Virus record (IMG/VR): IMGVR_UViG_3300045988_074608
Direction: 5' to 3' (one strand)
From: a virus
DNA length: 64,000 nucleotides
In this document: piece by piece, positions 1 to 64,000 of the stretch
How positions within the stretch are numbered: the stretch's first letter is position 1
How the letters are laid out: each line of letters begins with the position of its first letter
Made by a program: the position numbers and the translations under genes
The notes under the pieces: model-generated
The model's database searches: none
Told to the model about the DNA's origin: nothing
Seen by the model: only the letters and a program-made list of their open reading frames with translations

Positions 1-196
1 ATTTTTTTTTTATTTTTTTTTATTATAAGTATATATAAACGCAAGACTAGGATTTTATATTATGAGTGTAAAAATGAGAGACAGCTAGATTCGACTCCCC
101 AGGTGGCTAAGCTAGGAAAGACTACCCCCCGGCATTCGAATTGACAGTTGGCTAAATTGAAATCTTCAAGATGTTTGCAATAAAACAGATTGTAAT

Positions 197-391
197 ATGA
201 CTAAGTATCAATTACGTCTGTCTACACGAAATCGTAATGGTTCGTGGACGCATCAGTACAGCAAGCTATATAATAGCGTTGCTGAAGCGTTCGCTAACCC
301 TGCATTCGCTGCATATGTACAGCAGCATCACGTTGGTGAATATCACACCATCAAAGTGTTGTCTGTCAACGTAGCTGATGCAAACGTGTAG
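197..391 (+). CDS. hypothetical small protein (64 aa)
   Basis: ATG ORF at the head of the co-directional + block. It ends on TAG (389-391), so TAG acts as a stop on this strand. Confidence 0.4.
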   Translation: MTKYQLRLSTRNRNGSWTHQYSKLYNSVAEAFANPAFAAYVQQHHVGEYHTIKVLSVNVADANV

Positions 392-469
392 ATAGTTGTT
401 GGGTTATGCCTCCCAACGTGTAGACAAAAGGCAACCCTTTTTTCCTAACAACCTTTAACAAATACGCTT

Positions 470-676
470 ATGTATTATAGATTTATCCAAGGTCTCCTGT
501 TAATGGTGGCAGGAGCATGCAGCACAGCTGTAGGTATCATGTTATTAGTCTTTATGAATAGTCTACCAACTAATCTTAGCGGTCTAGAGCTATTCATAAT
601 GGCAATACTGTTCATCATTGCTGGTATTGCAGCATTTATATCATTCTGTAAAGAATGGTATAAAATGTTCCATTAA
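470..676 (+). CDS. small two-helix membrane protein (68 aa)
   Basis: Two hydrophobic segments. The C-terminal FCKEWYKMFH resembles the end of ORF 2531-2731 (FYKECDDWFH), suggesting paralogs. Confidence 0.55.
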   Translation: MYYRFIQGLLLMVAGACSTAVGIMLLVFMNSLPTNLSGLELFIMAILFIIAGIAAFISFCKEWYKMFH

Positions 677-704
677 CCCTATTGCCCTTCGGGGCATAAG
701 GGTT
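675..704 (+). terminator. intrinsic-terminator-like hairpin
   Basis: AACCCTATTGCCC-TTCG-GGGCATAAGGGTT: a 13-position stem with a 2x2 mismatch and a UUCG loop, followed by a T-rich tract. It overlaps the stop of ORF 470-676. Confidence 0.55.
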
Positions 705-970
705 TATTGGGTATTCTAATGATACTAACTAATATCCTCTATCGCTCGCTTCGCTCGCTCTGCTGCGCTGTCAGGCGCTAATTTATATTCTACGAAAAGG
801 TTGCCTTCGGCAACGTCATTTAATGGTGATTTCAGATATGATCAGTTGTATGAGACTATTCTCAAATCCCATAATAATGACATTACGAAGACCGCATGAG
901 AGGCGTAACCTCTTAATATATAGCCTTTGGCTTATAAAAAACAAAGTTCAACCCTAAAAATACAAAAATC

Positions 971-1660
971 ATGATTTTAGATTATCGAATTAAAAGTATC
1001 ACGGTGTTTCATCCTTCAAAACCAAACAGTACAGAGAAGGATACGGAAAAGTATACTATGCGTTGCCTTGTAGCATGCATTAAATTCCGTAGACAGACAG
1101 CCGTAAAGGTGTATCAGAATGACGGTAAGAACAGCGATGAGTATTTACTCGAAGCTGTAAAAAAGACAGTTGAGAACCTGGATTCAAAAATATCGTCTGC
1201 AAAAAATAATAGATATACCCTAACAGACGAAGAGATGTCTAAGTTGAAAGAGTACGGTTCGGACAAAGAAGACTTGCTCTTCTTGCCATGCTGCGAGTTA
1301 GTAAACTACAAATTGCCTGTGCCTATGTGCATGAAGTACACAAATGATCTAAATGGTCACAAAAAAGGCGAATTTGTTTGCAAACCTAACACTGAGTATG
1401 CAAGAATTTGGACATCTATCCAAGTTCTTTGCGAAACATTAGGTAGCGACGGAGAGTATCGCAGCGGTTGTCGTCCCGAGGACGTGGCTGAGACGATAAC
1501 GCGCAACATGATTCCAATAACTGTTGTGATTGAGAAAAAGGAAGCGCAGTTAGACTACAACGAACTCAAGTTCTTAGGACTCACTGAAGAAATTGGAGGT
1601 AACATCCCAACACAAGATGCAGTAGCCGAAGAGATCCTTGACGCAGACCAAGCGTATTAA
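971..1660 (+). CDS. hypothetical protein (229 aa)
   Basis: Long ATG ORF with an A-rich leader. I recognise no motif. Confidence 0.6.
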   Translation: MILDYRIKSITVFHPSKPNSTEKDTEKYTMRCLVACIKFRRQTAVKVYQNDGKNSDEYLLEAVKKTVENLDSKISSAKNNRYTLTDEEMSKLKEYGSDKEDLLFLPCCELVNYKLPVPMCMKYTNDLNGHKKGEFVCKPNTEYARIWTSIQVLCETLGSDGEYRSGCRPEDVAETITRNMIPITVVIEKKEAQLDYNELKFLGLTEEIGGNIPTQDAVAEEILDADQAY

Positions 1661-1719
1661 AATTGGTACACCTGGACAAGTGTATAAACTGTCCTTCTTA
1701 AAAAAACAAAACTATAAAT

Positions 1720-1989
1720 ATGACATTTAAAAAGAACATTTTAGCATCTGATGAAGCACAGTATTTAGATGCTGACAATGTAAAGACTGAACTTACTTAT
1801 CTAAGTAAGGATGGAAAACATGTAATTCTTTGGAAGATTGGTACTAAGTATTATGTTGAAGTAAATACCTATTTTGATGAAAACTTTTGGAAGGGCGCAG
1901 ATAATGCCTTTGAAAGAAGTGAATATATCATTGAGGTAAAAGAACTCACAGATGAAGAAGTTGAAGAATATTTCAAAGAATATGTTTGA
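1720..1989 (+). CDS. hypothetical protein (89 aa)
   Basis: ATG ORF, tightly packed with its neighbours. Confidence 0.5.
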   Translation: MTFKKNILASDEAQYLDADNVKTELTYLSKDGKHVILWKIGTKYYVEVNTYFDENFWKGADNAFERSEYIIEVKELTDEEVEEYFKEYV

Positions 1990-2152
1990 AATAAGAAAAT
2001 GGTACGATGAGCGAAAAATAGTAACTCACGTACATAGCTTTGAAGAAGCATACAAAGCATATGTTAACGAGAACAGTTGTGACACAGTACAAGTGTATTT
2101 CTTAACGGGTCCTTTCGAAGCACCTGTTTTGTTAGCTCAAAAAGAACTATGA
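1952..2152 (+). CDS. hypothetical protein; probable start at ATG 1982
   Basis: The in-frame ATG at 1982 overlaps the upstream stop (ATGTTTGA), giving 56 aa. Confidence 0.4.
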   Translation: MKKLKNISKNMFEIRKWYDERKIVTHVHSFEEAYKAYVNENSCDTVQVYFLTGPFEAPVLLAQKEL

Positions 2153-2412
2153 AAATAAAAATCACAGAGGTAGAAAGCACAAAAGAAAAGCTTCTACTCT
2201 ATCACAAACCAGAATTCATTATACTTGAAGAAAAAGAACTGAATAATGAAATAAATAAAATTATTCATAAATTTGAAAACAAGTATAATACTAAAGTTGA
2301 TGAAAAAGAATATGGTAAATTTGAAACTGCAATATATTTCAAAAACACCGACAGATTCCTAATAATGTCCTCAATTGCCAAAAATGGCAGAGTATCGGGC
2401 ATTAAACTCTAA
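2149..2412 (+). CDS. hypothetical protein (87 aa)
   Basis: ATGA start/stop overlap with the upstream ORF. Confidence 0.5.
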   Translation: MKIKITEVESTKEKLLLYHKPEFIILEEKELNNEINKIIHKFENKYNTKVDEKEYGKFETAIYFKNTDRFLIMSSIAKNGRVSGIKL

Positions 2413-2428
2413 CACCTAAACACCTATA

Positions 2429-2731
2429 ATGCGTAGCACATGCTGCGCGTTACGGGTCGGAACTTTGGTAACACCATCAAAAATCCACTCAGAATTTTTA
2501 AATCAAAAACATTATCAAAATGGAATTAAAATGAGTAAATTAATGCTATCTTTCACAGCCACATTTTGTGCTACAATGTGTGCTATTCTACTATATGTGG
2601 AGCGTGAAAACTTAAGTACTAGCACAGAGGAGAATATTCTCCTAAGCATAGTTTTTGCGATAATCGCCATATTATCATTTCTTGTATTTTACAAAGAATG
2701 CGATGATTGGTTTCATTTAAATGAAGAATAA
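2429..2731 (+). CDS. small membrane protein; probable start at ATG 2531
   Basis: From MSKLML onward there are two hydrophobic helices and a FYKECDDWFH tail, paralogous to ORF 470-676. Confidence 0.5.
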   Translation: MRSTCCALRVGTLVTPSKIHSEFLNQKHYQNGIKMSKLMLSFTATFCATMCAILLYVERENLSTSTEENILLSIVFAIIAILSFLVFYKECDDWFHLNEE

Positions 2732-2733
2732 AT

Positions 2734-3030
2734 ATGAAAAATGAAACAAAATATCTTATAGTAGATATAATAGGACTTGTTCTTATTATCTGTCTTTTAG
2801 CAATTTCAGTAACTGCACAATGCTCAACTGATAGTGATAACAAGAGGTTAACTGAAATAATTGAGAGACAGAAGAAGCTTATTGAAAAATATAAGCAATT
2901 CGAAGACATATCTGTACAAATCTACATTAACCAAGTAGATAGTACAGGTGATACATTCGATTCTTCCGACGATGGAGTGTTATTTTGGAACACTCTGTCG
3001 GAAATAGATAGTTTGAAAAACTTAAAGTAG
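2734..3030 (+). CDS. small N-terminally anchored protein (98 aa)
   Basis: One N-terminal hydrophobic helix. The ORF ends on TAG (3028-3030). Confidence 0.5.
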   Translation: MKNETKYLIVDIIGLVLIICLLAISVTAQCSTDSDNKRLTEIIERQKKLIEKYKQFEDISVQIYINQVDSTGDTFDSSDDGVLFWNTLSEIDSLKNLK

Positions 3031-3060
3031 TCCCATTCATTTACATTTTAAGTTAGACAA

Positions 3061-3092
3061 AGACTCTACGGTTCGTGAGAATAGTAGAGTTT
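3061..3092 (+). other. GNRA-capped conserved hairpin, copy 1
   Basis: ACTCTAC / GG-TTC-GTGA-GAA-TA / GTAGAGT, followed by TTTT. Confidence 0.6.
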
Positions 3093-3201
3093 TAACCATT
3101 ACCGATGAGTCTTTGAAAATTAAGACGAAACACGAAAGTGTCTAATGGAGCCATATTTTTAGATTTTTACGAATGTGATTCCTTTGTGTAATATCAAAGG
3201 G

Positions 3202-3233
3202 AACAATACTAGTCTGTGAAGATAGGTATTGTT
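3202..3233 (+). other. GNRA-capped conserved hairpin, copy 2
   Basis: AACAATAC(T) / AG-TCT-GTGA-AGA-TA / (G)GTATTGTT. It ends 5 nt before the tRNA-Gln 5' end. Confidence 0.6.
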
Positions 3234-3238
3234 TTTAT

Positions 3239-3309
3239 TGGACTATGGTGTAACGGTAACACAACAGTTTTTGGCGCTGTTGTTCCAGGTTCGAATCCTG
3301 GTAGTCCAA
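3239..3309 (+). tRNA. tRNA-Gln (anticodon UUG)
   Basis: Hand-folded cloverleaf: acceptor TGGACTA/TAGTCCA, D stem GTGT/ACAC, anticodon stem ACAGT/GCTGT, loop TTTTGGC, T arm CCAGG-TTCGAAT-CCTGG, discriminator A. No encoded CCA. Confidence 0.8.
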
Positions 3310-3342
3310 CAACAACTATCACTCCATTCAGGTATATTCAAC

Positions 3343-3368
3343 CCACATGGTCTGTGAAGATAGTATGG
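3343..3368 (+). other. GNRA-capped conserved hairpin, copy 3 (weaker stem)
   Basis: CCACAT / GG-TCT-GTGA-AGA-TA / GTATGG. The stem has one mismatch and one G:U. Confidence 0.4.
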
Positions 3369-3444
3369 TATTATAGATAATTCTATAAGCTTTCATTCTT
3401 AGTTTAGGTAATTTGTTTTTAAATGTTTATATTTGTTTAATTTC

Positions 3445-3470
3445 CTACACGGTTCGTGAGAATAGTGTAG
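3445..3470 (+). other. GNRA-capped conserved hairpin, copy 4
   Basis: CTACAC / GG-TTC-GTGA-GAA-TA / GTGTAG, followed by TTTT. Confidence 0.6.
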
Positions 3471-3590
3471 TTTTCCTTAGGTCTCTATTGAATGTTGTGA
3501 ATAATAGTAGCAATTGGTTAAAATGAGAATATTGCCTGTAGAAACAGGAATTTTGGGCATTAAATTAAATCCTAGCCCAGGGTAAATAAA

Positions 3591-3872
3591 ATGAAAACAG
3601 AGCACAAATCAATTGTAGCAGTTTCAACAGATGGTAATTACGCTGTACGAGCATTGTTTGACAAGAACTATCAACTATGTGATATACAGCCAAGAGTACA
3701 AGGTAAATTTGTAGATGGTCGTTTTCGTAGTGTAACACAAGAGACGCTGAACATGTATCACGGTCAACCTTATGACATATGTCATGACGAGGTACTAATC
3801 AACTTAAAATGGATAGCTGATAATGAAAGAGAAGATTTTGCAGAACCAGGTGAATCCGCCGAAGAAGAGTAA
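3591..3872 (+). CDS. hypothetical protein (93 aa)
   Basis: ATG ORF downstream of the tRNA/hairpin cluster. Confidence 0.5.
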   Translation: MKTEHKSIVAVSTDGNYAVRALFDKNYQLCDIQPRVQGKFVDGRFRSVTQETLNMYHGQPYDICHDEVLINLKWIADNEREDFAEPGESAEEE

Positions 3873-4026
3873 GTGGAACGAAAAGTGCTGGAAAATATAT
3901 TTCAAGCACGATGGATGTTCAATGCTATTGTTTGATAACTTGACAGGTGTTAATGCCTTGATACGTGTAAAAACGTTATCAAGGTTATACAACAGCTGGA
4001 AAGGTAAATTCATTGTAACTAAATAA
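3823..4026 (+). CDS. possible small ORF (uncertain)
   Basis: Overlaps the previous ORF by 50 nt; the real start is unclear. Confidence 0.2.
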   Translation: MKEKILQNQVNPPKKSKWNEKCWKIYFKHDGCSMLLFDNLTGVNALIRVKTLSRLYNSWKGKFIVTK

Positions 4027-4033
4027 GTTAATT

Positions 4034-4267
4034 ATGGAAAAGACAATAATAATGCCTGGACAATTTGTGACATTCGAAAATGCAATATACAAAGCTAAAA
4101 AATGTAAATATCCAGAACAAGCATGTTCTAAATGTGATTTATATAAAAAATGTCCAAATGAACTTAATTTTAAGTGTGGTATGTTTGTATATTTCAAATA
4201 TGTGGAAACTAAGCATTTTCCAAAAACAAGAAGATGTAAAAGAGTTCAAAAAGAGGAGGATATGTGA
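4034..4267 (+). CDS. small Cys-rich protein (77 aa)
   Basis: PGQFVTF..KKCKYPEQACSKCDL pattern, shared with the next ORF. Confidence 0.5.
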   Translation: MEKTIIMPGQFVTFENAIYKAKKCKYPEQACSKCDLYKKCPNELNFKCGMFVYFKYVETKHFPKTRRCKRVQKEEDM

Positions 4268-4488
4268 TGATAAAAAAACTGAAAGCAGGACAAATATTCA
4301 CTATGTACGGTTTTGTATGGAGAGTAAACAGATGTCCAGTTCTTCCATGTTCATTTTGTATGATTAACAGTTTTTGGTGGAATAGTAGCGCTAATCCACT
4401 AGAAGAACCATGTAAAATATTATGTGGAGGCAAAGAAAAAATTCCACCAGATTGCAATGTTACATTAGTAAAACAGAAACGAAAATGA
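4264..4488 (+). CDS. small Cys-rich protein, paralog of 4034-4267
   Basis: AGQIFTM..NRCPVLPCSFCMI pattern. ATGA overlaps on both sides. Confidence 0.5.
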   Translation: MMIKKLKAGQIFTMYGFVWRVNRCPVLPCSFCMINSFWWNSSANPLEEPCKILCGGKEKIPPDCNVTLVKQKRK

Positions 4489-4907
4489 AAAATCAAGACG
4501 ACCAGTATTCAAATATGTGCGGTAAAACATTAGCAATATTATTGCTGATAGTAATAGCACTATTGATAAGTGCCAACAAATGTTCGGCACAGTCATATAA
4601 AACTGTAAAACCAACAGTACAATATGACACAATTCCAGTGATCAACAAAAATATATCTACAGTTTATCTTATGGAAAAGAGAAACTATATGATATATAAG
4701 TATAAAGGATGTAATGAAGCTATTCAGATTTCTAAATCCATTGTTGATTACATGTTATTATGCTGTGAACTTAAGTGTTCCTGTAATCTCGCTATCCTTA
4801 AACGTAAAAAGGACGGCGTACTCTCTCGTGTCATAAAATACAAACCAAATTATGACAGATCTCAATCAGAAAATGACATTCTAAATTTTAAAGTTTATCA
4901 AAAATGA
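4422..4907 (+). CDS. secreted/anchored protein; probable start at ATG 4485
   Basis: From MKNQDD.. there is a hydrophobic signal-like segment ending SANKCSAQ. ATG 4485 overlaps the upstream TGA. Confidence 0.5.
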   Translation: MWRQRKNSTRLQCYISKTETKMKNQDDQYSNMCGKTLAILLLIVIALLISANKCSAQSYKTVKPTVQYDTIPVINKNISTVYLMEKRNYMIYKYKGCNEAIQISKSIVDYMLLCCELKCSCNLAILKRKKDGVLSRVIKYKPNYDRSQSENDILNFKVYQK

Positions 4908-5272
4908 AAACAGAATTGAAAAAACAAGCAGAGTTGATAATCGATGTATGTAACGCCAAAGTATTTGCTCAGCAGATATTGGATCCGATACTATCCTTCG
5001 GGAATAACGGTATCGGACTAACAAAAATGTTCTTGAACAGAGCGGATAGCAAAATAAAGCTTGAAATATTCACAGTGACGGACAAAGAACGTTACTTTAA
5101 GTTCATGGGCGAAATCTACGACGCAGCCGCTAAGTGGAATACATCACATAACATGATTGCAGAAGTCGCAAAAATAATGGAGGATTCCGTTTATGGTGAG
5201 ACACAGAAACCGGCAACAAAGCGCAGAAGAAGTTGCAAGACGCAGATTCCACGCAGAGGTGAGGAAGCTTAA
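4904..5272 (+). CDS. hypothetical protein (122 aa)
   Basis: ATGA overlap with the upstream ORF. Confidence 0.5.
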   Translation: MKTELKKQAELIIDVCNAKVFAQQILDPILSFGNNGIGLTKMFLNRADSKIKLEIFTVTDKERYFKFMGEIYDAAAKWNTSHNMIAEVAKIMEDSVYGETQKPATKRRRSCKTQIPRRGEEA

Positions 5273-5456
5273 GGCTATATGCGAACAAGAAGGATGGGAA
5301 TTAAGTCATTACGACTTATCCCATTCTGATTGGATATGTATATTATCTGAAAGTGATTATGAATTAGAATCAGACATGTATGAGTGCTCTGAAAATAATG
5401 AAAATTACTTTCTAAGTCCTGAAAATTATAATCAATATAAAGAAAAATATGCGTAG
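5193..5456 (+). CDS. hypothetical acidic protein (87 aa)
   Basis: Overlaps the previous ORF by 80 nt. Ends on TAG (5454-5456). Confidence 0.35.
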   Translation: MVRHRNRQQSAEEVARRRFHAEVRKLKAICEQEGWELSHYDLSHSDWICILSESDYELESDMYECSENNENYFLSPENYNQYKEKYA

Positions 5457-5733
5457 TATTATAGAAAATATTAAAGAGATCGAAGAAGAGAATCTCAAAG
5501 AAGTCATCTCACTGACCAATGAGAACGATATATTGAAAAGAAGAATAGTCGGACTTGAAAAAGATATAGAAGGTACAGAAGCAGCTGTTGAAGATTCGTA
5601 TAATAGAGGATTTTTCGACGCAATAACAAAAATTAAAGATGTAATTGACCAGTTACGTCCTCAATGTGGACAAAATATCGCTCGTAAATGCGATCCTCAT
5701 AAAGATGTTGGTATAAAAATGTGTCGTAAATAA
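5449..5733 (+). CDS. hypothetical coiled-coil-like protein (94 aa)
   Basis: ATG ORF overlapping the upstream stop. Confidence 0.5.
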   Translation: MRSIIENIKEIEEENLKEVISLTNENDILKRRIVGLEKDIEGTEAAVEDSYNRGFFDAITKIKDVIDQLRPQCGQNIARKCDPHKDVGIKMCRK

Positions 5734-5741
5734 ACATTCCA

Positions 5742-5776
5742 ATACAGAGGTATAGTATCAAACTATACTTCTGTAT
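5742..5776 (+). terminator. terminator-like hairpin
   Basis: ATACAGAGGTATAG-TATCAAA-CTATACTTCTGTAT: a 14-bp stem with one G:U, followed by TTAT. Confidence 0.55.
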
Positions 5777-5889
5777 TTATATAGTAAAATAACTACGGTA
5801 TTCTTTCCGTAACGGTCCGAAGTCCGTGTAAATATTGACGGCTATAGAGTTAATTAACATATACTTAACGTTTTAAAATTTATCAAAAA

Positions 5890-6324
5890 ATGAAAAAACT
5901 AAAATTTATCTACACAATGCTAATTGTGGTGTTAGTAACTTTGTGTCTCGCATCATGTAGACACAAATCTGGACCTCAGAGTTCAGACAAACCAGGTGTA
6001 GCAATTACACAAGAAGACATTGCCTATGTACAAGCATGCATAGACGAAATCAACAACGAGAGATATAAGTCAGTAGATGACTTTGTCTCGTCGATGATGG
6101 TTAAGAACTATGACATGCATATCGACAGTGTGATCTGTTCTATTCCAACACGAAAGTTGGAACAAATCTCTACAGCTGTATATTCCAAATATGGATATAT
6201 AACTAAAGAGTTGATTGCAAAAGAATATGACGAATATTACCAGCAGGTATATAAATACATACCTGTCGACATGTCAGAATCTGAAAATGCTGTACCAGAC
6301 ACAACCGTAAACACTGATAAATAA
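5890..6324 (+). CDS. putative lipoprotein (144 aa)
   Basis: Signal peptide with the lipobox-like LASC. Shares the TTATCAAAA-ATG leader. Confidence 0.6.
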   Translation: MKKLKFIYTMLIVVLVTLCLASCRHKSGPQSSDKPGVAITQEDIAYVQACIDEINNERYKSVDDFVSSMMVKNYDMHIDSVICSIPTRKLEQISTAVYSKYGYITKELIAKEYDEYYQQVYKYIPVDMSESENAVPDTTVNTDK

Positions 6325-6863
6325 TGAACAGAGCTTTTGTAGTTTTATTCGATGGTAACGAAGTGCCAAAGAATGTAGTAGAGAGAATCGCTAACGAAAT
6401 CTCAACTTGGTGTAGAGCAGATATCGAAAGAATATCTATATCTACATTCGATGAAGATGATATTTCGAAGTCGTTAATTATGACGGCAATACCACCAAAG
6501 ATTGGAGATGACGTAACCGCCTACTTAAGCCATCTTAAGATAGAAGAAGCTAAAAGTAGAAAGTATGGAGATGCAGCTATTAGAGAATTGAATTCAGCGT
6601 TTCATTTACGCAAAGATACAGTTCCAGCAACATTTTGTCTAGACCTATCTTTAAAAATGTTAAAGCTTTTGGACAAAGACAAAATAAAAGCTTGTAATGA
6701 AGACGATATTCGTCTAATAAACGCGATAAGGAATCTTGGAAGAGACATTCCTTACACAACATCTGTAGCTAAAGCGTACTACTATACGTCAGAAATTGAT
6801 GGAGTGGTAAAAAGTATATACAGAAAAATCTTTACAGAATCAGATGGCATATTCAAAAAATGA
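6324..6863 (+). CDS. hypothetical protein (179 aa)
   Basis: TAATG junction with the upstream gene. Confidence 0.55.
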   Translation: MNRAFVVLFDGNEVPKNVVERIANEISTWCRADIERISISTFDEDDISKSLIMTAIPPKIGDDVTAYLSHLKIEEAKSRKYGDAAIRELNSAFHLRKDTVPATFCLDLSLKMLKLLDKDKIKACNEDDIRLINAIRNLGRDIPYTTSVAKAYYYTSEIDGVVKSIYRKIFTESDGIFKK

Positions 6864-6995
6864 TCGTATAAATTACGATCGTATTGAGAGACAAGAACAG
6901 CGTATGAAGAGGATAAAACCTTACAAACGCCAAAGTAAGCAACATATCTTTGACGACATCTATGATGACGACGAAGAAGAATATTATCCACAATA

Positions 6996-7217
6996 ATGTA
7001 TAGGATAGATTTGTATATGAGAGTAAAAGAGAACAAGAAAAAATTGTTCTCCTCTTGCTGGTATCCATCAGAAAAGCAAGCTGTAAATGCTAGAAATGCT
7101 CTGATGAGTATACCAAAAGGTGTGTATTGCCAATCATTTGGTGAAAACAGACCTGTAAAGAAAAAAATACTTGGCGGTTGGGTTTGTTCCAACCCCATAA
7201 AAGACGATCGTTTCTAA
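6996..7217 (+). CDS. possible small basic protein (73 aa)
   Basis: ORF only; no supporting motif. Confidence 0.3.
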   Translation: MYRIDLYMRVKENKKKLFSSCWYPSEKQAVNARNALMSIPKGVYCQSFGENRPVKKKILGGWVCSNPIKDDRF

Positions 7218-7272
7218 CCCGATCATATAGATAGGTTAGTAAGTTAATTAACAATTTAAAATCATTATCAAA

Positions 7273-7794
7273 ATGGCAAAAGAAAAGAATTCAGCAGCAA
7301 AGGCAGTAGAAACTCCAGTAAATGACAATCTCGATACAACGTTCGAGAATCTGAAGAAAGGTAACCTTGTATCACAGAACGTTAACGAAAAGGCTCTTGA
7401 AGCTATCGCAAAGTCGAAAGAAGAGGAGCAGATTCGTATGGCACAACGTGTAATCAAGGAAGCAGAGTACAACAACTTGAAAACGGTTCTCCGATTGCGT
7501 GACCAACGTCGTCGTGCAAGAATTGCAAAAGAGGCTGCAACAGAAACAAAAGAGTTGCTTGAGGGTCTTGTTGGAAAGAAGGGAGACGATGGTAAATTTA
7601 TACCAGGAACTCTGACTCCAACAGAGTATGAGAAGAAACGTAACGAGTTGAAGGAAAATATTTCTAAGAAAATCAAGGAGGCTTCGACAGCATTTAGTGA
7701 AGAAACTGAAGAGCTGCACACTAAGTTCCCAGATTATTGGTCGTATGACAATTGCTGGGATAACATGATATTCAGAAACATTAACCGTTACTAA
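7273..7794 (+). CDS. hypothetical Lys/Glu-rich protein (173 aa)
   Basis: Preceded by the conserved leader TTTAAAATCATTATCAAAATG. Begins MAKEKN like ORF 10782 (MAKKNK). Confidence 0.6.
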   Translation: MAKEKNSAAKAVETPVNDNLDTTFENLKKGNLVSQNVNEKALEAIAKSKEEEQIRMAQRVIKEAEYNNLKTVLRLRDQRRRARIAKEAATETKELLEGLVGKKGDDGKFIPGTLTPTEYEKKRNELKENISKKIKEASTAFSEETEELHTKFPDYWSYDNCWDNMIFRNINRY

Positions 7795-7809
7795 TATCAC
7801 TAATTTCCA

Positions 7810-7837
7810 AAGTGTAGAATCTTAGAATCAGACACTT
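7810..7837 (+). other. hairpin with conserved AGAATCTTAGAATCA loop, copy a
   Basis: AAGTGT / AGAATCTTAGAATCAG / ACACTT. Confidence 0.5.
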
Positions 7838-7907
7838 ATTTGCCAAATAGTTCGTATAAGTCGTGTAGGAGCATCGATGATGGCGTTTTTTAATGAATTG
7901 ACATTAG

Positions 7908-7931
7908 CACAAAGAATCTTAGAATCATGTG
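7908..7931 (+). other. hairpin with conserved AGAATCTTAGAATCA loop, copy b
   Basis: CACA / AAGAATCTTAGAATCA / TGTG. Confidence 0.5.
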
Positions 7932-8077
7932 GGAAAAAGACTCTCAACGTAGGGAGAATAAACTATATGTACACAGATCAAACAAATAACATTTGTGAAC
8001 CATTGAGTCGTTTATTCTAAGATCACGTTAGGTGTAAGGAATAACCAAATGTACTGTCAAAGTGTTAAGTTTATGAC

Positions 8078-8101
8078 GTTCAAGAATCTCAGAATCAGAA
8101 C
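8078..8101 (+). other. hairpin with conserved AGAATCTCAGAATCA loop, copy c
   Basis: GTTC / AAGAATCTCAGAATCA / GAAC. Confidence 0.5.
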
Positions 8102-8226
8102 ACCATCATAACAACATATTTAGTATATTAAACAGATATATCGAATCATATTACTACGAAGATTAAGAGTAGCTAACTTATGATTCAAAGTATATGCTGA
8201 GACAAACATTCTGTTTAATCTACCTA

Positions 8227-8257
8227 AGTATATAGAATCTGATCAATTCTATATACT
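8227..8257 (+). other. perfect 12-bp hairpin
   Basis: AGTATATAGAAT-CTGATCA-ATTCTATATACT, 7 nt upstream of the tmRNA-like module. Confidence 0.6.
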
Positions 8258-8263
8258 ACAAAA

Positions 8264-8387
8264 TGAAATCGTTTGAGTATGAGTTAATTATGTAGGACGA
8301 GGGTTCGAATCCCTCCACGTCCACTCTTATTTATATATAAGGGCGTGACCGGTTTTGACTGCATAAGGAAGTAAATACGAGATTTCA
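8264..8387 (+). ncRNA. circularly permuted tmRNA-like tRNA-like domain plus helix-2-like stem
   Basis: 3' half first: TTATGTA-GGAC-GAGGG-TTCGAAT-CCCTC-CACGTCC-A (8288-8323). A 17-nt linker follows, then the 5' half GGGCGTG-ACCGGTTTTGAC-TGCATAA (8341-8366). The acceptor pairs 7/7 with G8343:T8320 as G3:U70. Flanks pair 8288-8294/8360-8366, 8277-8280/8375-8378 and 8264-8270/8381-8387. Confidence 0.5.
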
Positions 8388-8481
8388 AAAATCGATAAAT
8401 CAGAACAATAACATTGTTGACTATACTCACGTAGCGTGAGTATAAGTCCCGACAATTCCTTGAGTCGGTTGGAAGAATAGG

Positions 8482-8979
8482 ATGGTTGGAGAAGTACTAA
8501 TAATTGGAGTTGTAGGGTTCGAATCCCTACTTCTCCTCAAAAAATTCATAGATATGAGAGGATATAAAGCTATGATTAAAGACAGACTTGTACCAACCTG
8601 GGAGTTAGCACTATTGTGGTGCAAAGCTAAAACTCGTTGGGTTGATACAGTATACAACTGTCATATAAAGAAATTAGGAAACAATAAACAGTTGAAAAAA
8701 GAAACTGTATTATTTGTAACAGGACATAGAAACAAAAATGGAGTTTATTGCAACTTCATGAATACTATTACAAATGATGATTGTTTCAAAGCTAACAATC
8801 CGGAAGAATGGGCATATTGGAATAGCGTATATAATTGGGTGAAATGGTTTTCATCCGAAATGCAGGTAATGAAAGATGATTTGATTACAAAATCTAAATC
8901 TGAATTCCAATCACTTTTTTATGTAAATGATGATTTATATAGATTTTTAAAACGAAATATTCATTTGTACGCATCATGA
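8482..8979 (+). CDS. hypothetical protein; probable start at ATG 8554
   Basis: The first 24 codons of the tracked ORF overlie the tRNA-like element, so MRGYKAM.. (8554) is the more likely start. Confidence 0.5.
   Translation: MVGEVLIIGVVGFESLLLLKKFIDMRGYKAMIKDRLVPTWELALLWCKAKTRWVDTVYNCHIKKLGNNKQLKKETVLFVTGHRNKNGVYCNFMNTITNDDCFKANNPEEWAYWNSVYNWVKWFSSEMQVMKDDLITKSKSEFQSLFYVNDDLYRFLKRNIHLYAS
8488..8536 (+). ncRNA. tRNA-like acceptor/T-arm minihelix (M1)
   Basis: GGAGAAG-[18 nt]-TAGGG-TTCGAAT-CCCTA-CTTCTCC: a perfect 7-bp acceptor-like stem and a canonical T loop. Too short for a cloverleaf. It ends 17 nt before ATG 8554. Confidence 0.5.
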
Positions 8980-9410
8980 AACAAAAAGGTTTTCCAGAAA
9001 CACCCGGGTTGTACATAGCTCAACGCGAGTACGATGTAGTCTTATTAAAGATTACCGGAATGTATCCAACTTTACAGGTTGGAAAATGTGTGTATCTATC
9101 AGCAATGATAGGTGGTAATACAATCAAAGAAGCTCCAAAAGAAATTGTTGAGAATATTATATTGTTCAGCAAAAACTGGGAGTTTTCAAAGATTGAAAGT
9201 ATTGATACGCGTGTATTTCCCAAAACAGCGTTTAAAGTCAATGGGAACTTGGATCTTGGTACAGACGAAAGGTTATCTTTACGTAATACGTATTATCGTT
9301 TTGTACAAAGTGGAGTTTCATCGAGCAAGATTATTCGTGCATTAATGTACGAATACCATGTAACTATGGAGCAAGTAATATCATTAATAAATGAATTTGA
9401 TGCATGTTAG
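8976..9410 (+). CDS. hypothetical protein (144 aa)
   Basis: ATGA overlap upstream. Ends on TAG (9408-9410). Confidence 0.55.
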   Translation: MKQKGFPETPGLYIAQREYDVVLLKITGMYPTLQVGKCVYLSAMIGGNTIKEAPKEIVENIILFSKNWEFSKIESIDTRVFPKTAFKVNGNLDLGTDERLSLRNTYYRFVQSGVSSSKIIRALMYEYHVTMEQVISLINEFDAC

Positions 9411-9781
9411 TTACAGGACCGTTCTCAAGTTATCTGAACCAAGATACACTAAAAAAGAAGTACGACGTATTGCGAAAGATAGAATGGGCTTATAAATATG
9501 ACATATACAATAGTTCTGCCATAATAAGTCCATTCCCAAAGCAAATATGTATAACCAATAAAGAACTTCGAATTTGGTTAAACTGGGTAAATAGAAATAT
9601 TGTACTCAGACTTGGTTTAGATTATGAAATGACAATCCGTATTAAAATGAGGATAGCATCGGGAATGTTATCTAAAATAAAATCTCTTACTAATATAAAC
9701 AAATTACAAATATTTGCAAATATGATAGAGAATGTTAATACGGAAATTCAAATAATGACAGTAGAAGATCTACCGTTTTAA
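9404..9781 (+). CDS. hypothetical protein (125 aa)
   Basis: ATG overlaps the upstream stop. Confidence 0.5.
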   Translation: MLVTGPFSSYLNQDTLKKKYDVLRKIEWAYKYDIYNSSAIISPFPKQICITNKELRIWLNWVNRNIVLRLGLDYEMTIRIKMRIASGMLSKIKSLTNINKLQIFANMIENVNTEIQIMTVEDLPF

Positions 9782-9789
9782 AATTATGT

Positions 9790-10350
9790 TTGATTATGAA
9801 TACACCCAAAATTACTCTAGAAGAAATTGGGATAATCAAAGATGCCAAAGCTGGTAAAGAATCAGCATTTAATTTGTTGTACCATAAATACAGAAGTTTT
9901 GTAATAGATTTATTAAATCAATACATAAAAGATATAGATGAGTCTAAAGACTTATCTAATCTTGTATTTCTAAAGGTACATCAAAAACTCTCGAAATTCA
10001 AAGACTATCATTCATTTGGAGGATGGTTGAGAATACTAACAAAAAACACTGCCATTGATTATCTAAGGACATTGAAAGATAAAACAATATCTATAGATGA
10101 TCAAGAAAACGGAATACAATTATCGGATATCGGAGATATTGTTGATGAAAATGTTTCTATGACATATGATATGTTAATAGGAATGCTTGGTAAACAAACA
10201 GAAACCAATAGAAAAATCATCAAATTGTATTACGAAGAAGGAATGACAGTATTACAAATCAGTAAAGCGATAAATGTGCCAGTGGGAACTATAAAGTCAT
10301 ATCTGCACAGAATTCGTAATAACCTCAAAAAACAATTAAAACTATGTTAA
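9790..10350 (+). CDS. ECF-type sigma-70 family RNA polymerase sigma factor
   Basis: Region-2-like FNLLYHKYRSFVIDLL...FGGWLRILTKNTAIDYLR and region-4 HTH-like YYEEGMTVLQISKAINVPVGTIKSYLHRIRNNLK. The likely ATG is at 9796. Confidence 0.75.
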   Translation: MIMNTPKITLEEIGIIKDAKAGKESAFNLLYHKYRSFVIDLLNQYIKDIDESKDLSNLVFLKVHQKLSKFKDYHSFGGWLRILTKNTAIDYLRTLKDKTISIDDQENGIQLSDIGDIVDENVSMTYDMLIGMLGKQTETNRKIIKLYYEEGMTVLQISKAINVPVGTIKSYLHRIRNNLKKQLKLC

Positions 10351-10712
10351 ATCTTCTAACATTTATCATTGGAATAATTGGTATATTTCTTATTGCTCGA
10401 TACAATAAGAGTAACAAATTGTTCTGGCTACTAGTCATCTCAATGATGTCTGGTTTCATTGGTGGCACAATTGCAGCCAATATGAAGAGTGATAAGAAGA
10501 GTAACGTAGAGTATGTTTCACAGAACATGACGCCTTGCAGTATGCCCGCTGCAACATTCTTACCAGTAAATGGTGAGTATAAGGTAGTTCCGACTGTAGA
10601 AACATCAGTTGTAGCTTATGTTACAACATCTACCAAAACTCTTCTTAAAAAACCAAATTTTACAACTATTTATCATGAAGGATTAAGTCCCTTCATCTTT
10701 GACTCATCTTGA
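10344..10712 (+). CDS. two-helix membrane protein, possible anti-sigma partner
   Basis: Overlaps the sigma gene stop (ATGTTAA). Two N-terminal hydrophobic helices. The anti-sigma role rests on position only. Confidence 0.35.
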   Translation: MLNLLTFIIGIIGIFLIARYNKSNKLFWLLVISMMSGFIGGTIAANMKSDKKSNVEYVSQNMTPCSMPAATFLPVNGEYKVVPTVETSVVAYVTTSTKTLLKKPNFTTIYHEGLSPFIFDSS

Positions 10713-10781
10713 ATATTTAATTCGATTCCAGGATAAGTTAATTTCTTTTAATAAAATAACCCTTTAATAATTATCAAAATT

Positions 10782-12218
10782 ATGGCAAAGAAGAATAAAA
10801 ACATAACAACAAAGAGTACAAAGAAAAGTGTAAAACCAGTAGAAGCTCCTGTAGAGCAGGTAGTTGTAGAAACAGTAGAGGATACTAAAACTCCAAAGGA
10901 GAAGCCGGAAGAGAAGATTAATCCTACAAACATCACAACGAAGAATATGGTCGGTAGAGTAAATTCATCGCTCGATGCTAATCATCGCGTTGATTTGCTT
11001 AATCTTGCAGACGATATCTTCCGCAAAGACCCAGATGCGGAGAGAAAGTTTACACTTGAAATTCGTGATAGTGTAAACGCAATTGTGGCAGCGGGAGTAG
11101 TTGCAGCACTTGCAGACGAGTCTGTATATGGCACATCAACATTCTCAGCAGTGTTGAATCACGCCATGTATCCGCAGCTTGTTATAGCAGCTAAGGAGAT
11201 GGGAGTTACACTTCCAAATGTGAAAGCTCTTCCTGTAAATGAAAAGGACGAGGTTATCGTTGAAAGTGACAAAATCAAGGTATCGAAAGATGCTAAGAAG
11301 AAGTTACAGGAGGAGCATGCGATAGAAGACAAGAAACCCGAACTCGATCCTGTAAAGGTGGCAGATATGGGTGAAGAAGCTTTGAAGGAGGCTCTTCAAT
11401 ATCTTCTGATTGTTGGTCCTAAGAAGACTAACATCAAGAATACGCTTGTAAGTGTTGTTGATTTCATGCGTACATATCGTATGACAATGGCAGACAAGGC
11501 TGAGAATGTAGCTGAAGCAAAGCTGAAGTATGACGGATATACAGTGGATAAGTGGTTGATGGACGCATTCAGCTACGTTAAGCCTACTTTTCTTCTTCAT
11601 GGGATTGGACGTGGTCTTATCACCATGGCGTCTCTCGCAAAGAGTCCTGTATCCTCATTCTGTATTCTCAGAAGGACTCTTACAGACCCTGAGACAAACA
11701 AGCCAGTATGGGATGATCAGTCTATTGCGGACGCAGTAAAGGCTATCATTTATCTTGTAGCAAATAACGCTATTACAGATGAGCAAAAGAATCTCGACGC
11801 TCTCGATAAGAAAGCTAAGGATTATAAAGAGGTGTCTGAGAAATATAAGAACTCAATAGACCATTATAAGAAGATTCTTGAGTATGTCTCAAATCCGGAT
11901 TTTGATGTGATAAACACCATGATCCAGAAGATGGATGACGAAAAGGATCCTACTGCGACGAAGCTCTTCAACTACGTAAAGGATCAGTATTATCCTAACG
12001 TGGCACGTGGCGGATATAAGAATCTTGATTACGATGTAGTTCAGCGTGCAGGTATTATTACCAACATGTTTATAACAGAGGCAGATCGCAACGAGGACTA
12101 TAACGAAGTAAACATTCAAGAGCTTGTAGCCTATACGACTGAAGAGATCAAAGAAATGTGTGAAGCTGAAGCAAAAGCCAAAGCAGAAGCTAAGAAAGAA
12201 GAGTCAAAAAACGCATAA
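10782..12218 (+). CDS. hypothetical protein (478 aa) with Lys-rich N terminus, probably abundant
   Basis: Has the conserved ATTATCAAAAT-ATG leader and a long clean ORF, followed by a 12-bp-stem structure. I recognise no catalytic motif. Confidence 0.65.
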   Translation: MAKKNKNITTKSTKKSVKPVEAPVEQVVVETVEDTKTPKEKPEEKINPTNITTKNMVGRVNSSLDANHRVDLLNLADDIFRKDPDAERKFTLEIRDSVNAIVAAGVVAALADESVYGTSTFSAVLNHAMYPQLVIAAKEMGVTLPNVKALPVNEKDEVIVESDKIKVSKDAKKKLQEEHAIEDKKPELDPVKVADMGEEALKEALQYLLIVGPKKTNIKNTLVSVVDFMRTYRMTMADKAENVAEAKLKYDGYTVDKWLMDAFSYVKPTFLLHGIGRGLITMASLAKSPVSSFCILRRTLTDPETNKPVWDDQSIADAVKAIIYLVANNAITDEQKNLDALDKKAKDYKEVSEKYKNSIDHYKKILEYVSNPDFDVINTMIQKMDDEKDPTATKLFNYVKDQYYPNVARGGYKNLDYDVVQRAGIITNMFITEADRNEDYNEVNIQELVAYTTEEIKEMCEAEAKAKAEAKKEESKNA

Positions 12219-12270
12219 AGGAGTTACGATTAATTCGTAAAAAACGACATATACAGTTGGTAATTGACGA

Positions 12271-12321
12271 TGTAAAAGATTCATGTAAGAGATTCGCGAG
12301 CTCTGTAAAGAATCTTTTACA
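12271..12321 (+). other. long-stem structure after ORF 10782-12218
   Basis: TGTAAAAGATTC ... GAATCTTTTACA (12 bp) encloses 27 nt. No T-run follows. Confidence 0.45.
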
Positions 12322-12395
12322 CGTTGAACTAACTCCTCAAGGAACTCCAAAGTTCGGTCGTAACTCCTAGTAAATAACTTCAAAACATTATCAAA

Positions 12396-12557
12396 ATGTC
12401 AGAAATTCATATAGGCAGCTATAAAAAGCTTAGAAAAGTAATTAATCGTTTAAACAGTGATGGGTATTCACATAACTTGCGTAAAAACATGCGAGTTCCT
12501 AGACACAACGGAATAACCGTTATTGTCGATCACGATAAAAAAGAAGCTGTCGCTTAA
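12396..12557 (+). CDS. small basic protein (53 aa, below the ORF-track cutoff)
   Basis: ATG preceded by AAAACATTATCAAAATG, the same leader as neighbouring genes. My translation is MSEIHIGSYKKLRKV..., ending on TAA. Confidence 0.45.
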   Translation: MSEIHIGSYKKLRKVINRLNSDGYSHNLRKNMRVPRHNGITVIVDHDKKEAVA

Positions 12558-12577
12558 ACTTTAAAAACATTATCAAA

Positions 12578-12979
12578 ATGAAAAAGTTAACAACTATCAT
12601 TTCGTGCTCAATGCTACTAATATATGGATTATTAGTGGGTATAAATAATAGAGCAGATCCTGGTGCAACAGCATATGCTGCGCCAGCGGCACCAGTAATA
12701 GGTGCATTGCCATATGATTTCCAACAGAGTCATATGAAACGTGATACTGTCTATATTACAAAAGACAGTGTGGTGTGCAACTATAAAGAGAGAATAAAAG
12801 AGGTAAAAGTACCATATGCAGTACATGACACGTTGTATGTGCCAGTATTGTATATAGCTTCACCCAAGGTTCGTGAGGAGCAAACCTGTGGTAACTCTCA
12901 ATCCGAGTATATCGTAAGGAAAGCTAGCCCTGAAGATATCGACCACAAAACGACATTCACTCCGGGAGAGAATAGCTAA
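12578..12979 (+). CDS. secreted/exported protein (133 aa)
   Basis: N-terminal signal-like hydrophobic segment and the same conserved leader. Confidence 0.55.
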   Translation: MKKLTTIISCSMLLIYGLLVGINNRADPGATAYAAPAAPVIGALPYDFQQSHMKRDTVYITKDSVVCNYKERIKEVKVPYAVHDTLYVPVLYIASPKVREEQTCGNSQSEYIVRKASPEDIDHKTTFTPGENS

Positions 12980-15034
12980 GGCTATTCAGTCGTAGACATC
13001 TCCGTCAGTACTTATAGTGGGTCTCATTAGCCCATGTACGAAAGAAACTTGATCCGAGAATATGTTAACCTTCTCAAAAGGCGAGATTACTCAAAAGGTA
13101 GGATGAAATGTATTATATGTGAAAAGTATAATATAAGTGGGGAGAGCGTTGTATTAACCCCAACAGCGTTATTGAGAACCGTCTGGCGAATAATGGCTTA
13201 GGAAGACGCGTAAGTCTCAAGAAGAGCAAAACAATCCAGTAGCTAATACTCCTTGTAGTTTTGATGTAGACTACATTGGTAACTGAATACAAGTGTTGAA
13301 ACATATGAAATTCCAAACTTCATATGATACATCATTGCTTAATCTAGTGTTCCACAGCTCCAAACTGTGTATGAAGGGATGAAAATTTTATTAGGGTGTA
13401 AGATAGGATAGAGAAGGACTTAGCAGGTAGTGTGTGAGTCAGATCATACTATTGTCAGTTAGGCTAAGCTACGCAGTAAACGTAGTGTCCAGGGATAAAT
13501 CTGTGCCGTTCGATTCGGCAGCCTTTTGAGCCAAAGAAGGGTCCAGGGATGCAGTAAAGAGTTGAGGCTGAGAAAACTATCTGCTTACAATGAGATAAGA
13601 CCGCCAGGCTTTGGTCGTTTATGCGGTATATAAAAGTAAAATGACTAGATACGTGAAGCAAACTGTATAGCTCCCAGAGTCAGCGTTCATAGGACTGAGG
13701 GCAGGATTATAGTATAAGACATTAGCAATCTTATATTATATGAAATGTGGAATAAAGGTGATTACTTGACAATCAAAAACCACCATTTCGTATTTTATGG
13801 TTTAACATTAAATGCACATTTATAATATAAGCATAACACTCCAGTTATAACCTGAAAATTATAAATGCCTATAAAACATTTACAAGATTAGTATATACAT
13901 ATTCAATATAACATATAATATCTATTATCCTCTATATAAAGAAAAAGAACCATTTGGAATAATGATAGTTATTATATATAATAATAGTGCATATGTTATG
14001 AGTATAAGTAAATATACAAAATCGAGTATTGTAAGGTGTAGGAAAGAAGCTACATATTAAGTTCTAAGATAACATTTATTAACAAAAATTGATGTCCTCC
14101 GTATGGGAACTATACTTCTGTTGTAAAGAAGACCCCTCACGGAAAGTTCGAGTGCCAACCGTTATGATAACCAGTGTAAAGTATACATCCGCAAGTGTAT
14201 ATGTATAGCTAAAGGTAGAATCAATACAGAAAACATAGTAGGCAGCATATTATTAAAATGAGAAATCATACTAGCAGTGCAAAAGCGTATGCCTGTGGGA
14301 CGAACCCACCACGGTCTACACTGTCTCTGTAGGGCGTGAAAATAATATGTGGGTGATAACATGTAAATATGTACAGGGTTGAAATCCCTAATATTCGCGC
14401 ACTATAAACAAACGAGGTTTTTAGCAAGGTTTTCCATCGAATAACCACCGTAGAGTCGTAGATACCCCCTGAAGGCTAGACTGTCCGATAATGAAACGTT
14501 ACTATTGATTATTCTACTCACGTTTAAAAGGAAGAATAGTGGTTGATGCGCCTAAACAGTATCGTAAGACTGTACAGCATCGGGAGAATGTGTTTGTTGT
14601 TATTGGGAAATACACGACCAAGACATTCTCTATTTTATTTTTTTTTGTTGGATAATACACATTATCTCAGCCAATGAACCCTCCGCGATTCCTGAAACAT
14701 CAGAGCGTTGGACGGATGGTGTGTATAAACTTTATTTCAAAAAATCTAGTTTTACTCTAAAAGATTTAGTATGTGATGTACAAAAGGTCATTCAAAGCTT
14801 TCCTATAGAGATATAGGGTTAGTTGTATATACTCATAAGAGGCTAAGCTGTTTCTACCGTTGAAACCCTCTTATGATGACTTACACGGAAAAGCGGTCAA
14901 AAAAAATAAATTGACACCTTTATTTATAAATCTTGAGTATAAAAACTTTAAAGCTTTCTCCGAGCTGAGAGGAGAATAAATATATAATTTATCGTGGGTG
15001 TAATCAAACACGATATCAAATAGGATAAATTATT
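12980..15034. other. 2-kb ORF-free region: two GC-richer hairpin-dense flanks around an AT-rich core
   Basis: No + strand ORF of 60 aa or more. The - strand ORFs are short and overlapping. T-arm-like hairpin TGCCG-TTCGATT-CGGCA at 13504-13520; AT-rich core at about 13740-14060. Confidence 0.6.
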
Positions 15035-15643
15035 ATGGACAATAACAATGTAAATATCAATGTAAGATTAGTGGAAGACAACCGAGTAAATATCAGCAGT
15101 TTTGGTTCGCTTTATGGTAAGCGAATCTTTAAAGCAGTCAAGCTCTCATGTGATCTTGACTTCCAAAAGCGTCTCCGTGATGCAAACGAGAATAACGGAC
15201 TTGTAACTAACCGTGCTCCACAGCGTTATAAGATTGTACCTATTGATATAGTAGGTCTCGATCTTGACAAGGACGTTGACGGAACTAATGTAGTTGTGAT
15301 CAATAAGGGTCGCAAAGACGAGGCTGGCGAGTCTATTGAGGTTCGTTGTCCGATTGACAACGAGAAGTTCACAAAGGATGTTACAACTGAGACTGTAACA
15401 GACGCGTTGAACAAGAAGGATTTTATGACTACATACTTCGCAAACGCAAAGAAGCTTGCTGAGGCATTGAATCCTGCAAATGCAACAGAGATGAACCGTA
15501 TCGATGCTCTCATTCGAGATCTTGAGAAGCAGCGTAAGATGATCCAGGATACATTCGATAAGAATATTTCTGGTGTAAATGATTACTATCGTCAACTCGA
15601 CCAGAAGAAGGGCGAGGTGCGTGTAAATGTAACAGTTGACTAA
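15035..15643 (+). CDS. hypothetical protein (202 aa)
   Basis: Long ATG ORF. The antisense ORFs over it look spurious. Confidence 0.6.
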   Translation: MDNNNVNINVRLVEDNRVNISSFGSLYGKRIFKAVKLSCDLDFQKRLRDANENNGLVTNRAPQRYKIVPIDIVGLDLDKDVDGTNVVVINKGRKDEAGESIEVRCPIDNEKFTKDVTTETVTDALNKKDFMTTYFANAKKLAEALNPANATEMNRIDALIRDLEKQRKMIQDTFDKNISGVNDYYRQLDQKKGEVRVNVTVD

Positions 15644-16170
15644 TGAAAAAGATTAGCCTTAAAAGCAAACTGCAAATACAGATTCTTTTTTTGGACCCAA
15701 CAATCAAACGGAACCTGATTGATGAGTCTAAAAAAGAATTATATAGTCGAATTACTATTAATGATGACGGATCTATCACTTTTGGAAAGACAGGGTGTCT
15801 TTGGTGGAATCGTCTTCTTGGTGATGAAATGACTATATCTTTTGCAGATTTTGCGATTAAAACTGTAGCAGCTCTTGCAGGACAAGAACGTAATATCAAC
15901 GATGTGATACTCAAAGGCTTGAGTGAGGAGGTAATACGTAATGCTGTAATGCAAGATAAATACGACATGGTAGTCGATCGTTTGTTTGATGCCGCAAGGT
16001 ATGGTGTTAAAGGTCCTCTAAATACTGAGGGCTTCTCTGTAAGTGATAAAATAGATAAACACATTAAAATTGAAACCAAGGATGGTATACGAGTAGCACG
16101 TTTGCCGGGATCAGGCGATCCCTTGTGTGAAATCAAAATTGGTGTAAAAGGTGTTGATTTTTACGAATAG
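15643..16170 (+). CDS. hypothetical protein (175 aa)
   Basis: TAATG junction upstream. Ends on TAG (16168-16170). Confidence 0.55.
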   Translation: MKKISLKSKLQIQILFLDPTIKRNLIDESKKELYSRITINDDGSITFGKTGCLWWNRLLGDEMTISFADFAIKTVAALAGQERNINDVILKGLSEEVIRNAVMQDKYDMVVDRLFDAARYGVKGPLNTEGFSVSDKIDKHIKIETKDGIRVARLPGSGDPLCEIKIGVKGVDFYE

Positions 16171-16269
16171 TTATATTTTGTAGGTTAAACAGGCGTTTGA
16201 TTACAAATCTTACATACTATTATATATATTCACTTTAGTGTTGGGGCACATAGTACCCCGACTCAATTA

Positions 16270-16353
16270 ACCTTCATGGCGGAATTGGTAGACGCTTTGG
16301 ACTTAAAATCCAATGACCATACGGTCGTGCGGGTTCGATCCCCGCTGGAGGTA
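16270..16353 (+). tRNA. tRNA-Leu (anticodon UAA), class II
   Basis: Acceptor ACCTTCA/TGGAGGT (one G:U), D arm GCG-GAATTGGTAGA-CGC, anticodon arm TTGGA-CTTAAAA-TCCAA, long variable arm, T arm GCGGG-TTCGATC-CCCGC. Confidence 0.85.
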
Positions 16354-16413
16354 CAATGTTTTTAGGATAACATTATTATTTATTGTTACTATTTATTATT
16401 TTGTTGAGTTTGT

Positions 16414-16443
16414 GACTCTTCGGTTTGTGAAAATAGAAGAGTC
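16414..16443 (+). other. GNRA-capped conserved hairpin, copy 5
   Basis: GACTCTTC / GG-TTT-GTGA-AAA-TA / GAAGAGTC, 60 nt after tRNA-Leu. Confidence 0.6.
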
Positions 16444-16447
16444 TTTA

Positions 16448-16531
16448 CGGTGTGTTACAACAACCAAATAATCATTTGTTTACTATTTCTCAATCTTGTA
16501 GGTAACATGAGGTGCAAGTCCTCACACACCG
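16448..16531 (+). ncRNA. aberrant tRNA-like element (M5)
   Basis: CGGTGTG ... TGAGG-TGCAAGT-CCTCA-CACACCG closes a 7-bp acceptor-like stem. Two internal hairpins have non-tRNA loop sizes. No readable anticodon. Confidence 0.35.
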
Positions 16532-16591
16532 ACTAGGTAAACGATTTTTTCAAATTCATATCAATATGTTTAATTTAAATCAAATCGAAAT

Positions 16592-17146
16592 ATGAATAAG
16601 AACAAATCAATGAAATTAAGCTCAAAGGATATCATTATTGCTCGTGATAACATTTGTAAGACAAAGACAAAGTATTGGCGTATTATACGTTCAGAGAACG
16701 TTATAAGTAAGAAGGCTAAGGCAGCCGGAATGGGTTCAGGTTTTGACCTAACACAATTGCATAATGAGATTCTTCAAATGTCTAATACACTCATTAAGAT
16801 TAAACTTATGTTGAATGCTATTAATAATGGCATTAAGGAGTTTAACTTTGAGGAGGCTAAGAAGACACATTATTATACAATTTACGCAGCTTGTGAGAAA
16901 AAAGAGCAACTTGCACATTGGGAAGAGATTCTCAAAAAGAGTACAATTAATCCGGCTACAAAAGCAAAAGCTGGAACAAAGGGTACTGGAAAAATAGAGA
17001 CGTTTACATCAGCTAAGATTACTGCGATAAAGAAGAAGTTGCAGCTTGAGATAAACAAGCTTGATGCTGATATTGCTAAGTTTAATAACAAGGCAAGTCT
17101 CGAAACATCAGATATTGATGATATTAAGCATTATTTTACAGCTTAA
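16592..17146 (+). CDS. hypothetical protein (184 aa)
   Basis: ATG ORF, Lys-rich and helical-looking. Confidence 0.55.
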   Translation: MNKNKSMKLSSKDIIIARDNICKTKTKYWRIIRSENVISKKAKAAGMGSGFDLTQLHNEILQMSNTLIKIKLMLNAINNGIKEFNFEEAKKTHYYTIYAACEKKEQLAHWEEILKKSTINPATKAKAGTKGTGKIETFTSAKITAIKKKLQLEINKLDADIAKFNNKASLETSDIDDIKHYFTA

Positions 17147-17347
17147 ATAACATATAAATGCCTTATGAATATGGTCAGCACATAGATGCACAGGGTCGGG
17201 TCCTGTTATGGCAACAATTAAAATAAGACTGTTTAAGCGTGTATAATATTATTCTGGATAGTTTTATCATTAGAATAATTAAAACGCGTTAGAACGCAAG
17301 CAAATACGCTTAAAATCAATTTTTTAACCATTAAAAGCATAATCAAT

Positions 17348-18166
17348 ATGAAAAAGAATAATATAAGTAAGAACCTCAAGAAAATAGATATAAATACACA
17401 AATAGTAAAACGTTTTGACAATTTTTGTACAACCAAAAGAGCAGAAAATCTCGTTATAGACGTAGATAGACTTGGAATACAAGATCTACTAAAGAAGTAT
17501 GGTCTTAAATATCTTACTAAATTAAGACCTTTTGGTTCAGAATACACAATACGACAATTTATAAGAATGCGTATGGAGAAGATTGGAATAAATCATAATT
17601 ATACGCATATTCACAATGGTGTATTTACCCCAAGAAGAGATATAAATACAAAACTTCCATGGAATCTAACCAAAGAAGAGATAGGTATGATATGGAAGAA
17701 GCGAGAAAATGCTTTCAAATTAGGATATGCAGAGCGTTTGCATATGCTTGAGGATCATAAAGTTGATAAGTGGGAGGAGAAACATCGTCCCACATTTGAG
17801 GAGTTGAAACAGGATTTATTCCCCAGAGCACTATTACAAGGTTTTTTCGACCTTCGAGACAAAAAACGAGAGACTATACGAGAGGATTTAGCTGGAAAAT
17901 ATCCTCCAAAAGATAGTTGTGTTGTTACTGTAAGATTTTATAGTGACGATGGAACTGTTATAAATGAGAAAGTATTCGGACATTTATATGATCCGACAAA
18001 CATAATAAACACACGTCCTAGTTATTATACTGTTCAGAAGAAAAGTAAACGAATTAAATCGGTTGCTACTAAACTTAAAAATAGAGCTATTGCTATATTT
18101 GGCGATGATTTAATTTGTTTGAAAGTATTCTGTCATAATAGTAATAATGTAGGAATGTGGGTTTAA
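17348..18166 (+). CDS. hypothetical protein (272 aa)
   Basis: Long ATG ORF; no recognised motif. Confidence 0.6.
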   Translation: MKKNNISKNLKKIDINTQIVKRFDNFCTTKRAENLVIDVDRLGIQDLLKKYGLKYLTKLRPFGSEYTIRQFIRMRMEKIGINHNYTHIHNGVFTPRRDINTKLPWNLTKEEIGMIWKKRENAFKLGYAERLHMLEDHKVDKWEEKHRPTFEELKQDLFPRALLQGFFDLRDKKRETIREDLAGKYPPKDSCVVTVRFYSDDGTVINEKVFGHLYDPTNIINTRPSYYTVQKKSKRIKSVATKLKNRAIAIFGDDLICLKVFCHNSNNVGMWV

Positions 18167-18192
18167 CAATCTAGACCGACCTTGCGGTTGGA

Positions 18193-18308
18193 ACCCTATT
18201 TTCACATCTCACATAACGTTGTTCTTACAAATCAGTGGATTCGTAGTTGCAAAGTTTTGAATTCAGTACCGAGAAGGGTGAACATCAGGTTCGAGTCCTG
18301 AATAGGGA
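18193..18308 (+). ncRNA. tRNA-like leader element upstream of the DNA polymerase gene (M6)
   Basis: (A)CCCTAT ... TCAGG-TTCGAGT-CCTGA-ATAGGG(A). It has a variable-arm-like hairpin TACC-GAGAAG-GGTG and a 7-bp stem (18236-18242/18259-18265) whose 16-nt loop contains TTGCAAAG. It ends 27 nt before ATG 18336. Confidence 0.5.
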
Positions 18309-18320
18309 ACAATATTAACT

Positions 18321-18338
18321 AAGAATCATAGAATCATG
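18321..18338 (+). promoter_or_regulatory. AAGAATCATAGAATC motif fused to the polymerase start codon
   Basis: AAGAATCATAGAATCATG. Same GAATC-N3-GAATC core as the 7810-8101 hairpin loops. Confidence 0.4.
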
Positions 18339-20246
18339 GTAATACATAACAAAACGGTCATGATTTACGATATCGAAGTTTTTCCTAACACATTTCATTG
18401 TGTGCTATTAAATACAGATAATGAGGAATTATATAAGTTTGAAATATCTGAAAGAAAAAATCAAATACGAGAACTTGTACAATTCTTTACAAATCCTAAA
18501 TACTTATTATGTGGATATAATAACAAACATTACGATGATGTTATTATTAATTACATTATAGATTACCTAGATATAATGCTTTGTAAAAGTATATATGATG
18601 TAACATTATCTTTATTTAATTTATCACAGACGATAATTAATTTGGAAGACGGAAATATTAGTAAAATCAAAAGATGGAAATATGCTAATTATTTCGAATC
18701 AATGGATCTGCTCACAATGATGTTTAGTTCAAAACTCCGTGTTGGATTAAAATCAATGCAGATAACAATGCAATATCAGAATGTACAAGAATATTCTGGA
18801 GATTTTGGTAGTTTTTTACCGAAAGATAAAATTGATGAGATGATTAGTTACAACATTAACGATGTAAAATCGACATATTCACTTTTTAATTACCTTGTTA
18901 AAAATGGAGATATCGATTTGAGATTGTTTATAGAACAAGAGTACGGTTTTAACGCCCTGTCAATGGACAGTGTTAAGTTTGGAGAAACATTGATAGCTAA
19001 AAAAGTTTGTGAAGAATTACACATAAACAAAAGACAACTAGAACAAATGCGATCTCCAATGGACAACATACCATTGAAGGACGTTATATTACCGTTTATA
19101 CGATATAAAAATCCAAAGTTTCAGGAAGCTTTAGAAGATATGAAAAAACAAATAGTATCTTCTAAAAACAAAAAACCTGGAGAAAAAAACTACGAGAACA
19201 AGTTTGTCGTCTCGGGTGTACGATATTCGATTGGCGTAGGCGGAATTCATTCATTGAATGAACCACGAATATACGTTCCTAAAGAAGATGAATATTTGGG
19301 TCACTTAGATGTGGCTTCAATGTATCCGTCATTCATCGTGCGCTATGGGTGGTTTCCTAGGCACTTAGGTAAAGCAGGTCTGGCTGTATATACTCAAATA
19401 TACCATGAGAGAATACAAGCTAAACATAGCGGACAGAAACAAAAGAATTTAGCACTAAAACTAACTTTAAATTCTGTCACAGGAAAAATGCAACAAGAGA
19501 CTAGTTGGATGTACGATCCATTTAGTGTGTTTAAGATCAGGATAAACGGGCAATTAATCCTACTAATGTTGGCAGATTTATTACTACAACATTCTTGTGA
19601 GATTGTGCAAGTAAACACTGATGGTGTAATGTTTATTGCTAAAAAAGCGTACAAAGATGCTATAATGGAATCGGTAGCTAAACTTGAGCAATTAACAAAA
19701 CTCTCTTTTGAAGCAGATAGCTATGAAGCGTTTTATCAGTTCGCTGTCAACGACTACTTTGGTGTGGTTGACGGATTTTCTCAATCTAGAAATCCAAAAC
19801 TGATAGAAAAAAAAGGTATGTTTATAACAGAACCTGTGTTGGGTAAAGGATTAGCACCAACCATTATCCCAGAGGCTGTTATAAACTACTTTGTATATAA
19901 CATTCCAGTAGAAGATACAATACGCAATTGTAATGATATACGTAAATTCTTAATGTCACAACGAGTAGATAAAAAGTTTAAAGTTGAATATGACGATAAA
20001 TATATACAAAGAATTAATCGCTGGTATGCTAGTACAAATGGATGTTATCTATATACAGTAGATGAATCTAAAACACCTGTAAAATACTCAAATCTATTAA
20101 AGAAGAGTGGTGTTACGATTTTAAATTACATAGATGACATATCCACAAAAAACAGAAAAATTAACTATCCTTACTATATAAGTGAGGCACGAAAAATAAT
20201 AGATCAGTTGGTATGTAGACAATTAGATCTATTCCAGTCTTGTTAA
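18336..20246 (+). CDS. family B DNA polymerase with 3'-5' exonuclease domain
   Basis: Exo I DIEVFPN, Exo II-like YNNKHYDD, Exo III YNINDVKS, motif A DVASMYPS, motif B KLTLNSVTGK, motif C VNTDGV. Confidence 0.9.
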   Translation: MVIHNKTVMIYDIEVFPNTFHCVLLNTDNEELYKFEISERKNQIRELVQFFTNPKYLLCGYNNKHYDDVIINYIIDYLDIMLCKSIYDVTLSLFNLSQTIINLEDGNISKIKRWKYANYFESMDLLTMMFSSKLRVGLKSMQITMQYQNVQEYSGDFGSFLPKDKIDEMISYNINDVKSTYSLFNYLVKNGDIDLRLFIEQEYGFNALSMDSVKFGETLIAKKVCEELHINKRQLEQMRSPMDNIPLKDVILPFIRYKNPKFQEALEDMKKQIVSSKNKKPGEKNYENKFVVSGVRYSIGVGGIHSLNEPRIYVPKEDEYLGHLDVASMYPSFIVRYGWFPRHLGKAGLAVYTQIYHERIQAKHSGQKQKNLALKLTLNSVTGKMQQETSWMYDPFSVFKIRINGQLILLMLADLLLQHSCEIVQVNTDGVMFIAKKAYKDAIMESVAKLEQLTKLSFEADSYEAFYQFAVNDYFGVVDGFSQSRNPKLIEKKGMFITEPVLGKGLAPTIIPEAVINYFVYNIPVEDTIRNCNDIRKFLMSQRVDKKFKVEYDDKYIQRINRWYASTNGCYLYTVDESKTPVKYSNLLKKSGVTILNYIDDISTKNRKINYPYYISEARKIIDQLVCRQLDLFQSC

Positions 20247-20262
20247 CCAAAGAGTATAAGAG

Positions 20263-20832
20263 ATGATAGTAGAATTAAATACTAAACTTCTGGAACTTCC
20301 AGAAAAAATCAATTTGAATCAGTTAGTATTCCTTAGTATGGTATTGAATAAGAATCAAAGTACATATGATCAAGACGTTCGCAAGTTAGTCAGCCTTATG
20401 CGTGACGACGAAATATCATACTTAATCGAGCAGGGTTTGGTTACTTCGATGGAGAGAAGTAAATCTATACTATACAAAGCAAGTCAAAAACTTGAAGACT
20501 TTATGGAACCTCCTAAAGATCTATTTGACTTGTTTTATGAAATGTATCCTATATATGTCTTACGTTCTGACGGAAGTAAATCTTTCTTAAGGACAAATAA
20601 AAACAAATGTCGTAACCTTTATAATATACTTACGGGAGGTAATAACGCAATGTGTGAACATATTAATAAATGTTTACAGTTCGAAATCGATAAAAAGATG
20701 AAAACTGGAAAGATGTGTTATATGAAAACAATGTTGCGGTGGTTACAAGATAGACAATGGGAAACCTCAGATGAAGAAATGAATAATACAGAACAAACAA
20801 AACAGAGCAGTTATGGAACAGAGTTGTTTTAA
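20263..20832 (+). CDS. hypothetical replication-module protein (189 aa)
   Basis: Lies between the polymerase and helicase genes. A loader or initiator role is guessed from position only. Confidence 0.5.
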   Translation: MIVELNTKLLELPEKINLNQLVFLSMVLNKNQSTYDQDVRKLVSLMRDDEISYLIEQGLVTSMERSKSILYKASQKLEDFMEPPKDLFDLFYEMYPIYVLRSDGSKSFLRTNKNKCRNLYNILTGGNNAMCEHINKCLQFEIDKKMKTGKMCYMKTMLRWLQDRQWETSDEEMNNTEQTKQSSYGTELF

Positions 20833-21763
20833 ATTAAAAATTAGACCAATATCTGTTGTAACTGATGAAGCGTTGAGTTATATAAAAGCTAGAAAAGATA
20901 ATGATATAACATCATTAGCTACTAGATGGAAGAAACTCAATATGTGTTGTATGGGAGGTATTGAACCAAATTGTGTATACACAATAGCAGGTATTTCTGG
21001 AAGTGGTAAGAGTTCGTTTGCAAATCTTATCGCTACTGATTTAATTGATTATAATCCAAAGGTTAACACTATTGTTTTGGTGTTTTCATTAGAAATGGTT
21101 GGATTTAGGCAAATCGGAAGAACGCTTTCTAATAAGTTACGGAAAACGACTTCTTATTTGTATAGTTCTCAACAGAACCTAGACGATTCTACATTTGAAC
21201 AAGTCGTCAATGTTTCCAATCAAATCAGGAATTATCCTATTTATTTTGTGGATGATCCTGGTACACCTGAACAAATAGATGAAACAATTCAAGCTTTTTA
21301 TTCTAAGTATGTAAAAGGGCAAAATAAGCATTTTGTAATTATGTATGATCACACTTTGCTTACTAAACGTATAGGAAGTGCTATTGAAACTTTGAGTGCA
21401 TTACAAGAAGTTTTCATTAGAACTAAAAAATTGCCTTTGACATCTATTATACAGTTGTCACAAATGAATAGAAGGATTGAAGAACCTGAAAGGATTAATA
21501 ACCCTGCTTCTCATTATCCTATGAGAAGTGATTTATCATCGTCTGATTCAATATTTCAAGCTAGTGATTATGTGCTTGTTATACATAGACCTGAGATATT
21601 AGGAATTCAAGAGTATGGTCCAAATCGTTTACCTACTACAGATAAGGTATATATCCACATCTTAAAGAATAGAGATGCTGGAAAACCTTGTATTTTGCAA
21701 TTTGAAAACGACCTTGCTTTTAATAACCTGATAGAATCAGAAATTGTTTCAGATAATAATTAA
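20813..21763 (+). CDS. DnaB-family (RecA-fold) replicative helicase
   Basis: Walker A GISGSGKSSF, Walker B-like VIMYDHTLL, and SQMNR resembling the DnaB SQLSR motif. Confidence 0.75.
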   Translation: MEQSCFKLKIRPISVVTDEALSYIKARKDNDITSLATRWKKLNMCCMGGIEPNCVYTIAGISGSGKSSFANLIATDLIDYNPKVNTIVLVFSLEMVGFRQIGRTLSNKLRKTTSYLYSSQQNLDDSTFEQVVNVSNQIRNYPIYFVDDPGTPEQIDETIQAFYSKYVKGQNKHFVIMYDHTLLTKRIGSAIETLSALQEVFIRTKKLPLTSIIQLSQMNRRIEEPERINNPASHYPMRSDLSSSDSIFQASDYVLVIHRPEILGIQEYGPNRLPTTDKVYIHILKNRDAGKPCILQFENDLAFNNLIESEIVSDNN

Positions 21764-21783
21764 CATTTTAAAGGCTGAAAATT

Positions 21784-22233
21784 ATGAAGAAGTATACTTT
21801 TAAACTCGATAATACCAAGAAGATTAACAATGAGTCAACTAACAATTATTCTAAGATTATTAATGATATTATATCTACTAATGTAATTAAGAATAACCCT
21901 TATTTCGATAGTATTCCAAGTACTACGAAGAATAAGACGATTAACATTGATATTCATCTCGGTAAGAAGTCTCCGAAGTATGATAAGAAGAGTTTTGATT
22001 ATGGTGACATTTTCGATGCTCTTAAGACTATTTACAATTTGAAGAATGAGAAACCTATGTATGACTTTAAGTTGTATGATGGTACTCCTGTGAAGATGTT
22101 CTCTGATGAGATTCAGATTGGTTATGATCTGATCCCACTTACTGGATTTACTCGTGAGTACTACAATTCTCTTTCTGAGAGTACGCGTAAGCACATTATC
22201 GATATCACTATTGATATTCAGCGAGCAGCGTAA
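21784..22233 (+). CDS. hypothetical protein (149 aa)
   Basis: ATG ORF; the antisense ORF 21835-22254 looks spurious. Confidence 0.5.
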   Translation: MKKYTFKLDNTKKINNESTNNYSKIINDIISTNVIKNNPYFDSIPSTTKNKTINIDIHLGKKSPKYDKKSFDYGDIFDALKTIYNLKNEKPMYDFKLYDGTPVKMFSDEIQIGYDLIPLTGFTREYYNSLSESTRKHIIDITIDIQRAA

Positions 22234-22274
22234 TTGTAAATAATGAACTAACAAATAAATAGATGCATTGACAC

Positions 22275-22596
22275 ATGAGCGGTTTTATATTACCTACACA
22301 ACCAATTCCAGCAGTTTCAACAAATCCTAAATTTTTAATTTGTTATGGTCGTCCAAAAGCAGGAAAGACTAGTGCATTAGCACAGCTTCCTAATAATCTA
22401 ATTATAGATTTAGAGGGAGGATCACAATTTATAGACGCAATGGCAGTACAAGCCAGAAGCGTTGGAGATTTAGGAGAAATTGCACAAGCAATCAGAGCTA
22501 AAAACTCTGAAACAAAGCATAATTTTTATAAGCATATAACAATAGATAATGCTACTCGATTAGAGGAGATGTGTCTACCGTATGCAAAGACACTCT
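22275..22596 (+). CDS. Sak4/AAA_24-type ssDNA-annealing ATPase, exon 1
   Basis: Walker A GRPKAGKTS, then IIDLEGG and ITIDNATRLEE. Family-like sequence ends near ..PYAKTL. The predicted 5' splice site follows T22596. Confidence 0.6.
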
Positions 22597-23419
22597 GTAA
22601 TAATGGAGCTTTAAATAGAAATATTTATAGAAAATTCCGTGAATTGCTGGAACCTCTTTCATTTGTCATAATATATAATAATATGAAAGAAAATCAGCAG
22701 CATTTATGAAACAAGAAACTTTAAAAAAGTATATTGGTAAAACATGGGGTGTTTTAACTTGTTTAGGAATCGATCATGAAGACTACGATAAAGAAAGATA
22801 GATAAAAAGAACATATTTTAAAGTAAAATGTTCTAGATGTGGATCTGAATCTATAGTAAGAGCTGATCGTTTCTTCGGAAAATATATTCCAAAATCATGT
22901 ACATATTGTGTAAATGATTTACAAGTTGAAACTGCAAATAAAAAGTATCCTAAAAATAGAAGATTATTAAATTCAAAAATATCGAGATATACACATATCA
23001 GTAATAGAAAGGGGAAAACTGTAAAATCTTATCTTTCAAAAATTGAAGCAGAAAAGTTACTTACTTCTAAGTGCTTTTATTGTGGAAAAGAAAATGCAAT
23101 GGGAATAGATAGAATAGATTCATCTAAAGATTATACTTTGGATAATTGTGTTCCATGTTGCGGAATGTGTAATATTATGAAGAATAAATTTGATATTAAC
23201 GAATGGTTTTCTAAAATAGGAGAAATTTATAGAAATCATGTTGATAGATGTTCAACGACTATCTCGAAAGAGAGTACATCACAAGTTAATGGTGATGGAA
23301 GTGCGGAACTTCTGACTGCCAAATAGGTAAAAGAAGATGATATAGTCTATTCTGCATAGTGATATGCAGCAGTTCATAAGAGAACGTATATAGTGTTACG
23401 AGCTATATAGAATGAAAAG
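22597..23419 (+). mobile_element. putative group I intron (823 nt) carrying an HNH ORF
   Basis: The exon end CTCT can pair with the intron GGAG (22604-22607), giving U:G at the splice site. The intron ends in G23419. Joining restores one frame (..AKTLYMQTPMGKNYKGDD..). The 3' part has hairpins CTGCAT/ATGCAG and TATATAG/CTATATA. Confidence 0.55.
22706..23326 (+). CDS. HNH/His-Me-finger homing-endonuclease-like ORF inside the intron
   Basis: One frame from ATG 22706 with CxxC...CxxC (KCSRCG, SCTYCV) and GIDRIDSSKDYTLDNCVPCCGMCNIMKNK. It has one internal TAG (22799-22801) and ends on TAG (23324-23326). Confidence 0.6.
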
Positions 23420-23847
23420 ATATGCAAACACCAATGGGAAAGAATTACAAAGGAGACGATGTACGTACTTTACCAAATGGTTCTGGATATATGTATCTAA
23501 GACAAGCTGTACGCAAAGTTTTAGATATGTTTAAGAGTCTTTGTGATGAGTTTATTTTAATTGGACATGTAAAAGATGTTCAAATAGAACAAAACGGAGA
23601 AGAGCTTAATCAGATGGCATTGGATCTTGTTGGAAAACTAGGATCTATTGTATGTGGTGAAGCAGATGCTGTGGGATATGTTTATAGAAAAGGTAACGAA
23701 ACTCACATAAGCTTTAAAGGCGGTGATGGTACCATTAAAGAAGCTAGAGCACCTCATCTTAGAGGTAACGATATTATTATCGCAACTGGTAATGAAGATG
23801 GAACTATTACTACTTATTGGGACAGAATTTTTAAATCAGAAAACTAA
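23420..23847 (+). CDS. Sak4/AAA_24-type ATPase, exon 2
   Basis: ..NGSGYMYLRQ..FILIGHVKD.. continues the family pattern. The spliced product is 249 aa. Confidence 0.6.
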
Positions 23848-23855
23848 TAGAAGAT

Positions 23856-24449
23856 ATGTTTAGTACTAAAACAGCTGTATTTGACAGTTCAAACAAATAT
23901 ATGAACGCCGGTATTAATGACAATGTAACTCTTAAAGAAGTAAATGTCTCAAAATCTCCAAACGGGCGTGATTACCTTGAAATAATATTTGAAGATGCTA
24001 ATGGAGCAATGGCCTCTCTTACAGAGTGGAAAAATGAGAAGAATATGTGGATTAAAACTGATGAAGAACTTCAGCGTCGTGATAATCAGCAATTCGGACG
24101 AATGCTTCAAATTCTCAAATGTTATTTTGAAACTATTGAAGATGTAGAGCTTAATACATTTGTCGATATGATAACATGGATTAAGAGTAAACTTGATACT
24201 GTAATAAGTGGAAAGAAACTTCTACGTCTTAAAACAACATATGACAATAAAGGTTTTATTCGTGTATCAACTTATGGTATATTTGTAGAACCAATGAATG
24301 TTGAAGAAACTCAGATAGTATTAACAGGACGTGATAAAACAACACGACCAGAAATAAAAGTAGATGATGAAAAGTCTACTGATCCGCTTGGCAATGCCAC
24401 TCCGGACAATACTATTGCAGAAGATAAAAAGGATGATCTACCCTTCTAA
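23856..24449 (+). CDS. single-stranded DNA-binding protein
   Basis: The C-terminal acidic tip ..KKDDLPF matches the bacterial/phage SSB tail (E. coli DDDIPF). Replication-module context. Confidence 0.6.
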   Translation: MFSTKTAVFDSSNKYMNAGINDNVTLKEVNVSKSPNGRDYLEIIFEDANGAMASLTEWKNEKNMWIKTDEELQRRDNQQFGRMLQILKCYFETIEDVELNTFVDMITWIKSKLDTVISGKKLLRLKTTYDNKGFIRVSTYGIFVEPMNVEETQIVLTGRDKTTRPEIKVDDEKSTDPLGNATPDNTIAEDKKDDLPF

Positions 24450-24485
24450 TGTAGATCTGGTGGAGCGTTGACTCCAGTCAACTAA

Positions 24486-24531
24486 GAATGGTAAATATGA
24501 ACTATGGGAGGATCGCAACCTCCTACCATTC
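24486..24531 (+). ncRNA. acceptor/hairpin minihelix in the primase leader (M3)
   Basis: GAATGGTA-[13 nt]-GGAGG-ATCGCAA-CCTCC-TACCATTC. The 8-bp closing stem abuts the hairpin. The loop is not T-loop-like. Confidence 0.35.
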
Positions 24532-24655
24532 CACAGGAAGCTCTATAAAGTCGACGTGAGGAGCAACGTAACACACAGGTTTTCTAATCGATGTAAATCT
24601 AGCCCTGTTTCCAAGCGTATCTTGGATGTGTTCTGACACATGTGTGTATGTCAGG

Positions 24656-24708
24656 GAGAATGGCACAATTGCAAAGGGTGCATAGAAAGTTCGATTCTTT
24701 CCATTCTA
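24656..24708 (+). ncRNA. D-armless tRNA-like leader element upstream of the primase gene (M4)
   Basis: (G)AGAATG-GCAC-AATTGCAAAGG-GTGC-ATA-GAAAG-TTCGATT-CTTTC-CATTCT(A). It has a canonical T loop and shares the loop octamer TTGCAAAG with M6. It ends 28 nt before ATG 24737. Confidence 0.5.
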
Positions 24709-24736
24709 CAAATATTTAGAGCTAAAAGCCAATAAT

Positions 24737-25720
24737 ATGTATAGTACAAAAAAAGCTACAATTGATACATCTTTACGAGATATCATAGAGATGTTAGATG
24801 ATTATGATATCTACTCATATTATATCGGATCTTTTAAAATAAATAAACTTATGAATAGTCCTTTGCGTAATGATGATAAAAATCCATCATTCGCAGTATT
24901 TGTAGGACGAGAAGGTCGTTTATTTTTTAAAGATCATGGTAACGGAGTAGGTGGAAACGCTATAACGTTTGTAAAAACTATTTGTAATATACAATCAAAA
25001 GAAGAATTAGAAAAAGAACTTCTAAGGATTTTGCGAAAACAGAATCCTAATAAAGTAAAAAGGGTTAATATAAAGAAGTACGAATCTGCTCACAATACTG
25101 TAATTGGTATTGCTAGACAACCGTTTACTAATACTGATTTACAGTATTGGGGGCAGTTTCATATTTCTAAATCTACTCTTAACAAATATCGCGTTTTTAG
25201 TATAAAATATTTTCTTTGTAATGGAACCGTCAGAGGAGTCTACAAAGAAACCTGTCCTATGTATGCGTATAAAGTGTATGATAGATTTAAAATCTATAGA
25301 CCTTTAGCTTCCAAGTATACTAAATGGCGTTCTAATCTGACAAATTATGACGTTCAGGGGCTTGCTGAAATACCTCAGGGAGGAGGTGATCTTCTCATCA
25401 TTACAAAATCTTTAAAAGATGTAATGACTCTATATGAGATGGGATATAATGCTATTGCTGCATCTAGTGAAACAACATTTATTCCGGATGAGATATTGAA
25501 TAAACTTCAAACAAAATGGAAGACAATTCTCATTTTATATGATAGAGATGTAACAGGAATGAAAAAAGCTAGAGATTATAGTAGAAAATATCATTTTGAT
25601 GCATTTTTTATTAATAAAAGATTTAAAGCAAAGGATATTTCAGATGCGGTAAAAAATAATTCTTATGATAATGTAAAACAATGGTTAGATAAAGAATTAC
25701 AACGTTATGACAACCTCTAA
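24737..25720 (+). CDS. DNA primase (TOPRIM type)
   Basis: NPSFAVF..FKDHGNGVGGNAITFV N-terminal region. TOPRIM-like LIITKSLKDVMTLYEMGYNAIAASSE and ILYDRDVTG. Confidence 0.7.
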   Translation: MYSTKKATIDTSLRDIIEMLDDYDIYSYYIGSFKINKLMNSPLRNDDKNPSFAVFVGREGRLFFKDHGNGVGGNAITFVKTICNIQSKEELEKELLRILRKQNPNKVKRVNIKKYESAHNTVIGIARQPFTNTDLQYWGQFHISKSTLNKYRVFSIKYFLCNGTVRGVYKETCPMYAYKVYDRFKIYRPLASKYTKWRSNLTNYDVQGLAEIPQGGGDLLIITKSLKDVMTLYEMGYNAIAASSETTFIPDEILNKLQTKWKTILILYDRDVTGMKKARDYSRKYHFDAFFINKRFKAKDISDAVKNNSYDNVKQWLDKELQRYDNL

Positions 25721-26111
25721 AGGAAGGGTAAGAAATGCGACAAAGGTCAGTAAGTATGGAATAAATTTTAGGTCTAAACTTGAATGTTATACTTACGAAG
25801 CTTTTATGAATGCAGGGATTCCTGTACAATATGAGCCAAAGCATTTCACATTATTACCTAAATTTGAGTACTTAAATGAAAAAATACGTCCTATAACATA
25901 TCTACCTGATTTTATAGGTAAAGATTTTATTGTAGAATGTAAAGGTCTTATGGGAGATTCATTCCCATTAAGATATAAATTGTTTAAGTATTATTTAAAA
26001 AAACATCGAAGTAAAAAACGATGTTATCTTGTGAGAAATCACAAACAAGTTGATGAAATGATAAAAGACATTAAATGCAATTATGAGTCAGTTTGTAAGA
26101 ATAGGAAATGA
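25707..26111 (+). CDS. small PD-(D/E)XK-type endonuclease
   Basis: YLPDFIGKDFIVECKG matches a D...E-x-K nuclease core. Confidence 0.5.
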   Translation: MTTSKGRVRNATKVSKYGINFRSKLECYTYEAFMNAGIPVQYEPKHFTLLPKFEYLNEKIRPITYLPDFIGKDFIVECKGLMGDSFPLRYKLFKYYLKKHRSKKRCYLVRNHKQVDEMIKDIKCNYESVCKNRK

Positions 26112-26874
26112 GATTGTTCCAAAACCTAAAGGAATAGATTATGATTTGGTTAATGGTAAGTGTTATTGCTTAATTAAAAAAGATGACTGGACTGGTACTC
26201 TATTTTTAAAAGAAGAAAATACTGTAAAATTAGCAACAGATCATATATATGAATCAAAACAAGATATCTTGTTTAAACAAAGAGTTATTAATAATTTTAA
26301 TTCTTCGGAAAAAACAACAGGTGTATTGCTTGCAGGATTGAAAGGTTCTGGAAAAACATTAGCAGCTAAATTGTTATGTAAACAAGCAAATCTACCTGTT
26401 ATTATCGTAGATCCGTCATTTAATTCTAGAGATCTAAATAGATTCTTTACGTCATTTAATACTCCTGTTGCGATTATCTTTGATGAAGTGGATAAAAACA
26501 CCGATAAAAGATGGGACACTGCTCAAATGCTGGGCTTTCTTGATGGAATGCAAGATACAGGTAAAAAGCTCGTAGTATTTACATGTAATGAAACAAGATC
26601 GTTAGATGAAAATCTATTAGATAGATGTAGTCGTATTCGTTATTATAAATACTATAAAGCATTGGATCGCGATACTGTAAAACTTATTATTGATGATATT
26701 ATTAAAGATAATAAAGATACAGTAATACTATTAGATTTTATAATGAATTATATAAAAACTGTAACTTATGATAATGTTATATCTTTTATAAAAGAGGTGA
26801 ATGAATATTGTGATGAGATTACAGAAGATTCATTAATGGATCTAATTAAAGATATGAACATTGAAATTATTTAA
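26083..26874 (+). CDS. AAA+ ATPase
   Basis: Walker A GLKGSGKTLAAK; Walker B IIFDEVDK. Confidence 0.7.
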   Translation: MSQFVRIGNEIVPKPKGIDYDLVNGKCYCLIKKDDWTGTLFLKEENTVKLATDHIYESKQDILFKQRVINNFNSSEKTTGVLLAGLKGSGKTLAAKLLCKQANLPVIIVDPSFNSRDLNRFFTSFNTPVAIIFDEVDKNTDKRWDTAQMLGFLDGMQDTGKKLVVFTCNETRSLDENLLDRCSRIRYYKYYKALDRDTVKLIIDDIIKDNKDTVILLDFIMNYIKTVTYDNVISFIKEVNEYCDEITEDSLMDLIKDMNIEII

Positions 26875-26876
26875 CA

Positions 26877-27041
26877 ATGGATATTATCGAAGAAGGAAAG
26901 ATACGAAGAGAAATAAATGATGTTAAAAATCAAGTATGTTCTGCAGTAGCGAATAATGACTCTGAAACAGTCATGAAACTTATTCGTAGAATACAAGAAT
27001 TAGATCATCAATTATACGATAACAGAAATGATGAATATTGA
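26877..27041 (+). CDS. possible small protein (54 aa, below the track cutoff)
   Basis: My own translation is MDIIEEGKIRREINDVKNQ... It fills the gap between two genes and overlaps the next start. Confidence 0.3.
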   Translation: MDIIEEGKIRREINDVKNQVCSAVANNDSETVMKLIRRIQELDHQLYDNRNDEY

Positions 27042-28002
27042 TATTCCTTATTATGAGGACAAATCTCGAATAAATAATACGGCAATAGGGTGGTTTCTTA
27101 ATCAGGGACCATCCTATTTTCGTAAAAAGATGTCTGGTGAAATACCAGATGAAGAATCACGAGCTATGAGTCGAGGTACCATGATTCATATGTATCTATT
27201 GCAACCAGATGAATTTAAGGAGCGTTATAAAGTTGCAACAATAGTCAGGCCAAAATCAACACAGCAAAGTTTCTTCTGTAGCATATTAGCTAATTCAGTT
27301 GAAATAGAGCCCGATTTAGCCCTTCTAGACGCTTATAAACAAGTGTATAGTATAGTTGGTAAATCTGAAGCTAAAATGCTCTCAGAAGCAAAGGAAATAG
27401 CCTCTACGTTGAGTTCTTATATTGAATCTATTAAAGACACAAAACATATATACATATCTCAAAATGATATGAAAATGTTGGAGTCTATAAGGTTTAATAT
27501 AGATCAACATATAGCTGCAAAACCTTTATTGGATGATCCTGATGCGCACCATGAGTTTCATATAAATTGGGATTTCCCAACGGATGACGGTCGTGCGCTA
27601 TGTAAATCTCTCTTAGACAGTGTTAAATTTGATACCGAAAAGAAAGAATGTACAATAATGGATCTTAAGACAACTATACATATACATAACTTTGAAAAGA
27701 GTGTAGAAGAATATGACTATTTTAGACAATTTATGTTTTATCGTTTGGCTGCAGAATGGTATATACGAAATGAACTACACCAAGATAGCAAAGGGTGGAC
27801 ATTTAGGGTCTACATAATTGCTATTGATACAGTGTCTGACAACGAAGTGAGGGTATTTGAGTTTACTCCGGAACAACTTGAATCTCGTTTCGCTGACATT
27901 AAATCCGTTATATGTGATATAATGTGGTGTGTTAAAACAGGTAACTGGGCACATACTCGTGATTATTATAGAAATAAAGGTATAGAATATTTGAATCTTT
28001 GA
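27028..28002 (+). CDS. PD-(D/E)XK family exonuclease (RecB/Cas4-like fold)
   Basis: ..ECTIMDLKTT.. D-x-K core with upstream acidic residues. Sits in the recombination/replication module. Confidence 0.55.
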   Translation: MMNIDIPYYEDKSRINNTAIGWFLNQGPSYFRKKMSGEIPDEESRAMSRGTMIHMYLLQPDEFKERYKVATIVRPKSTQQSFFCSILANSVEIEPDLALLDAYKQVYSIVGKSEAKMLSEAKEIASTLSSYIESIKDTKHIYISQNDMKMLESIRFNIDQHIAAKPLLDDPDAHHEFHINWDFPTDDGRALCKSLLDSVKFDTEKKECTIMDLKTTIHIHNFEKSVEEYDYFRQFMFYRLAAEWYIRNELHQDSKGWTFRVYIIAIDTVSDNEVRVFEFTPEQLESRFADIKSVICDIMWCVKTGNWAHTRDYYRNKGIEYLNL

Positions 28003-28006
28003 ATCC

Positions 28007-28507
28007 ATGTCTACACAAATTAAATGTATATTACCTTTAATAGATGAACGTTTAACAAAAAATGATATATCTAAAGAAAGTGGTTTTGTAAATGCATATT
28101 TATATGATCAAAACAGACCCTCTTTAGAACAATGTTGTTTTTTATTATATGATAATTCTGTAAGATCTAAACAGCAAATGTTAACGTGGACTAAATTACG
28201 TGAACTTAAATTGTTAAGATCTATAAAGGTAATTTATGTAAATAAAAAATCATATACAGTATATGCATTTCAATTCTTTGATACAGCTAGTAAATATCTT
28301 TTTAAAGGTAGGAATCCTAAAGGAAATCAGATTGCTCGTATTTTGTATTTTTGGGGCAATAATGATGACGACTTGAACAACCGTCTCTTTAATTCCAATC
28401 TAAAGGTATACGGTGTAGATACATCGTCTGTCCCTGAAGAAGATTACGCTATGGATGCCAAAGAGTTCAGAGAAATGTATAAAAAAAGGGTGGTGATTAA
28501 TAAATAA
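28007..28507 (+). CDS. hypothetical protein (166 aa), last + strand gene
   Basis: ATG ORF. Converges on the - strand module. Confidence 0.5.
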   Translation: MSTQIKCILPLIDERLTKNDISKESGFVNAYLYDQNRPSLEQCCFLLYDNSVRSKQQMLTWTKLRELKLLRSIKVIYVNKKSYTVYAFQFFDTASKYLFKGRNPKGNQIARILYFWGNNDDDLNNRLFNSNLKVYGVDTSSVPEEDYAMDAKEFREMYKKRVVINK

Positions 28508-28594
28508 TCACTACCCTTTACTGTTTTTTATGGTTTCCTGATTAGACTCAGTGAAATCCGCTCAAAAAAAATAATTTAAAATTAGTAAATATAA

Positions 28595-31500
28595 TTAATT
28601 AACTCCAATAGGACGAGATCTTTTCTTCTTCGGTTTATCAGCATCAACATTCTATTTTTTATATAATAAACGCCAAGGAGCTGTATTAGCATACCACTGT
28701 GTCGATTTATCAAGTGCATAAGAGCCTCCACCACCCATAGATTCTGGCATAGAAGAATACCAACCTGCGGTTCCGAAGTATGCAAATGCATTCATTAATG
28801 CTTTATATTGTCTCGTTCTATTTTTATATTGTGACGATGACTTGATAATTTCGTCAGGATTATGTCCTGTAATACCAGCATAATCACCAAGTAGATCTAA
28901 TATCTAACTAAGTTTATCAACACTAGATGTTAAAATTGTAATAGATGTAATTAAATCACTAACCGTTGAAGGATTGTACATAGTCATCATTTCAATTCCT
29001 TGTCGCATTAATACAGCGTTTATTAAGAATAACAACCAATGTTCGTCATCTGGCGGTAATGTAGATACGTAAGCATTCATCATCACTGATGCTGTTACAA
29101 ACATTGTAACTAATCCTAACTCTCTTAATATTTTACCAACAGCATAAACCTCCTATCTCGACAAGTCTATATTTTTCATATCTTGTTGAGAAACGTGTTT
29201 ATATTTGAACAAGAAGGAACTTAATACTGTTTGCATTCTTTTTGTGTTAGACAAAATATGACCGAGACCGCTGAAGAAACTACGATATGGACCATTTTCT
29301 ATAAAACCAGTCATAAAATTAAAACCGCCTCTATAATAATGTTTTTTACGAGCTTTTCTTATATCACTCTTATTAAGACGTTTATCTGTAACCTCACCTG
29401 TTTCAGTTTCTCCAACTATAAAATCATTAAAATTTCTAAAACGTTCAGATATACCTACAAGTAGGAATGTACGTAACATTGTTACAAATGCAGCCCATGT
29501 ATTAGTCTATAACCATGTTTTATCTTCCTCGAGAGTCATACGAGTCATAGTCTGTATAATCTTTTTAGTTCTATTACCAATACTCTAATATTGTTCTGGA
29601 GTCATTCTGTTATCTACTATCTTAAGTTGACCATTTACCATTTTAACACAGTTTCTAGCAGTTTTAGCATTATAATACGCTCTATTAGCTTCTTTGAAAG
29701 ACATTCCATTTTCTACACATTTGTCTATAAACGGTTCTTTTGATAAGAATTCTATATTACCATTACCATCGATATACATTCTTGTAGAATTGTAAATCAT
29801 ATTTACATTTAAAGCTTTTATAAAATAATCACCCAGTGAGAACGGTATCATTCCGTCAATCTTAGATACAACTCTACCTATCTATGTTCTATATAAATTC
29901 TAATATCTTTTTGTTAAACTTTCTCCAAGTTGTAAAGAATCTATAATACCCATTGTTCTACTATACGAACCGCTTTTACCAAGAGATAATATAGCAGCAG
30001 GTAATTCTTTTATAAGTAATGTCACACACTTTGTAAAATCACGTTTATTATAATATCTACCACATCCAACTTCAACAAGAGTACACATAAGAGGGTCTAA
30101 CATTGATATTATTTGAGATACAAGTCTACATGCCAACATTACTTTTTGAGATATTCCTCTTACAATACCTATACGCTTTAAGAATGTTGCAGAACCACCA
30201 AATATAAGTTTTCTAAACCAATTAAAATGTTCCCAATCTTCAGAAAACAAATCAGTATGTGCTCTACGTTCATACACATCTCTATTCAACATATCTTCGA
30301 ACTGTTTACTATGTGTAGATTGCGTATTTTCATTTTCTTGAATATTAGTGAGAATCGTTTCAAATTTATTAACGTTTTCTATTTTAACTTTATAATTGTT
30401 AGCCATTCTAATCATAGCTACAACACTTCCAACCAAATCAGAAGATATCATAGATGGGTCTTCTAATCGATCTACATATCTTATTGGGATATTCTTAATC
30501 TCACTACCATCTGGACGTTTTGTTTTTTCAGGTATATATAAATCAGTATCTTGTTCGTTTGCATTAACATCTCTATTCCATATAGTTCCAATGTTTGAAA
30601 ATATCTGTAATCCAGCTTTCTTAGTTAGGTTTCTTGTAAGAATAGACATTGAACGTGCTCCTATTTGAGGTAATCTACCATCATATTGTTGTAAGAATGG
30701 TAGTTGTTTATATACTCTTTTATCAAGTTTTTCTTGTAACAACTACATTAATTTAAACAACTCTGGCTTAGTATTCTTAACTTTGTCATATTGAGAATCG
30801 TGATAATATTCATCTTTTGGTTGTATAAAATCATTATCTGATTCATTATAATCTTTGTTTACGTATTTAGGATCACTATTGTCAATATCAAGTTTATTAA
30901 ATAATAAATTAGGTATTACTTTATAAGAATTTTCGGTGTGTTCAATACCGTTTTCTTTATATTTAAATTGACTGACATGTGGTATAGGTATTGTAAATAC
31001 TTTTAATACATTACCATCTCGTGTATAAAATAATTGATCGGCTTTAGACTAAGCATCGGTCACTGACATTCCTTCATCTTCAAGTTGCTATACATAAGAC
31101 TACATTAAATACTAAAAAACAGAACCTTCTTCTTTAAATGTAAAATCGTTATTACCAAGAGTACCATCTATACATTTAACACCTAAGAATACATCTGATA
31201 TTATTTGATTTTTTCTAGCACCTGGTTTAATGGTATTAAAATGACCTTTTAATCCTGGCTTAATTTGATATTTAATATTTTCTATTTCAGTTTGTAGTTC
31301 ATTAATTTTCTATAAAAACTTTATACCATTTTTTGTAAGTTTTTTTGTATGTATATCAAACATGAAACTCCAATCATAGCTAACATATGTATCGTTCAGT
31401 TTATGTAAATTTATAAGTTTACGTAAATATCTTCCTAACTCTTTAATATCCTATAATCCTTCGGCAACATCTGCATCAGAACCATCGTATTCAGACTATT

Positions 31501-34500
31501 CAATCATATCTAAATATTTAGGATTAATTCCGACATATGAAAACATAGCTTGAAATTGTCGTTTTTCTGTAGGTGATTGTATTGAATTAAGAACTTCATT
31601 AAACGATTCATAATCTGGATTATATTTAATTTTACCAGATATCTTATTTTGAAAATTATTTAAATCTTCTGCAATTTGATACTCGTCACTATCAATCTGT
31701 TTTTCATTACCAAATTCATCGTAATATGATGATAAATTTAAACGCTATTTTTGTAATTCTTGTAATTGTGCTTTTTGAGAACTTGTAAGCAAATTTGGTT
31801 TAAATTTACCATTAATCGTGCAAGACTTTTTAATAGCAGTTATTTGTGAATTTAAAGAATCTACTGCTTTTAATGTGATTGCAGATAATGTATCAATACG
31901 TTCAGCATAATATTCACGAGTGAATCGCCTATTTGCATATTTAGACATAAATTCATTCATGCCTCGCAAATAGTCTTTATATATAGAACGTAATCCAGGA
32001 GTGTTGATAGGTATATCTGGATTACCAAATTCGTCAACATCGAGTTTAAAATCTTTATCGTTTAACTCCTCTTTTATCAAGTCTTCTATATTCTTATAAG
32101 TATAGAAAATACGGTTATGTTTTTTATCATTATTTTTACGCTTTCCGTATAAAAGCCATGCTTTAAAATCTTCTAAATCAGTATAGAACTATCTCTTATT
32201 TATAGGTTGTATAAAATCTCCATTATATAAACCTCTCCTATCTTTCTACATGAGATATGTAAAAGGGTTTATCATAGAAGCTTTGCCTATTAAAGAATGT
32301 TCATGTAAAGCTTTATCATATTGTTCTTTTATACCGTCTATATCTTCCTCAGTTCTGCGATCAGTTTCTTGATTCATTTTATATATCTCGTCGATAACCA
32401 TTCTAACAACAGGACTTTTTGCATCAGAAAATAAACCACAAATACGTTCAAAAGAATTCGTATCTCCAAAATCATATTGTGCAGATACCCATTTTTTAAT
32501 ATTTACAGTTAATCGTTTTTTCATGTCATCCGTAAGCTCTGAAGATTCTTGAGATTCAATCTTCTCTTTAATCCAAAAATCAAGCATGTGTTCTTGTGCA
32601 ACACGTTTCATATTTTGAATATATGTAAGCTTTTTTCGTAAATCTAAATCTGAAATAAGACGGCTTATCTCGTCTATAACAGGATTAGAACCAGGTTGTA
32701 TTACAACCAGCATTCTTTCAATATTAGACAACAGATTATCATAGAAACCGCAAATATCTTTTGTTATATATTGAATCTCGTCAAAAGAAAAAGGCTGAGT
32801 TTGTTTAGTATTAGTAGCTGTAGCGGCAGTAATAGAATTACCATTTGTATCCTAATAAACTCTATTACCAAAATTATCAATATTATAATAAACCATATCA
32901 TAGTTATTATCTTTAGCATTGATAAGCATTGCTAATATATTATTGATATCTGTATCAGCACGCTCTACAAACTATAGTACACCTTCTGCAAAAGCAGTCA
33001 TAACTTCATCAGCACTCTTAGATTCAATTGCTTCAGCTATGGTCTAATGTTGCATCTAAACTTCACGAACAGCGTTCTGATTAAATGCAATCTGTTTTTC
33101 ATCACCATATATAGAAGATGTCTCTGAGAATTTAGATTTGTATGATTTATCTTTACTTAACGTTGAATTTTCTATACTTTCAAACAAATCCTATATTGTA
33201 CGTTCTTCTTTAGTTCTGATTTTATTTATTGAAAATCTCTAATCTTTTGCAGCTCGTATCTTTCTTCTAGCCTCTTTAAATCTATCTATATAAGATTGTT
33301 TATTAAACCATAACCTGTTAAATTGCCAATTATTGTCTATATTTTCTCCAAGTTCTAAACCAACTTGTTTACTATATGAAGCCTATACAAAAATATCTAC
33401 AAGTTCTTTATATGCTGTGTTGTCATATTGTATACCGATACTTTGTAAGTATCTACTTATGAGTCTAGATATAAAACTCTTAATCTTATCCAACCATGTT
33501 TGTTTAGTATCATACTGAACCTGTTTTAATTTGTTTATAAATTCATCGTTACTAAGTTCAGCAACCATTTCATAAACATTTTGTAAACCTTGTATAGATG
33601 GATCATTATTAAATTGTTCTTTGAGTTTAGATAGTAATTTTTCAGCTTTTGCGCGTAATATTTTAGATCTTTGCAACGCTTCAACAGTAATTACATGAAT
33701 CATTTCATGGGTTAATGTCTACACTAATGCATTTTTAAAATTATTCTCATTACCGAATGATTTTGCGACATTTATAATAATAGTTCTTGTATTAGAATCA
33801 TATTTAGCAGAATAATTACCAGTACGATCAGCAACTCGTCTAATATTGACACTATTGAACAAACCTGGACTTGTTTTATTAATGTCTTTTAATATTGAGA
33901 GGATAAATGAGAAATTATGATTATCCTCACCTCTTGTTTGTTTTATAATGTATTGTAGAAGATCTTGGGCAGTGTTTAAAGATTTCTTATTTAAAAACCG
34001 ATTTAAATTACCCATTGATTCATATTCTTTAGTTTTAATCTAAACTTCAAGTCTTGGATCTTTTTTACCAATACGTACTCCTGCATATTTAACTCTTAAT
34101 CCAGGATCCATATTTTCTATATACTATCTCCAAATATCTTCTTTAACTTTAGCCTTTAATGTAACTTCGAATCTTGTTTCATATGTATCATGTACGAGAT
34201 TATCTATTGCATATCCTTGGTCTTTAATGTACTTTACAGCACGTTCTCTACTATATAGATGACTATCTCTATCTTCACCATGTCTTTTGTATATATTATC
34301 GTTTATTCTAGAGAATGTTCCTACATTGTCTGTAGCAGATTTAATTTGATTAGGATTAATAGTCAATAATTCATAATACCCAAAAGTCTTATGATAAACC
34401 ATACCCCCATCATATTCTTTTGGAAGTTTATCATATTTATTTCCAGTTCCATAATCTGTTATATAAGCCCTTTCTTCTAAAGAAGGAGAATCTTTTCTAA

Positions 34501-34921
34501 ATAGATTTTTTATATTAAGAAATAACGATATTTTATCATTAGATGTACCAAAATATGGGTTTTCTAGATAATTCTATTCTTGAGTTTGTTTTTCAGATCT
34601 AAATAATATAGGTTCTCCATTTTCATCAAATACATCTTTATACTATTCTTGTATTTCAAATCCATCTTGAAACCATTTACCGTATGTATCTGTGAAATCA
34701 GATGTGAAAAGCTGAGCTTTTTTCTACTCAGCTTTATTTACATCTCCTTTATAATACTCTAATAAATCATTATAGAGTTTTGATGATTTTCCTTCTTTTG
34801 TTTTATCAAGAGTATAACCATTGTTACAACACAGAACAGCATAGGCTCTTTTATAAGAGCCTAATACTTCTGTTAAGTGATTTAATTCTTCTTCGTATTT
34901 ACTTTTTATTAAACATACCAT
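28595..34921 (-). CDS. giant late protein, 2,108 codons with TAG read as sense; contains an HExxH motif
   Basis: Twelve tracked fragments (28904..34921) share one frame and each ends on TAG. My hand scan of all gaps found no in-frame TAA/TGA. ATG at 34919-34921, TAA at 28595-28597. Confidence 0.7.
33695..33709 (-). other. HEMIH zinc-metallopeptidase-type motif
   Basis: ..TLTHEMIHVITVEAL.. spans the junction of fragments 33383-33703 and 33719-34015. Confidence 0.5.
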
Positions 34922-34930
34922 AATAATTTA

Positions 34931-37900
34931 TTATTTACATTGTTCATCTATTTCATCTGCTAATGTATCAAGAGCTTCGTTTGTAGGATAATCTTTTAAA
35001 GATTTCTCAATAAATTCCTATCTAGCTTCCAGATTCTATTTCAACTATTCAACAGTAATACCAACAGATTCTGCTAACTTAGTAAGTACAGACTAATCAT
35101 TAAATAATTTAAGCTAATTTTCATCTATAATGTGTTTTTCGCCATATAATGCTTTATTTATAGTACTTCCTATTTCAGCATTACCGTCCTCCGTGGTCAT
35201 CTTATACAAGAATTCCCCTAAATTATAACATTCGAATACGTTTGCAAAATCCTAGTTCTAACTATCTTTCTACATGATAGCTGGTATTTTTTTCAAAAGA
35301 TTAATTACGTTAAATACCGCTTTACTTTTAACAACCATTGATTTTTTAGACTTATCATAATATATTACATTTTTATCTATATCTTCATAAGACAAACCTT
35401 CATAATCATGAACAGCTTCTTTAAAATCATTTATTATTTCGGAAATAAACCCTTGCTTGAAATCAGAATACTTGATATATTGAGTGGTTTTGTCAGAATC
35501 TTCGCCTAATACATCCTCAGTCACAAATGAACTAATATTCTACATTATTATTTTTAGATCTTTTACAGAGACTCCTTTTATAGGTTTGCTATTATAGTAA
35601 TAATACTTTTTATTTACAGATTTCTATTCTGTTTTCTATAATCCAGAATCTGTAAACCTGTTTTTCTTCAGTGTTCCATCTTCATTATAATAATTTAACA
35701 TTTTATCACCATTATGGTGAGCATAACAATATACACAAGAAGATGCACAATTACTATTATATTTTAACAAATCGGTTTTTCCACCATAACAAGAACACAA
35801 CTATCTAAATCTATTATTCTCGGTTAGTTTATTAGGTATTTGTGTACCAAGCATTTTATTAATAGCATCTACACTTAAACAACCTTCTATACTTATACCA
35901 TCCATTCTACAAGGTTCTGCGCATGTTGACAAGTCTAAATTATATTTTTTAGCAATATTTAACATCTTTTCAGCTATACCTTTTATAACATCCATTCTGG
36001 CATGAGTAAAATAAAATCCGGAATCATTCTTATCGAAGTATTTAGAATAATCATATCCTAATTCTTCCATAAATTTAGAAGTGGTTTTATAATAATCTAA
36101 CACTGAAAATCTTACATGTTTTACACCTAATTCACTAGCTCGTTTCATCAATTTATCCACTTCAGATATTTTAGTAACGCCTGGTATAATAGGATCTATT
36201 CGTAATGTAACATATTCTGGATCTAATCCTTGTTTTATAAAGTCACCTATTCTCTCAATCATGTCTTGCCATTTCATAACACCAGGCTCCCATTTAGTAT
36301 TGCCTAAAGTAGTAACGCTGAAATGAATTATTTTAGGTTTGTTTATCTATAACAATTCTCTCATTGGTAAACCATCGTGTTTTGTTATCAAATATAATGC
36401 GTCTATATCCTCATATCGAATAGGGTTCTTACTATAATCTAAAAATGTATGATTTCCTTTAGCCCAATCTTGTATCATTTTTGAGAAGAATACTGGATCA
36501 GTGTGTTCTGACGCAACTGCAATTCTTGGTCTAGTATCATCTCCAGTAAACGGTTTTATAGCAAGTATTTCATCATTAGTTAATATTGTCTTATCGGAAT
36601 TCAACGTTTTAACTTGTTCCAAATAAGTTCCGAATCTATCCTCATCATTCGCATCTATACTATCCTGCGTATCTATACTGTTATCTGGTTCAATAACATA
36701 ACCTTCTTTTTCCTATAATCTAGTTCTTATTTTGGTTAATATATTTGCGAATCGTGATTCTCCTGTAGGTTCACCTTTTTCCATAATTTCATCAAGGATT
36801 TCTCCTTTTCGATTAATATGTGTGAATTTTACATTTCCTGTATTAATTAACAATTGTTTAGCTTCTTCATTTTCTACAAATGACTAATACATGAGAGCAG
36901 ACAATATACTGTTACTAACTTTTCTCCAGATATTTAACCCTTCGCCAAGATTAACACTAGCACCTTTAGCTTTTGCTATTTTAGGATCTTGTTCTGTTAT
37001 TATAGAATTAAATATTCTAATCTTATCATCAGTTGACAATGCAGTAGAATATAAAACCTTAATAGCCTAGAATGCATTTTCAACAGTATTCGCGGAATGT
37101 TTTACAATAGATTTAATCTTATCAATATCTTTAATATATGATAATTCCTCTCCAGACAATACATTAAATACATCTGTTATATGACGTGTTGCAAAGTTAG
37201 ACAACATTAGATTATCACCACGTTCATAATGTATATTTATAGAATCTTGTTTCTTATAAAGACCTTCGATGGCAGTTATAAATGCATTTGGAACTTTATT
37301 GTTATTAATCAGATCATCTTTTGTTATAAATCCAGACTGTCGTATTGCGTTTTCAATAGATCCTCTCTGTTTATTTACATAATCTATTACACTTTGTAAT
37401 TGTGTATCAAATGTCTATTGAGCAGATTGTACAGTTGGAACAATTTTATTACCCTGCTTATCAAATTTGTCAAAATACGTCTTATCGTAATCGTCATCTA
37501 TTTCACATGAATAGAATTGATATGTCTAAGAACCTATTTTCATACGTAAACCTTTTGGATTTACAATTTTATATATAGGGTATTCGAGACTAGTTCCATA
37601 TTGTGATATTGATCCGACTCCAACTAATTTATATAATAAAAATCTATCGTTATCTGCATATGTTGTACCATTTCTAAATGTTTTTATAAACGGTGGGAAT
37701 TGTCCATTTTTATTTTTAGATATAGGTGAAGAATATTTATTATTGTAATATGATAATCCTATTATTGTCCTAGGTTCTGTTCTTAATGTAACAGTACCAT
37801 CATATCCTACCTATTTATATGTAAAATTAGATGTTATAAATCTACTATAACCTTTTTCAGTCTTTGTATTAGTAGTCGGTATTATATTATTATCTGATGC

Positions 37901-40900
37901 AAAGTTTAATAACAACTCGTCTATGTTTATGCTATAATCTCTATTGGATTCAAGATTACCTTTATAATAATCAGAAGCTTCTTTTATATATTTACAATAT
38001 CCAAAATCTTTTCTCCACTGTAATGGTACATATTTAAAGAACTTAACAAATCCTTTACTGTCTGCAGAAGACATAAATGCATATATTGCCAAATCATTTG
38101 CAATACCTCGCATAGCTTCTTGTAGTTTAGGATTCTTATCGTTTGTATAATTAAGCATATCTTTCCAAGCTTCTATATAATCATTACTTACAGCTGAATC
38201 ATCTTCTGAAGTATATGTCATAGAAATTATATCATAATGAGGTTTACCTTCTTCTGCAAAATAATGTACAGAATGTAGTTTTTCGATAAGTGGATTTATT
38301 ATAGTTCCATTTTGAGTAAACTGTTTTAACTAACCAGACTCATCTGATCGTAACAATCTCTATAACATTGTTATACGTTTAGCTAACGTACGATTGCCAA
38401 CAATTAGTTGCTTCCAATACGAATATATCGTATGATTTGTACCGTGTTTTTTGTTATATTTATCAACATAATCCTAAAAAGCATAATTAAACGCTTTCTA
38501 TTTTATGTAACACATCATCGCATTATTAACTGCTGTTCTAGTAGCTTTAGATTTATTATTCAATATACTTAAAATCTCATCTCGTTGTTGTTCAAATGAT
38601 TTTTGCATATGAATCATCTAATCTCCCAAAACCATATGTATGAATTCTGTACCATAATAAGTTTTATCGTCAATATAAGAATCATTTAACATCTATTCAA
38701 TATTACTATTAAATAATGTACTCTATTTAAGATTATTATATTTCGCTAAATACTACTGCTAATCTTGATAATTTATACCTTGTTTCTTAGTATCAATTTT
38801 AGTATATTGTACAAGATCTGACAGACCCTGTGCATATTTCTCAAACTCTTTCGAAGCGATGTATATCATTTGTTGGATTTCAGATACTTTTATATTTTTA
38901 TCGCGAATCTTAATAGTTTTATCTAAATCTAAACTTGAAACAGAATTTCCAGCTTTCTTATAATAATTTCTATCCGTTGCGAGTATTTGTAAAATAGTCT
39001 TTTTTACTGTTTTACCATTTTCATTAACTTCTACTCTAAAACCATCATTGCGCATAGGGTCTCCAAATATATCTACAATAGTAGACATTACATCATGTGC
39101 AAGCTAATCTTTATCAGATAGAGAACCATTTGCATATATTGCAGCAATACTTTTTGTACCAAAAGTCTTATTTATATATTTTTTTTCAGCCTCTTCTTTT
39201 CTCTATTGTGGAGATAAACCTGGATTATCAACTATCTAACCATCGCATTCATTATAAATCTATGCTAAATCTCTAATCACAGGATTATTTAAGAAATAAA
39301 ATGCATGTCTACCAAAACCTAATCTTATTAACAATGAACTTATATTATAAGTAGCTTTATTGATATTCATTCTCAAAACATAAGGATCTTTAGCAACATC
39401 TACGTGACCATTGATAAGTGCTGATATCCAAGATAATATAAATGATCCATCACAGTCAACACTTCTTGCTAAAGATAAAGCTCCTAAATTACTTAATATT
39501 CCACCATCTGATATAAATCCAACATCATATAATTGTGTCAAGATATGGTTATTATTGTTCAAAGCGTAAGGTCCGATACCAGTTTTACCTGTTGCGAAAG
39601 AACCTCTTGTTTCTACCTAAGTACTAAGCATTTCAAATTGATATGGTTCGTATGGTTTTGCAACAACTCCACTCTCAAGTTCTTTCAATACATTTTTAAC
39701 AAGAGATGTATCCTAGTCAATAGATCTTCTTAAAAGATGTGCATATCTTCCACCTTGTAATTCACCATTTTTATCAAGTGTTCCACAATCCTTTAATAGT
39801 GATATATATGTACGTAAAAGATCATTAGTTAACTATTTCTTCTTATCGGAAAGATTTTCAGAAGTTGCTGTATAACGGGATTTTCTTCTAATCTGACCTT
39901 CTTTATCAATAAAATCAACATCGTGTTTTACAAGTTCGTAGAATAATGTAGACATGTATAATTTATCAATATCGAAGTCAGAACCTGTTTGAGCTGTAAA
40001 TTCTTTAGGTAAGACAATAGTATCTCTAACAATAGGTAATACATCTACAAATCGTAAAGCTCCAATTGAAGATGTAGCCTGTGTAGGAATACGATATGAC
40101 ATAGTATTGGCTTCAGCATTATGCCACTCAGTTTCTCCAGTTTTTACACCAGATATTATATCATTATCGATCAGCCATTGTTTAGCCTTTTTAAAGTTAT
40201 TCTACAATCCTTTTGGAATGATATCCATAAAATAGTCTATAGATACTACAGCATCCATTGAACCTTCTTCATTGATCATACGTAAAGGTTTTCCACCGTT
40301 CAGTTTACTTTCAATATTTTCAGAACTAATAACCTTATACGGACTATCCATTCCAAAAACAGTTCTCTGATAAAATGCATTACCTTTAGTACGAATATCG
40401 ATGACATCAGTTCCTACTTTAGATGACAATATACTTTCAACCCAAGCCATATTTGAAACGCTGTTCAAATCTACATTAAAACCATCTCCGGCTTCATTTA
40501 ATTCTAAAGCTTCTAATATATTTTCATCAGCATTTCTATCTCGTAACTACTGTACTAAAAATTGTTGTAGATTTTTAAAGTTTACAGTACCGTCCTAGTT
40601 TGTAAATTTATTTTTCAGTTCATCCCAACTAAGTTTAGCAATCTCACGCATCGTGGACATTATCTTATCACGAACCTCGTTTGCGGACATTTCTTTTACT
40701 GTACCATCTGATTGACGTATATTATAAGTATCACCATCACGTAATGTACCCATACAAACCTTTAAAACCTGTGTACCTGCAGCCATTATTTCATCTACAC
40801 GTGGATCTGTGTTCAACTGTCTACGAATCCATTTATATTTCTATGTATAAATATGACCTGCGAAAGAAAATTTATTTATATCTTCAGCAGACATGTCTGG

Positions 40901-43900
40901 GTCAAACCTCTAAGCTCCTTGAGAGCCTGCTTTTACAGCAGACTACATCATACACATATCAACTCCATTTTTAGGATCGTTCATCTTATCATAAAGATGT
41001 TTTAAGAATCCGTATGATATACCTTTGAATATTGGGAACAATGCAAACTTATTATAAAAATGGACAGGTGTTCCATTTTGCATTCTATAACCAAAAGCAG
41101 AATATTTCTAAGTAGATATAAGAGCATTGTGTACAATTTCATAAGCTTTTGCATCTGATAAATAACTATTATTTTTACCACGTAATATATCAAAAGCCTC
41201 TTTAACATTTTCTGTAAATGCACCGCGTTGTTTCAACAAGTTTTCAGCCATCTTGTCGGTTATGAAAGCAGTACCATCAGTAACATTAACACCTTCCAAA
41301 TGTTTAGAATCATCGTATACATAACTATTTGTTTCGGATTGAACTTTCTTATCGATGATTTCCAAAATACCAGCTTCTTTTAACAACTCTTTCTGTTTTT
41401 CAACATCCATGTTGTTTACAATCTTGTATATTTCAGCTTTTTCAGCTTTGGATATATCTCGACCTTCGTATTCTTGTTTACTTAATAGTATGTTAACACA
41501 AGCTTCTCTATATTCACCTCTTTGGAATACTGTTTTTAAAGAATTTACCATTTCACTGGTAATCTACCAGTCATTTATTTCCGCAATTCTATATTCACTA
41601 GGTATTCCAGGTATATCTTCTCTATTGTTAGATCCAGTAGAACCAACACCTCCATAACGTTTAGTTTCATCAACACCAAATGTTACAAGCTATCCTTTAT
41701 CATTGTAATTAGTCTTGAAGAATTGTGGCATTCCTGTTACAAATCTTCTACCCTCTTCCATAGACATTAACTGTTTGCACATTGTGTCAAATACATAAGC
41801 TACTATAGCCTAACCTTCTATTTCTGCTTCACTCTTTAATGAATTATAACGCCTCTCTGTATTACCTATTCTAGAATTTCTATATGCGTTGGCAATAAGT
41901 GCTATTTTATTAACATCTAAGTAGTTATTTTTGTAGTTGAAATATTTAGCATTTTCAGCAGCACTTGACGTATTTGTCTATACTTCTATAATACCAAGAT
42001 CTACAAGATGTTTTAACTCGTCGTCTAATCTATGTCTCAATATATCAGCCACTATTTTTCGTTTTTCCTCAATAGGTCGACTAAAATATTTTTCAACTGC
42101 TTTATTATAAGATTCGAGTATTCCGTTAGTTGGTGTACGATGTTTTTTTGCATCATCTGTAGATACATCATCTTGAAAATTGAATGATATGAAATTATCA
42201 CCTTCATAAATACCTGCCAATGATGTAAACCTTGCTCCGTTTTTACTACCTGTATGATAGTTTTTAATCATTTGTTCGGCAGGAAGTTTATCTTGCTCGC
42301 CATTTGGACCATAACCTAATTCACGAATAGTTTTCTCAACATTCCTACGTTCGCATTCGAAATACTCTATAAATTGATCTAATACATCGTTTTGTTGATA
42401 TCCTTTGCTTAAATCCTCTAAGTTAAAGAATATCTAACCTGTAAAATGATTAAACATAGGCAGTTTTCCAAATGCTGATATCTAATCATCAGTCATTTGA
42501 CTACTTACTTTAATATTATAGTCAAATCCTGGTAATTTAAATCCTCGTACAGACATGTATGTAGATTTATCAGACAATGTTGGCATTATTATAAGACCAT
42601 CAGATAGTTTCTACATTCTTGATATTTGATCTTCACGTTTTCCCATTTCTGAGAATTTAACGCTATCCGAACTATACTTAGATCCAGCATCGGTATCAAT
42701 AGATATTTCGTCTTTTACTTCTTTATTTAATAACTGCTTAGCTATAACAGATCCTCTTTTCTAACCGTCTTCATCTTCAAATACAACATACTCGACATCT
42801 TTCATATCATCCAAAATAGAACCTTTTCTAATCGAACCATCTGATTCAAAAGAAGTGTTCAAATCATCTACAACATCTGATACTGTATTGTTTTGAGCAT
42901 ACATATACATTTTAGTATTTCCAGCACCCAATGTCATCATTTCTGATGTTGCCATTTTATATTCAGATGTTGCTTCTGCAAGCATTGTTATAAATTGATT
43001 TTTAGCATATAAGAACGCTCCTGAATATTTACCGTCTTTATTAGAATCTCTTGTAAATACATTTAAATCACCTGATTTTACAGCATTATTTAATTTGTCA
43101 AGAACTCCGTCTTTTGATATAAGTGCATATATACTAACACCTCCACTTTTACTACTTGTCATCATTTCACGTAATGATTCTATATAATCAGTACTGTCTG
43201 GATTTAATTTGTGCAGTAAATGATAAAATGCAGGTTTTGTAATCATTACACCTATAGAATTAAATGCGTTAATTATATTACTAACAATGAAATCAAAATT
43301 AGCAACATCATTTATATCATATATTTTACCATTTATATCAATCTTAGTACTATCTCCAATTAAACCTTTTCTTATTTGATTCAATGTTGTAGCACAATCT
43401 GCAAATGTCGTATAATTTCTGTTTATATTGTCATCTTTATTATATAATCCGGTCAAACCAGACCTTACATAATCAAACCATGCGATTGGATATTGTCTAG
43501 AACTCTAATTAGTATTTGTCTATCTATATCTATATTCGTATCCTTTTTTATTACCTTCTGATTCATTTATAAACAAGAAGTTAAAGTTAAGTTTTTGTGA
43601 TTTAATACTCTAAAACAATAACGTAGTAAGTGTCTAATTGTTCTGATTCTATGCGTAAGTAGCACCTTGTAATATATCACCTGCTTTACATATAACTTTT
43701 CCGTTTTTACCAACAAGGTCTTTAACAAGACGTACTTCAGTAGGATACATAGCTTGTTCACTTCTATCTTCTGTATTACTTATATAATACTCTGGTTTTA
43801 CAATAGCTCCATGATAATATACTTTTGGAAAACCTGCATATTTTTCATATTGTTTTTCTGTAAAACGTAGATAAGATTGATAACGTAATCTATACAAAGA

Positions 43901-46900
43901 TTGGGCTATTCTTTCGAACATGTAATCGTTTTCTCCAAGTCTCCTTAATTGATTATATAAATCAGATACATTTTTAACATCGTGTAATTCTGATAACAAT
44001 CTCTGATGTACTGATTTGAAAGATAAAAATACAGGTCTACCCATAGAGTTTACTGTCTAAGGTATTGTTGCACGTTTTGGCTTACCATTTTCTTTGACAA
44101 CTTTTCCATCTTTATCTAAAACGTACATACTTTTAACTACACCAGATGCTACATCTTCTTGTGTTACATATCTAAGATTAGGTATAGTACTCAACATCCA
44201 TTGTATAGGAGCTGCAACATCATCAGACATAGAATGAGAATAGAATTCGTCTGCGTGTCCTTGAATATCATCAGAAACAGCACTTGTTATATCACTATCA
44301 AGATCTTCTTTTCTTTGCGCGTCTCTGTCTTTTCTTTTGCGAATACCCATCTATTGCAATTTAGATTCCAATAATGGTTGAGCTATCTACCAATTCTAGA
44401 ATAATTCACGTATAATTAATGCATTATCTCGTGTCAATGCAGGTAATTTACCATCTTGTACAAGTTTATCAAGTTGTTCTTTTGTAGCAGAACCTCCTGT
44501 AATCTAAACATACCATTTAGCAAATGGTGAATCTTTTGCTAAAAGTGTCTATCTATCAAATTTAAGCTTTTCTATATTATTACCGAGAATATCAATACCT
44601 TGTTTTTGAACAATTACTGGTAATAATGTTTCAACAACTTCATTTAATTGTTTCTAAGTATATATGTATTGTAATTGATGATCTTTACCTTCATTGTCCT
44701 ATATTGTCATGTTAAGACCTTTTGGGAACAATCTGTTAAAACGTTCCATATTTTCTTTCGAAGCTTTACGAGAAGAGAATTTACCGTGATCTATTGCTCT
44801 AAACGTACATGCCATCTTAAGATTACGTGTTCTTATAAAAGCGTTCAATGTATTATACAACCAAGCAAACATTCTTAATATTTTATTTTTAGGTTGCCAG
44901 TTGTATTTAGAATATGCATAGAACATATCAGCAAGACCTTCAGCAATCTACTCTTCTGATAAATCTTTATTTTTACGCTTTTTCTTATACCAATTATAAA
45001 GAACGTTTCTTTCTTCTTCACTCATTAACATTTCAACAACGTAGTGAAATGATTCATGATATTGTGCATTATTTTCAGCTTCGTACGATAATTTAATAGC
45101 GGCACTCATACAACGTCCAACAACATCACCATGCTATGTTTTTTCTATAATATCTTTTACTGGAAGTATTTTAACACTGTCTCCGCATATTCTACGCACA
45201 TCTTCTGTCGCTTTTTTCAGCCCTTCTTCATCTTTTATAGGATGTTTAGCTTTTTCACGTTGTACCATATTCCAACCGTCATCACCAAACATATCATCTT
45301 GAGCAGATAACATATCATCAATAGATACATCTTGACCATCTATGTCATCTAATACAGTTTCATCAGATTGAGGTGTTTCAGGTTGCGTGTTTATCCAATC
45401 ATCGATTGCAGTTTGCATTTGGGCAGATTGTTCTATAATTGCACTAGGTGTTGTATCATCTACAGAAATAGCTTCAAAATCAGATGTACTTACCAAAGCA
45501 TCGGTTATTCCAGAATATTCTGACTAGAACCAATTATTTTTAATCATCCACGCAATACCACTTATGTTATTTTCAACATCGTCTCTTGTTATTACGAATT
45601 CATCTGAATATCTGATAGATTGTACATTTGGGTTTTTATCAAACCATTCTTTAACACCATTAAACAATCTACTAACCTTTGAATTTTTAAAGTTATCACG
45701 TATTAATAATGTATTCTGCACATTCAAATATCCATTTGTTGACAATTCCTGACGAAGTTTTTGCAAATCCTGATCATTTTTAAGATTATATATTGTTTTA
45801 GTGTTACCTCCATCGTAACTCATATATACTTTATTACGATCAAGATTACCATCTTCATCTTTTACATAATCAAATTGGAATTTACTGTCTGTTGCGACAG
45901 CTCCACCTCCGAATCTTATAAGATAATGTAACAATTTAGAATTATCTATAGGACCTTGTATTTGATTGCCATCTTGGTCAATTACATTAGCTTTTGATTG
46001 TTTCTTTCCTGATATATTTGTTAGAATATCAACAATAAGATCTGCTGCAGATTGTGACATTTTACCAGGTGTCAATGCTATTAATGCTGTATGAGGTACA
46101 GCACCCTGTTCAGAATCTTCAGCGTAATCCAATGGTTTCTGAATATATACAATACCTGGTCTTGACAAATTCTCATCATTTACAGCTTCTCGTTGAGATG
46201 TTCCAGATCCAACCTTATAATCATCACTATCTAATCGTCTTAAAGTACCCTATGAATCCGATATCAATAACATTGGTTCCCCGTTTTTATAATCTAACAA
46301 ACCATTTATCTAATCGTCTGTTAAATCCAAACGTTCTTTTACATTGCCAGGTTTATTATTATACTGATATTTACCATTTGTCCTACTAAGTCCTTTTAAT
46401 ACAACTTTTATTTTTCCAGATTTTATATCATCTTTATTCTTTTGATAAAAATCTATAAGTTTATTTCTAAAATCTTGTTCAACTGCGTATATAAAAGATA
46501 TTTCTGCAGTAGCTTCTTTTGAAAGAATTTGTCCATTATATGATATTTCTTTAAATTTCAAATATGCACCACATGTAGCAGCAGTATCTGAAAATTTTGA
46601 AGCTTCAAAATCTATTACAAATTGTACATTTTTAATAAAATCTTTTTTAGTAGTCCAATCTTTAAATACTTGTAATGCTTTCCTTTGTGCAGGAGTTATT
46701 TGACTTCTATCTTTAGCAAGTCTGTTATAATGTTTTACATATTTATTATTATATACTCTAGGATTTGGATGAAATTTACCTTGACCAGGACCATTACCTT
46801 TGTTAGTTTTATCTGCTAAATGTTGTTCTACAATTGTTTTAAATCTTGTCAAAATATTTTTTTCTCCTTCTACCCATTCTAAAGCTTGTTTAAGAACAGA

Positions 46901-49900
46901 TAATGTATTATATCGATCGATATTTTGTTCGAATTTAGTTACAGCATCGATGTGTGCATTATATTGTTGACTAATTGTTGCATCTTTAACATTCTACATT
47001 AATGTATCAAGAGCATCTAATTGATGTTTTAATTGTGCAAAACTTAGTTTTACATTTTCTCTAGCTTCATCTATTTGCTGTTGTATATCATGTAATTGTT
47101 CAACATATGTAGTATGTACATATTTAGGGTCCTATATTGCCAAATCGACCATTTGTATAGGTTGTACGTCAGTTATAGCAAGCAATTCACTCCAGTTATC
47201 ACGTGGACTTTTAGTAGTTACGGTAATACCCATTAATTGTAAATTACAAACGCTACTACCAGTACATTCCTAAATCATTTGTGCATATGCATTTAACTAA
47301 TTTGTATATACTTCTCTAGCAGTGTGTTGTTGACGTCTTCCGAATGCTGAGGTTTTACCATAATCCTTATCAAGAGCCTCTCTTTTCTTTTCTGTCTAAA
47401 TATTTCCTCCAACAGTACCACTAACTATTACATCTTGTAATTCAAATGAGTATTTAGATGTTTTAAAATCTATAAGAGTTATATTACCATCTGGCGCTAT
47501 TGCTAAAAGGTCAGGTTCACCAGCTATTTTAACTTTAGTTCCATCTGGATTAGTTTTTTCATAATATAAACAAGTTGGTCTTGTATATAAAACATAACCC
47601 AAAGTCTCCATTTTATCCTTGAATTTCTTAAGATCATCTACGAGTTTATCAAAAACTTCTTCAGGAATTCTTTGATCCACATCTTCATAATTCAAGGTTT
47701 TACCTGCTAATATATCACGAGCTATTCCATCTATTATAGAACCAGATATTACAGAAGCACCAGGTAAGAATAAATTTGTATCCGTATGTGCAAATAATTT
47801 AGCGATAGAATTTATAGTTTCATCGCTCTTTAATATATCGTCAGTTTGAAAATAACCCTCAGGATTTATCTTACATCTCTCTGCTAATTCTGAATCAGTA
47901 CCATATAAACGAACAGCTGTATTATAATAATCATCAGCCATTTGATTTATGGCTTTTATGTATTCATTTTTGTAACCTTCTATAACATTTGTACTATCAT
48001 TCCTCTTAATAGAATCTAACCATGCATCTCTTAGTTTTTGTAATGTATTGGTATTTTTCTTTATAGCATCTTCCTATTCTTTTGTATTACGGAACTGAGG
48101 TTCCATCATACTATGAAGACGACTATACATTTCAATCCTACCATTTGTTTCAATGAAATAGTTATTTCCTGTACGCCATTCGTAATGATATTTACTATTA
48201 GACGCAGAATATTCATCTAATACTTTTATAGTTTTAGATTGATCTTGTGTTATTACAACATTACCATATTTTATATTAGTTTCTGGCGCAACATACGGAG
48301 TTTTAGGCTGTTGTGCAGGTTGCACAGGTTGTACTATAGGTTTTGCAGGAGTTGGATTTAATAACTTCTTATAATACCTTGCATAATTATACTCACTTAT
48401 TGTTATTTCCTAATCATTTAAGAAATATTTAAACTTACCATTTTTCTATTTTCTTTTTTCTAATTTTGCACCGTTATTTAACAAATTGACGATTCGCATT
48501 TCTTTAGTACGATAACCATCATCACTTATAGCTCCAAGATTAGTTACTAACTAATCAAATTTCTTTTGATTATATTTTCTGCTATTTGCATAATCCGCTA
48601 ATCTCTAAATAGAACCTTTATAATCAGATGTTAAACCAGGAGCCTTAGCTGCAGCACTTTCATAAGATTCTCTATCCATCCATTCTTTTTGAAAATCTTC
48701 GAAAAGCTTCATACTAGAACTTCTATAATTATCAAGTCTATTACGTTCTTCGTCAGTAAGTTTATCAAGTTCAGAATCGTTTAATGCTACATAATCATCG
48801 TATTGATCTTTTGTCTTTTTCAAACTTTTACCACGATCATCATATTCATTTCTAGAATCAAACCATTCTGCCTTATCAAACTATTTGTTAGTTTTGATTA
48901 ATTTATCATTTTCAGAATCATACTCATAAACTCTACGTATACCATCTATGTCATCACGTACAACATATGTCTTACCATTTCTAGTATACGTATTATTATC
49001 ATCGGTTATTACTGCAGAATCTAATTTCTGTCTATCTAACTCGTCGTTATAGAAATCATCTTCAACACTCTGACGTAACAATTCATCTTCTTTTTTATTT
49101 TTCAAATATGCTTCAACAGAACTCTTAGCAAATTTTGGATCTTTTACTAATTTGTTAAGCATTTCATTATTGAATTGTAACTGTATCGAAGCATCAGAAA
49201 GATCGCGTTCTGCTGCAACATAATCATCGTCTATATGGAATCCTTTGCTTTCTGCAAACTTTTTCACATCTTCTTCGGTGTCTAATGCAATGTTATCACC
49301 ATATACCTCGTGAATACGATCTTTGGTTTTTTGGACGTCATAATCAACTTTAGCTTTTACAGATTTTCCACCTTTCAACTCTTTGATTTTTTGCATATCA
49401 TTCAACAATTGTTGAGTCTACATTTTACCAATAAGTTGATGTATTGTTATAAGATTACTATTATTTGCTTCATAAGCACGCTGTAAATCATCAAACATGT
49501 TTACAAACTTAGCATCATCTTTATATTTATCTGCAAGTTTATATCTACCGTCTTCCCCTTTTTCTATTTTAAACTGTAACTAATTTATTCTAGGATCACT
49601 TGCTCTATTTGCATCTAAGTAATCTTCAAATGACTATGTTACATTTAAACCGATAAGATTATTTAATTTTTCTTTATAAAATTGATCAGCTTCTGCAATA
49701 GAATTTTGTCTACCTGCTAATACTGCAATGTATGTATCAAAGTTTTTCTACATCACAGAACGTTCATTTGTCTTCTTTATAGAAAGATTATCTTTTATTT
49801 TCTATTTCCATGATTTATTTTCATCTTTCTCTAAAAATCCAGCACTTGTTGCGGTTTTACGTACATCTTCATTTTGTTGTAATATTCCGACTGTATTTAC

Positions 49901-52765
49901 AAGTTTTCTAAGGTTAGCAACATGATCCGACGGTATTCCATAACTAATATTATCTTTATTACGCTCTTTCATATCAGATGTGATACCTTCGTACTAATCT
50001 AACATCGCTTTAATTTTAGAATAATTACCTTTACGTAATTCTTTAGCAAATATAGACGCTTTCGCAAGATAATCTTTATCTGAAATATCGTCAGCTAATA
50101 AATTATTTAATATAAGATGATCGAGTTTAAACTGTTGATATGTATTAGCTGCACCTCGTACAGCTATATTAGGACCACCTTGTATCAAAGCTCCTAAAAT
50201 ACCACCATGCATTTGTTCCCATATATCACGTTCTTGTGCTGTAGCTTGTTCAGGATCTTTAAATAGAAAACTAGACCATAATTTAGCACCATCCAATACG
50301 GTCATAGGAAGCTGATTTAAAACATTATAATAAGCATTAGACATCTCTTCTACACGCTCATATTGTTGTTGTTGCTGTAAACCTTCTTCAGCACCTTCGG
50401 AATACATACTTGCTCCAGCTCTCCATCCGAAATCTTTAGCAACCTTACCAGCAGTACCTAAATATCTTCTATATCGTAATACTCTTTCTGGTATAGCAGT
50501 AGCCATATCTATAACATTTGCAGAATGCTGCAATGATTTTTCTGCCATTTTTGCTAAAGCTTTGTCTATTTTACCTTGTGCAAAATTTCCTACTTTTTGC
50601 ATCAAGACAGGTATTCCAGATTCTTCTATAAGATCTTTTGTAATACCTCTTACAAAATTAGCAGGTGCATTTAAAGTTGTTCTAATACCATTTACAGCAT
50701 TTGTAACAGCTGCATCTCCACCTTCTGATAATAATTGTTGAACTGCCTTTCTAAGCGATGTTTTACTACCATCTGCATATTTGCGTAAAGCCATTTTAAA
50801 CGCTAACCTGTCTCCTTTTGCAGCTAATTTATCAGTTAGAAATCCAACCTTAGAATTTTTCGCAATACCTCCCATAGGCATACAAGACACAATAGCATCT
50901 GTTAAAGAATCAAGAGTATTAACACCCATTCCTTGATAATATTGTTTTGCAGAACCTGCGGTAGCATCTAATAAAGTCTGTCTTATTTTAAAATCATTTG
51001 GAACATATTTACCGATATAGAAAGCATGTAATATATCATCAACAGTAGCACCTTCTCCAAGCTCTTTTCTACCTTCGTTTACAAATTTATCAAATTGATC
51101 ATTTTCAATAAGAAGTTTTTTAGCTAATACATCTGTAGCATCTGATACGTTTGCAAAGTTCTCATCTGCTCCAGCAGCCATAGAAGATGCAAAAGAAACA
51201 GCTCCAGATGCAAGTGCTATAGAAGCACCTGCAGTTTCAGGTGCTAATATTGAACCGAGTAAAGCTGTAGCACCGGCTCCCATTGAAATTAAAGTTTTCT
51301 CTGGAGAAGACATTGATGAAGCGAGAAGACTTGGTGCCATCCACATTTTTGCAGGATTATACCATGCTAATGAATTAGCAGCAGCTTCTCGTTTTCTATA
51401 ATAATTCGAAACTTCATATCCTTTTTGATATTTCTCCAAATCTTTTTTATCAATCTCATAATCATTTCGCCACAAAGCTTTCATTTGTTCAGCTCTACTA
51501 TTGAATTGTTTATATATATTATCCAACTATGTACGAGCTTGTTTTGCTGCAGCAACATCTCCTTTCTCAAGAGCCGCTTTATACTTTGTGATATTTGCAC
51601 CAAATCCATGTAGTTTTGAACCAACGCCAGTTCCGAAATCCAAATATCCAATATCGTGTAACAAAGACTGTGCATCAGAAACTAAATCTCCAGCCCACGT
51701 ATGATTTTCAAAAGATATTAAATCTTTAAATACGTTTTCTTGTTTTTCTTTCTTTTGTTGGAGTTGATTTATTTTTTCTTTAAGATTGTCCCAATTAAGA
51801 CTCTCTTCCTTACTGATACCTTTTCCGCTAACATAACGATTTCTAATATCTTCAAACTATGCCTAAGTATTTTTAAGTTCAGTTACAGTTTTTTGATATT
51901 CATCTAATGCTTCTGGATTTACCATGTTTTGTTGCTACATTAATGTATTCATTTTACCAAGACTTGTAGCCATCTAGGTTTCGTTTTTAGAAATACCAAA
52001 AACATGATATGCATCTTGCAACAAAGAATTTTTTCTATTTTTATCGATATTATCTGCAATTTTTTTACCACTCCATAATAAAAAAGGAGCTGCTATCGGA
52101 TTCTAAATACTTTGTAATACAGCATTAGCTATAGGTAACATGCTATCATAATAACCTTTTGGAGCTGTATCACCATCGTCCTATTTAAAATCCTCTGGAT
52201 GCATTGTTTGATACCAACGTACTGTTTTATCAATTTCGTAATCCAATGCTTTTGCCTAACTTCTCAATTGAGCAGCTGCTTTAGGATTAGATTTTTCAAT
52301 ACTTGTAGCTGCGTCATTATAAGAATCTCTATCTTCCATAAGTCTTCGTACTCTACTTCTGGAAGCTCTTTTATCTAAATTTTTATTTTGTTCCCGTTGT
52401 CTATTTTCAGCATCTCTCTGTTCTTTTGTGAACACTTTTCTTCCAGGAAAAGACCATTTATATTTAGATAGATTCGGATTTTGTGGTATCAGAGAAGTAA
52501 AATCGGTATTATTATTTTGCTGATTGTTATTCTGCCGATTATTATCCTACTAATCATTTGTATCTGATGACAATTCTTTATTTTTACGATCAGCATCTCT
52601 TTTCAAACGTTCGTTTAATTGTCTCTCAGCTTCTTCATCTTCTCTCTGTTTTCTTAAAATATCCTATCTTTTTCGCTCTTCTGATTTTCTCAGACGCTCC
52701 ATATATTTCGCACGTTCGTCATCACGAACTCGGTACGAACCTCTTATTAAGCTATTTATATCCAT
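34931..52765 (-). CDS. giant multidomain virion-type protein with RNA polymerase motif, 5,944 codons with TAG read as sense
   Basis: About 30 tracked fragments from 35270 to 51526 share one frame and all end on TAG. A codon-by-codon hand scan of the gaps found about 96 in-frame TAG and no TAA/TGA. ATG at 52763-52765 lies 2 nt after the upstream stop. The ORF ends on TAA TAA (34928-34933). Confidence 0.7.
35726..35749 (-). other. CxxxCxxC cluster of a DUF1848-like (radical-SAM-like) module
   Basis: ..NCASSCVYCYAHH.. lies downstream of ..ASEHTDPVFF...TLRIDPIIPGV... (36622-35801). Confidence 0.45.
39965..39979 (-). other. DFDID metal-binding motif of crAss-type virion RNA polymerase
   Basis: ..AQTGSDFDIDKLYM.. 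I verified the codons GAC TTC GAT ATT GAT on the - strand. Confidence 0.65.
47462..47512 (-). other. PD-(D/E)XK nuclease core inside the giant ORF
   Basis: ..GEPDLLAIAPDGNITLIDFKTSK.. (D...D-x-K). Confidence 0.5.
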
Positions 52766-52767
52766 AA

Positions 52768-54531
52768 TTAATATATCATTGATGCCGACCCCTTGTCGGT
52801 TGTTTTAATATGATAACTATCTCTCAGATTAGCTTCTTGATAATCTATATTAGGTGCATAAGCTCCACTTGTAACATATGTATTACGGTCAGCCTTACCG
52901 TCTTTAGCTGCAATAGATGTATAATTAAACGGCATATAAACTGTACCAACGTTCACAGCTCTATTGTTTTCATCTCTTACATACAATGTTCCCACTGTAG
53001 CTTGTACAACTTGTCCATTTCGTTTAACAGTTGTTGCAACATTATTACCTGTTCTAGGTACAAATACAAGGTGTCTATTAGCTCCAAGAACTCTATCAGA
53101 CTTACCATGTTCATTCAATTTTCTACTTATATCTCTATGTAATGGAATATGTCTTTGCATTATATGATGTGAACCACTTGTTTCTGCTGCCCATCTATCA
53201 CCATCTATTAATCTAGACGCCTCTTGTTTACTAATAGTAAATCCATCTACTATTGAAGTTTTAATAACATCTTTATCACTACTTTTTCCTACTTTTGCCA
53301 CCACATTTAATTTATATTTTCCAGCATCTCCAGCTTTTCTTTGATGTCCAAATCGTTTATAAGTAACTTCAAACGGTTCACCGTGTGTGATTGTAGCACC
53401 TTGTACTTTTGCAGAATATATTTTCGATTGTTTACTATCTTTTATTGTTTTTCCAGTATATGGTATTTTACTAACGGTTTTCTCTAATACTTTTTTAGCT
53501 TCTGATGTAGCTTCTGCGAATGGTAATAATAAACCATTAGCTTTGTATTCATCGATATTTAATCCAATCAAAGCACCCAAACCTCTTAATAATTGCGTCT
53601 AATGATAATTGAGATTAATATCTTGTTTTTCTTTTGCAGCAGCTTTCTAACTTTCATATTGTTGTGCTTGCTTTTGTTTAGCCATATCATGCTGGAATCT
53701 TATATTTTCAAGAGCATATTCATTAACCTTCTTCTCTTCTCTAAGATAATCACTGTTTCTATTTACAATATCATCTGTAAGATACTGCATGGCTAATTTA
53801 TCAATATCTGCTTCAGAAGCTTGCGGGTTCACAGCTCTTACTTTATCTTTAGCTTGCGAATAATAATATTTACCGTAATCACTACTTAAGAAATCATTAA
53901 TATTACTTTTAAGCACGCCACGTATATCATTTTCGTCAACTGTGTAATAATCATAACCGTCTTTTTTCTAATTGGTTAATTTCTCATTGAACTTTTTATC
54001 AAGATGTTTAAACCAATCATCTGTTAGATCATGCAAATTTTTATATTCTATAGGCGATACTCTATCAAACAAACCATTTTTTAATGTATCCCAATCTTTA
54101 AATTTATGTTTCTGAAAGAAATCTTCCATCTACTAACTGTATAAACCCTTAGACTGTAACTGTGCCATTGCTTGAAGATAAGCTTGTCCTGTTTTCGATG
54201 ATTGTATAATTTGATTTATTTTATCTCTAGGTGTAGTTCTTATAACTTTAGCTATCATGGCACGACCCTCTGCTGTTCGCAGAGGATCTATACCCATTGC
54301 TTCCATGTTATCTATCGCATCATTTAATCTACCATATGTTAACTTATCATAATTTTCAACATCTTGTTGAAAAGGAGATGTAAAATCACTGTATTTAGAC
54401 AGATATTCATCCATTCTTTTTTCTCCAGATTCATACTGATCTTTTACAGCATTTAAATAAGCATTCATAATACCAGTATCATATAGCTCTGGGATAGGCA
54501 TATCTACTGGCTAATCATATCTATATATCAT
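52768..54531 (-). CDS. late structural/ejected protein, 587 codons with TAG as sense
   Basis: Fragments 52768-53580, 53647-53916 and 54133-54501 share a frame and join across TAGs, including TAG TAG at 54130-54135. ATG at 54529-54531, TAA at 52768-52770. Confidence 0.6.
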
Positions 54532-54536
54532 AATAA

Positions 54537-56639
54537 TTATTGTTTATACGGATTAATAAATGGAATTGGTTGAGGAATATTTACTAATGATTTAGCTAAA
54601 TCCATAAAGTTCGGCTAGAATGGTTTATACGGATTTATAAACGTTACGTTTTGAGGAACATGTACCAACTATTTAGCAAGATCCGTAAGATATTTTTCAT
54701 TTGGCATAGATACAGGTGGATTACTAAACAATCTATTAATTCGATTTTTACGTCCTGCTTTACTCATTAAATCTTTACGTTTTATATCTAAATCATCTTG
54801 ATATAATTTAACAGTATCACGCCATCTACTATCATCTACGCGTTTCTTATCCCATCTGTAGATATTCTCCATAAAGTCTTTTCTAGCTTGGTTAGCCATT
54901 GCCAATTTAGCAGCATGTGCTTTTTCAAACGCATCTTGATCGTATCTCATAGCATTTGTTCTATTCTCTCTATCAGCTTCACCTGCACGCATTAAAGCGT
55001 CGTAATATTGCTGCTTATATTTATTATTCTACTCGTCAGCTATTCCATAAAGCTTTGCAACATTATTTATATAACTATTATAAAGATCATTTCTAGCAAT
55101 ATATTTCTAACCTGCAGTAAGACCTCCTGTTTGGTCTATATTATATTTATTCTATCTAAGACTATCTCTATACTCTTTAAGTTGAGGATATATATTATAT
55201 CTAAGACCAGCTAAACCATTTAATGCTCTATTAGCGTATTGGTTTTGACTATATGTATTATACTTAGGAATACTTTGTTTATTGATATTTGACAATCTAG
55301 AAAGTGCTTCTGTAACTCCTAAAAGTGATGGAAGTCCAATCTGAAGTTCATTCTACCAATCTTTACCAATTGCATATTGTCTTCTGTAATTATTCATTTG
55401 TCCTTCTATATTATGTTGTTTTGCCTATTGTTGTGCGAGATCTTTGAGCTTATTAAAAGATTCTTGTTTTGACTGTTGTATATTTTTATTATACAAATCA
55501 CTTGTAGCTTTAGATAAAGAACTCAATTTACCATATCGTCCAACTTTGTTCTAAGCTTCATTCATACTTTGAATCTGCATAGTATACGGTGCAGCTTGCC
55601 TTGCGAACGTATCACCAGTTCTCCAATCAATATCATTACCAAGTATTACATTACTATCATCTTCTCTTACAGACGATGGTTGGTTATCAACACCAACTGT
55701 ACCTTTGTCAACAATAGTTGCACTACTATTATTAAAATCTATAATAGATTCTCCTTTACCAACATTACTTTCGTGTGGTCCATTTATAACACCGTATGGA
55801 GAATATACTTGTTTATAATTACCTTCGGATTTACCATTATTATAACACTTAGAATCTTTTCCTCTATTAGCTACTAATATTCCACCTTTAGTATTTCCAT
55901 AATCCTACAAATAATCCTATTGTAATCCTGTGGTTTGAGCACCTGCTTTATTAAACGTAGTGATAGCGTTTGCTTTCTGTTGTGCAACAGCCATTCTGTG
56001 TTTTAGAATTCTTTTCTTACGTCTAGCAGCAGCTCCTCCAAATATACCTCCTATAAGAGATCCTACAGCAGCTCCAATACCGGATCCAATTGGACCACCT
56101 ATCATACCTATCGCAGCACCTGCTCCAGCACCACTTCCAATAGATTTCATTGTATTTCCAGATGTTTGTGCTTTAAGGTTTGCAAGTTCTGCATCTTCAT
56201 CAATACCATTTTGAATATCATAACCAATTCCATTTATCATACCTTGTGAGGTACCTGCGTTCGATAACAGTTGTGACTAATTTGCAACAGGTTGTTTATA
56301 AGCATCTATAAGATTTCCTGCAAAAGCAATTCCTTGCTGAACCATTGCACCATAGTTAGCGTTTTTAAGATTTGTTTTAAAAGCACTAGGACCTTTTGGA
56401 CCTTTTTCTTGAGGACCTTGAGGACCTTGTGGAGTTTGTTGAACTGGTGTTTGTGAATAAGAATTGTTGTTATATGCATTTTTCCAATCCCAACCACTAT
56501 TTATTTCATCTCTAATATCTTTCAACTATCCCCACTGCGGTGGTTTAGGTGGTATATAACCTTGTGATGAATTATCATCTACACCGAATACAAAATTTGG
56601 TTTCTAATTACGTATATATTTAAAAGCTGTTAAATCCAT
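54537..56639 (-). CDS. late protein with glycine-zipper hydrophobic segment, 700 codons with TAG as sense
   Basis: Fragments 54669-54992, 55917-56240 and 56277-56525 share a frame. The gap scan found TAG only. ATG at 56637-56639, TAA at 54537-54539. Contains GSGAGAGAAIGMIGGPIGSGIGAAVGSLIGGIFGGAAA. Confidence 0.6.
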
Positions 56640-59600
56640 GATTTTCTAAATTTATTTATTATATAAGAAATCGAAGCGTTCTTTAAATTATCTATCTCAC
56701 AAATCATATATTTACCACGTTGTCTATTTCCATATTCAACGTTGCCATATCTTGGTATAGAATATCTAAAATTACCTTCTCTATTTGTAATACCAATTTC
56801 ACTTCCAGATTTCTATACTTCTGAATTTAAATTTGTAGACCATTTAAATATACAGTTGTTATAAGAATAATCTTTTGTTAATTGATCGTTTGTTATTATT
56901 TCTTGATTATCAAATACTTTTGTTTCAGTAGGTGATGCATTTACTACATATTTTATAATAGTATTTGGATATAATGTACCATTTTTAGTATTCCATTTGT
57001 TTACAACTAATTTACCATCTTCACAAGACATTAAGTATATATCGTTGTCAAATGTAATACTTTCTTCGAAATCAACTGTATATACAGATGTAAATGCTCG
57101 TAATAAGCTACTAAACGCTAGAGATTGTTCTTCTCCGTTTTTCAACAATACTTTTGAAACAAGTTCATCATAACGTTTATCATAGAATAATTTTGGATGT
57201 TTTATACCACATCTCTCATGCATTATATTTTGTGTACCAAACATCTTATTCATTGCAACGCTACCGTCTGATGTCAGCTATTTCAATTCATTATTATGTG
57301 AATCAAACCAGAATAGAGCTGTAGAAGATTGTGCATCACAGTATTGTTCTCTATGCATTCCTGTTTTTGTATCCAAATAATCATATCTTGATAAAACACC
57401 TCCAGTTCCTAATACAAGTGGTTTTCCAGAATCATCTGTTATCTGAGATCTTTCATTCACGCTAAATTGACCAAATGCGTGTTCCTACCAAAAGAACAAT
57501 TGATTATTAAATGTTCTAAGGTTTGTTATTTCACCATATCTGTCATCTACATCTAAGAAGTTTGCAGGTTTGAATACACACCACGAATCACTATTTTCAT
57601 TATTAGTCTTCTTATCTGAATAATAACATCTGTAATCTACGCTTGTGAGTGTATTTGAATCTTTTGATAAATCTGTAGATTCTATTGATTTAATCTGAGG
57701 TTGTATAGAATATGCAGAATTGTACTCATATTGTGGTTTTTCCTAAGCCCATATTGAATTAACCTGTGCAGGATCTTCTTGTATATTGGAAGCTTTACCA
57801 TCTGTCTATGCACTAAACTCTACTCCTGATGTATATGCGAGATTTATGCTTGTTTCAACAGGTATTGAATAAACAAGACATGCAGTTACAGACATTCCTA
57901 CATTCTTATCATAATATTTATGACATGATACATATTCAAATGGTTGTATGTAACAATCACCATCAAACACATTTGCTACTTTCTAATCTGCAGCAAATAC
58001 ATCTCCATAAGATACGTATGTATTCAAACATCTTGCTGAATAATCATATCCTCCATAAGGTGTAGTTCTTTGTCGTAAATTACACAAATATGTTCCAGAT
58101 ATACTACTTCTATATATATTTACAATATTTCCATCTGCACCCTTGATATAATCTATATACGAACTATTCTATCTATCCTCTACAGAAAGAGTTGATTTGA
58201 ATATTTTATTACTATCTTTGTTTGCACCAGGTATTACTTCAAAATCACCTGTTGTAAATTTATCTGGAACTTTATAATCATCATCTGTAAAACCTGTAGC
58301 TTGTACTGTAGTCGTATTCGTATGAGGTTTCTATATAACATTTGTGCAAATATTTTTATAAAATATATTATTTGCGTTTTCTAATTTCAACAAGATACAA
58401 GATCCTCCAGTACCCATTAATGCAGAACGTCCATCACAATCATCAAGTCTATTACGGTATTTATCATCAGATACAAATATACCAAAATCATTATCAGTAC
58501 TCAGTACTTTATTAGTATTATTAAACGTACCGCTATCTACAACATTACAGTATTGTAAATTACCAATTGTAACTGTATTATTTGTGTATTTTGCAGAATA
58601 TGTTGTAGTTTTATCTACAGTTTTAGAATCGAACAAACCATTCCATGGTATTTGTGAAACAACGTTACAAGCCTATATTTTATAAGAATATCTGTTCATT
58701 TTCAGATTGATAGTATCATAATACGTATCATCTCCGTATTTTGTTTTAACACCTGCCGACTCATATTTTCTGTTAAATACAGTATTACTCTATTCGTATA
58801 ACTTTGTATACCCAAACTGATTGTAATTATATATGTTATCAAGACCGCCAGCTTTTCCAAATCCACGTATATTGCATGTATTATCTGTATCACCTATTGT
58901 TTGATATGAAATAAATGATGGTGTTTTACCAACTGTCCTAAAAACATATTGTTCACCTCTATAGCTATCAAGTCTATGTTCATTTAAACAAGCAGGGTAT
59001 GCCTAATAATATGAAGGGTTTGTTCTACCGTATGGTTGACATATAAACATTGACTACAAACCACTTATCAGCTTCTCTTCATTACTGTTCTCATCATCAG
59101 ATTTATATACTCTATATGTAGATAATTTGTTTTCTGTACCATTGGATAATCGTCCATATAAATCTTTATATATTATTTTATTATTCTCGGTGACAGCTTT
59201 TGGAGGTAGTGCTAAATTATGACCACATACAGAAGATCCTATATAATCATACTTTAAAGACGTACTTAAATTCAAATTTGGATTAATAACATCTGCAGAA
59301 GCTTTCCACGGACAATCAAAATTACGCATTTTTTGTGGATATGTTAATTCATTCGTATTAGCATGATGTCCGAACAAATAACTAACACTATTTAAATATG
59401 TCTAAGTATTATTTACAACCTATTTAATGTAATCTGTATTATATACAGCTTCTGGACATATAAACTAATATAGATCATGATTATCAAAATTATCAGCTTC
59501 TGGTAAACCAACCAAATTATCATTTGTTGAATCGAACTAAGGACTTCTTGCAATCCATATAGAACCTGTCCAGAATTGTTGTGTAGTTAATGTACCTGTA

Positions 59601-61756
59601 GGAGTGTATACATTGTCAATATTTGTATCGTGATCATCTTTGTGTTTGTTTCTACAAATAGGTCTTGCTAACACACCTTGCGCTATATTTTGAATATCGT
59701 TTACAGATCTATGACATCTTACAATTTCATACGAAGTAATCTTATATTTTTCATACTCATTATCACCGTATATCTGTTTCAATTTCTAATTGAACGAATT
59801 GATATCTACTTCAAATTGTATTCCTAACGGATAAACTGTTAATTCTGTATTATCGTCTTCTAAAACACCTTCATCATTATAATGTTGTCCATTTGCACAA
59901 AATGTTTCAAAACCAGGATCATTTATAGAAGGAGTTCTAATATCATCTATCCATAAAGCAGAACTACTTTCTCCTTTACCATTATATAGTACAATTGCAA
60001 ATCTATATAATTCATCCCTTCTTAAAGATTTCAAACCGTATGAAATACAAGGGTTCGCGTATGTACCATTATTATTATTAGGTATATATTTATCTTTTAA
60101 GTTTATTCTACCCAAACTTTCAAGTTGTACTTCCCTATCATTTGTAACCAGATCATAGTGTTCTTTTACAACATTTACAATTGGTACATTAGTACATTTT
60201 GACCATTTTCTAGAATCATCGTTAAAACCATCTGGATATTCTATTCTAATACCTGATACTCTGGAACCAATCTATTTTGGATAAGATCTCGTATAATCAC
60301 CTATAACTGATGTTATAATAAACTACCAGGATATATATTTTCCGCTACCTCCGTATATATGATAATATTCATTAGGAGTTTTAAACTTTTTATACTTACA
60401 AAGATTTTCAGATATAATAAATGATCTTGTTACATCGTTATAATCATTAAAGAAATCACACTTATCATATTCAAGACGCTCTTCTGTAGACATAGCGTCT
60501 CGTTCTTTCATGAATTCAGAATATTCTTTATCTTCATATATACCATATGATTTTCTAAATTTTACGTGGTTTTTATTGTCAACTCTAAATGCACGAGCAT
60601 CAAATTCTTTAGCAATATCATCTAATTCTGACTAATTATCTTTTATATTAGCTGCGAATAATATATCATCTTTAGCTTCTATAGTCTTAGGTATTACATA
60701 TACACCTGATAAATTATTAAATTCACTTAATGGTATTATTTGTAAAGCTTCTTGACCACTGTCTGTATACTACATAAATTTAGTAACCTCACCAGCATCA
60801 TCCTCTTCTGAAGATTCTATTATTGATCTATCATATATAAGAGATATTTCAGGTTCTTGACCATTTTGTTTATAAAATATTCTATAAATATATACATGGT
60901 CAAATAAACTCTAATCACTTTCTAAAGGTATTCTAAGTGATACTCCACAATTTATAGTATCTTTCTCTAAACCACCTTTTGATTTTTTACTTATGATGTC
61001 ATCATCAGTATAACCATATCCTAAATATATAGGTTTTGTAGGTGCTGATAACGGAGATACGTTACCACGCTTTTTATAAAATCTATAAGCATATTGTACA
61101 GTACCTGCTTTCAAACTACCATATACCAAATCACAGAATATAAAAGGTTTTATAACTACATTTGGAAACTAATCATACAACTATACATTTCCAAAGTTAT
61201 TAGCATTAATTTTATCATCAGCTTCTGCAACATTTATAATTTTCATAAAATGTTCACCATCAGCTATGTAAAGTTTAATATTATCTTCAGTTTCCCATGT
61301 TAATACAGTACTTACTTTATCACCGGATAACTGATTTTTTAATTCTGTATTTTTGGTTAAGTTTAAGTCTTTTGAACAGAATATAAGTTTGCAATATTCT
61401 ATGTCATTTTCAGCACTATTTTGTTTTATTCTAATAACAGCCCAGTTTTTATGTTCATCTTCGGCTACGATTATTCCAATATTACGTGTACTACAAGCTG
61501 ATAATATTTTATTTACATTAAATGTAAATGTACTAGATAATACAAAGTTTACTTTAGCTATATTTTTAAATCCTTCTATAGCACGAATTTCACCATATGA
61601 ATTAGTTGCATCTGTTTTATTATCGCCATTATATGAACTTACACGTATATTTTCACCATAAAGATACTATCCTTCTTGTATATTACTGTACGAAACATCT
61701 GTATTCATTCCTTTATTAAAGGATGTTATAGATATATTGTTGTTATTAGTAGCCAT
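56630..61756 (-). CDS. large tail/muzzle-like structural protein, 1,708 codons with TAG as sense
   Basis: Eight fragments (56813..61129) share one frame and are joined by TAG only. ATG at 61754-61756, TAA at 56630-56632. The tail role comes from position upstream of the RNAP/cargo genes, as in crAss-like genomes. Confidence 0.55.
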
Positions 61757-62603
61757 AATAGTAATCGTTATAATTTAATTGTTTTCTACCAACATTTTTG
61801 AAGAATGTATCATCTCCATCCCATTCTGGGACAAGTTTATTCCATTCATTTTTAATACTACGCATATCTGTTTCTGTAGGCATCATAGCTTCTGCATAAG
61901 CTTGAGCTCTAAAGAAATTCCATTGTTGTTGTAGATAATAGTAAACATTTGCAGAATTTCTTACACTACCACCAAGAGAACCTTTCAGATATTTATTGAA
62001 CGACAACTTCCACATTACATACCAGTATATTGCTTCTTGGTATGATGCTGAGTCTGGTATCAAAGGGTATCCTCGTTCATCTGTAGCTATTGCTTTGTAT
62101 GCGAGTTTTATATAACCTTCTGGTTTATTAAATACAAACCAACCTGGTTTTGTAAAATATGTAACATCTTCATCTGAATTAAGCTTATCTTCTGCATATT
62201 TTACAAGGTTGTTACCATAAAACTAAGACTATGCTGTAGGTAATTTATATCTCATTGGTTGTTCTGGTTCATGATGTGTAAATTTATGTTTAACAGGTTC
62301 TTTAAAAGTAGCTATTTCAGATCTAACAGGGACCCATGGACCATTTGGATTATTTGAATAAGCTATACCATTTAAATCATGCATATCATCCGGTATAGGG
62401 ACTTGATTTTCATGTATTTTTAATATGGGACACCCTTCTTGTCCTGACTCTTTCTATATATACTACATCGGTGCCCCAATGTGTTCTATAGCTTCAAATA
62501 TCCATTCTCTTATGTCGGTTATTCTCATATTTTTCTCCGACATATCTGAATCTGCAAGTATTTTAGCTATAACAGATTCACATTTTGTATATTTGTATAT
62601 CAT
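61746..62603 (-). CDS. late structural protein, 285 codons with TAG as sense
   Basis: ATG at 62601-62603, four in-frame TAGs, TAA at 61746-61748. Overlaps the next gene by 11 nt. Confidence 0.55.
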
Positions 62604-63030
62604 CTATATTTATATAATCGTGTTTGTTAAATATAAGCTGTGCCAATGCTCGTTTATTCTACCTTACTAGATTTAAACTATATTTGTACATATCTGGGAA
62701 TGTTTTTTTCTGTTTTGACCAGAATAACCTGTATTTATAGCCGTCAGAATGTTCATTTAAATGATAAATACGTTTACCATATTCTGCAGAAGCTTTATAA
62801 TCTACAGATAGGCTCTTATCAGTAAACGTTTTAGGTTTGTATTTACATATACATATGATACCTAATCCAAAAGGCATTTTAAACACTTCTGAGCGGTTTA
62901 AAATTATATCTAGTATACTCTTATTACATTCGTCTAATATGCGCTTAAAACGAACGTAAGGCACGTCTTTGTTAATCTTATGATATGTTTTATACATATC
63001 ACGTATAGTGTATGAATTTTTATTTCTCAT
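62578..63030 (-). CDS. small late protein, 150 codons, possibly HU/IHF-like
   Basis: ATG at 63028-63030, one in-frame TAG (62659), and a TGA stop at 62578-62580. The HU/IHF guess rests on size, basic composition and crAss-like synteny only. Confidence 0.45.
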
Positions 63031-63703
63031 CTTGCTGTGGACCCTTAGGTTTCACACTTGCTAATGTGCTATTGTTATCATCATCGCTAGGCATATTTAA
63101 TATAAATGCTAATTCGTTCTTCATTATCATAGCTTTTATATCTGGTATCATCCATCCTGGAATCTTTATATCATCTTCATCACCGTCTTCATCAGAATCT
63201 GTAAAAGCACCAGTAACCCATATAAACCTAAGTCTATTCAAATCCGTAAGACCTTCAAGATATATATATTCGTTTTCATACCACCATCCTAACTCTCCGA
63301 ATGTGTATTTTCTAAAAAAGTGAAAATGTCTACGTTTCTCATTCATTTTCTGTATAGGACAACCTTCCTGATCCTGTACACTAGTTATACAGCTGTCACT
63401 AGAACCAGATAATTCTGGTAATTTATCCTTAGTTCTTTTTCTATATAGACATGTATCATCTAATGGTTGTTCATCAATTAACTCTATAGGACCTATTGTC
63501 TTAAGTATATCATCATCGTCCTCTTCATCTTCTTTACCATCTTCTTTATCTTTTTCTTGTTTCTTTTTCAAAATGGCAGCTTTATATGCGAGAATCCATA
63601 ATGCTATCTAAGCTCTTGAGAAATCTTCACTTTCACTTACATTATTGTTTCTAATCATGAGTAGAACATCGTCTATCACACTACGTAATGTAAATAATTT
63701 CAT
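63020..63703 (-). CDS. late acidic protein, 227 codons with TAG as sense
   Basis: ATG at 63701-63703, one in-frame TAG, TAA at 63020-63022. Contains long Asp/Glu runs. Confidence 0.5.
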
Positions 63704-63704
63704 A

Positions 63705-64000
63705 TTATTCAGATTCTATTATTCTAACATCTTCTCCTTTTAATAAATCGTTTGTATTTACAATTTTATATTTATATCGTACAACCTTTTTAAAATCTAA
63801 TGTAAACAAACGTTTAAAGAAGTTCTTTTTGTTTTTATACTCTTTTTTCTTGTATATGTATAAATACTAAGTATTACGTACATCTAATTTTATAGATATA
63901 CTATCTTTACCTATACTGTAATATACATTTGTAAGGTCATTGTATTTAATACTATCTGTAAATATAGTATCTTTAATAACTGTAACCTAACCCCCTACCC
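63705..64000 (-). CDS. C-terminal part of a late gene running off the window
   Basis: The frame is open to the window edge with two in-frame TAGs. TAA at 63705-63707 abuts the next ATG. Confidence 0.45.

Follow-up and report, generated by a model that had tools for sequence, protein, structure and literature searches.

Two-piece tmRNAs occur in Alphaproteobacteria, in some Betaproteobacteria and in Cyanobacteria, and the corresponding Rfam families (RF01849, RF01850 and RF01851) have been merged as RF04321. These RNAs share a permuted gene layout, an acceptor stem and helix 2 that join the two pieces, an alanine identity pair, and a tag with a hairpin and a pseudoknot downstream of it. Two-piece tmRNAs typically carry both pseudoknots PK1 and PK2 (PMC3985003). 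Such genes are also found in phages, where 53 two-piece forms have been reported among 133 unique tmRNAs (PMC9004378); among 84 tmRNAs that ARAGORN calls in viral contigs selected by pattern, 44 are permuted. In marine myophages (Melnitz, pelagimyophages and cyanophages) two-piece ssrA genes lie in the early region, encode alphaproteobacterial-type tags of the form ANDxxxALAA and are in some cases accompanied by a glutamine riboswitch.

RefSeq carries the annotation 'transfer-messenger RNA, SsrA' in six genomes of the phage subfamily Oafivirinae: cr273_1 (NC_055904.1), cr272_1, cr124_1, cr7_1, cr130_1 and cr131_1. Our literature search revealed no discussion of tmRNA in crAss-like phages; the term came up in methods sections only. 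In at least two GenBank genomes the gene is unannotated, and spurious protein genes have been called across one copy.

The DNA studied here, called the window, is a stretch of 64,000 nucleotides from a virus (IMG/VR record IMGVR_UViG_3300045988_074608). The phage, in whose late genes TAG is recoded, belongs in or near Crassvirales, family Suoliviridae, subfamily Oafivirinae. Starting at position 8264 of the + strand, on which all features described below lie, the window very probably encodes a functional circularly permuted (two-piece) ssrA gene of a crAss-like phage. A preliminary description made from the sequence alone had called a tmRNA at this place, and the call is correct; the gene family is already known, and permuted tmRNAs are common in other phages. 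The suggestion that such a gene is new for a TAG-recoding phage does not hold, since NC_055904.1 (cr273_1) annotates a homologue and is TAG-recoded as well.

Like the window gene, the six RefSeq tmRNAs have the permuted order, the G3:U70 pair, the internal loop GTATGAGTTAA / GGAAGTAAATAC, a tag containing ...VDYT..., a tRNA-like element on the 3' side and a syntenic sigma factor gene. The window lineage differs from them in its 17-nt intervening sequence (theirs are 50-138 nt long), in the register of distal helix 2, in a resume codon that does not begin with G and in a TGA stop codon. Its 3' tRNA-like element is much reduced in the window, and ARAGORN misses the lineage. Unlike bacterial two-piece tmRNAs, the window RNA is without PK1, and it has a 5' hairpin whose loop is invariant as well as a 3' minihelix. 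Its hosts also differ: they are presumably Bacteroidota, which have a one-piece tmRNA of their own. The absence of PK1, the covarying 5' hairpin with its invariant UGAUCA loop and the 3' tRNA-like minihelix appear to be undescribed.

Identity and structure of the permuted gene

The preliminary description proposed a circularly permuted tmRNA-like domain and named two computational checks, a search with the Rfam tmRNA models and an ARAGORN run. The first bears the proposal out. The tmRNA_permuted model RF04321 matches positions 8264-8439 over its full length (model positions 1-213) with 62.0 bits, above the curated gathering score of 47, and an E-value of 1.4e-9 for the whole 64,000-nt window against 4227 Rfam families. 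This threshold is also passed by 13 of 18 related loci, and the tmRNA of cr273_1 falls just under it at 46.2 bits. None of the clade-specific models RF01849 (alpha), RF01850 (beta) and RF01851 (cyano) reaches its gathering score on the window gene. The best of the matches listed, which omit lower-scoring ones from the same Rfam clan, is to beta_tmRNA; it scores 41.8 bits, where the threshold is 84, and covers the tRNA-like domain only (positions 76-172 of 331). The second check gave a divided result. ARAGORN calls no tmRNA in the window or in its four closest relatives, and it calls permuted tmRNAs with homologous tags in 13 of 27 homologous loci. Because of these calls and the Rfam match in the window itself, the miss is not counted against the gene.

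The gene order is the one proposed, 3' half, intervening sequence and 5' half, and is seen both in the sequence and in the RF04321 alignment. The core of the acceptor piece (8264-8323), supported by this alignment, by covariation counts and by the minimum-energy fold, contains the 3' strands of helix 2 (8264-8270, 8277-8280 and 8288-8295), the element GAC (8296-8298), a T arm with stem 8299-8303/8311-8315 and loop TTCGAAT (8304-8310), and the acceptor 3' strand CACGTCC (8316-8322), which is followed by the discriminator A8323. Only the first C of a CCA end is encoded. The 5' part of the coding piece (8341-8387), defined by the RF04321 alignment and covariation, begins with the acceptor 5' strand GGGCGTG (8341-8347), in which G8343 is G3. 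A D-loop analogue, ACCGGTTTTGA (8348-8358), comes next, and then the 5' strands of helix 2 (8359-8366, 8375-8378 and 8381-8387), which flank the conserved internal loop GGAAGTAA. The two halves read in the preliminary description, GGAC-GAGGG-TTCGAAT-CCCTC-CACGTCC-A at 8295-8323 and GGGCGTG-ACCGGTTTTGAC at 8341-8359, match the window exactly. They form the 7-bp acceptor stem with G8343:T8320 as its third pair. The three helix-2 pairings described with them are likewise present: TTATGTA (8288-8294) with TGCATAA (8360-8366), GTAT (8277-8280) with ATAC (8375-8378), and TGAAATC (8264-8270) with GATTTCA (8381-8387). An unconstrained minimum-energy fold of 8222-8545 produces the acceptor stem, the T arm and all three segments of helix 2, with a z-score of -4.81 and no equally good fold in 100 shuffles.

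Selective constraint on this structure is demonstrated by its relatives. Thirty-one distinct sequences were collected from viral and metagenome contigs, and they come from human, pig, macaque and lemur samples. In an alignment of 20 distinct sequences, the predicted pairs form in 98.3% of cells, compared with 74% in shuffles and 35-60% in slid-alignment controls. Both sides change in 22 of the 29 pairs, a number reached by none of 500 shuffles. The compensatory changes expected in the acceptor stem and helix 2 of related phages are thus abundant, and G3:U70 is fixed (20 of 20 sequences). G1-C72 and G2-C71 likewise never vary, and acceptor pairs 4-7 covary to give stems such as GGGCGAT/ATCGTCC, GGGCCAT/ATGGTCC and GGGGATG/CATCTCC. 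The T arm, GAGGG-TTCGAAT-CCCTC, stacks on the acceptor stem and has a T loop of the tRNA type, and all five of its stem pairs covary. Some relatives have an atypical T loop, GGCAGAG. Changes on both strands affect all eight pairs of helix 2a and all five of the distal helix. The GTAT/ATAC pairing, the internal-loop sequences and the consensus elements GAC and UUGA of the tRNA-like domain (TLD) are invariant.

Tag reading frame and downstream structures

Conservation identifies the tag frame as 8404-8439, AAC AAT AAC ATT GTT GAC TAT ACT CAC GTA GCG TGA, which encodes NNNIVDYTHVA and stops at TGA 8437-8439. The core N-I-V-D-Y-T-x-V-A-stop is kept in 15 distinct sequences, among which the Val, Thr and Asn codons vary synonymously, and homologous tags called by ARAGORN in relatives include GNVNNIVDYTNVA, DNVNNIVDYTHVA and GNINVVDYTGLQEAA, among others. 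The preliminary description had left two candidate frames undecided. The one that ends at TGA (...NNNIVDYTHVA) is homologous to the ARAGORN tags. The other, ..RTITLLTILT, was rejected: it is unconserved and runs into the TAG within GTAGAC in most relatives.

Translation probably resumes at AAC 8404, with CAG 8401 or AAT 8398 as alternatives. AAC was chosen because it lies 25 nt from ATAC, near the 26-27 nt found in most relatives called by ARAGORN. In the L143 lineage, whose tag is not called by ARAGORN, this distance is 34 nt. The first base of the resume codon in the window lineage is not G. An A-rich single-stranded spacer (8388-8403) precedes it.

Pseudoknot 1 was looked for in the lineages examined and was not found. 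The gap between helix 2 and the tag, 12-16 nt (about 20 in L143), is too short to hold it. PK1 is typical of tmRNAs rather than universal, and it is left out of the Rfam RF04321 model.

A hairpin resembling helix 5 (8419-8448) encloses the end of the tag and its stop codon. Within it is the 9-bp hairpin that the preliminary description had placed 3' of the A-rich stretch. The structure stands, and it actually starts one base earlier than described, with TATACTCAC at 8422-8430, GTAGC at 8431-8435 and GTGAGTATA at 8436-8444. Its GACU...AGUC pairing and GUAGC loop are conserved, and in the window the TGA stop (TAA in relatives) re-establishes C-G pairing to the His codon. Immediately downstream, 8449-8474 probably forms an H-type pseudoknot resembling PK2, with stem 1 between CCGAC (8449-8453) and GTCGG (8464-8468) and stem 2 between TTCC (8456-8459) and GGAA (8471-8474). 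Sequence comparison gives this candidate moderate support: within the window lineage, CCGAC/GUCGG is replaced by CUGAC/GUCAG in stem 1, and two pairs of stem 2 have compensatory changes in the main group.

Intervening sequence, leader and minihelix

The 17-nt linker between the two pieces is confirmed at 8324-8340 and is predicted to be excised. Among relatives the intervening sequence ranges from 15 to 138 nt and has no sequence conservation with that of the window, as expected for an excised spacer.

The tmRNA is preceded by a conserved non-coding leader (7935-8226). Its conservation islands are common to 15 lineages and are separated by indels whose lengths are not multiples of three; no open reading frame of at least 40 amino acids occurs on the + strand between 8020 and 8482. 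Leader features include AGATCAAAC at 7975-7983 and a hairpin, TAAG-AGTAGCTAA-CTTA, at 8164-8180, whose stem is TAAG/CTTA in some lineages and GTGG/CCAC in others, around a 9-nt loop that is kept. A site resembling a sigma-70 promoter lies at 7898-7925; its relevance is doubtful for a Bacteroidota-type host.

Between the leader and the acceptor piece is a 5' hairpin (8227-8257), which in the window is a perfect inverted repeat with a 12-bp stem (8227-8238/8246-8257) and the 7-nt loop CUGAUCA (8239-8245). Across 15 sequences, 93% of cells pair, both sides vary in nine of ten pairs, and UGAUCA never changes. RNAalifold predicts the hairpin independently. It is read as an RNA structure because its G.U pairs work on the + strand only. 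A pairing of the loop with AUCAG just 5' of the tag in the window was considered and rejected, being unconserved in other lineages.

In every lineage the coding piece is followed by a tRNA-like minihelix without an anticodon loop. In the window it spans 8488-8537 and consists of an acceptor stem, GGAGAAG (8488-8494) with CTTCTCC (8530-8536), a T arm, TAGGG-TTCGAAT-CCCTA (8513-8529), and a discriminator, T8537. RNAalifold with automatic alignment recovered the T arm alone and misaligned the 5' strands, so the element was evaluated by a search with shuffle and outgroup controls. An acceptor stem with seven of seven pairs beside the T arm is found in five different sequence classes, where its chance occurrence in shuffles is 1-19% per sequence. 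By the same criteria the minihelix is absent from all 43 unrelated permuted phage tmRNAs sampled, in which respect the marine myophages differ from the window. This control set reuses contigs from an over-general scan for a T arm and acceptor strand pattern, which had matched tmRNAs of every kind, many of them non-permuted. Ten of 12 minihelix variants fold unaided to the acceptor stem and T arm, and in the window the minimum-energy fold prefers an alternative hairpin.

The central region of the minihelix, 18 nt in the window, differs even between close relatives, both in length and in sequence. The tRNA model RF00005 (threshold 29 bits) has no match in the window, 8488-8537 included, and the best Rfam match of the window minihelix is a weak one to mascRNA (22.5 bits, E 0.07, threshold 42.5). 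The homologue in cr273_1 scores 53.6 bits with the Rfam tRNA model, yet has a 4-nt 'anticodon' loop. A 7-nt loop occurs only in the L128/L151 type, and ARAGORN calls the L151 copy tRNA-Cys(ACA). The minihelix was also considered as a hidden amber suppressor. This was rejected, as the central region is variable, mostly has 4-nt loops and is absent in L145. An ordinary tRNA(CUA) is present elsewhere in the cr273_1 genome, and some recoded Suoliviridae have been reported to be without an amber suppressor tRNA.

We read the minihelix as a putative RNase P signal that would set the 3' end of the coding piece by a cut predicted between 8487 and 8488. The mascRNA found 3' of MALAT1 offers a parallel, being a tRNA mimic with acceptor stem and T arm that lacks a decoding role and directly follows a non-coding RNA. 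It is eukaryotic, and the likeness concerns a possible mode of action, with predicted cleavage in the window and no claim of homology.

Proposed maturation and function

Established tmRNA biology suggests how the window RNA would be processed, charged and used with SmpB, and what the fate of tagged proteins might be. A single precursor would be transcribed rightwards in the early/middle gene block. The acceptor stem (8316-8322/8341-8347) and T arm would present a tRNA-like substrate for an RNase P cut before G8341, and the trailer 3' of A8323 would be removed by RNase Z or exonucleases, with CCA completed by the host CCA-adding enzyme. For permuted tmRNA precursors, a review names RNase P and tRNase Z as the probable processing enzymes (PMC3985003). 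A further RNase P cut before G8488 of the minihelix would release the coding piece, 8341-8487, and the acceptor stem and long helix 2 would hold the two pieces together. Host AlaRS would charge the RNA by way of G3:U70, and host SmpB and EF-Tu would deliver it to stalled ribosomes. Translation would then resume on the tag frame and append roughly 11 residues, the last of them ...DYTHVA.

Among ten neighbouring proteins scanned with Pfam and PHROGs there was no SmpB, and tblastn of the whole window with E. coli SmpB as query found none either, so function would depend on the SmpB of the host. Our scan of genome contigs gave no clue to that host; it returned a single contig of phage size, binned as 'bacterium', and two matches that are probably due to chance. 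Across relatives, which have genomes of about 95-105 kb, the tmRNA keeps a fixed syntenic position 5' of a gene for an ECF-type sigma factor.

The RNA might have a more specialised role in the phage's change of genetic code, a rather unlikely reading that would refine the ssrA assignment rather than replace it. Late reassignment of TAG to Gln would make ribosomes stall or read through at host and early phage messages that end in TAG, and the phage gene would supply extra rescue capacity or a phage-specific tag. Late genes are recoded both in the window, where a 5957-codon frame has 96 in-frame TAGs, and in cr273_1, where a 5794-codon annotated CDS has 36. The tag family is unlike the ANDxxxALAA tags of other permuted phage tmRNAs, and in E. 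coli tmRNA resolves ribosomes at unassigned UAG and limits the propagation of UAG-containing viruses (PMC6207430). However, the gene itself sits in a TAG-free early/middle block. Reviews also report TAG recoding in Steigviridae and Zeta-group phages, whereas a search of phage records gave the gene from six Oafivirinae genomes and two records with no family assigned only; recoding seemingly proceeds without need of the tmRNA.

An extended version, which we consider unlikely, is that Oafivirinae carry a minimal self-contained trans-translation cassette that manages the stalling or read-through caused by their own TAG-to-Gln switch. Its parts would be the structured leader, the UGAUCA hairpin, the acceptor piece, the excised spacer, the PK1-less coding piece and the minihelix as RNase P signal. 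If this is true, a phage tmRNA would be part of a toolkit for switching the genetic code.

It is very improbable that the RNA is a decoy that blocks host trans-translation by competing with host tmRNA for SmpB, AlaRS or ribosomes. There is a precedent in mycobacteriophage DS6A, whose tmRNA-like RNA has no CDS and inhibits the endogenous tmRNA in E. coli (PMC11915505), and the phage RNA studied here is reduced, with a single pseudoknot and no PK1. A pure decoy would not need the tag frame, stop codon and helix-5 context, but every lineage has retained them, with synonymous substitutions. A remnant of a host ssrA gene that no longer functions, such as an attachment-site fragment or a decayed capture, might be suspected from the ssrA 3' fragments that integration sites commonly leave in phage genomes and from the many non-permuted matches of the first pattern scan, but the chance of this is close to nil, given both halves, a tag and downstream structures at a fixed genomic position, no integrase among the ten neighbouring proteins scanned, and compensatory evolution in 31 distinct sequences, a covariation result that effectively refutes it.

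The window copy adds a divergent lineage, missed by ARAGORN and caught by the newer Rfam model, to the tmRNA family of a gut-phage group that ranks among the most abundant. The family stands out among two-piece tmRNAs by its unusually small size, with PK1 absent and one pseudoknot present. Its minihelix is a clear candidate for forming the 3' end of the coding piece, a step that is poorly defined in two-piece tmRNAs. Because TAG is switched during infection and tmRNA acts at unassigned UAG, these phages are well suited to asking whether ribosome rescue is tied to code switching.

Identity and relatives of the tmRNA gene

The proposal that a permuted tmRNA is encoded at this site is correct and well supported. 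The permuted-tmRNA model of Rfam 15 (RF04321, gathering score 47) matches 8264-8439 on the + strand with 62.0 bits (E 1.4e-9), and a permissive Rfam scan contributes just one further match, a partial one to beta_tmRNA (41.8 bits) over the tRNA-like domain. ARAGORN, suggested in the preliminary description as a check, calls no tmRNA in the window and reports two ordinary tRNAs only. The primary sequence is as described: 8295-8323 reads GGAC-GAGGG-TTCGAAT-CCCTC-CACGTCC-A and, after a 17-nt gap, 8341-8359 reads GGGCGTG-ACCGGTTTTGAC. Together these halves make up an acceptor stem of 7 bp, in which G8343:T8320 is the third pair, and all three flanking helix 2 pairings are present. The downstream hairpin also exists, at 8422-8444, one base earlier than claimed. 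Unconstrained minimum-energy folding of 8222-8545 (z-score -4.81) recovers the acceptor stem, the T arm, three helix 2 segments and the tag-end hairpin.

A distant BLAST match connects this locus to an annotated tmRNA in the crAss-like phage cr273_1 (RefSeq NC_055904.1), whose gene ARAGORN calls as a permuted tmRNA with tag GNINVVDYTGLQEAA. The records of cr273_1, cr124_1 and cr130_1 place these three phages in the Suoliviridae, Oafivirinae. Searching viral and metagenome contigs with patterns built on conserved motifs yielded 31 distinct family members; those with complete contigs are mostly found on contigs 90-106 kb long. Within this family the window copy is a new and further reduced member, overlooked by one standard tool.

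Covariation was examined in 20 distinct sequences by aligning the acceptor piece with the start of the coding piece after removal of the intervening sequence. The structure scored was the one originally proposed, with the distal helix set to the register of the main group. Standard pairs occupy 98.3% of cells, versus 74% in shuffles, and sliding the partners by 1-3 columns leaves 35-60%. The compensatory changes sought among related phages occur at 22 of 29 pairs, which change on both sides, and none of 500 shuffles reaches any of five measures. Covarying pairs are found in helix 2a (8/8), the T stem (5/5), distal helix 2 (5/5) and the acceptor (4/7), where relatives carry GGGCGAT/ATCGTCC, GGGCCAT/ATGGTCC, GGGGATG/CATCTCC or GGGCCTG/CAGGTCC. 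All 20 sequences share the acceptor pairs G1-C72, G2-C71 and G3:U70 without change. GTAT/ATAC is equally constant across the alignment, as are GAGTTAA and GGAAGTAA in the internal loop, a pattern that may reflect protein contact.

In the window lineage (the window and homologous loci L123, L127, L138 and L159), the distal helix adopts another register, pairing TGAAATC with GATTTCA or, alternatively, ATCG+TTTGA with TCA(A/G)A...CGAT. This helix is invariant inside the lineage and therefore lacks covariation support of its own. Some relatives have unusual T loops. Five (L125, L151, L153, L161 and L163) carry GGCAGAG or GGCAGAU instead of TTCGAAT, and in L143 about 25 nt replace the loop; all six retain the acceptor stem, helix 2 and the tag. 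The intervening sequence ranges from 15 to 138 nt among relatives. In most (L138, L125, L128, L136, L160 and others) it ends just before G1 in a hairpin with conserved loop UGUUGUAAAAC, whose stem covaries (AGGCA/UGCCU versus GAACA/UGUUC). L160 has two copies of this hairpin, and short-spacer lineages, including the window (8324-8340), have none.

The tag and flanking RNA structures

Two tag frames had been considered. The frame ending at TGA (8437-8439) is conserved, whereas in most relatives a TAG breaks the other. Across 15 distinct sequences the last tag codons specify N-I-V-D-Y-T-x-V-A-stop, with synonymous changes in Val (GTT/GTA), Thr (ACT/ACC/ACG) and Asn (AAT/AAC) codons; in the cr273_1 and L143 types the ending is ...DYTGL(Q/K)EAA. 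ARAGORN places the tag start of relatives at GGC or GAC, and a G-initial codon is absent from this position in the window lineage. The likeliest resume codon appears to be AAC 8404, giving the tag NNNIVDYTHVA, because it lies 25 nt from helix 2, compared with 26-27 nt in most relatives; CAG 8401 and AAT 8398 remain alternatives. The stop is TGA in the window, L123 and L127, and TAA in all other members. Both are still valid stops in a TAG-recoded phage. In the window's TGA, the G re-establishes C-G pairing with the His codon within the hairpin.

Two-piece tmRNAs typically contain pseudoknots PK1 and PK2 (PMC3985003). In contrast, PK1 is absent from this family, where only 12-16 unpaired nt separate helix 2 from the tag. 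A pseudoknot 3' of the tag hairpin is probable: its stem 1 has a compensatory change inside the window lineage, and stem 2 has two compensatory pairs outside it.

Just upstream of the tmRNA is a hairpin (8227-8257, + strand) with a 12-bp stem and the loop CUGAUCA. Across 15 sequences, 9 of 10 stem pairs covary and UGAUCA never varies; since the G.U pairs fit the + strand only, the hairpin is transcribed. About 300 nt of non-coding leader farther upstream (7935-8226) are conserved in islands across lineages. Within this leader lie a second GATCA (AGATCAAAC, 7975-7983), a small hairpin whose 9-nt loop is conserved (8164-8180) and recurring CT(T/A)AGA(G/A)C-like motifs. The leader may belong to the precursor, act as a regulatory region or represent an independent RNA. 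Where the long non-coding region begins, a sigma-70-type promoter-like site (TTGACA-16-TAGAAT, 7898-7925) matches the consensus at 11 of 12 positions; such a site is of doubtful relevance in a Bacteroidota-type host.

A tRNA-like minihelix at the 3' end

In every lineage a tRNA-like element adjoins the end of the coding piece. The window version (8488-8537) combines the acceptor GGAGAAG/CTTCTCC with the T arm TAGGG-TTCGAAT-CCCTA and has no anticodon loop. Acceptors differ by lineage (GGAGAAG, AGAGAAG, AAGAAGT, GCGTCTT, GGGGGGA), and each pairs 7/7, an outcome with a 1-19% chance per sequence in shuffled upstream sequence. The middle part varies from 3 nt (L145) to the full cloverleaf with a 4-nt 'anticodon' loop of cr273_1, which scores 53.6 bits with the Rfam tRNA model. 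Ten of 12 variants fold by themselves into acceptor plus T arm. Unlike the crAss-like family, none of 43 unrelated permuted phage tmRNAs yields a minihelix in an identical search.

Conservation is limited to the acceptor/T-arm half, which is the part of a tRNA that processing enzymes recognize. For this reason we infer that the minihelix may be a substrate for RNase P, RNase Z or the CCA enzyme; cleavage there would leave the coding piece with its 3' terminus at 8487. A role as a hidden suppressor was rejected, as the middle part varies even among close relatives and cr273_1 encodes a tRNA(CUA) elsewhere (24866-24939 of NC_055904.1).

TAG recoding, function and prior annotation

The window has weak DNA similarity to crAss-like phages, and TAG is read as sense in its late-gene block only. 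Decoding TAG in this way produces a row of very long frames on the - strand from 28.6 kb onward (28595-63718), including 5957 codons with 96 in-frame TAGs (34931-52804) and 2110 codons with 31. On the + strand, the block 1-28500 is nearly devoid of in-frame TAG. The tmRNA resides in this early/middle block. A few genes downstream of it is an ECF-type sigma factor gene (9790-10350; Sigma70_r2 and r4 domains), whose syntenic counterparts in cr273_1, cr124_1 and cr130_1 are the 'sigma-W factor' genes. The only tRNAs in the window are tRNA-Gln(UUG) (3239-3310) and tRNA-Leu(UAA) (16270-16354); none has the anticodon CUA.

The best-supported reading is that this is an ordinary two-piece trans-translation RNA, which would depend on AlaRS, SmpB and EF-Tu from the host; searches of the window found no gene for SmpB. 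A connection between the tmRNA and the TAG switch would be appealing, given that ribosomes at unassigned UAG codons in recoded E. coli are resolved by tmRNA (PMC6207430), but recoding is also reported in crAss families that yielded no copy of the tmRNA in the phage-record search. A decoy, like the DS6A RNA that has no CDS, fits poorly with the conserved tag, and covariation excludes a gene remnant.

Phages are well known to carry permuted tmRNAs (PMC9004378), and 44 of 84 ARAGORN tmRNA calls in sampled viral contigs are permuted. The preliminary description implied that one in a TAG-recoding phage would be new. However, cr273_1 has both an annotated permuted tmRNA and late genes with in-frame TAGs (36 in one 5794-codon CDS), so the combination is already in public annotation; a literature search found no paper discussing it. 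The main-group query matched eight GenBank phage records. 'Transfer-messenger RNA, SsrA' is annotated in six RefSeq crAss-like genomes (cr124_1, cr7_1, cr131_1, cr130_1, cr272_1 and cr273_1), and the gene is unannotated in Dulem virus 42 (L167) and a Bohxovirus (GenBank genomes PP511876.1 and PV686213.1). The small hypothetical CDSs called across the locus in Dulem virus 42 are probably spurious. Given the six annotated genomes, novelty is modest. The remaining interest is in an undescribed architecture, which lacks PK1 and carries a 5' hairpin and a 3' minihelix, and in its recoding context.

Follow-up and report, generated by a model that had tools for sequence, protein, structure and literature searches.

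Amongst the large structured RNAs of phages, the closest described systems to the locus reported here are GOLLD and ROOL. GOLLD (RF01998) is associated with phages and prophages, often near tRNA genes (PMC5737381), and its oligomeric assembly has been shown by cryo-EM (PMC12286853). ROOL (RF03087) comes from samples of the rumen and gut, with prophages and tRNAs as its genomic setting, and has a mean length of 581 nt, with six multistem junctions, three pseudoknots and few invariant nucleotides; only the rRNAs, GOLLD and group II introns have been ranked as larger (Weinberg 2017, PMC5737381). In addition, a survey of IMG/VR by Fremin et al. (2023) reported 8,495 candidate structured RNAs of 29-151 nt, with a mean of 67 nt (PMC10690425).

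The window analysed here (the whole stretch of 64,000 nucleotides, IMG/VR record IMGVR_UViG_3300045988_074608) belongs to a crAss-like phage of the Suoliviridae (‘delta’ crAss-like) and contains an island free of open reading frames at 12980-15034. A sequence-only reading had suggested that this might be one or two large structured ncRNAs, a replication origin, or both. Our best reading is that the island is a new multi-domain family of phage ncRNA; stated more fully, we propose, with a probability of roughly 0.6, that it is a conserved Suoliviridae ncRNA locus, in which the plus strand provides an ornate RNA acting in trans, plus a 3' tip acting in cis. The first of the earlier suggestions is strongly supported, in that the island is conserved across the phage family, non-coding, and covaries on the plus strand.

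Like GOLLD, the island is a large, multi-domain, phage-associated ncRNA with support from covariation, and it sits near a tmRNA and two tRNAs in the phage genome: a scan of the window with Rfam and ARAGORN placed a tRNA-Leu at 16270 (1.2 kb downstream of the island), a tmRNA-like gene at 8264 (4.5 kb upstream) and a tRNA-Gln at 3239, a layout repeated around the island of cr130_1, a complete relative. The island shares with GOLLD and ROOL both a location in phage and closeness to tRNA genes, such that its tRNA/tmRNA neighbourhood parallels their tRNA/prophage context. It differs from GOLLD in having no match to RF01998 at gathering or permissive thresholds, in being ~2-2.5 times longer, and in residing in Bacteroidota-infecting crAss-like phages, whereas GOLLD is found in Lactobacillales or lake samples. 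As with ROOL, the island occurs in rumen and gut metagenomes, but it has no match to RF03087, is larger, contains long invariant strands and loops, and keeps a single syntenic position throughout one phage family. The Fremin survey likewise drew on covariation in intergenic regions of IMG/VR phage contigs, the same sequence collection, but describes no candidate as part of a kilobase-scale unit or as tied to crAss-like phages (PMC10690425); comparing by description only, single hairpins of the island may be among its anonymous candidates. The literature that we searched yielded no description of the island element.

A scan against all Rfam models, including the ornate RNAs GOLLD, ROOL and HEARO, had been put forward as a check; this was negative in the window and in six relatives. 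Across all 4,227 families, there was no island match for the window at gathering score, for the island at E <= 10, or for six relatives at E <= 1, and the weak matches to rli53 (27 bits, against a gathering score of 70), SNORD70 and RefA1 are chance. No Rfam riboswitch, T-box or other cis-regulatory leader family appeared at meaningful scores, and neither ARAGORN nor Rfam called a tRNA, tmRNA or tRNA-like element inside the island, whose sole tRNA-like trait is an isolated, covarying T-arm-like hairpin (5 bp plus UUCGAUU).

A degenerate self-splicing intron (group I or II), or some other mobile RNA element without its ORF, might be suspected from AUAUAGUCC, a stretch in relatives that we take to resemble the group I ‘S’ element. 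Delta-group crAss-like phages also carry many group I introns (PMC7886860). However, intron models gave no match, either in the window at E <= 10 or in six relatives at E <= 1, and each flanking ORF is a complete gene in its own right and not an exon. The island also occurs once per genome, occupies the same syntenic site in every lineage and lacks an endonuclease or RT ORF. We hold an intron to be hardly credible.

Setting, conservation and coding status of the island

The island is real, with ends that abut plus-strand genes on both sides (stop codon of the upstream gene at 12979; ATG of a 202-aa gene at 15035), in agreement with its earlier description as lying inside a unidirectional array. 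The 202-aa gene opens the downstream operon, followed by a 175-aa gene and beyond. The early block in which the island sits holds a phage tmRNA, tRNAs and a sigma factor, and it is a block of replication genes, with DNA polymerase ~4 kb downstream. The flanking proteins gave no functional lead in searches of PHROGs, Pfam and PDB sequences; their 95 homologues are all unnamed, and an AF2 model (pLDDT 78) returned a best E of 0.49 from Foldseek against the PDB, with no functional lead.

A gap of ~2.0-2.5 kb separates the same genes in Oafivirinae (7 genera), Loutivirinae (2 genera) and >200 metagenomic contigs, and is present at 113 of 120 loci from IMG/VR and at 108 of 119 from metagenomes; homologous contigs come from human gut, rumen and other animals. 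Nucleotides of the island are more conserved (0.6-0.9) than those of the flanking CDS (0.3-0.5). No host or chromosomal homologue appears among the matches listed from the genome collection (at least 120 in all): 119 of those listed are chance, and one is a phage contig within a Segatella copri MAG. The ends of metagenome contigs were uninformative as a proxy for transcript ends, and the one contig (2,251 nt) equal to the island arose because the assembly collapsed a conserved segment.

The longest stop-free stretch in the island is 82-92 aa in the standard code, compared with 87 +/- 19 aa in shuffles, and nothing convincing emerges with TAG, TGA or TAA as sense; the earlier statement that neither strand holds a credible ORF, including with TAG as sense, is upheld. 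A hidden protein-coding gene, be it the minus-strand ORF annotated in cr7_1/Bohxovirus or a gene in an alternative code, is barely tenable. Stop-free minus-strand stretches of 120-200 aa do occur in several relatives (window-equivalent 13300-13680), two GenBank records annotate them, and the late genes of the phage use TAG as sense; against this, the early block uses the standard code, the minus-strand frame is stop-free in just 2 of the 28 representatives (reading TAG as sense raises this to 7, and reading TGA as sense to 6), 6 stops interrupt the best frame of the window, and indels among the ‘intact’ copies are mostly of 1, 2, 4 or 17 nt. The low density of minus-strand stops arises because the plus strand of the island is purine-rich. 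With a frame that is not conserved and indels that are not multiples of 3, the proviso of the sequence-only reading that there might be a gene in a code it had not considered is rejected, and the island is without a conserved reading frame under any code.

Domain architecture

The fold is a chain of at least five independently folding domains. It has ~45 helices, one or more H-type pseudoknots, a hairpin with a T-loop, and a number of invariant loops. The 5' half contains the following features.

13008-13041, plus strand: P1 hairpin, ~30 nt past the upstream stop (outer stem 13008-11/13036-39, inner stem 13017-22/13030-35)
13023-29, plus strand: P1 loop, conserved 7-nt CUCAUUA
13046-13196, plus strand: M1 core, the most widely conserved module
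13052-55/13101-04, 13063-64/13092-93 and 13069-72/13078-81, plus strand: M1 helices, the first being P2 and the last P2a
13109-18/13126-35, 13139-42/13159-62 and 13169-73/13189-93, plus strand: M1 helices P3, P4 and P5
13174-88, plus strand: P5 loop, invariant 15-nt GAGAACCGUCUGGNG
13146-50 with 13205-09, plus strand: candidate pseudoknot, predicted between the P4 loop GCGU(U) and (G)ACGC
13214-13295, plus strand: 3' part of domain 1, with hairpins 13214-18/13224-27 and 13250-56/13269-75
13336-13730, plus strand: domain 2, with hairpins 13342-45/13377-80, 13353-57/13365-69, 13468-74/13480-86, 13523-27/13537-41, 13649-53/13664-68 and 13677-81/13693-97
13504-08/13516-20, plus strand: T-loop hairpin, loop UUCGAUU
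13600-04/13623-27 (S1) crossing 13614-20/13639-45 (S2), plus strand: H-type pseudoknot, its stems compared with rival pairings

All six pairs of the P1 inner stem covary (94% paired; G:U 33 against A:C 0), and the outer stem covaries by eye in A3, as GUAC, GUUCC/GGAAC and GUCUC/GAGAC. A covariance model, R1, recovers exactly one full-length copy of M1 in 64 of 64 sources, at 48-160 bits. Over 57 distinct sequences, 90.7% of cells in the M1 core are paired compared with 64.9% when shuffled, and 28 of its 29 pairs show double changes (404 cells against 119 shuffled; 0/500 shuffles), with slid controls reaching at most 47.5% paired. The candidate pseudoknot of the P4 loop is 91% paired with 2 covarying pairs across 28 representatives, and its variants GCG/CGC, GUG/CAC and GGG/CCC are visible in A3. 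Further along domain 1, covariation extends to 7/7 pairs of hairpin 13250-56/13269-75 and 3/4 of 13214-18/13224-27; a possible closing helix for the domain, 13048-51/13292-95, has none.

For the M2 core in A8 (55 pairs in 26 sequences, with the pseudoknot counted in), 88.9% paired compares with 77.7% shuffled (0/500); double changes are seen in 26 of the 55 pairs, and in 156 cells against 53 shuffled (0/500), and slid controls fall to 36-43% paired. Helices 13499-503/13546-50 and 13605-13/13688-97 of domain 2 are weak. Several elements picked out by the sequence-only reading lie here: its CTACG...CGTAG, at 13468-74/13480-86, is present and covaries (double changes in 6/7 pairs); its T-arm-like TGCCG-TTCGATT-CGGCA, at 13504-08/13516-20, does so too (4/5); and its ACCGC/GCGGT, at 13600-04/13623-27, is 95% paired and forms stem 1 of the pseudoknot. 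The two copies of GTCCAGGGAT that it placed around the T-arm-like element both exist, but only the second is conserved.

The centre of the island and the domain that follows it are organised as below.

13740-14060, plus strand: domain 3, with hairpins 13759-63/13771-75, 13834-37/13844-47 and 13860-63/13871-74
13922-29/13978-85, inner 13933-57/13972-76, plus strand: domain 3 helix, of imprecise coordinates, the 5' strand spanning alignment gaps in the window
14075-14410, plus strand: domain 4 (M4), nested multi-branch, ~330 nt, with outer helices 14075-81/14405-10, 14151-55/14399-403 and 14160-65/14391-97
14224-28/14370-74 and 14239-51/14344-58, plus strand: inner helices of domain 4
14115-19/14127-31, 14181-89/14195-202, 14315-20/14328-33 and 14375-77/14385-87, plus strand: hairpins of domain 4
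14150-61, 14349-59 and 14392-405, plus strand: invariant strands of domain 4, GAGUGCCAACCG, GUGGGUGAUAA and UAUUCGCGCACUAU respectively
14449-58/14478-87, plus strand: hairpin with inner helix 14464-66/14473-75
14483-98, plus strand: conserved strand GUCCGAUAAUGAAACG following that hairpin

In domain 3, 16 pairs have double changes and AlifoldZ gives z = -4 to -9. M4, in A4 (27 sequences, 44 pairs), is 92.5% paired compared with 79.2% shuffled (0/500), with double changes in 32 of 44 pairs against 18.6 shuffled (0/500) and a covariation score of 0.383 against 0.173; slid controls are 20-52% paired. Its hairpin 14315-20/14328-33, singled out earlier as CTACA-CTGTCTC-TGTAG, covaries in 6/6 pairs. 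Beyond M4, the hairpin at 14449-58/14478-87 and its inner helix are 93% paired, with 3 + 3 covarying pairs.

Strand, composition and the question of an origin

Taken over the whole island, compensatory changes on the plus strand lend support to ~45 helices, double compensatory changes are seen in ~168 base pairs, and AlifoldZ gives z = -4 to -10 over nearly its entire length. The three formal tests (M1 core, M2 and M4) are decisive, with 0/500 shuffles equalling them on percentage paired and covariation score, and slid controls collapse in all three. The compensatory changes go beyond controls, and the island is a conserved, structured RNA locus of the plus strand. In the window alone, however, fold energy is no better than that of dinucleotide shuffles, with z = -0.27 over 13003-13730 and z = -1.29 over 14070-14650, and hence helix packing is not demonstrable from one sequence and the proof is comparative. 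The earlier phrase ‘packed with helices’ holds when relatives are compared, but not by single-sequence fold energy. Alignment quality also mattered: RNAalifold on the mixed-clade MAFFT alignment A3 recovered only 2 helices because stems were misaligned, which was solved with covariance model R1, and an apparently unstructured stretch, 14518-14704, proved to be an alignment artefact with a conserved long hairpin in its place.

As to strand, consensus energy is lower on the plus strand (-288 against -240 kcal/mol overall; -47 against -27 in a local example), and G:U outnumbers A:C in clean hairpins by 33:0, 42:0, 33:0 and 57:3. A strand-neutral helix test, in its strict version, gives 22:8; a relaxed version of the search was discarded because conserved columns gave too many false helices. 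The strand asymmetry in tolerance of G:U and the compensatory changes indicate that selection acts on RNA and not on duplex DNA.

The contrast in composition described by the sequence-only reading is as stated: GC is 0.405 at 13000-13700 (98th percentile of the window, mean 0.32) and 0.386 at 14090-14900 (95th percentile), and falls to 0.237 at 13740-14060 (0.5th percentile). Its ‘ATATAA-type repeats’ are not an array; the centre has short two-copy matches only, and no tandem repeats.

Such an arrangement could be taken for a replication origin, with structured arms around an AT-rich unwinding core, at which the region's transcript might prime DNA synthesis. Transcript-primed origins are exemplified by ColE1 RNA II and by the origin transcripts of T4 and T7. 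The island does lie among the replication genes, with DNA polymerase ~4 kb further downstream, and no other stretch of equal size in the window is as AT-rich as its centre. Nevertheless, we consider an origin very unlikely. There are no iterons; the AT-richness is specific to the lineage (GC is 0.24 in the window, but has a median of 0.33 over 28 relatives); covarying RNA hairpins lie in the centre; and the G:U asymmetry and compensatory changes point to selection at the level of RNA. GC skew, a further check that had been proposed, shows no switch at the island of cr130_1 (86.5-88.5 kb): the cumulative curve reaches its lowest point at ~70 kb and its highest at ~6 kb, extremes that coincide with switches in gene orientation, ~16 kb from the island, with skew confounded with the direction of transcription. 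Of the earlier suggestions, it is the origin that is left without support.

The 3' end, the predicted transcript and its possible roles

The last part of the island combines a terminator-like element with structures that run up to the next gene.

14583-14631, plus strand: long terminator-like hairpin, with conserved apical GGGAAAUAC
14633-46, plus strand: U-tract following the hairpin
14700-14985, plus strand: 3' structured region, with hairpins 14769-72/14778-81 and 14850-54/14862-66, helix 14797-800/14840-43, and conserved strands CAUUCAAAGCUUU and GGCUAAGCU
14986-96/15021-31 (within 14986-15034), plus strand: terminal helix, covering an SD-like AGGA at 15022-25

In the window, the hairpin at 14583-14631 has a canonical form, with -19.7 kcal/mol and a 14-nt U-tract; a consensus terminator scan did not call it because its loop is too long. 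A homologous hairpin, with different stem sequences and -10 to -20 kcal/mol, is found in at least 19 of 28 representatives, but in other lineages a spacer of 2-4 nt is followed by UUUU(U/C)GUGG, a U-tract of just 4-5 nt, and the canonical U-tract is confined to the window's own lineage. By this resemblance to an intrinsic terminator, 14583-14646 is possibly the 3' end of the main RNA. No conserved sigma-70 promoter or Bacteroidetes TAnnTTTG motif was found, none being enriched or positionally conserved.

The 3' structured region has 4/4 and 5/5 covarying pairs and AlifoldZ z = -7 to -10. The GTGGG/CCCAC noted earlier falls in a stretch of the alignment of variable length, and the earlier pair CATAAGAG/CTCTTATG is present as an inverted repeat in the window but unaligned across relatives. 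The terminal helix has 10 bp, is 96% paired and has 7 covarying pairs; the AGGA that it covers precedes the ATG at 15035 by 9 nt. An alternative hairpin, AUCGUG 14991-96/CACGAU 15009-14, read from A1, shares its AUC with the terminal helix, and the terminal region may therefore be a translational switch for the 202-aa gene. Translational repression or autoregulation classically relies on such a helix over the ribosome-binding site. The predicted occlusion is that expected of a cis-regulatory leader, over the last ~50 nt only, and it is over these ~50 nt that the island resembles translational operators that hide a ribosome-binding site, such as the T4 gene 32 leader pseudoknot, with a covarying helix over an SD-like AGGA; it has no relation in sequence to operators already known, and no known binding protein or ligand.

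It could be argued from this end that the whole 2 kb is a structured 5' UTR, controlling transcription elongation or translation in the operon that follows. The island reaches right up to the start codon of the next gene, its last helix would occlude the SD-like AGGA, the 3' element is detectable even in a distant clade, and most lineages have no conserved terminator with a canonical U-tract before the gene. We nonetheless think it improbable that the entire island is a leader: no riboswitch, T-box or leader family matches, and in the window's lineage the strong hairpin and its 14-nt U-tract would stop most transcripts ~390 nt before the gene. Moreover, known bacterial and phage leaders are typically far smaller than a 2-kb element with invariant loops and ~45 conserved helices.

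How many RNAs the island would make is a separate matter. No covarying helix links the domains (none spans more than ~400 nt), and for this reason the island could be several RNAs or one long leader. An array of independent small or medium ncRNAs (M1, M2, M3, M4 and the 3' region), each a gene or processed product of its own in the manner of a tRNA cluster, is a rather unlikely alternative. In its favour, every domain folds alone, dips in conservation and insertions of variable length part the domains, and the M1 core is much better conserved than the remainder in distant clades. Set against this, the domains always co-occur and in constant order, promoter and terminator scans found no such signals between them, and no ORF, tRNA or other gene is inserted there in the loci examined. 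That the island yields a single RNA of ~1.6-2.0 kb, with its five or more domains folded together as an ornate particle, perhaps an assembly, RNA-only or RNP, of the same sort as the cages of GOLLD and ROOL, we hold as a tentative possibility.

Returning to the reading that we prefer, of an ornate trans-acting RNA with a cis-acting tip, we suggest that the island would be transcribed rightward, from the plus strand, along with the genes of the early/replication block. Up to the terminator-like hairpin, the first ~1.6 kb (13008 to ~14646) would then act in trans as RNA, as a large ‘ornate’ scaffold perhaps comparable in kind to GOLLD and ROOL, with the invariant loops as putative points of contact at which RNA would assemble with RNA or with protein during infection. 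A role in cis would fall to the last ~50 nt, where the conserved helix would hide the ribosome-binding site of the 202-aa gene.

Large, intricate RNAs of bacteria and phages are very rare, and have repeatedly led to new biochemistry. The island is in hundreds of public contigs, yet is unannotated or mis-annotated as small ORFs; the annotation of several public phage records, including RefSeq cr7_1, is corrected here, and the alignment and model are ready for Rfam-style curation. The M1 core (150 nt), the M4 domain (330 nt) and the full RNA (1.6-2 kb) are targets of a size suited to cryo-EM. Several questions also become testable, namely the use of the ~2% of the phage genome that is given to structured RNA, the translational control of the adjacent gene, and whether phages make general use of ornate RNAs, the genomic context here being similar to that of GOLLD and ROOL. 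Were the island to be a single transcript of 1.6-2 kb, it would be exceptional, above GOLLD and ROOL in size, and by published ranking (PMC5737381) one of the largest structured RNAs in bacteria and phages, ribosomal RNAs and introns aside. On this single-transcript reading, such an RNA would have a dedicated role in infection, for example in host takeover, in anti-defence, or in the control of replication or translation.

A conserved gap between the same genes

As the sequence-only reading had claimed, no credible ORF separates the upstream gene, whose stop codon is at 12979, from the downstream gene starting with the ATG at 15035, both of them on the plus strand: the longest stop-free stretches under the standard code (82-92 aa) match those in shuffles of the same sequence (87 ± 19 aa), and taking TAG, TGA or TAA as sense gives nothing convincing. 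The compositional pattern it described is likewise real, with a GC of 0.405 at 13000-13700 and 0.386 at 14090-14900 (95th-98th percentile; window mean 0.32) around a centre of 0.237 at 13740-14060 (0.5th percentile). The hairpins it named are present, but the predicted folding energy of 13003-13730 and 14070-14650 in this one sequence is no better than that of dinucleotide shuffles (z = -0.27 and -1.29), so that structure is not provable from one sequence.

The window comes from a Suoliviridae (crAss-like) phage. The genes that border its gap also enclose 2.0-2.2 kb of unannotated sequence in cr130_1, cr131_1, cr7_1, cr124_1, cr272_1/cr273_1, Bohxovirus and Dulem virus 42 (all Oafivirinae or related), and in the Loutivirinae cr4_1 and cr53_1; a sigma-factor gene and one of ~480 aa are among the upstream neighbours, and the downstream ones are genes of ~200 and ~180 aa. 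Searching IMG/VR with a 17-nt invariant motif returned at least 120 loci; among the matches listed, 113 of 120 are true homologues, with the whole island recognisable in 45; a further 49, more distant, match at the 5' module and, in the same order, at parts of the centre and 3' end. Long ORF-poor gaps, mostly of 2.0-2.5 kb, are seen in the 28 distant homologues with enough flank to examine. With a second motif, 108 of 119 metagenomic loci (human gut, rumen and other sources) proved to be true homologues. Each genome carries one copy.

Of the matches listed (at least 120) in genomes of bacteria and archaea, just one is true: a phage contig in a Segatella copri MAG (JAJWOH010000001.1, 101,563 nt), a complete crAss-like genome with the island at 1663-4040 of the locus, minus strand; its binning is a weak hint at Segatella as host genus. 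One complete metagenome contig (AUXO011908612.1, 2,251 nt) consists of the island alone, from the domain 1 core (M1; equivalent to window position 13046) to just before the downstream ATG, likely because the assembly collapsed a segment whose conservation exceeds that of its flanks, although a transcript-derived origin is possible.

Structure, strand and covariation

The following elements make up the island.

Elements of the island
13008-13041, plus: P1 hairpin, conserved loop CUCAUUA
13046-13295, plus: domain 1, six helices, one closing an invariant 15-nt loop GAGAACCGUCUGGNG; probable pseudoknot from loop to downstream strand (13146-50/13205-09)
13336-13730, plus: domain 2, T-arm-like hairpin and H-type pseudoknot
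13600-04/13623-27 crossing 13614-20/13639-45, plus: the domain 2 pseudoknot
13740-14060, plus: domain 3, AT-rich in the window, yet with covarying hairpins
14075-14410, plus: domain 4, 330-nt nested multi-branch structure with long-range closing helices, including 14151-55/14399-403
14449-87, plus: hairpin
14583-14631, plus: terminator-like long hairpin, then a U-tract
14700-14985, plus: structured 3' region
14986-96/15021-31, plus: terminal helix burying an SD-like AGGA, 9 nt upstream of the ATG

In an alignment of 28 representatives (<97% identity), conservation per 20-nt bin is 0.6-0.9 in the island against 0.3-0.5 in the flanking coding sequence. When consensus folding in sliding windows is compared with alignments whose columns were shuffled, z on the plus strand is -4 to -10 for nearly all windows from 12992 to 15046; at the sole exception, 14518-14704, misalignment masks a long hairpin that is conserved. 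The comparison with related phages proposed by the sequence-only reading bears out conserved pairing, with about 168 base pairs showing double compensatory changes after local realignment, and with pair counts in three domains that exceed those of shuffles.

Pair counting in three domains (shuffled values in brackets)
Domain 1 core (M1, 13046-13196): 57 distinct sequences, 29 pairs; cells paired 90.7% (64.9%); double-change pairs 28 (21.5); double-change cells 404 (119); slid controls ≤47.5% paired
Domain 2 core with pseudoknot (M2): 26 sequences, 55 pairs; cells paired 88.9% (77.7%); double-change pairs 26 (20.4); double-change cells 156 (53); slid controls 36-43% paired
Domain 4 (M4): 27 sequences, 44 pairs; cells paired 92.5% (79.2%); double-change pairs 32 (18.6); double-change cells 150 (45.7); slid controls 20-52% paired

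These tests are decisive for conserved structure: in each, the percentage paired, the double-change cells and the covariation score were all matched by 0 of 500 shuffles, and whilst kinship of the sequences inflates such shuffle-based significance, the slid controls retain kinship yet collapse. Pairs were counted on the alignments from which RNAalifold had derived the structures, an overlap that the shuffle and slide controls mitigate; the multi-subfamily M1 alignment was CM-fitted and as such biased towards its own structure, and the plain MAFFT alignments of M4 and M2 agree. Rivals to the domain 2 pseudoknot pairings are 71% and 74% paired, without covariation. One divergent sequence supplies part of the covariation in helix 14151-55/14399-403, and helices 13048-51/13292-95, 13499-503/13546-50 and 13605-13/13688-97 are weak.

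The plus strand is favoured by consensus energy, both overall (-288 vs -240 kcal/mol) and in the core (-39.5 vs -22.2 and -47.2 vs -26.8 kcal/mol). G:U pairs are tolerated in clean hairpins and A:C are not (33:0, 42:0, 33:0 and 57:3), under strand-neutral selection G:U outnumber A:C by 22 to 8, and the T-loop (UUCGAUU) and RBS-proximal helix are sensible only when read on this strand.

Domain 4 repeats two short conserved stretches of domain 1: 13094-13107 AAAGGUAGGAUGAA at 14211-14224 as AAAGGUAGAAUCAA, and 13119-13130 GUGAAAAGUAUA at 14174-14185 as GUGUAAAGUAUA; the recurrence may reflect a common structural motif, an old duplication within the island, or chance. The window U-tract after the terminator-like hairpin (14634-14645, UUUAUUUUUUUU) is a 12-nt perfect complement of an A-tract 253 nt downstream (14899-14910, AAAAAAAAUAAA).

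Coding, origin and known-family readings

Some relatives have minus-strand stop-free stretches of 120-200 aa (window-equivalent 13300-13680), annotated in two GenBank records. That frame is stop-free in only 2 of the 28 representatives, rising to 7 if TAG is read as sense and to 6 if TGA is; the best frame of the window contains 6 stops, and indels among ‘intact’ copies are mostly of 1, 2, 4 or 17 nt; stop density is low there because the plus strand is purine-rich. The public records with proteins annotated inside homologous islands are as follows.

Annotated proteins in relatives (coordinates within the retrieved locus)
cr7_1, 3264-3746: hypothetical protein KNV53_gp52
Bohxovirus, 3286-3792: hypothetical protein ECCNAKDA_00150
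Dulem virus 42, 2928-4936: 13 tiny CDS

Their frames are not conserved, and the calls, made on a pyrimidine-rich minus strand, are most likely spurious; a coding reading is effectively excluded.

The suggestion of a replication origin, an AT-rich core between structured arms, did not hold up. No iterons or tandem arrays were found in the island, the AT-rich centre is lineage-specific (relatives' median GC 0.33) and it covaries as RNA. In the complete cr130_1 genome, cumulative GC skew, confounded with transcription direction and weak evidence taken alone, has its extremes at ~70 kb (gene-block divergence) and ~6 kb (convergence); the island there (86.5-88.5 kb) is in the middle of a block, with DNA polymerase ~4 kb downstream, and does not rank with that genome's most AT-rich windows. 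Skew and RNA-type covariation together leave the origin reading unsupported, and effectively excluded.

Scanning the window and six relatives with Rfam gave no match to the island, whether to GOLLD, ROOL and HEARO, the large ornate RNAs that the sequence-only reading had suggested including in such a scan, or to OLE, tmRNA, tRNA, group I and II introns, T-box or riboswitches; ARAGORN found nothing inside it, and an intron is effectively excluded. The island is not mentioned in the survey of crAss-like genome features by Yutin et al. 2021, and no description was found in literature on crAss-like phages or Crassvirales with ncRNA, Rfam, GOLLD or ROOL. Fremin et al. 2023 (PMC10690425) catalogued 8,495 csRNAs of 29-151 nt from IMG/VR, never mentioning crAss; fragments of the island may be among them. 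ROOL (581 nt) is exceeded only by rRNAs, GOLLD and group II introns, and tRNA and prophage contexts are common to GOLLD and ROOL (Weinberg et al. 2017, PMC5737381).

Genomic setting and a proposed model

The minus-strand late block (29001-64000) is TAG-recoded: with TAG as sense its fragments fuse to give ORFs of 5,957 and 1,714 aa (longest in the standard code, 510 aa). The plus-strand early block, which bears the island, keeps to the standard code. The window's only tRNAs are the two listed here, with no suppressor among them; the early block is rich in RNA genes.

Genes around the island
3239: tRNA-Gln (UUG)
8264-8439, plus: tmRNA-like gene, ~4.5 kb upstream (Rfam tmRNA_permuted, 62 bits vs gathering score 47, E 1.4e-9)
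9790-10347, plus: sigma-70-family/ECF-like sigma factor, ~2.6 kb upstream (PHROG 1740, E 1.5e-21)
16270: tRNA-Leu (UAA)

ARAGORN did not call the tmRNA-like gene; the syntenic RefSeq cr130_1 locus (82000-82390) is annotated as tmRNA. The sigma factor, whose synteny with the island is kept in all relatives, may direct transcription of the island-bearing block. The searches made assigned no function to the other neighbours: homologues of the 202-aa downstream protein are unnamed phage proteins only, and its AF2 model (pLDDT 78, medium confidence), an alpha/beta domain with one long helix, had no significant PDB fold match.

On comparative grounds, the alignments show the island to be a family-wide, single-copy, non-coding locus of ~2 kb for a plus-strand structured RNA, with at least five predicted domains. 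No inter-domain covarying helix spanning more than ~400 nt was found; an array of separate RNAs we nonetheless consider unlikely, and a giant cis-leader, to which the terminal helix at the ATG might point, quite improbable, with the origin, coding and intron readings faring worse than either. We propose instead that the structured RNA would be transcribed together with the early block, its first ~1.6 kb, up to the terminator-like hairpin, being a separate ornate RNA that acts in trans and whose invariant loops may serve as contacts for assembly or for partners; the terminal helix, with which an alternative hairpin shares AUC, would then control translation of the next gene.

What the first reader, a model, noticed from the sequence alone, without database searches (positions are those of the whole stretch)
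18193..18338. A tRNA-like leader ends 27 nt before the DNA polymerase start, paralogous to the primase leader
(A)CCCTAT pairs with ATAGGG(A) right after a canonical T arm, TCAGG-TTCGAGT-CCTGA. Before the T arm there is a variable-arm-like hairpin (TACC-GAGAAG-GGTG) and a 7-bp stem whose 16-nt loop contains TTGCAAAG. The same octamer sits in the anticodon-arm-like loop of the element before the primase gene (24656-24708). Both elements end 27-28 nt before the ATG, and both are followed by ACAA(A)TATT(T)A. It does not fold into a normal cloverleaf by hand. An acceptor stem with a T arm is the minimal substrate for RNase P and the CCA-adding enzyme. These elements could therefore be processing or punctuation signals, or translational operators, for replication genes.
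Basis: partly seen in the sequence, partly recalled or inferred. Interest (0 to 1): 0.7.

Follow-up and report, generated by a model that had tools for sequence, protein, structure and literature searches.

The report
tRNA-like punctuation before phage replication genes
Just upstream of the DNA polymerase and primase genes, this gut crAss-like phage carries stripped-down tRNA look-alikes that keep only the parts read by tRNA-cutting enzymes, and in over a hundred relatives a real tRNA or such a look-alike usually sits at the same spot, so they probably mark where long transcripts are cut into separate messages.

Summary
The element is real. It has a 6-bp acceptor stem (18194-18199/18302-18307) and a canonical T arm (18285-18301). 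It ends 27 nt before the polymerase ATG. It is not a tRNA: ARAGORN finds nothing with or without introns, and Rfam finds nothing even at E<=10.

The structure covaries in four diverged relatives, with no broken pair. A two-part helix (P2a/P2b) replaces the D and anticodon arms. It carries a conserved A/GG internal loop and a hypervariable 44-83 nt tip.

The window holds three such elements: before the polymerase, before the primase, and directly after a permuted tmRNA gene at 8488-8536.

I compared 112 distinct polymerase upstream regions from Crassvirales (Suoliviridae). Seventy-eight have a T-loop motif 30-62 nt before the ATG, against 1.5% of shuffles. Twenty-two have a bona fide tRNA there, of eight amino-acid identities. 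The rest are mostly anticodon-less look-alikes.

Best reading (about 0.5): these are RNase P/RNase Z processing signals, like plant-mitochondrial t-elements or mascRNA. No cleavage was shown. It is a new variant of a known kind and is absent from Rfam and RefSeq annotation.

The parts
18176..18191 (+). Hairpin H0 (CCGACC-TTGC-GGTTGG). It ends 2 nt before the tRNA-like element and lies just after the stop codon of ORF 17348-18166.
   Evidence: Conserved in the close clade. L018 has CCAATC/GGTTGG, so pairing is kept through two one-sided changes. A stable hairpin right upstream of the element is seen in 41% of relatives against 6% of shuffles.
18194..18199 (+). Acceptor stem, 5' strand (CCCTAT). 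A18193 faces A18308 unpaired.
   Evidence: It covaries with the 3' strand: CCCCG/CGGGG in L017 and CCCTG/CAGGG in L021.
18201..18210 (+). P2a 5' strand TTCAC (18201-18205), bulged A18206, P2b 5' strand TCTC (18207-18210).
   Evidence: P2a is TTCAC/GTGAA, ATCAC/GTGAT, TCTAT/ATAGA or ACTAC/GTAGT. P2b is TCTC/GAGA, ATTC/GAAT, ACC/GGT or ATTCAC/GTGAAT. No pair is broken.
18211..18270 (+). Hypervariable tip of the long arm.
   Evidence: Its length is 44-83 nt and it cannot be aligned among relatives whose polymerase is 89% identical.
18271..18282 (+). P2b 3' strand GAGA (18271-18274), internal loop AGG (18275-18277; the GG is conserved), P2a 3' strand GTGAA (18278-18282).
   Evidence: That the GG acts like the D-loop G18/G19 of a tRNA is my inference.
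18285..18301 (+). T arm: TCAGG / TTCGAGT / CCTGA.
   Evidence: TCTGG/CCAGA in L017.
18302..18310 (+). Acceptor stem 3' strand ATAGGG (18302-18307), then A, A, C. No CCA is encoded.
   Evidence: The same N73-CAA trailer follows both real tRNAs and all three look-alikes in the window.
18309..18335 (+). Conserved 27-nt leader ACAATATTAACTAAGAATCATAGAATC, with tandem AGAATC at 18322-18327 and 18330-18335.
   Evidence: The family consensus is TATTAAC..AGARYC-TT-WGARYC-ATG. The leader is also present where the tRNA-like element is absent.
18336..20246 (+). DNA polymerase gene.
   Evidence: PHROG 1252, E = 1.1e-137.
24633..24654 (+). Hairpin CTGACA-CATGTGTGTA-TGTCAG, directly 5' of the primase element.
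   Evidence: It covaries: CTGGC/GCCAG in L004 and CTGAT/ATCAG in L005.
24656..24709 (+). Primase tRNA-like element without a D arm. Acceptor AGAATG/CATTCT (24657-62/24702-07), arm GCAC-loop11-GTGC (24663-81), T arm GAAAG-TTCGATT-CTTTC (24685-24701), tail AC.
   Evidence: Nine distinct versions in relatives all keep the acceptor stem and T arm. The middle part is 11-90 nt and the tail to the ATG is 18-29 nt.
24737..25720 (+). DnaG-type primase gene.
   Evidence: PHROG 12622, E = 3e-35, with weak Toprim and zinc-finger Pfam hits.
8488..8537 (+). Third, minimal tRNA-like element: GGAGAAG / 18-nt linker / TAGGG-TTCGAAT-CCCTA / CTTCTCC, then T. It lies 48 nt after the tag stop of the permuted tmRNA and 17 nt before ATG 8554.
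   Evidence: Weak mascRNA hit of 22.5 bits. Conserved, with a variable middle, upstream of the same ORF in distant crAss-like relatives.

Best explanation
The element is a tRNA-derived RNA that keeps only the acceptor-stem/T-arm stack, which is the part that tRNA end-processing enzymes recognise. It acts as a punctuation mark inside a long early or replication-module transcript.

Proposed steps, all inferred:
1. Host RNase P cuts at the 5' edge, around 18193/18194. The upstream message is left ending in the protective hairpin 18176-18191.
2. RNase Z, or another tRNA 3'-end nuclease, cuts after the discriminator, around 18309.
3. This releases a look-alike RNA of about 115 nt and creates the polymerase mRNA with a defined, conserved 26-27 nt leader.

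The elements before the primase gene and after the tmRNA gene would work the same way. In relatives a genuine tRNA does the same job at the same position.

Shown here: the structure, its covariation, its fixed position, and its interchange with real tRNAs.
Inferred: co-transcription, the cleavages, and the enzymes involved.
For: 1. Structure. In the close clade every pair of the acceptor stem, P2a, P2b and T stem is kept, with two-sided compensatory changes, while the tip of the arm is unalignable.
2. Family-wide conservation. 78 of 112 distinct polymerase upstream regions carry a T-loop motif 30-62 nt before the ATG, against 1.5% of shuffles. In 32 distinct non-tRNA T arms, pairs 50:64, 51:63 and 52:62 are formed in 31-32 of 32 cases, using 2-5 pair types each. 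The search motif did not require these pairs.
3. Interchange with real tRNAs. 22 relatives have a bona fide tRNA ending 18-27 nt before the ATG. The identities are Leu, Met, Asn, Ile, Ser, Ala, Lys and Val.
4. Selective loss. The anticodon region is replaced by tetraloop hairpins, linkers of about 11-22 nt, or long arms.
5. Repetition. The same module sits before the primase gene in all nine distinct versions and directly after the tmRNA gene.
6. Shared 3' trailer. Both real tRNAs and all three look-alikes in the window have N73-CAA and no encoded CCA.
7. Upstream hairpin. A hairpin directly 5' of the element is enriched, 41% against 6%, and covaries at both loci.
8. No room for a separate promoter. 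There is no terminator-like site, and only 27 nt lie between the element and the ATG.
9. Precedent. Plant-mitochondrial t-elements were found with the same GGTTCRANYCC screen, and their ends coincide with mapped mRNA ends (PMC1920247).
Against: - There are no transcript-end data and no cleavage assay.
- The element is not indispensable. Dulem virus 42 and about six other relatives (L022, L023, L027, L086, L104, L106) have the conserved leader right after the upstream gene and no element.
- The acceptor stem is short: 6 bp plus an A.A mismatch here, and 5 bp in L017 and L021. That gives a stack of 11-12 positions, against 12 bp in a tRNA.
- Folding energy is not exceptional, z about -1.
- The fixed distance could partly reflect descent from an ancestral tRNA-leader-polymerase arrangement rather than selection.
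- The conserved leader could contain a phage promoter. In that case the polymerase mRNA 5' end would come from initiation, and only the upstream 3' end from processing.
Confidence: 0.5

Rival explanations
1. The look-alike stays attached to the mRNA. Only the 5' cut happens, or none. The compact tRNA-shaped fold then acts as a 5' stabiliser or translation enhancer for messages in a Bacteroidota host, which makes little use of Shine-Dalgarno pairing.
For: The element always lies a short, fixed distance (mostly 24-29 nt) from the start codon, with a G-poor conserved leader in between. The fold is conserved.
Against: Where a genuine tRNA occupies the position (22 relatives) it must be cut off to function as a tRNA. 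The third element follows a non-coding tmRNA gene. The polymerase leader works without the element in Dulem virus 42.
Confidence: 0.15
2. The elements are decaying tRNA genes, or free-standing small tRNA-like RNAs such as decoys for tRNA-targeting host defences. They sit next to the polymerase gene only because this phage family keeps its tRNA array there. They have no role in cis for the neighbouring gene.
For: tRNA arrays lie directly upstream of the element in several relatives, for example L036, L059 and L060. Many further mini-elements are scattered in the 1.5 kb upstream of the polymerase gene in relatives, and some have no nearby ATG. The middle part evolves freely.
Against: Plain decay would not keep the acceptor and T stems paired through compensatory changes in 32 distinct versions while everything else is lost. 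In the window the two real tRNAs are not close to a long ORF (>=100 aa) start, whereas all three look-alikes are 17-28 nt from one. A trans-acting small RNA is not excluded, and it would still need the same processing.
Confidence: 0.17
3. The element is a translational operator. A phage protein, for example the polymerase itself as with T4 gp43, binds the structure and the adjacent leader to regulate the replication genes.
For: Both replication genes carry it. The leader has a conserved tandem AGARYC repeat that ends at the ATG and looks like a protein-binding site.
Against: The structured part has no conserved sequence beyond generic tRNA features and can be replaced by eight different tRNAs. 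It can be absent while the leader is kept. The leader repeat also occurs without any tRNA-like element, at 7914 and 27993. Any operator is therefore more likely the leader than the look-alike.
Confidence: 0.06
4. The feature acts at the DNA level. It would be a recombination or insertion hotspot, or the remnant of an attachment site made from a tRNA gene fragment.
For: The element is present or absent at a precise junction, between the stop codon and ATATTAAC. A GGAAC direct repeat flanks the element in the close clade and in cr52_1.
Against: The element carries both acceptor strands, and its helices covary as RNA pairs, including G-U pairs. No integrase was seen among the neighbouring genes tested. 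All copies lie on the transcribed strand: 5 on the + strand and 0 on the - strand.
Confidence: 0.05

Closest known systems
Plant-mitochondrial t-elements (Forner et al. 2007, PMC1920247)
   Same: They are non-canonical tRNA-like structures that keep the GGTTCRANYCC T arm and an acceptor stem. They are embedded next to protein-coding genes, and canonical tRNAs play the same role at other genes. Their ends coincide with mRNA 5' and 3' ends attributed to RNase Z and RNase P.
   Different: They occur in an organelle, not a virus. Distances to the ATG are much longer and more variable there (-66 to -241). Here the element is positionally conserved across more than 100 genomes and paired with a conserved leader. 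No transcript ends have been mapped here.
mascRNA / MEN-beta tRNA-like elements of MALAT1 and NEAT1 (Rfam RF01684)
   Same: They are tRNA-like modules without a decoding function, cut out by RNase P and RNase Z. The upstream RNA's new 3' end is protected by an adjacent structure (from established knowledge). Here a hairpin sits 1-2 nt upstream of the element.
   Different: There is no homology. The polymerase element gives no hit at all, and the minimal element at 8488 reaches only 22.5 bits against a threshold of 42.5. The context is bacterial-virus rather than eukaryotic nuclear. mascRNA has a cloverleaf, whereas these elements lack the D arm.
Mitochondrial tRNA punctuation, and bacterial tRNA-mRNA co-transcripts such as the E. 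coli tufB operon (established knowledge)
   Same: tRNA-shaped units between genes define where polycistronic RNA is cut. In 22 relatives the unit before the polymerase gene is a real tRNA.
   Different: In this phage the unit has lost its anticodon and D arm, so processing would be its only remaining tRNA-like property.
tRNA-like domain of tmRNA
   Same: The topology is the same: acceptor stem, then a long helix leaving the junction in place of the anticodon arm, then the T arm. A real permuted tmRNA gene lies in the same window.
   Different: There is no tag reading frame and no pseudoknots were detected. Position 3:70 is C-G rather than G-U. Rfam tmRNA models do not hit 18193-18310.
T4/RB69 gp43 translational operator (established knowledge)
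   Same: It is an RNA structure just upstream of a phage DNA polymerase start codon.
   Different: The gp43 operator is a small specific hairpin overlapping the ribosome-binding site. Here the structure ends 27 nt upstream, has no conserved specific sequence, and can be replaced by tRNAs.

Membership tests
Canonical tRNA (Rfam RF00005) | Cloverleaf with a D arm and a 7-nt anticodon loop, detectable by tRNA finders. | tested here: not met
   ARAGORN default finds only tRNA-Gln at 3239 and tRNA-Leu at 16270. Rfam has no match in 17900-18500 even at E<=10. Only at an 80% threshold does ARAGORN call 18222-18310, among about 27 spurious calls, and that acceptor pairing is not kept in relatives.
Canonical tRNA (Rfam RF00005) | Acceptor stem stacked on a T arm with a TTCRANY loop and a G53-C61 closing pair. 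| tested here: met
   The acceptor stem is 6 bp, not 7.
Intron-containing tRNA | A normal cloverleaf once an insertion in the anticodon loop is removed. | tested here: not met
   ARAGORN with -i0,300 finds nothing new. There is no D arm. In relatives the arm ends in tetraloops or variable sequence.
tmRNA (RF00023, RF04321 and related models) | A tRNA-like domain plus a tag reading frame, and a match to a tmRNA covariance model. | tested here: not met
   No Rfam match for the polymerase element. The true permuted tmRNA is elsewhere, at 8264-8439, with 62 bits.
tRNA-like processing signals (t-elements, mascRNA type; a functional class, not a homology family) | Retains the acceptor stem and T arm but lacks a usable anticodon arm. 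| tested here: met
tRNA-like processing signals (t-elements, mascRNA type; a functional class, not a homology family) | Lies inside a transcription unit next to a gene boundary, interchangeably with real tRNAs. | tested here: met
   It ends 27 nt before the ATG and starts 27 nt after the upstream stop codon. There is no terminator-like site between them. Real tRNAs occupy the same place in 22 relatives. Co-transcription itself is inferred.
tRNA-like processing signals (t-elements, mascRNA type; a functional class, not a homology family) | Transcript ends coincide with the element's edges, and RNase P and RNase Z cleave it. | not testable with these tools
   Needs RNA-seq or RACE and enzyme assays.
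mascRNA-menRNA (Rfam RF01684) | Match to the covariance model at its gathering score of 42.5 bits. | tested here: not met
   No hit for the polymerase or primase elements. The element at 8488-8536 scores 22.5 bits.
Autogenous polymerase operator (T4 gp43 type) | A specific conserved hairpin at the ribosome-binding site. | tested here: not met
   The sequence is interchangeable. The element is absent in Dulem virus 42 although the leader is conserved. Protein binding was not tested.
Phage attachment site derived from a tRNA gene | Only the 3' part of a host tRNA gene, next to an integrase gene. | tested here: not met
   Both acceptor strands are present and covary. Neighbouring genes are replication genes or unknowns. 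Not every ORF in the window was screened.

The most novel reading that the evidence does not exclude
Crassvirales of the Suoliviridae family run a mitochondrion-like 'tRNA punctuation' system. Anticodon-less tRNA derivatives, freely exchanged with real tRNAs, cut long early transcripts into individual replication-gene mRNAs and also release the phage's own two-piece tmRNA. Host RNase P and RNase Z would then be obligatory factors for phage replication-gene expression. The excised look-alikes might have a second life as small RNAs.
Probability: 0.4. Interest if true: 0.75.

Novelty: new variant of a known kind. Interest (0 to 1): 0.62.

Why it matters
Crassvirales are among the most abundant viruses of the human gut, and little is known about how their transcripts are made and matured.

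If these elements are processing signals, three things follow:
- They define the mRNA boundaries of the replication genes.
- They tie phage gene expression to host tRNA-processing enzymes.
- They explain the 'pseudo-tRNAs' that annotation pipelines report or miss in these genomes. RefSeq leaves the regions blank.

They are also a clean natural experiment on which parts of a tRNA are needed for processing alone. The acceptor stem and T arm are kept, and everything else is free to vary.

The claim can be tested directly with existing gut metatranscriptomes or with any cultured relative.

Tried and rejected
- **Standard or intron-containing tRNA.** Rejected.
- **Unusual amber suppressor tRNA.** The late genes are TAG-recoded, so I looked for one. 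None of the three elements has a CUA in a plausible anticodon loop.
- **TTGCAAAG as a shared functional motif.** Not significant and not conserved.
- **The low-threshold ARAGORN cloverleaf using TTCTTAC as the acceptor 5' strand.** Rejected because CCCTAT/ATAGGG is the pairing that covaries.
- **MAFFT alignments for the count of structure pairs or a covariance model.** A1, A2 and A3 misplace the 5' acceptor strands, because only the T loop is conserved in sequence. I therefore tabulated pairs from hand-set segments checked by script. No covariance model was built.
- **Leader-motif scan of viral contigs.** Only already-known relatives and unrelated chance matches.
- **Sigma-70 promoter scan.** Uninformative: 45 sites against 47 expected. 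It is also the wrong promoter type for Bacteroidota.
- **Thermodynamic z-scores.** Unremarkable.
- **Six literature searches.** No description of such elements in phages.

Full report
**Context**

The window comes from a phage of about 95-100 kb.
- Its closest public records are IMG/VR contigs with 99% polymerase identity.
- In GenBank the closest are Dulem virus 42 (68% protein identity) and the 'uncultured phage crNNN_1' genomes. Those are classified as Crassvirales, Suoliviridae: cr131_1 (Cacepaovirus) at 65% and cr52_1 (Buchavirus) at 51%.
- Genes on the + strand up to about 28.5 kb form the early and replication module. It includes a DNA polymerase at 18336-20246 (PHROG 1252, E = 1e-137), a DnaB-like helicase, and a DnaG-like primase at 24737-25720.
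- The - strand genes beyond 28.6 kb are readable only if TAG is a sense codon. The longest frame is 510 aa under the standard code and 5957 aa with TAG read through.

**Checking the observation**

The sequence is as described.
- CCCTAT (18194-18199) pairs with ATAGGG (18302-18307).
- The T arm TCAGG-TTCGAGT-CCTGA (18285-18301) directly precedes the acceptor 3' strand.
- The element ends 27 nt before the ATG.
- The primase element has acceptor AGAATG/CATTCT, a 4-bp arm with an 11-nt loop, and the T arm GAAAG-TTCGATT-CTTTC. It ends 28 nt before its ATG.

Neither element is a tRNA.
- ARAGORN finds only tRNA-Gln (3239-3310) and tRNA-Leu (16270-16354), with or without introns.
- Rfam finds nothing in either region at E<=10 apart from noise.

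The features exceed chance.
- GTTCRANTC occurs 11 times against 4.0 expected.
- A strict scan for a T arm plus acceptor stem finds five sites, all on the + strand. Dinucleotide shuffles give a mean of 0.68 for both strands.
- Two of the five are the real tRNAs. The other three are the polymerase element, the primase element, and a third minimal element at 8488-8536.

- TTGCAAAG is not significantly enriched. It is already mutated in a relative with a 99% identical polymerase (L016) and is absent in L017, L018 and L021.
- The proposed variable-arm hairpin conflicts with helices that covary.

**Anatomy from comparison**

Four diverged lineages of the close clade (window/L014/L016, L017, L018, L021; polymerase 89-99% identical) share one architecture. 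I verified the segment order by script.

The order, from 5' to 3', is:
- hairpin H0
- AA
- acceptor 5' strand
- P2a
- a bulged A
- P2b
- a variable tip of 44-83 nt
- P2b'
- (A)GG
- P2a'
- a 2-nt spacer
- T arm
- acceptor 3' strand
- AAC

Every helix is fully paired in every lineage. Two-sided changes include:
- Acceptor stem: T-A to C-G, and A-T to G-C.
- P2a: changes at four of its five positions.
- P2b: changes at two positions.
- T stem: A-T to T-A.

The topology is that of a tRNA without a D arm, or of a tmRNA tRNA-like domain. One irregular arm leaves the junction between the acceptor stem and the T arm. The conserved GG in the internal loop may play the role of the D-loop G18/G19 in forming the tRNA elbow. 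That last point is my inference.

**The wider pattern**

I collected 145 polymerase loci from IMG/VR and metagenomes, which gave 112 distinct upstream regions.
- In 22 regions ARAGORN finds a genuine tRNA ending 18-27 nt before the ATG. The identities are Leu, Met, Asn, Ile, Ser, Ala, Lys and Val. Rfam confirms two of them at about 60 bits.
- With rigid geometry, another 34 regions have an acceptor stem plus T arm that is not a tRNA. Shuffled sequences give 1.3%.
- Many of the regions left as 'none' are look-alikes by eye, with a 5-bp acceptor stem or an odd T loop.
- Using only a sequence anchor for the T loop, 78 of 112 regions have one 30-62 nt before the ATG, against 1.5% of shuffles.
- In the 32 distinct non-tRNA T arms, the three stem pairs that the anchor did not require are formed in 31-32 of 32 cases, using two to five pair types each.
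- Position 72 lies mostly 24-29 nt from the ATG.

The middle of these elements differs between classes. It may be a hairpin capped by a tetraloop where the anticodon loop should be, a bare linker of about 11-22 nt, or a long arm.

The primase gene shows the same pattern. Nine distinct versions all keep a fully paired acceptor stem and T stem. The middle part is 11-90 nt and the tail to the ATG is 18-29 nt.

The third element follows the tag stop codon of a permuted tmRNA gene (Rfam, 62 bits). It precedes ORF 8554-8979 by 17 nt. Distant crAss-like relatives keep an equivalent element there, again with a variable middle.

RefSeq genomes cr131_1 and cr52_1 have such elements in unannotated gaps before the polymerase gene.

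A few relatives have no element at all. Dulem virus 42 is one, together with L022, L023, L027, L086, L104 and L106. In them the conserved leader starts right after the upstream stop codon.

**Neighbouring features**

- A stable hairpin ends 0-4 nt before the element far more often than in shuffles: 41% against 6% at -5 kcal/mol or lower.
- In the window both hairpins covary. These are H0 at 18176-18191 and CTGACA/TGTCAG at 24633-24654.
- The leader between the element and the ATG is conserved family-wide as TATTAAC..AGARYC-TT-WGARYC-ATG.
- The same tandem motif occurs without any tRNA-like element at 7817, 7914 (followed by an ATG), 8084 and 27993 (ATG at 28007). The leader and the look-alike are therefore separable modules.
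- No terminator-like site lies between the upstream ORF and the polymerase gene, and 27 nt leave little room for a separate promoter.
- Both real tRNAs and all three look-alikes in the window have the same trailer, N73-CAA, and no encoded CCA.

**Interpretation**

What selection preserves is exactly the acceptor/T-arm stack. From established knowledge of tRNA maturation, that stack is sufficient for recognition by RNase P, RNase Z and the CCA-adding enzyme. What is free to vary is everything needed for aminoacylation and decoding.

Real tRNAs at the same position must be cut out to function. That cut necessarily creates the downstream mRNA's 5' end.

The most economical reading is therefore that the look-alikes are processing signals:
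- RNase P sets the 3' end of the upstream RNA, which is then protected by the adjacent hairpin.
- A 3' nuclease sets the 5' end of the polymerase, primase or ORF8554 message.

I put this at about 0.5, because no RNA end or cleavage was observed and the element can be absent.

The rivals, detailed in the Rival explanations section, are:
- the fold staying on the mRNA as a stabiliser or enhancer (0.15)
- decaying tRNAs or free-standing small RNAs with no role in cis (0.17)
- a protein operator (0.06)
- a DNA-level hotspot (0.05)

**Comparison with known systems**

- The closest functional analogue is the plant-mitochondrial t-element. It was found with the same T-arm motif, and its ends coincide with mapped mRNA ends, alongside canonical tRNAs that do the same job (PMC1920247).
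- mascRNA of MALAT1 is similar in logic, but there is no homology. The only hit is a sub-threshold 22.5 bits for the minimal element.
- The element is not a tRNA, an intron-containing tRNA or a tmRNA by the tests run here.
- Six full-text searches found no description of such elements in phages. One preprint on a crAss-like phage mentions low-scoring 'tRNA-like' pseudogenes without interpreting them.

**Verdict**

This is a real, conserved, structured RNA element. It is a new variant of a known kind: tRNA-like processing signals, here in an abundant family of gut phages. Its positional conservation and its interchange with real tRNAs are unusually clear. The proposed mechanism is inferred and can be tested directly.

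Noticed in passing
window 8264-8439 (+): A permuted (two-piece) tmRNA gene: Rfam RF04321, 62 bits against a threshold of 47. The T arm and acceptor 3' strand (CACGTCC-ACTC) come first, then the 5' strand GGGCGTG, then a tag frame ending ...AAT AAC ATT GTT GAC TAT ACT CAC GTA GCG TGA. The tag region is conserved in distant crAss-like relatives (L184-L216, ...NNIVDYTNVA*).
   Followed up: partly
window 28600-64000 (- strand): The late genes are readable only with TAG as a sense codon. The longest frame is 510 aa under the standard code and 5957 aa with TAG read through. TGA or TAA recoding gives no such gain. No tRNA with a CUA anticodon was found in these 64 kb. The rest of the genome was not available.
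   Followed up: partly
window 7817-7829, 7914-7926, 8084-8096, 18323-18335, 27993-28005 (+): The tandem motif GAATCNNAGAATC occurs 6 times within one mismatch, against 1.7 expected. Three copies abut an ATG (7927, 18336, 28007). Family-wide, the polymerase leader consensus is AGARYC-TT-WGARYC-ATG. It could be a translation signal, a protein-binding site or a phage promoter. It contains two GANTC sites.
   Followed up: partly
window 12980-15035: About 2 kb with no ORF longer than 67 aa on either strand and no Rfam match. A T-arm-like TGCCG-TTCGATT-CGGCA sits at about 13504-13520, but I found no convincing acceptor stem for it.
   Followed up: partly
window 24450-24632 (+): The 180 nt upstream of the primase element are non-coding but conserved in L002-L005. 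They contain a covarying hairpin AGAATGGTA...TACCATTC (AGAGTGG/CCACTC in L005). Its 5' strand repeats the acceptor sequence AGAATGG, so alternative pairing with 24702-24708 is possible.
   Followed up: no
L001 14428-14452 (Dulem virus 42, PP511876): The annotated primase CDS starts at an ATG inside the acceptor 3' strand (CATGCTC) of the tRNA-like element. The start that aligns with this window (ATGTATAGTACAAAAA) is 24 nt downstream and in frame, so the GenBank start is probably 8 codons too early.
   Followed up: partly
L006 about 1400-1475; L053:377-416, L058:339-378, L031:443-483, L050:433-474, L034:495-544: Other look-alike classes occur in relatives. One is a full cloverleaf with a 5-nt 'anticodon' loop before the primase gene (L006). 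Another is a recurrent class, CGGTGTT-GGCGC...-ATCGAKG T loop, followed by a conserved TTYGATTTAAGSC motif and a hairpin rather than by an ATG.
   Followed up: no
window 18190-18194 and 18306-18310; same in L017, L021, cr52_1 (L220): A 5-nt direct repeat GGAAC brackets the polymerase element (GGAAC|CCTAT ... ATAG|GGAAC). It could be a structural constraint or a trace of insertion.
   Followed up: no

What the first reader, a model, noticed from the sequence alone, without database searches (positions are those of the whole stretch)
22275..23847. The Sak4/AAA_24-type ATPase gene is interrupted by a putative group I intron with an HNH ORF
The family-like sequence stops after ..LPYAKTL (near 22596) and resumes at ..NYKGDDVRTLPNGSGYMYLRQ.. 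in another frame. Cutting after T22596 and after G23419 removes 823 nt and restores a 249-codon ORF (..AKTL-Y-MQTPMGK..). The exon end CUCU can pair with the intron GGAG (22604-22607), placing a U:G wobble at the 5' splice site. The intron ends in G. Both are group I hallmarks. The 620-nt HNH-type ORF lies in the middle, and stable hairpins follow it.
Basis: partly seen in the sequence, partly recalled or inferred. Interest (0 to 1): 0.65.

Follow-up and report, generated by a model that had tools for sequence, protein, structure and literature searches.

The report
Mobile self-splicing intron in phage ATPase gene
A crAss-like gut phage carries a T4-nrdB-type group I intron, with its own homing-endonuclease gene, inside its Sak4-like recombination ATPase gene; this is a well-known kind of mobile element, here confirmed in detail, with one twist: the endonuclease gene contains a recoded stop codon.

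Summary
An 823-nt insertion (22597-23419) splits the Sak4/AAA_24 ATPase gene.

**Evidence for an insertion:**
- A sibling genome with 98.4% identical flanks lacks exactly these 823 nt. It encodes a protein 100% identical to the predicted spliced product.
- 24 other crAss-like homologues are uninterrupted at this site.

**Evidence for a group I intron:**
- The insert is a subgroup IA2-type group I intron homologous to the self-splicing T4/RB3 nrdB intron.
- All helices P1-P9.2 can be placed, with a U•G at the 5' splice site and a terminal G.
- Across 8 related introns, 97.7% of pair cells form standard pairs and 38 of 63 pairs show compensatory changes.
- The Rfam group I model misses it. That model also scores the genuine T4 nrdB intron below its threshold.
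- A family-specific model built without the window scores 164 bits (E 2e-41).

**The endonuclease ORF:**
- It sits in the P6 loop and runs into the catalytic core.
- It is a PacI-like variant of the HNH nuclease fold.
- The phage recodes TAG in its late genes, and a 95%-identical second copy keeps the TAG under purifying selection (dN/dS 0.14). The ORF is therefore probably intact and translated only late.

Group I introns in this gene class of Delta-group crAss-like phages have already been reported. This is a new member of a known kind.

The parts
22275..22596 (+). Exon 1 of the Sak4-like/AAA_24 ATPase gene (codons 1-107 plus the first base of Tyr108). It contains the P-loop GRPKAGKT.
   Evidence: Pfam AAA_24 profile positions 5-86. 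The intron-less allele L005 is colinear up to 22594-22596.
22597..23419 (+). Group I (IA2-type) intron, 823 nt. It begins after U22596 and ends with G23419 (the terminal omega-G).
   Evidence: This exact stretch is absent from L005. Both halves are homologous to the T4/RB3 nrdB intron. The structure is supported by covariation. Model R1 scores 164 bits over 23250-23419.
22593..22608 (+). P1. Exon CUCU plus intron GU (22593-22598) pair with AU+GGAG (22603-22608). U22596•G22605 is the wobble at the 5' splice site. The internal guide sequence is 22603-22608.
   Evidence: Read directly from the sequence and recovered by the minimum-free-energy fold of the ORF-deleted intron. The guide sequence changes with the exon at five other insertion sites: GGAU/GUCC, GCGU/GCGC, GCAGAU/GUCUGC, CCAU/GUGG and CCGU/GCGG (read by eye).
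22612..22627 (+). P2 hairpin UAAAUA-GAAA-UAUUUA.
   Evidence: 5 of 6 pairs show compensatory changes among the 8 introns (helix 1).
22635..22640 (+). P3 5' strand (UUCCGU), pairing with 23303-23308.
   Evidence: Long-range helix predicted by RNAalifold. 5 of 6 pairs are compensatory and 100% of cells are paired (helix 2).
22644..22700 (+). P4 (22644-22650 with 22694-22700) enclosing the extended P5 hairpin (22655-22662 with 22683-22690).
   Evidence: (helices 3 and 4).
22701..22707 (+). P6 5' strand, pairing with 23244-23250. It closes the loop that holds the endonuclease ORF and sequesters the A and U of the ORF's AUG (22706-22708).
   Evidence: Read directly from the sequence and recovered by the fold of the ORF-deleted RNA. 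Not tested by covariation because this region aligns poorly.
22706..23326 (+). Intron-encoded homing endonuclease ORF, 206 codons. It is a PacI-like HNH variant with the motif CxxC...GIDRIDSSKDY..N..CC..CN..K. An in-frame TAG lies at 22799-22801. The terminal TAG is at 23324-23326, in the P8 loop. The next non-TAG stop is TGA at 23360-23362, in the P9 loop.
   Evidence: phrog_1035 at 9.7e-19, plus several HNH PHROGs. A profile of 4 homologues hits PacI at E 0.0031. Copy L024 keeps the TAG and the open frame with dN/dS 0.14. No Pfam or NCBIfam HNH hit.
23244..23419 (+). 3' catalytic domain. Helix coordinates:
- P6': 23244-23250
- J6/7 and P7: 23257-23261 with 23343-23347
- P7.1: 23262-23265 with 23270-23273
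- P7.2: 23277-23282 with 23292-23297
- P3': 23303-23308
- P8: 23309-23313 with 23332-23336
- J8/7: GAUAUAGUC
- P9: 23352-23358 with 23363-23369
- P9.1: 23372-23375 with 23382-23385
- P9.2: 23387-23393 with 23403-23409
- omega-G: 23419
   Evidence: Coordinates. Pair counts. Model R1 (window excluded) aligns full length over 23250-23419 and ends exactly at G23419. Positions 23338-23386 are up to 93.9% identical to the nrdB introns of T4-like phages, 91.8% to RB3.
23420..23847 (+). Exon 2 of the Sak4-like ATPase (last two bases of Tyr108 through codon 249, plus the TAA stop).
   Evidence: Pfam AAA_24 profile positions 96-187. L005 resumes colinearity at 23420.

Best explanation
The window comes from a crAss-like phage (Crassvirales, Suoliviridae/Delta-group relative). 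Its Sak4-like AAA_24 recombination ATPase gene carries a mobile group I intron of the phage IA2 type. The intron is a homologue of the T4/RB3 nrdB intron.

**Shown:**
- The 823-nt insert is a precise presence/absence polymorphism.
- It has the full group I helix set, with U•G at the 5' splice site and a terminal G.
- The helices covary across relatives that sit in different genes: DNA polymerase, terminase, nrdB and another site in Sak4.

**Inferred:**
- The pre-mRNA self-splices by the usual two guanosine-initiated transesterifications. This joins ..ACACUCU to AUAUGCAA.. and yields the 249-aa ATPase.
- The ORF looped out of P6 encodes a PacI-like HNH homing endonuclease. It cuts intron-less Sak4 alleles and spreads the intron by recombinational repair.
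- This phage reads TAG as a sense codon in its late, minus-strand genes, while its early plus-strand genes use TAG as a stop. The single internal TAG at codon 32 of the endonuclease ORF probably blocks its translation until the late suppressor activity appears. Early transcripts are then free to fold and splice.
- Sequestration of the AUG in P6 would add to this repression.
For: **Gene split and junction**
- AAA_24 split and rejoining. Gap-free 83% alignment to cr130_1.
- L005 is the intron-less allele, with 98.4% identical flanks and a 100% identical protein.
- 24 related loci are uninterrupted at the site and all have T at position -1.

**Homology of the insert**
- Both intron halves hit the T4/RB3 nrdB intron, the 3' half also hits introns in many other phages, and each of the six homologues whose surroundings were fetched lies in a split core gene or between gene fragments.

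**Structure**
- RNAalifold predicts P2, P3, P4, P5, P7.1, P8, P9, P9.1 and P9.2 unaided. 33 of 56 pairs are compensatory.
- For the named structure including pseudoknotted P7 and P7.2: 97.7% of cells are paired, against 36-50% when partners are slid. 38 of 63 pairs have double changes, against 3-10 when slid. 0 of 500 shuffles reach the observed values.
- The single-sequence fold of the ORF-deleted intron recovers P1-P6, P7.1, P7.2, P8, P9, P9.1 and P9.2, with z = -4.0.
- Model R1, built without the window, scores 164 bits at E 1.9e-41.

**Endonuclease ORF**
- PHROG and PacI matches.
- L024 conserves the TAG codon and has no other stops or indels; dN/dS is 0.14.

**TAG recoding**
- Minus-strand ORFs carry up to 96 in-frame TAGs. 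A PHROG match at 1.3e-66, in two matched stretches, falls in an ORF that is open only if its 5 in-frame TAGs are read as sense.
- The endonuclease ORF is the only early-block plus-strand ORF of at least 100 aa with an internal TAG.
Against: - No RNA evidence of splicing is available.
- Rfam RF00028 gives no hit at E<=10. The controls show the model is insensitive to this subfamily.
- P7 and P9.1 never vary, so covariation says nothing about them.
- P6 and P1 were checked by eye and by a single-sequence fold only.
- No suppressor tRNA(CUA) is in the 64-kb window, so the amino acid inserted at TAG and the timing of readthrough are unverified.
- The exon-1 reading frame stays open for 37 codons into the intron, to TGA at 22707-22709. 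Ribosomes could therefore disturb folding. From memory, and not checked here, the T4 td intron has an early in-frame stop that prevents this.
- The endonuclease has no Pfam or NCBIfam HNH hit. Arg replaces the canonical catalytic His.
Confidence: 0.9

Rival explanations
1. The intron splices, but its endonuclease gene is dead. On this view the TAG at codon 32 is a true nonsense mutation, as in the truncated I-TevIII remnant of the T4 nrdB intron. The intron would then be an immobile passenger.
For: - Under the standard code the ORF is broken after 31 codons.
- No suppressor tRNA was found in the window.
- Early plus-strand genes here use TAG as a stop.
- Degenerate endonuclease ORFs exist in this intron family: the cr118_1 ORF is almost entirely deleted, and T4 nrdB carries only a short URF.
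Against: - A second copy 95% identical (L024) has 36 substitutions in the ORF, no indel and no further stop. It has the same TAG, although the flanking codons changed (ER*IK to DK*RK). dN/dS is 0.14.
- The 31 codons before the TAG align with the N-terminus of the cr53_1 homologue.
- The phage clearly decodes TAG elsewhere.
- No usable start codon follows the TAG before the zinc-finger region.
Confidence: 0.2
2. The gene is split rather than spliced. A free-standing endonuclease cassette divides Sak4 into two separately translated halves (144 aa and 141 aa), which assemble into an active ATPase. This would resemble the endonuclease-split nrdA of phage Aeh1.
For: - Exon 2 happens to begin with an ATG two bases after the junction (23422).
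- GenBank annotators of cr50_1 called the two halves as separate proteins.
Against: - The insert carries a complete, covarying group I core. It has U•G and omega-G exactly at the boundaries of the insertion.
- The Met at 23422 is not conserved; cr130_1 has Arg there.
- The N-terminal product would carry 37 junk residues read from the ribozyme.
Confidence: 0.03
3. The intron is a decayed, non-splicing relic and the Sak4 gene is a pseudogene in this genome.
For: - No Rfam hit.
- The exon-1 frame runs far into the intron.
Against: - Every core helix is intact. The junction segments (J6/7, J8/7, P7) are identical to those of the T4/RB3 nrdB introns, which are known from the literature (cited from memory) to self-splice.
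- The exons are 100% identical in protein to the intron-less allele.
- A second intron-bearing genome differs by only 1.8-2.8% in the ribozyme parts, against 6.3% in the ORF-only part.
Confidence: 0.04

Closest known systems
T4 / RB3 nrdB group I intron (subgroup IA2; the RB3 copy encodes I-TevIII)
   Same: - Same helix set: P1-P9.2 with P7.1/P7.2.
- Near-identical J6/7-P7 (GUUCAACGACUA), J8/7-P7' (GAUAUAGUCU), P9 and P9.1.
- The P3, P2, P8 and P9.2 helices differ only by compensatory changes.
- P1 is equally short, with a U•G.
- The ORF is looped out of P6 and ends inside the core.
   Different: - The host gene is Sak4, not nrdB.
- The host phage is a crAss-like phage of Bacteroidota, not a T-even phage.
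- P5 and P8 are longer.
- The endonuclease is unrelated in architecture. I-TevIII has an N-terminal canonical HNH motif; this one has a C-terminal PacI-like D-R...Y...N motif.
- The ORF here contains a recoded TAG.
Group I introns of Delta-group (Suoliviridae) crAss-like phages (Yutin et al. 2021, PMC7886860)
   Same: [quoted passage not shown]
- It also reports that many of these phages use TAG suppression in late genes.
- The closest intron relatives found here are in cr53_1 and cr118_1 (DNA polymerase) and cr50_1 (the same ATPase gene).
   Different: - Those introns were recognised from endonuclease domains, not from RNA structure.
- The insertion site here (Leu107/Tyr108) differs from the cr50_1 site (after ..GHTKD).
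- None of the 46 GenBank phage records that hold the gene is interrupted at the window's site: 37 cover at least 80% of the protein in one uninterrupted match, and among the listed records only cr50_1 is split, at a different site.
- That ATP_43b is this same gene is an inference. It was not verified.
Agate-phage intron endonuclease enriched in recoded TGA (Borges et al., bioRxiv 10.1101/2021.08.26.457843)
   Same: A homing endonuclease of a group I intron sits in an early gene and carries in-frame recoded stop codons. The authors proposed that this delays endonuclease production until late in infection.
   Different: - The codon is TGA to Trp in a different phage clade; here it is a single TAG in a crAss-like phage.
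- Neither case has been tested experimentally.
R.PacI, an HNH restriction endonuclease with an atypical beta-beta-alpha-metal site (PDB 3LDY/3M7K)
   Same: The motif C-x-YCG ... G[IV]DR-DS-x-x-[DG]Y ... N ... C-x-x-CN-x-x-K is shared. A profile of 4 homologues gives E 0.0031. Arg occupies the place of the canonical first His, and the Tyr is conserved.
   Different: - The match is weak (20 bits) and covers only ~60 residues.
- PacI is a restriction enzyme, not intron-encoded.
- That the Tyr acts in catalysis is recalled from the PacI literature and was not tested here.

Membership tests
Group I intron | The last exon nucleotide is U, paired with G of an internal guide sequence in P1. | tested here: met
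   U22596•G22605 lies inside a 6-bp P1. The guide sequence covaries with the exon at five other insertion sites (by eye).
Group I intron | The last intron nucleotide is G (omega-G). | tested here: met
   G23419 is fixed by the intron-less allele L005. Model R1 aligns its terminal G to 23419.
Group I intron | A conserved core of P3-P4-P5-P6 and P7-P3'-P8-P7' with the P3/P7 pseudoknot, supported by covariation. | tested here: met
   97.7% of cells are paired and 38 of 63 pairs are compensatory; slid controls give 36-50%. P7 itself is invariant, so covariation is uninformative for it. P6 was checked only on the single sequence.
Group I intron | Match to the Rfam Intron_gpI model (RF00028) at the gathering score. 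| tested here: not met
   No hit at E<=10. As a control, T4 nrdB scores 35.7 bits, RB3 31, Vi06 32.1 and nepoznato 47.3, all below the 50-bit cut-off, and the other crAss copies give no hit. This reflects low model sensitivity, not absence of the feature.
Group I intron | Guanosine-dependent self-splicing that joins the exons. | not testable with these tools
   It needs RNA data or an in vitro splicing assay.
Subgroup IA2 (T4 td / nrdB / sunY type) | Extra P7.1 and P7.2 hairpins between P7 and P3', and P9.1/P9.2 extensions (Michel and Westhof classification, cited from memory). | tested here: met
   P7.1 is at 23262-23273 and P7.2 at 23277-23297, each with compensatory changes. P9.1 and P9.2 are present. 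Direct sequence homology to the T4/RB3 nrdB intron is shown.
Mobile intron with homing endonuclease | Precise presence/absence polymorphism at one site among close relatives, with the endonuclease ORF in a peripheral loop. | tested here: met
   The window and L024 carry the intron. L005 (98.4% identical) and 23 other related loci lack it. The ORF lies in the P6 loop.
HNH (His-Me finger) endonuclease | A beta-beta-alpha-metal motif with catalytic His, a conserved Asn, and zinc-binding Cys pairs. | tested here: inconclusive
   - PHROG families phrog_1035 (annotated endonuclease VII, 9.7e-19) and HNH families at about 1e-7 match.
- A PacI profile hit has E 0.0031.
- There is no Pfam or NCBIfam HNH hit.
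- The first His is replaced by Arg (GIDRID) in all four close homologues.
- The CxxC...CCxxC cysteines and the Asn are conserved.
Sak4-like / AAA_24 ATPase | Full-length match to PF13479 and to the Sak4 PHROG. | tested here: met
   The spliced product scores 86.9 bits against PF13479 (cut-off 27) over profile positions 5-187. It matches phrog_124 'Sak4-like ssDNA annealing protein' at 1.9e-28.

The most novel reading that the evidence does not exclude
The single internal TAG in the intron's endonuclease ORF acts as a timing switch tied to the phage's genetic-code change.

- **Early in infection:** TAG terminates translation after 31 codons. The ribozyme then folds undisturbed and the ATPase mRNA is spliced.
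- **Late in infection:** the phage's TAG-decoding activity appears and the homing endonuclease is made.

The switch may be reinforced in two ways. The AUG is sequestered in P6. The exon-1 frame also terminates at UGA overlapping that AUG (AUGA), which could couple translation of the two frames. If true, a selfish element would have adapted to stop-codon recoding to copy the late-expression logic that T4 introns achieve with late promoters.
Probability: 0.45. Interest if true: 0.5.

Novelty: new member of a known kind. Interest (0 to 1): 0.3.

Why it matters
**Annotation.** Gene callers split this ATPase into two 'hypothetical' fragments plus a broken ORF. The same happens in GenBank crAss records such as cr50_1.

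**Detection.** The Rfam group I model misses AT-rich, ORF-bearing IA2 introns of gut phages. Intron counts in crAss-like phages based on Rfam will therefore be underestimates. A family-specific model finds them easily.

**Biology.**
- One intron lineage is shared between T-even coliphages and crAss-like, Lak, Vibrio and T7-like phages.
- The Sak4 gene has been invaded at three or more different sites.
- The case offers a clean natural test of how a homing endonuclease is regulated in a phage that switches its genetic code during infection. The pairing of an intron-less allele (L005) with intron-bearing alleles (window, L024) makes this test possible.

Tried and rejected
- **Rfam cmscan**, at gathering threshold on the whole window and at E<=10 on 22200-24900, found no group I hit. 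I did not take this as evidence of absence, because genuine relatives also fall below the threshold.
- **Pfam and NCBIfam on the endonuclease** gave only insignificant zinc-ribbon-like hits.
- **Intein** was rejected. The insert is in a different frame, is full of stops, and has no Hint domain.
- **Group II intron** was rejected. There is no reverse transcriptase, and the core is plainly group I.
- **A second copy of the intron in the window** was sought by BLAST and by model R1. None was found; the next best R1 hit scores 10.7 bits.
- **A suppressor tRNA** was sought in the window and in neighbouring loci. Only tRNA-Gln(UUG) and tRNA-Leu(UAA) are in the window, and ordinary tRNAs in relatives.
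- **P10 pairing** between the start of exon 2 and the guide region gives at most 2 bp, by eye. It is not claimed.
- **The MAFFT alignment A1** misregisters the exon/P1 region, and P7.1/P7.2 of T4 and RB3. P1 was therefore compared by hand, and the few 'unpaired' cells in helix 7 are alignment artefacts.
Full report
**What is in the sequence.** The plus strand has an ORF at 22275-22709 and another, in a different frame, at 23422-23847. Against Pfam AAA_24 (PF13479), the first matches profile positions 5-86 and the second matches 96-187. Joining them after T22596 and G23419 gives a 249-aa protein that matches positions 5-187 in one stretch at 86.9 bits. It also matches phrog_124, 'Sak4-like ssDNA annealing protein', at 1.9e-28. 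The joined protein aligns without a gap across the junction (..LPYAKTL-Y-MQTPMGK..) to the uninterrupted 244-aa protein of crAss-like phage cr130_1, at 83% identity.

**Exact boundaries and polymorphism.** A scan of IMG/VR found locus L005 (IMGVR_UViG_3300045988_062669). Its DNA is 98.4% identical to window 19775-22594 and 23420-24551, and it lacks the 823 nt in between. Its protein is 100% identical to the predicted spliced product. The empty site reads GACACTT|TATATG, and the spliced window sequence would read GACACTCT|ATATG. The boundaries (intron 22597-23419, preceded by U, ending in G) cannot be moved by a single base. A second genome, L024, carries the same intron at the same site at about 95% identity. 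Twenty-four other crAss-like homologues, L005 among them, are uninterrupted at this site, and all have T at the last exon position. In the GenBank phage collection 46 records hold the gene and none is interrupted at the window's site: 37 cover at least 80% of the protein in one uninterrupted match, and among the listed records only cr50_1 is split, at a different site. This sporadic but precise distribution is what a mobile intron produces.

**What the insert is.** BLAST of the insert shows that its last ~170 nt (23250-23419) resemble sequences in more than 500 phage records. The six homologues whose surroundings were fetched all lie within or between fragments of core genes:
- DNA polymerase in cr53_1, cr118_1 and Salmonella phage Vi06;
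- large terminase in Escherichia phage nepoznato;
- thymidylate synthase in a Vibrio phage;
- an unannotated stretch of Lak-B1 megaphage, flanked by open reading frame.

T-even phage hits lie under or beside nrdB annotations in the hit table. Positions 23338-23386 are up to 93.9% identical to the nrdB introns of T4-like phages (91.8% to RB3). The 5' part (22609-22652) is about 80% identical to the 5' part of the same intron, about 1 kb upstream in RB3, as expected for the two halves of an ORF-containing intron. From established knowledge, the T4 and RB3 nrdB introns are experimentally proven self-splicing group I introns.

**Structure.** By homology and direct inspection, every group I helix can be placed (coordinates):

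| Helix | Coordinates |
|---|---|
| P1 | 22593-22598 / 22603-22608, with U22596•G22605 at the splice site |
| P2 | 22612-22617 / 22622-22627 |
| P3 | 22635-22640 / 23303-23308 |
| P4 | 22644-22650 / 22694-22700 |
| P5 | 22655-22662 / 22683-22690 |
| P6 | 22701-22707 / 23244-23250 |
| P7 | 23257-23261 / 23343-23347 |
| P7.1 | 23262-23265 / 23270-23273 |
| P7.2 | 23277-23282 / 23292-23297 |
| P8 | 23309-23313 / 23332-23336 |
| P9 | 23352-23358 / 23363-23369 |
| P9.1 | 23372-23375 / 23382-23385 |
| P9.2 | 23387-23393 / 23403-23409 |
| omega-G | 23419 |

P7.1/P7.2 and P9.1/P9.2 are the marks of the phage IA2 subgroup. I aligned ORF-deleted versions of eight introns: window, cr50_1, RB3, T4, cr53_1, cr118_1, nepoznato and Lak-B1.
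- RNAalifold on its own predicted P2, the long-range P3, P4, P5, P7.1, P8, P9, P9.1 and P9.2. 33 of 56 pairs showed compensatory double changes.
- I then counted the named structure, with the pseudoknotted P7 and P7.2 added. 97.7% of cells were paired and 38 of 63 pairs had changes on both sides.
- When the 3' partners were slid by 1-3 columns, 36-50% of cells were paired and 3-10 pairs had double changes. No shuffle out of 500 reached the observed values.
- P7 and P9.1 are invariant, so they carry no covariation information.
- The guide sequence changes with the exon at each insertion site, always with U•G at the splice site: CUCU/GGAG here, GGAU/GUCC in cr50_1, GCGU/GCGC in nrdB, GCAGAU/GUCUGC in the cr53_1 polymerase, CCAU/GUGG in nepoznato and CCGU/GCGG in Lak-B1 (read by eye).
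- The ORF-deleted window intron folded on its own recovers P1-P6, P7.1, P7.2, P8, P9, P9.1 and P9.2, at -72.7 kcal/mol and z = -4.0.

**The Rfam test.** RF00028 gives no hit at gathering threshold, or at E<=10 on the region. As a control I ran the same search on genuine relatives. T4 nrdB scores 35.7 bits, RB3 31, Vi06 32.1 and nepoznato 47.3, all below the 50-bit cut-off. The other crAss copies give nothing. The negative therefore reflects model sensitivity. A covariance model of the 3' domain, built from seven relatives without the window, scores 164 bits (E 1.9e-41) on 23250-23419. It aligns full length, ends exactly at G23419, and finds no second copy in the window.

**The endonuclease ORF.** The ORF at 22706-23326 lies in the P6 loop. 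Its AUG is partly buried in P6. Its 3' end runs through P7, P7.1, P7.2 and P3', and stops in the P8 loop. It matches phrog_1035 at 9.7e-19 and several HNH PHROGs, but no Pfam or NCBIfam HNH model. Its C-terminal motif is CFYCG...GIDRIDSSKDY..DNCVPCCGMCNIMKN. This motif is shared with the cr53_1 and cr50_1 intron ORFs and, weakly, with restriction enzyme PacI (E 0.59 for the single sequence, 0.0031 for a 4-sequence profile). Arg stands where canonical HNH enzymes have the catalytic His. It is best described as a PacI-like variant of the His-Me finger, and membership in HNH proper remains inconclusive.

**The in-frame TAG.** Several results argue that it is read as sense rather than marking a dead gene.
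- **The phage recodes TAG.** With TAG as sense, the minus-strand block 28595-63718 resolves into ORFs of 5957, 2110, 1714 and 704 codons. These carry 96, 31, 25 and 14 in-frame TAGs respectively. A 285-aa ORF that is open only when its 5 in-frame TAGs are read as sense matches phrog_33740 at 1.3e-66, in two matched stretches.
- **The L024 copy keeps the TAG.** Its flanking codons changed (ER*IK to DK*RK). It has 36 substitutions in the ORF, no indel and no other stop. dN/dS is 0.14.
- **Sequence before the TAG is conserved.** The 31 codons before the TAG align with homologues, and no usable start follows the TAG.

In the plus-strand early block, TAG otherwise occurs only upstream of starts or as a terminator with a nearby back-up stop. 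The endonuclease ORF is the only early-block ORF of at least 100 aa with an internal TAG. The likely consequence is that the endonuclease is made only when TAG decoding is active, that is, late in infection. Borges et al. proposed the same logic for TGA in an Agate-phage intron endonuclease. No suppressor tRNA is in the 64-kb window, so this step remains an inference.

**Comparison with what is known.** Yutin et al. [quoted passage not shown] They also report that many of these phages use TAG suppression in late genes. The present element is therefore a new, well-resolved member of a known kind. What is added here:
- the RNA-level proof and its IA2/nrdB affiliation;
- the exact empty-site allele;
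- the finding that the same gene is invaded at other sites: cr50_1 after ..GHTKD (L001 1933-2937), and a 254-nt ORF-less insert in the P-loop codon of L025-L027;
- the recoded codon in the endonuclease ORF.

**Verdict.** Confidence is high, about 0.9, that this is a functional group I intron. It is moderate, about 0.6-0.7, that the endonuclease is intact through TAG readthrough. Interest is modest.

Noticed in passing
window 28595-63718, minus strand: TAG is clearly a sense codon in the late/structural block. With TAG read through, the ORFs are 5957, 2110, 1714, 704 and 591 codons long and hold 96, 31, 25, 14 and 6 in-frame TAGs. Plus-strand early genes use TAG as a stop, often with a TAA or TGA back-up a few codons later (for example at 3028, 9408 and 16168). 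No tRNA(CUA) is in the window.
   Followed up: partly
window 8264-8439 (+): Rfam 'tmRNA_permuted' (RF04321) hit at 62 bits, above its 47-bit gathering score, in a phage genome. ARAGORN does not call a tmRNA here.
   Followed up: no
window 24450-24736: A 287-nt non-coding stretch lies between the gene ending at 24449 and the primase gene (24737-). It has a tRNA-like T-arm (GAAAG-UUCGAUU-CUUUC near 24686-24702), but neither ARAGORN nor Rfam calls a tRNA. Relatives carry different tRNAs at this spot: Gln(UUG)+Leu(UAA) in cr130_1, Leu(GAG) in L006, Lys(UUU) in L007, and an odd 4-base anticodon call in L009.
   Followed up: partly
L001 (cr50_1, NC_055868) 1933-2937: A homologous intron with a related endonuclease ORF sits at a different site of the same Sak4-like gene, after ..LIGHTKD. 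Its P1 is GGAU/GUCC. GenBank annotates the pieces as three separate proteins.
   Followed up: partly
L025 2247-2500 (also L026, L027): A 254-nt ORF-less insertion lies inside the P-loop codons (..PKAG|KST..) of the same gene. It is preceded by U and ends in G, so it may be a compact group I intron of another type. Rfam gives no hit at E<=0.1, and it shows no similarity to the nrdB-type core.
   Followed up: no
window 22597-22709: The exon-1 reading frame stays open for 37 codons into the intron, through the 5' strands of P1-P6. It ends at TGA 22707-22709, which overlaps the endonuclease ATG 22706-22708 (ATGA). This could mean termination-reinitiation coupling, or ribosome interference with folding. 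In contrast, cr50_1 has TAA immediately after its 5' splice site.
   Followed up: no
L088 (Lak-B1, MK250020) about 640-800 and 1591-1758: Two group I 3' domains of this family, each with a GAUAUAGUCU and P9.1/P9.2-like hairpins, lie within about 1 kb. This suggests two introns close together in one megaphage gene.
   Followed up: no
window 22595 versus L005 2820-2822: The two intron-bearing alleles (window, L024) have CTC for Leu107. The 98.4%-identical intron-less allele has CTT, a synonymous difference at position -2 of the insertion site. This is consistent with co-conversion, or with a change in the endonuclease target or in P1.
   Followed up: no
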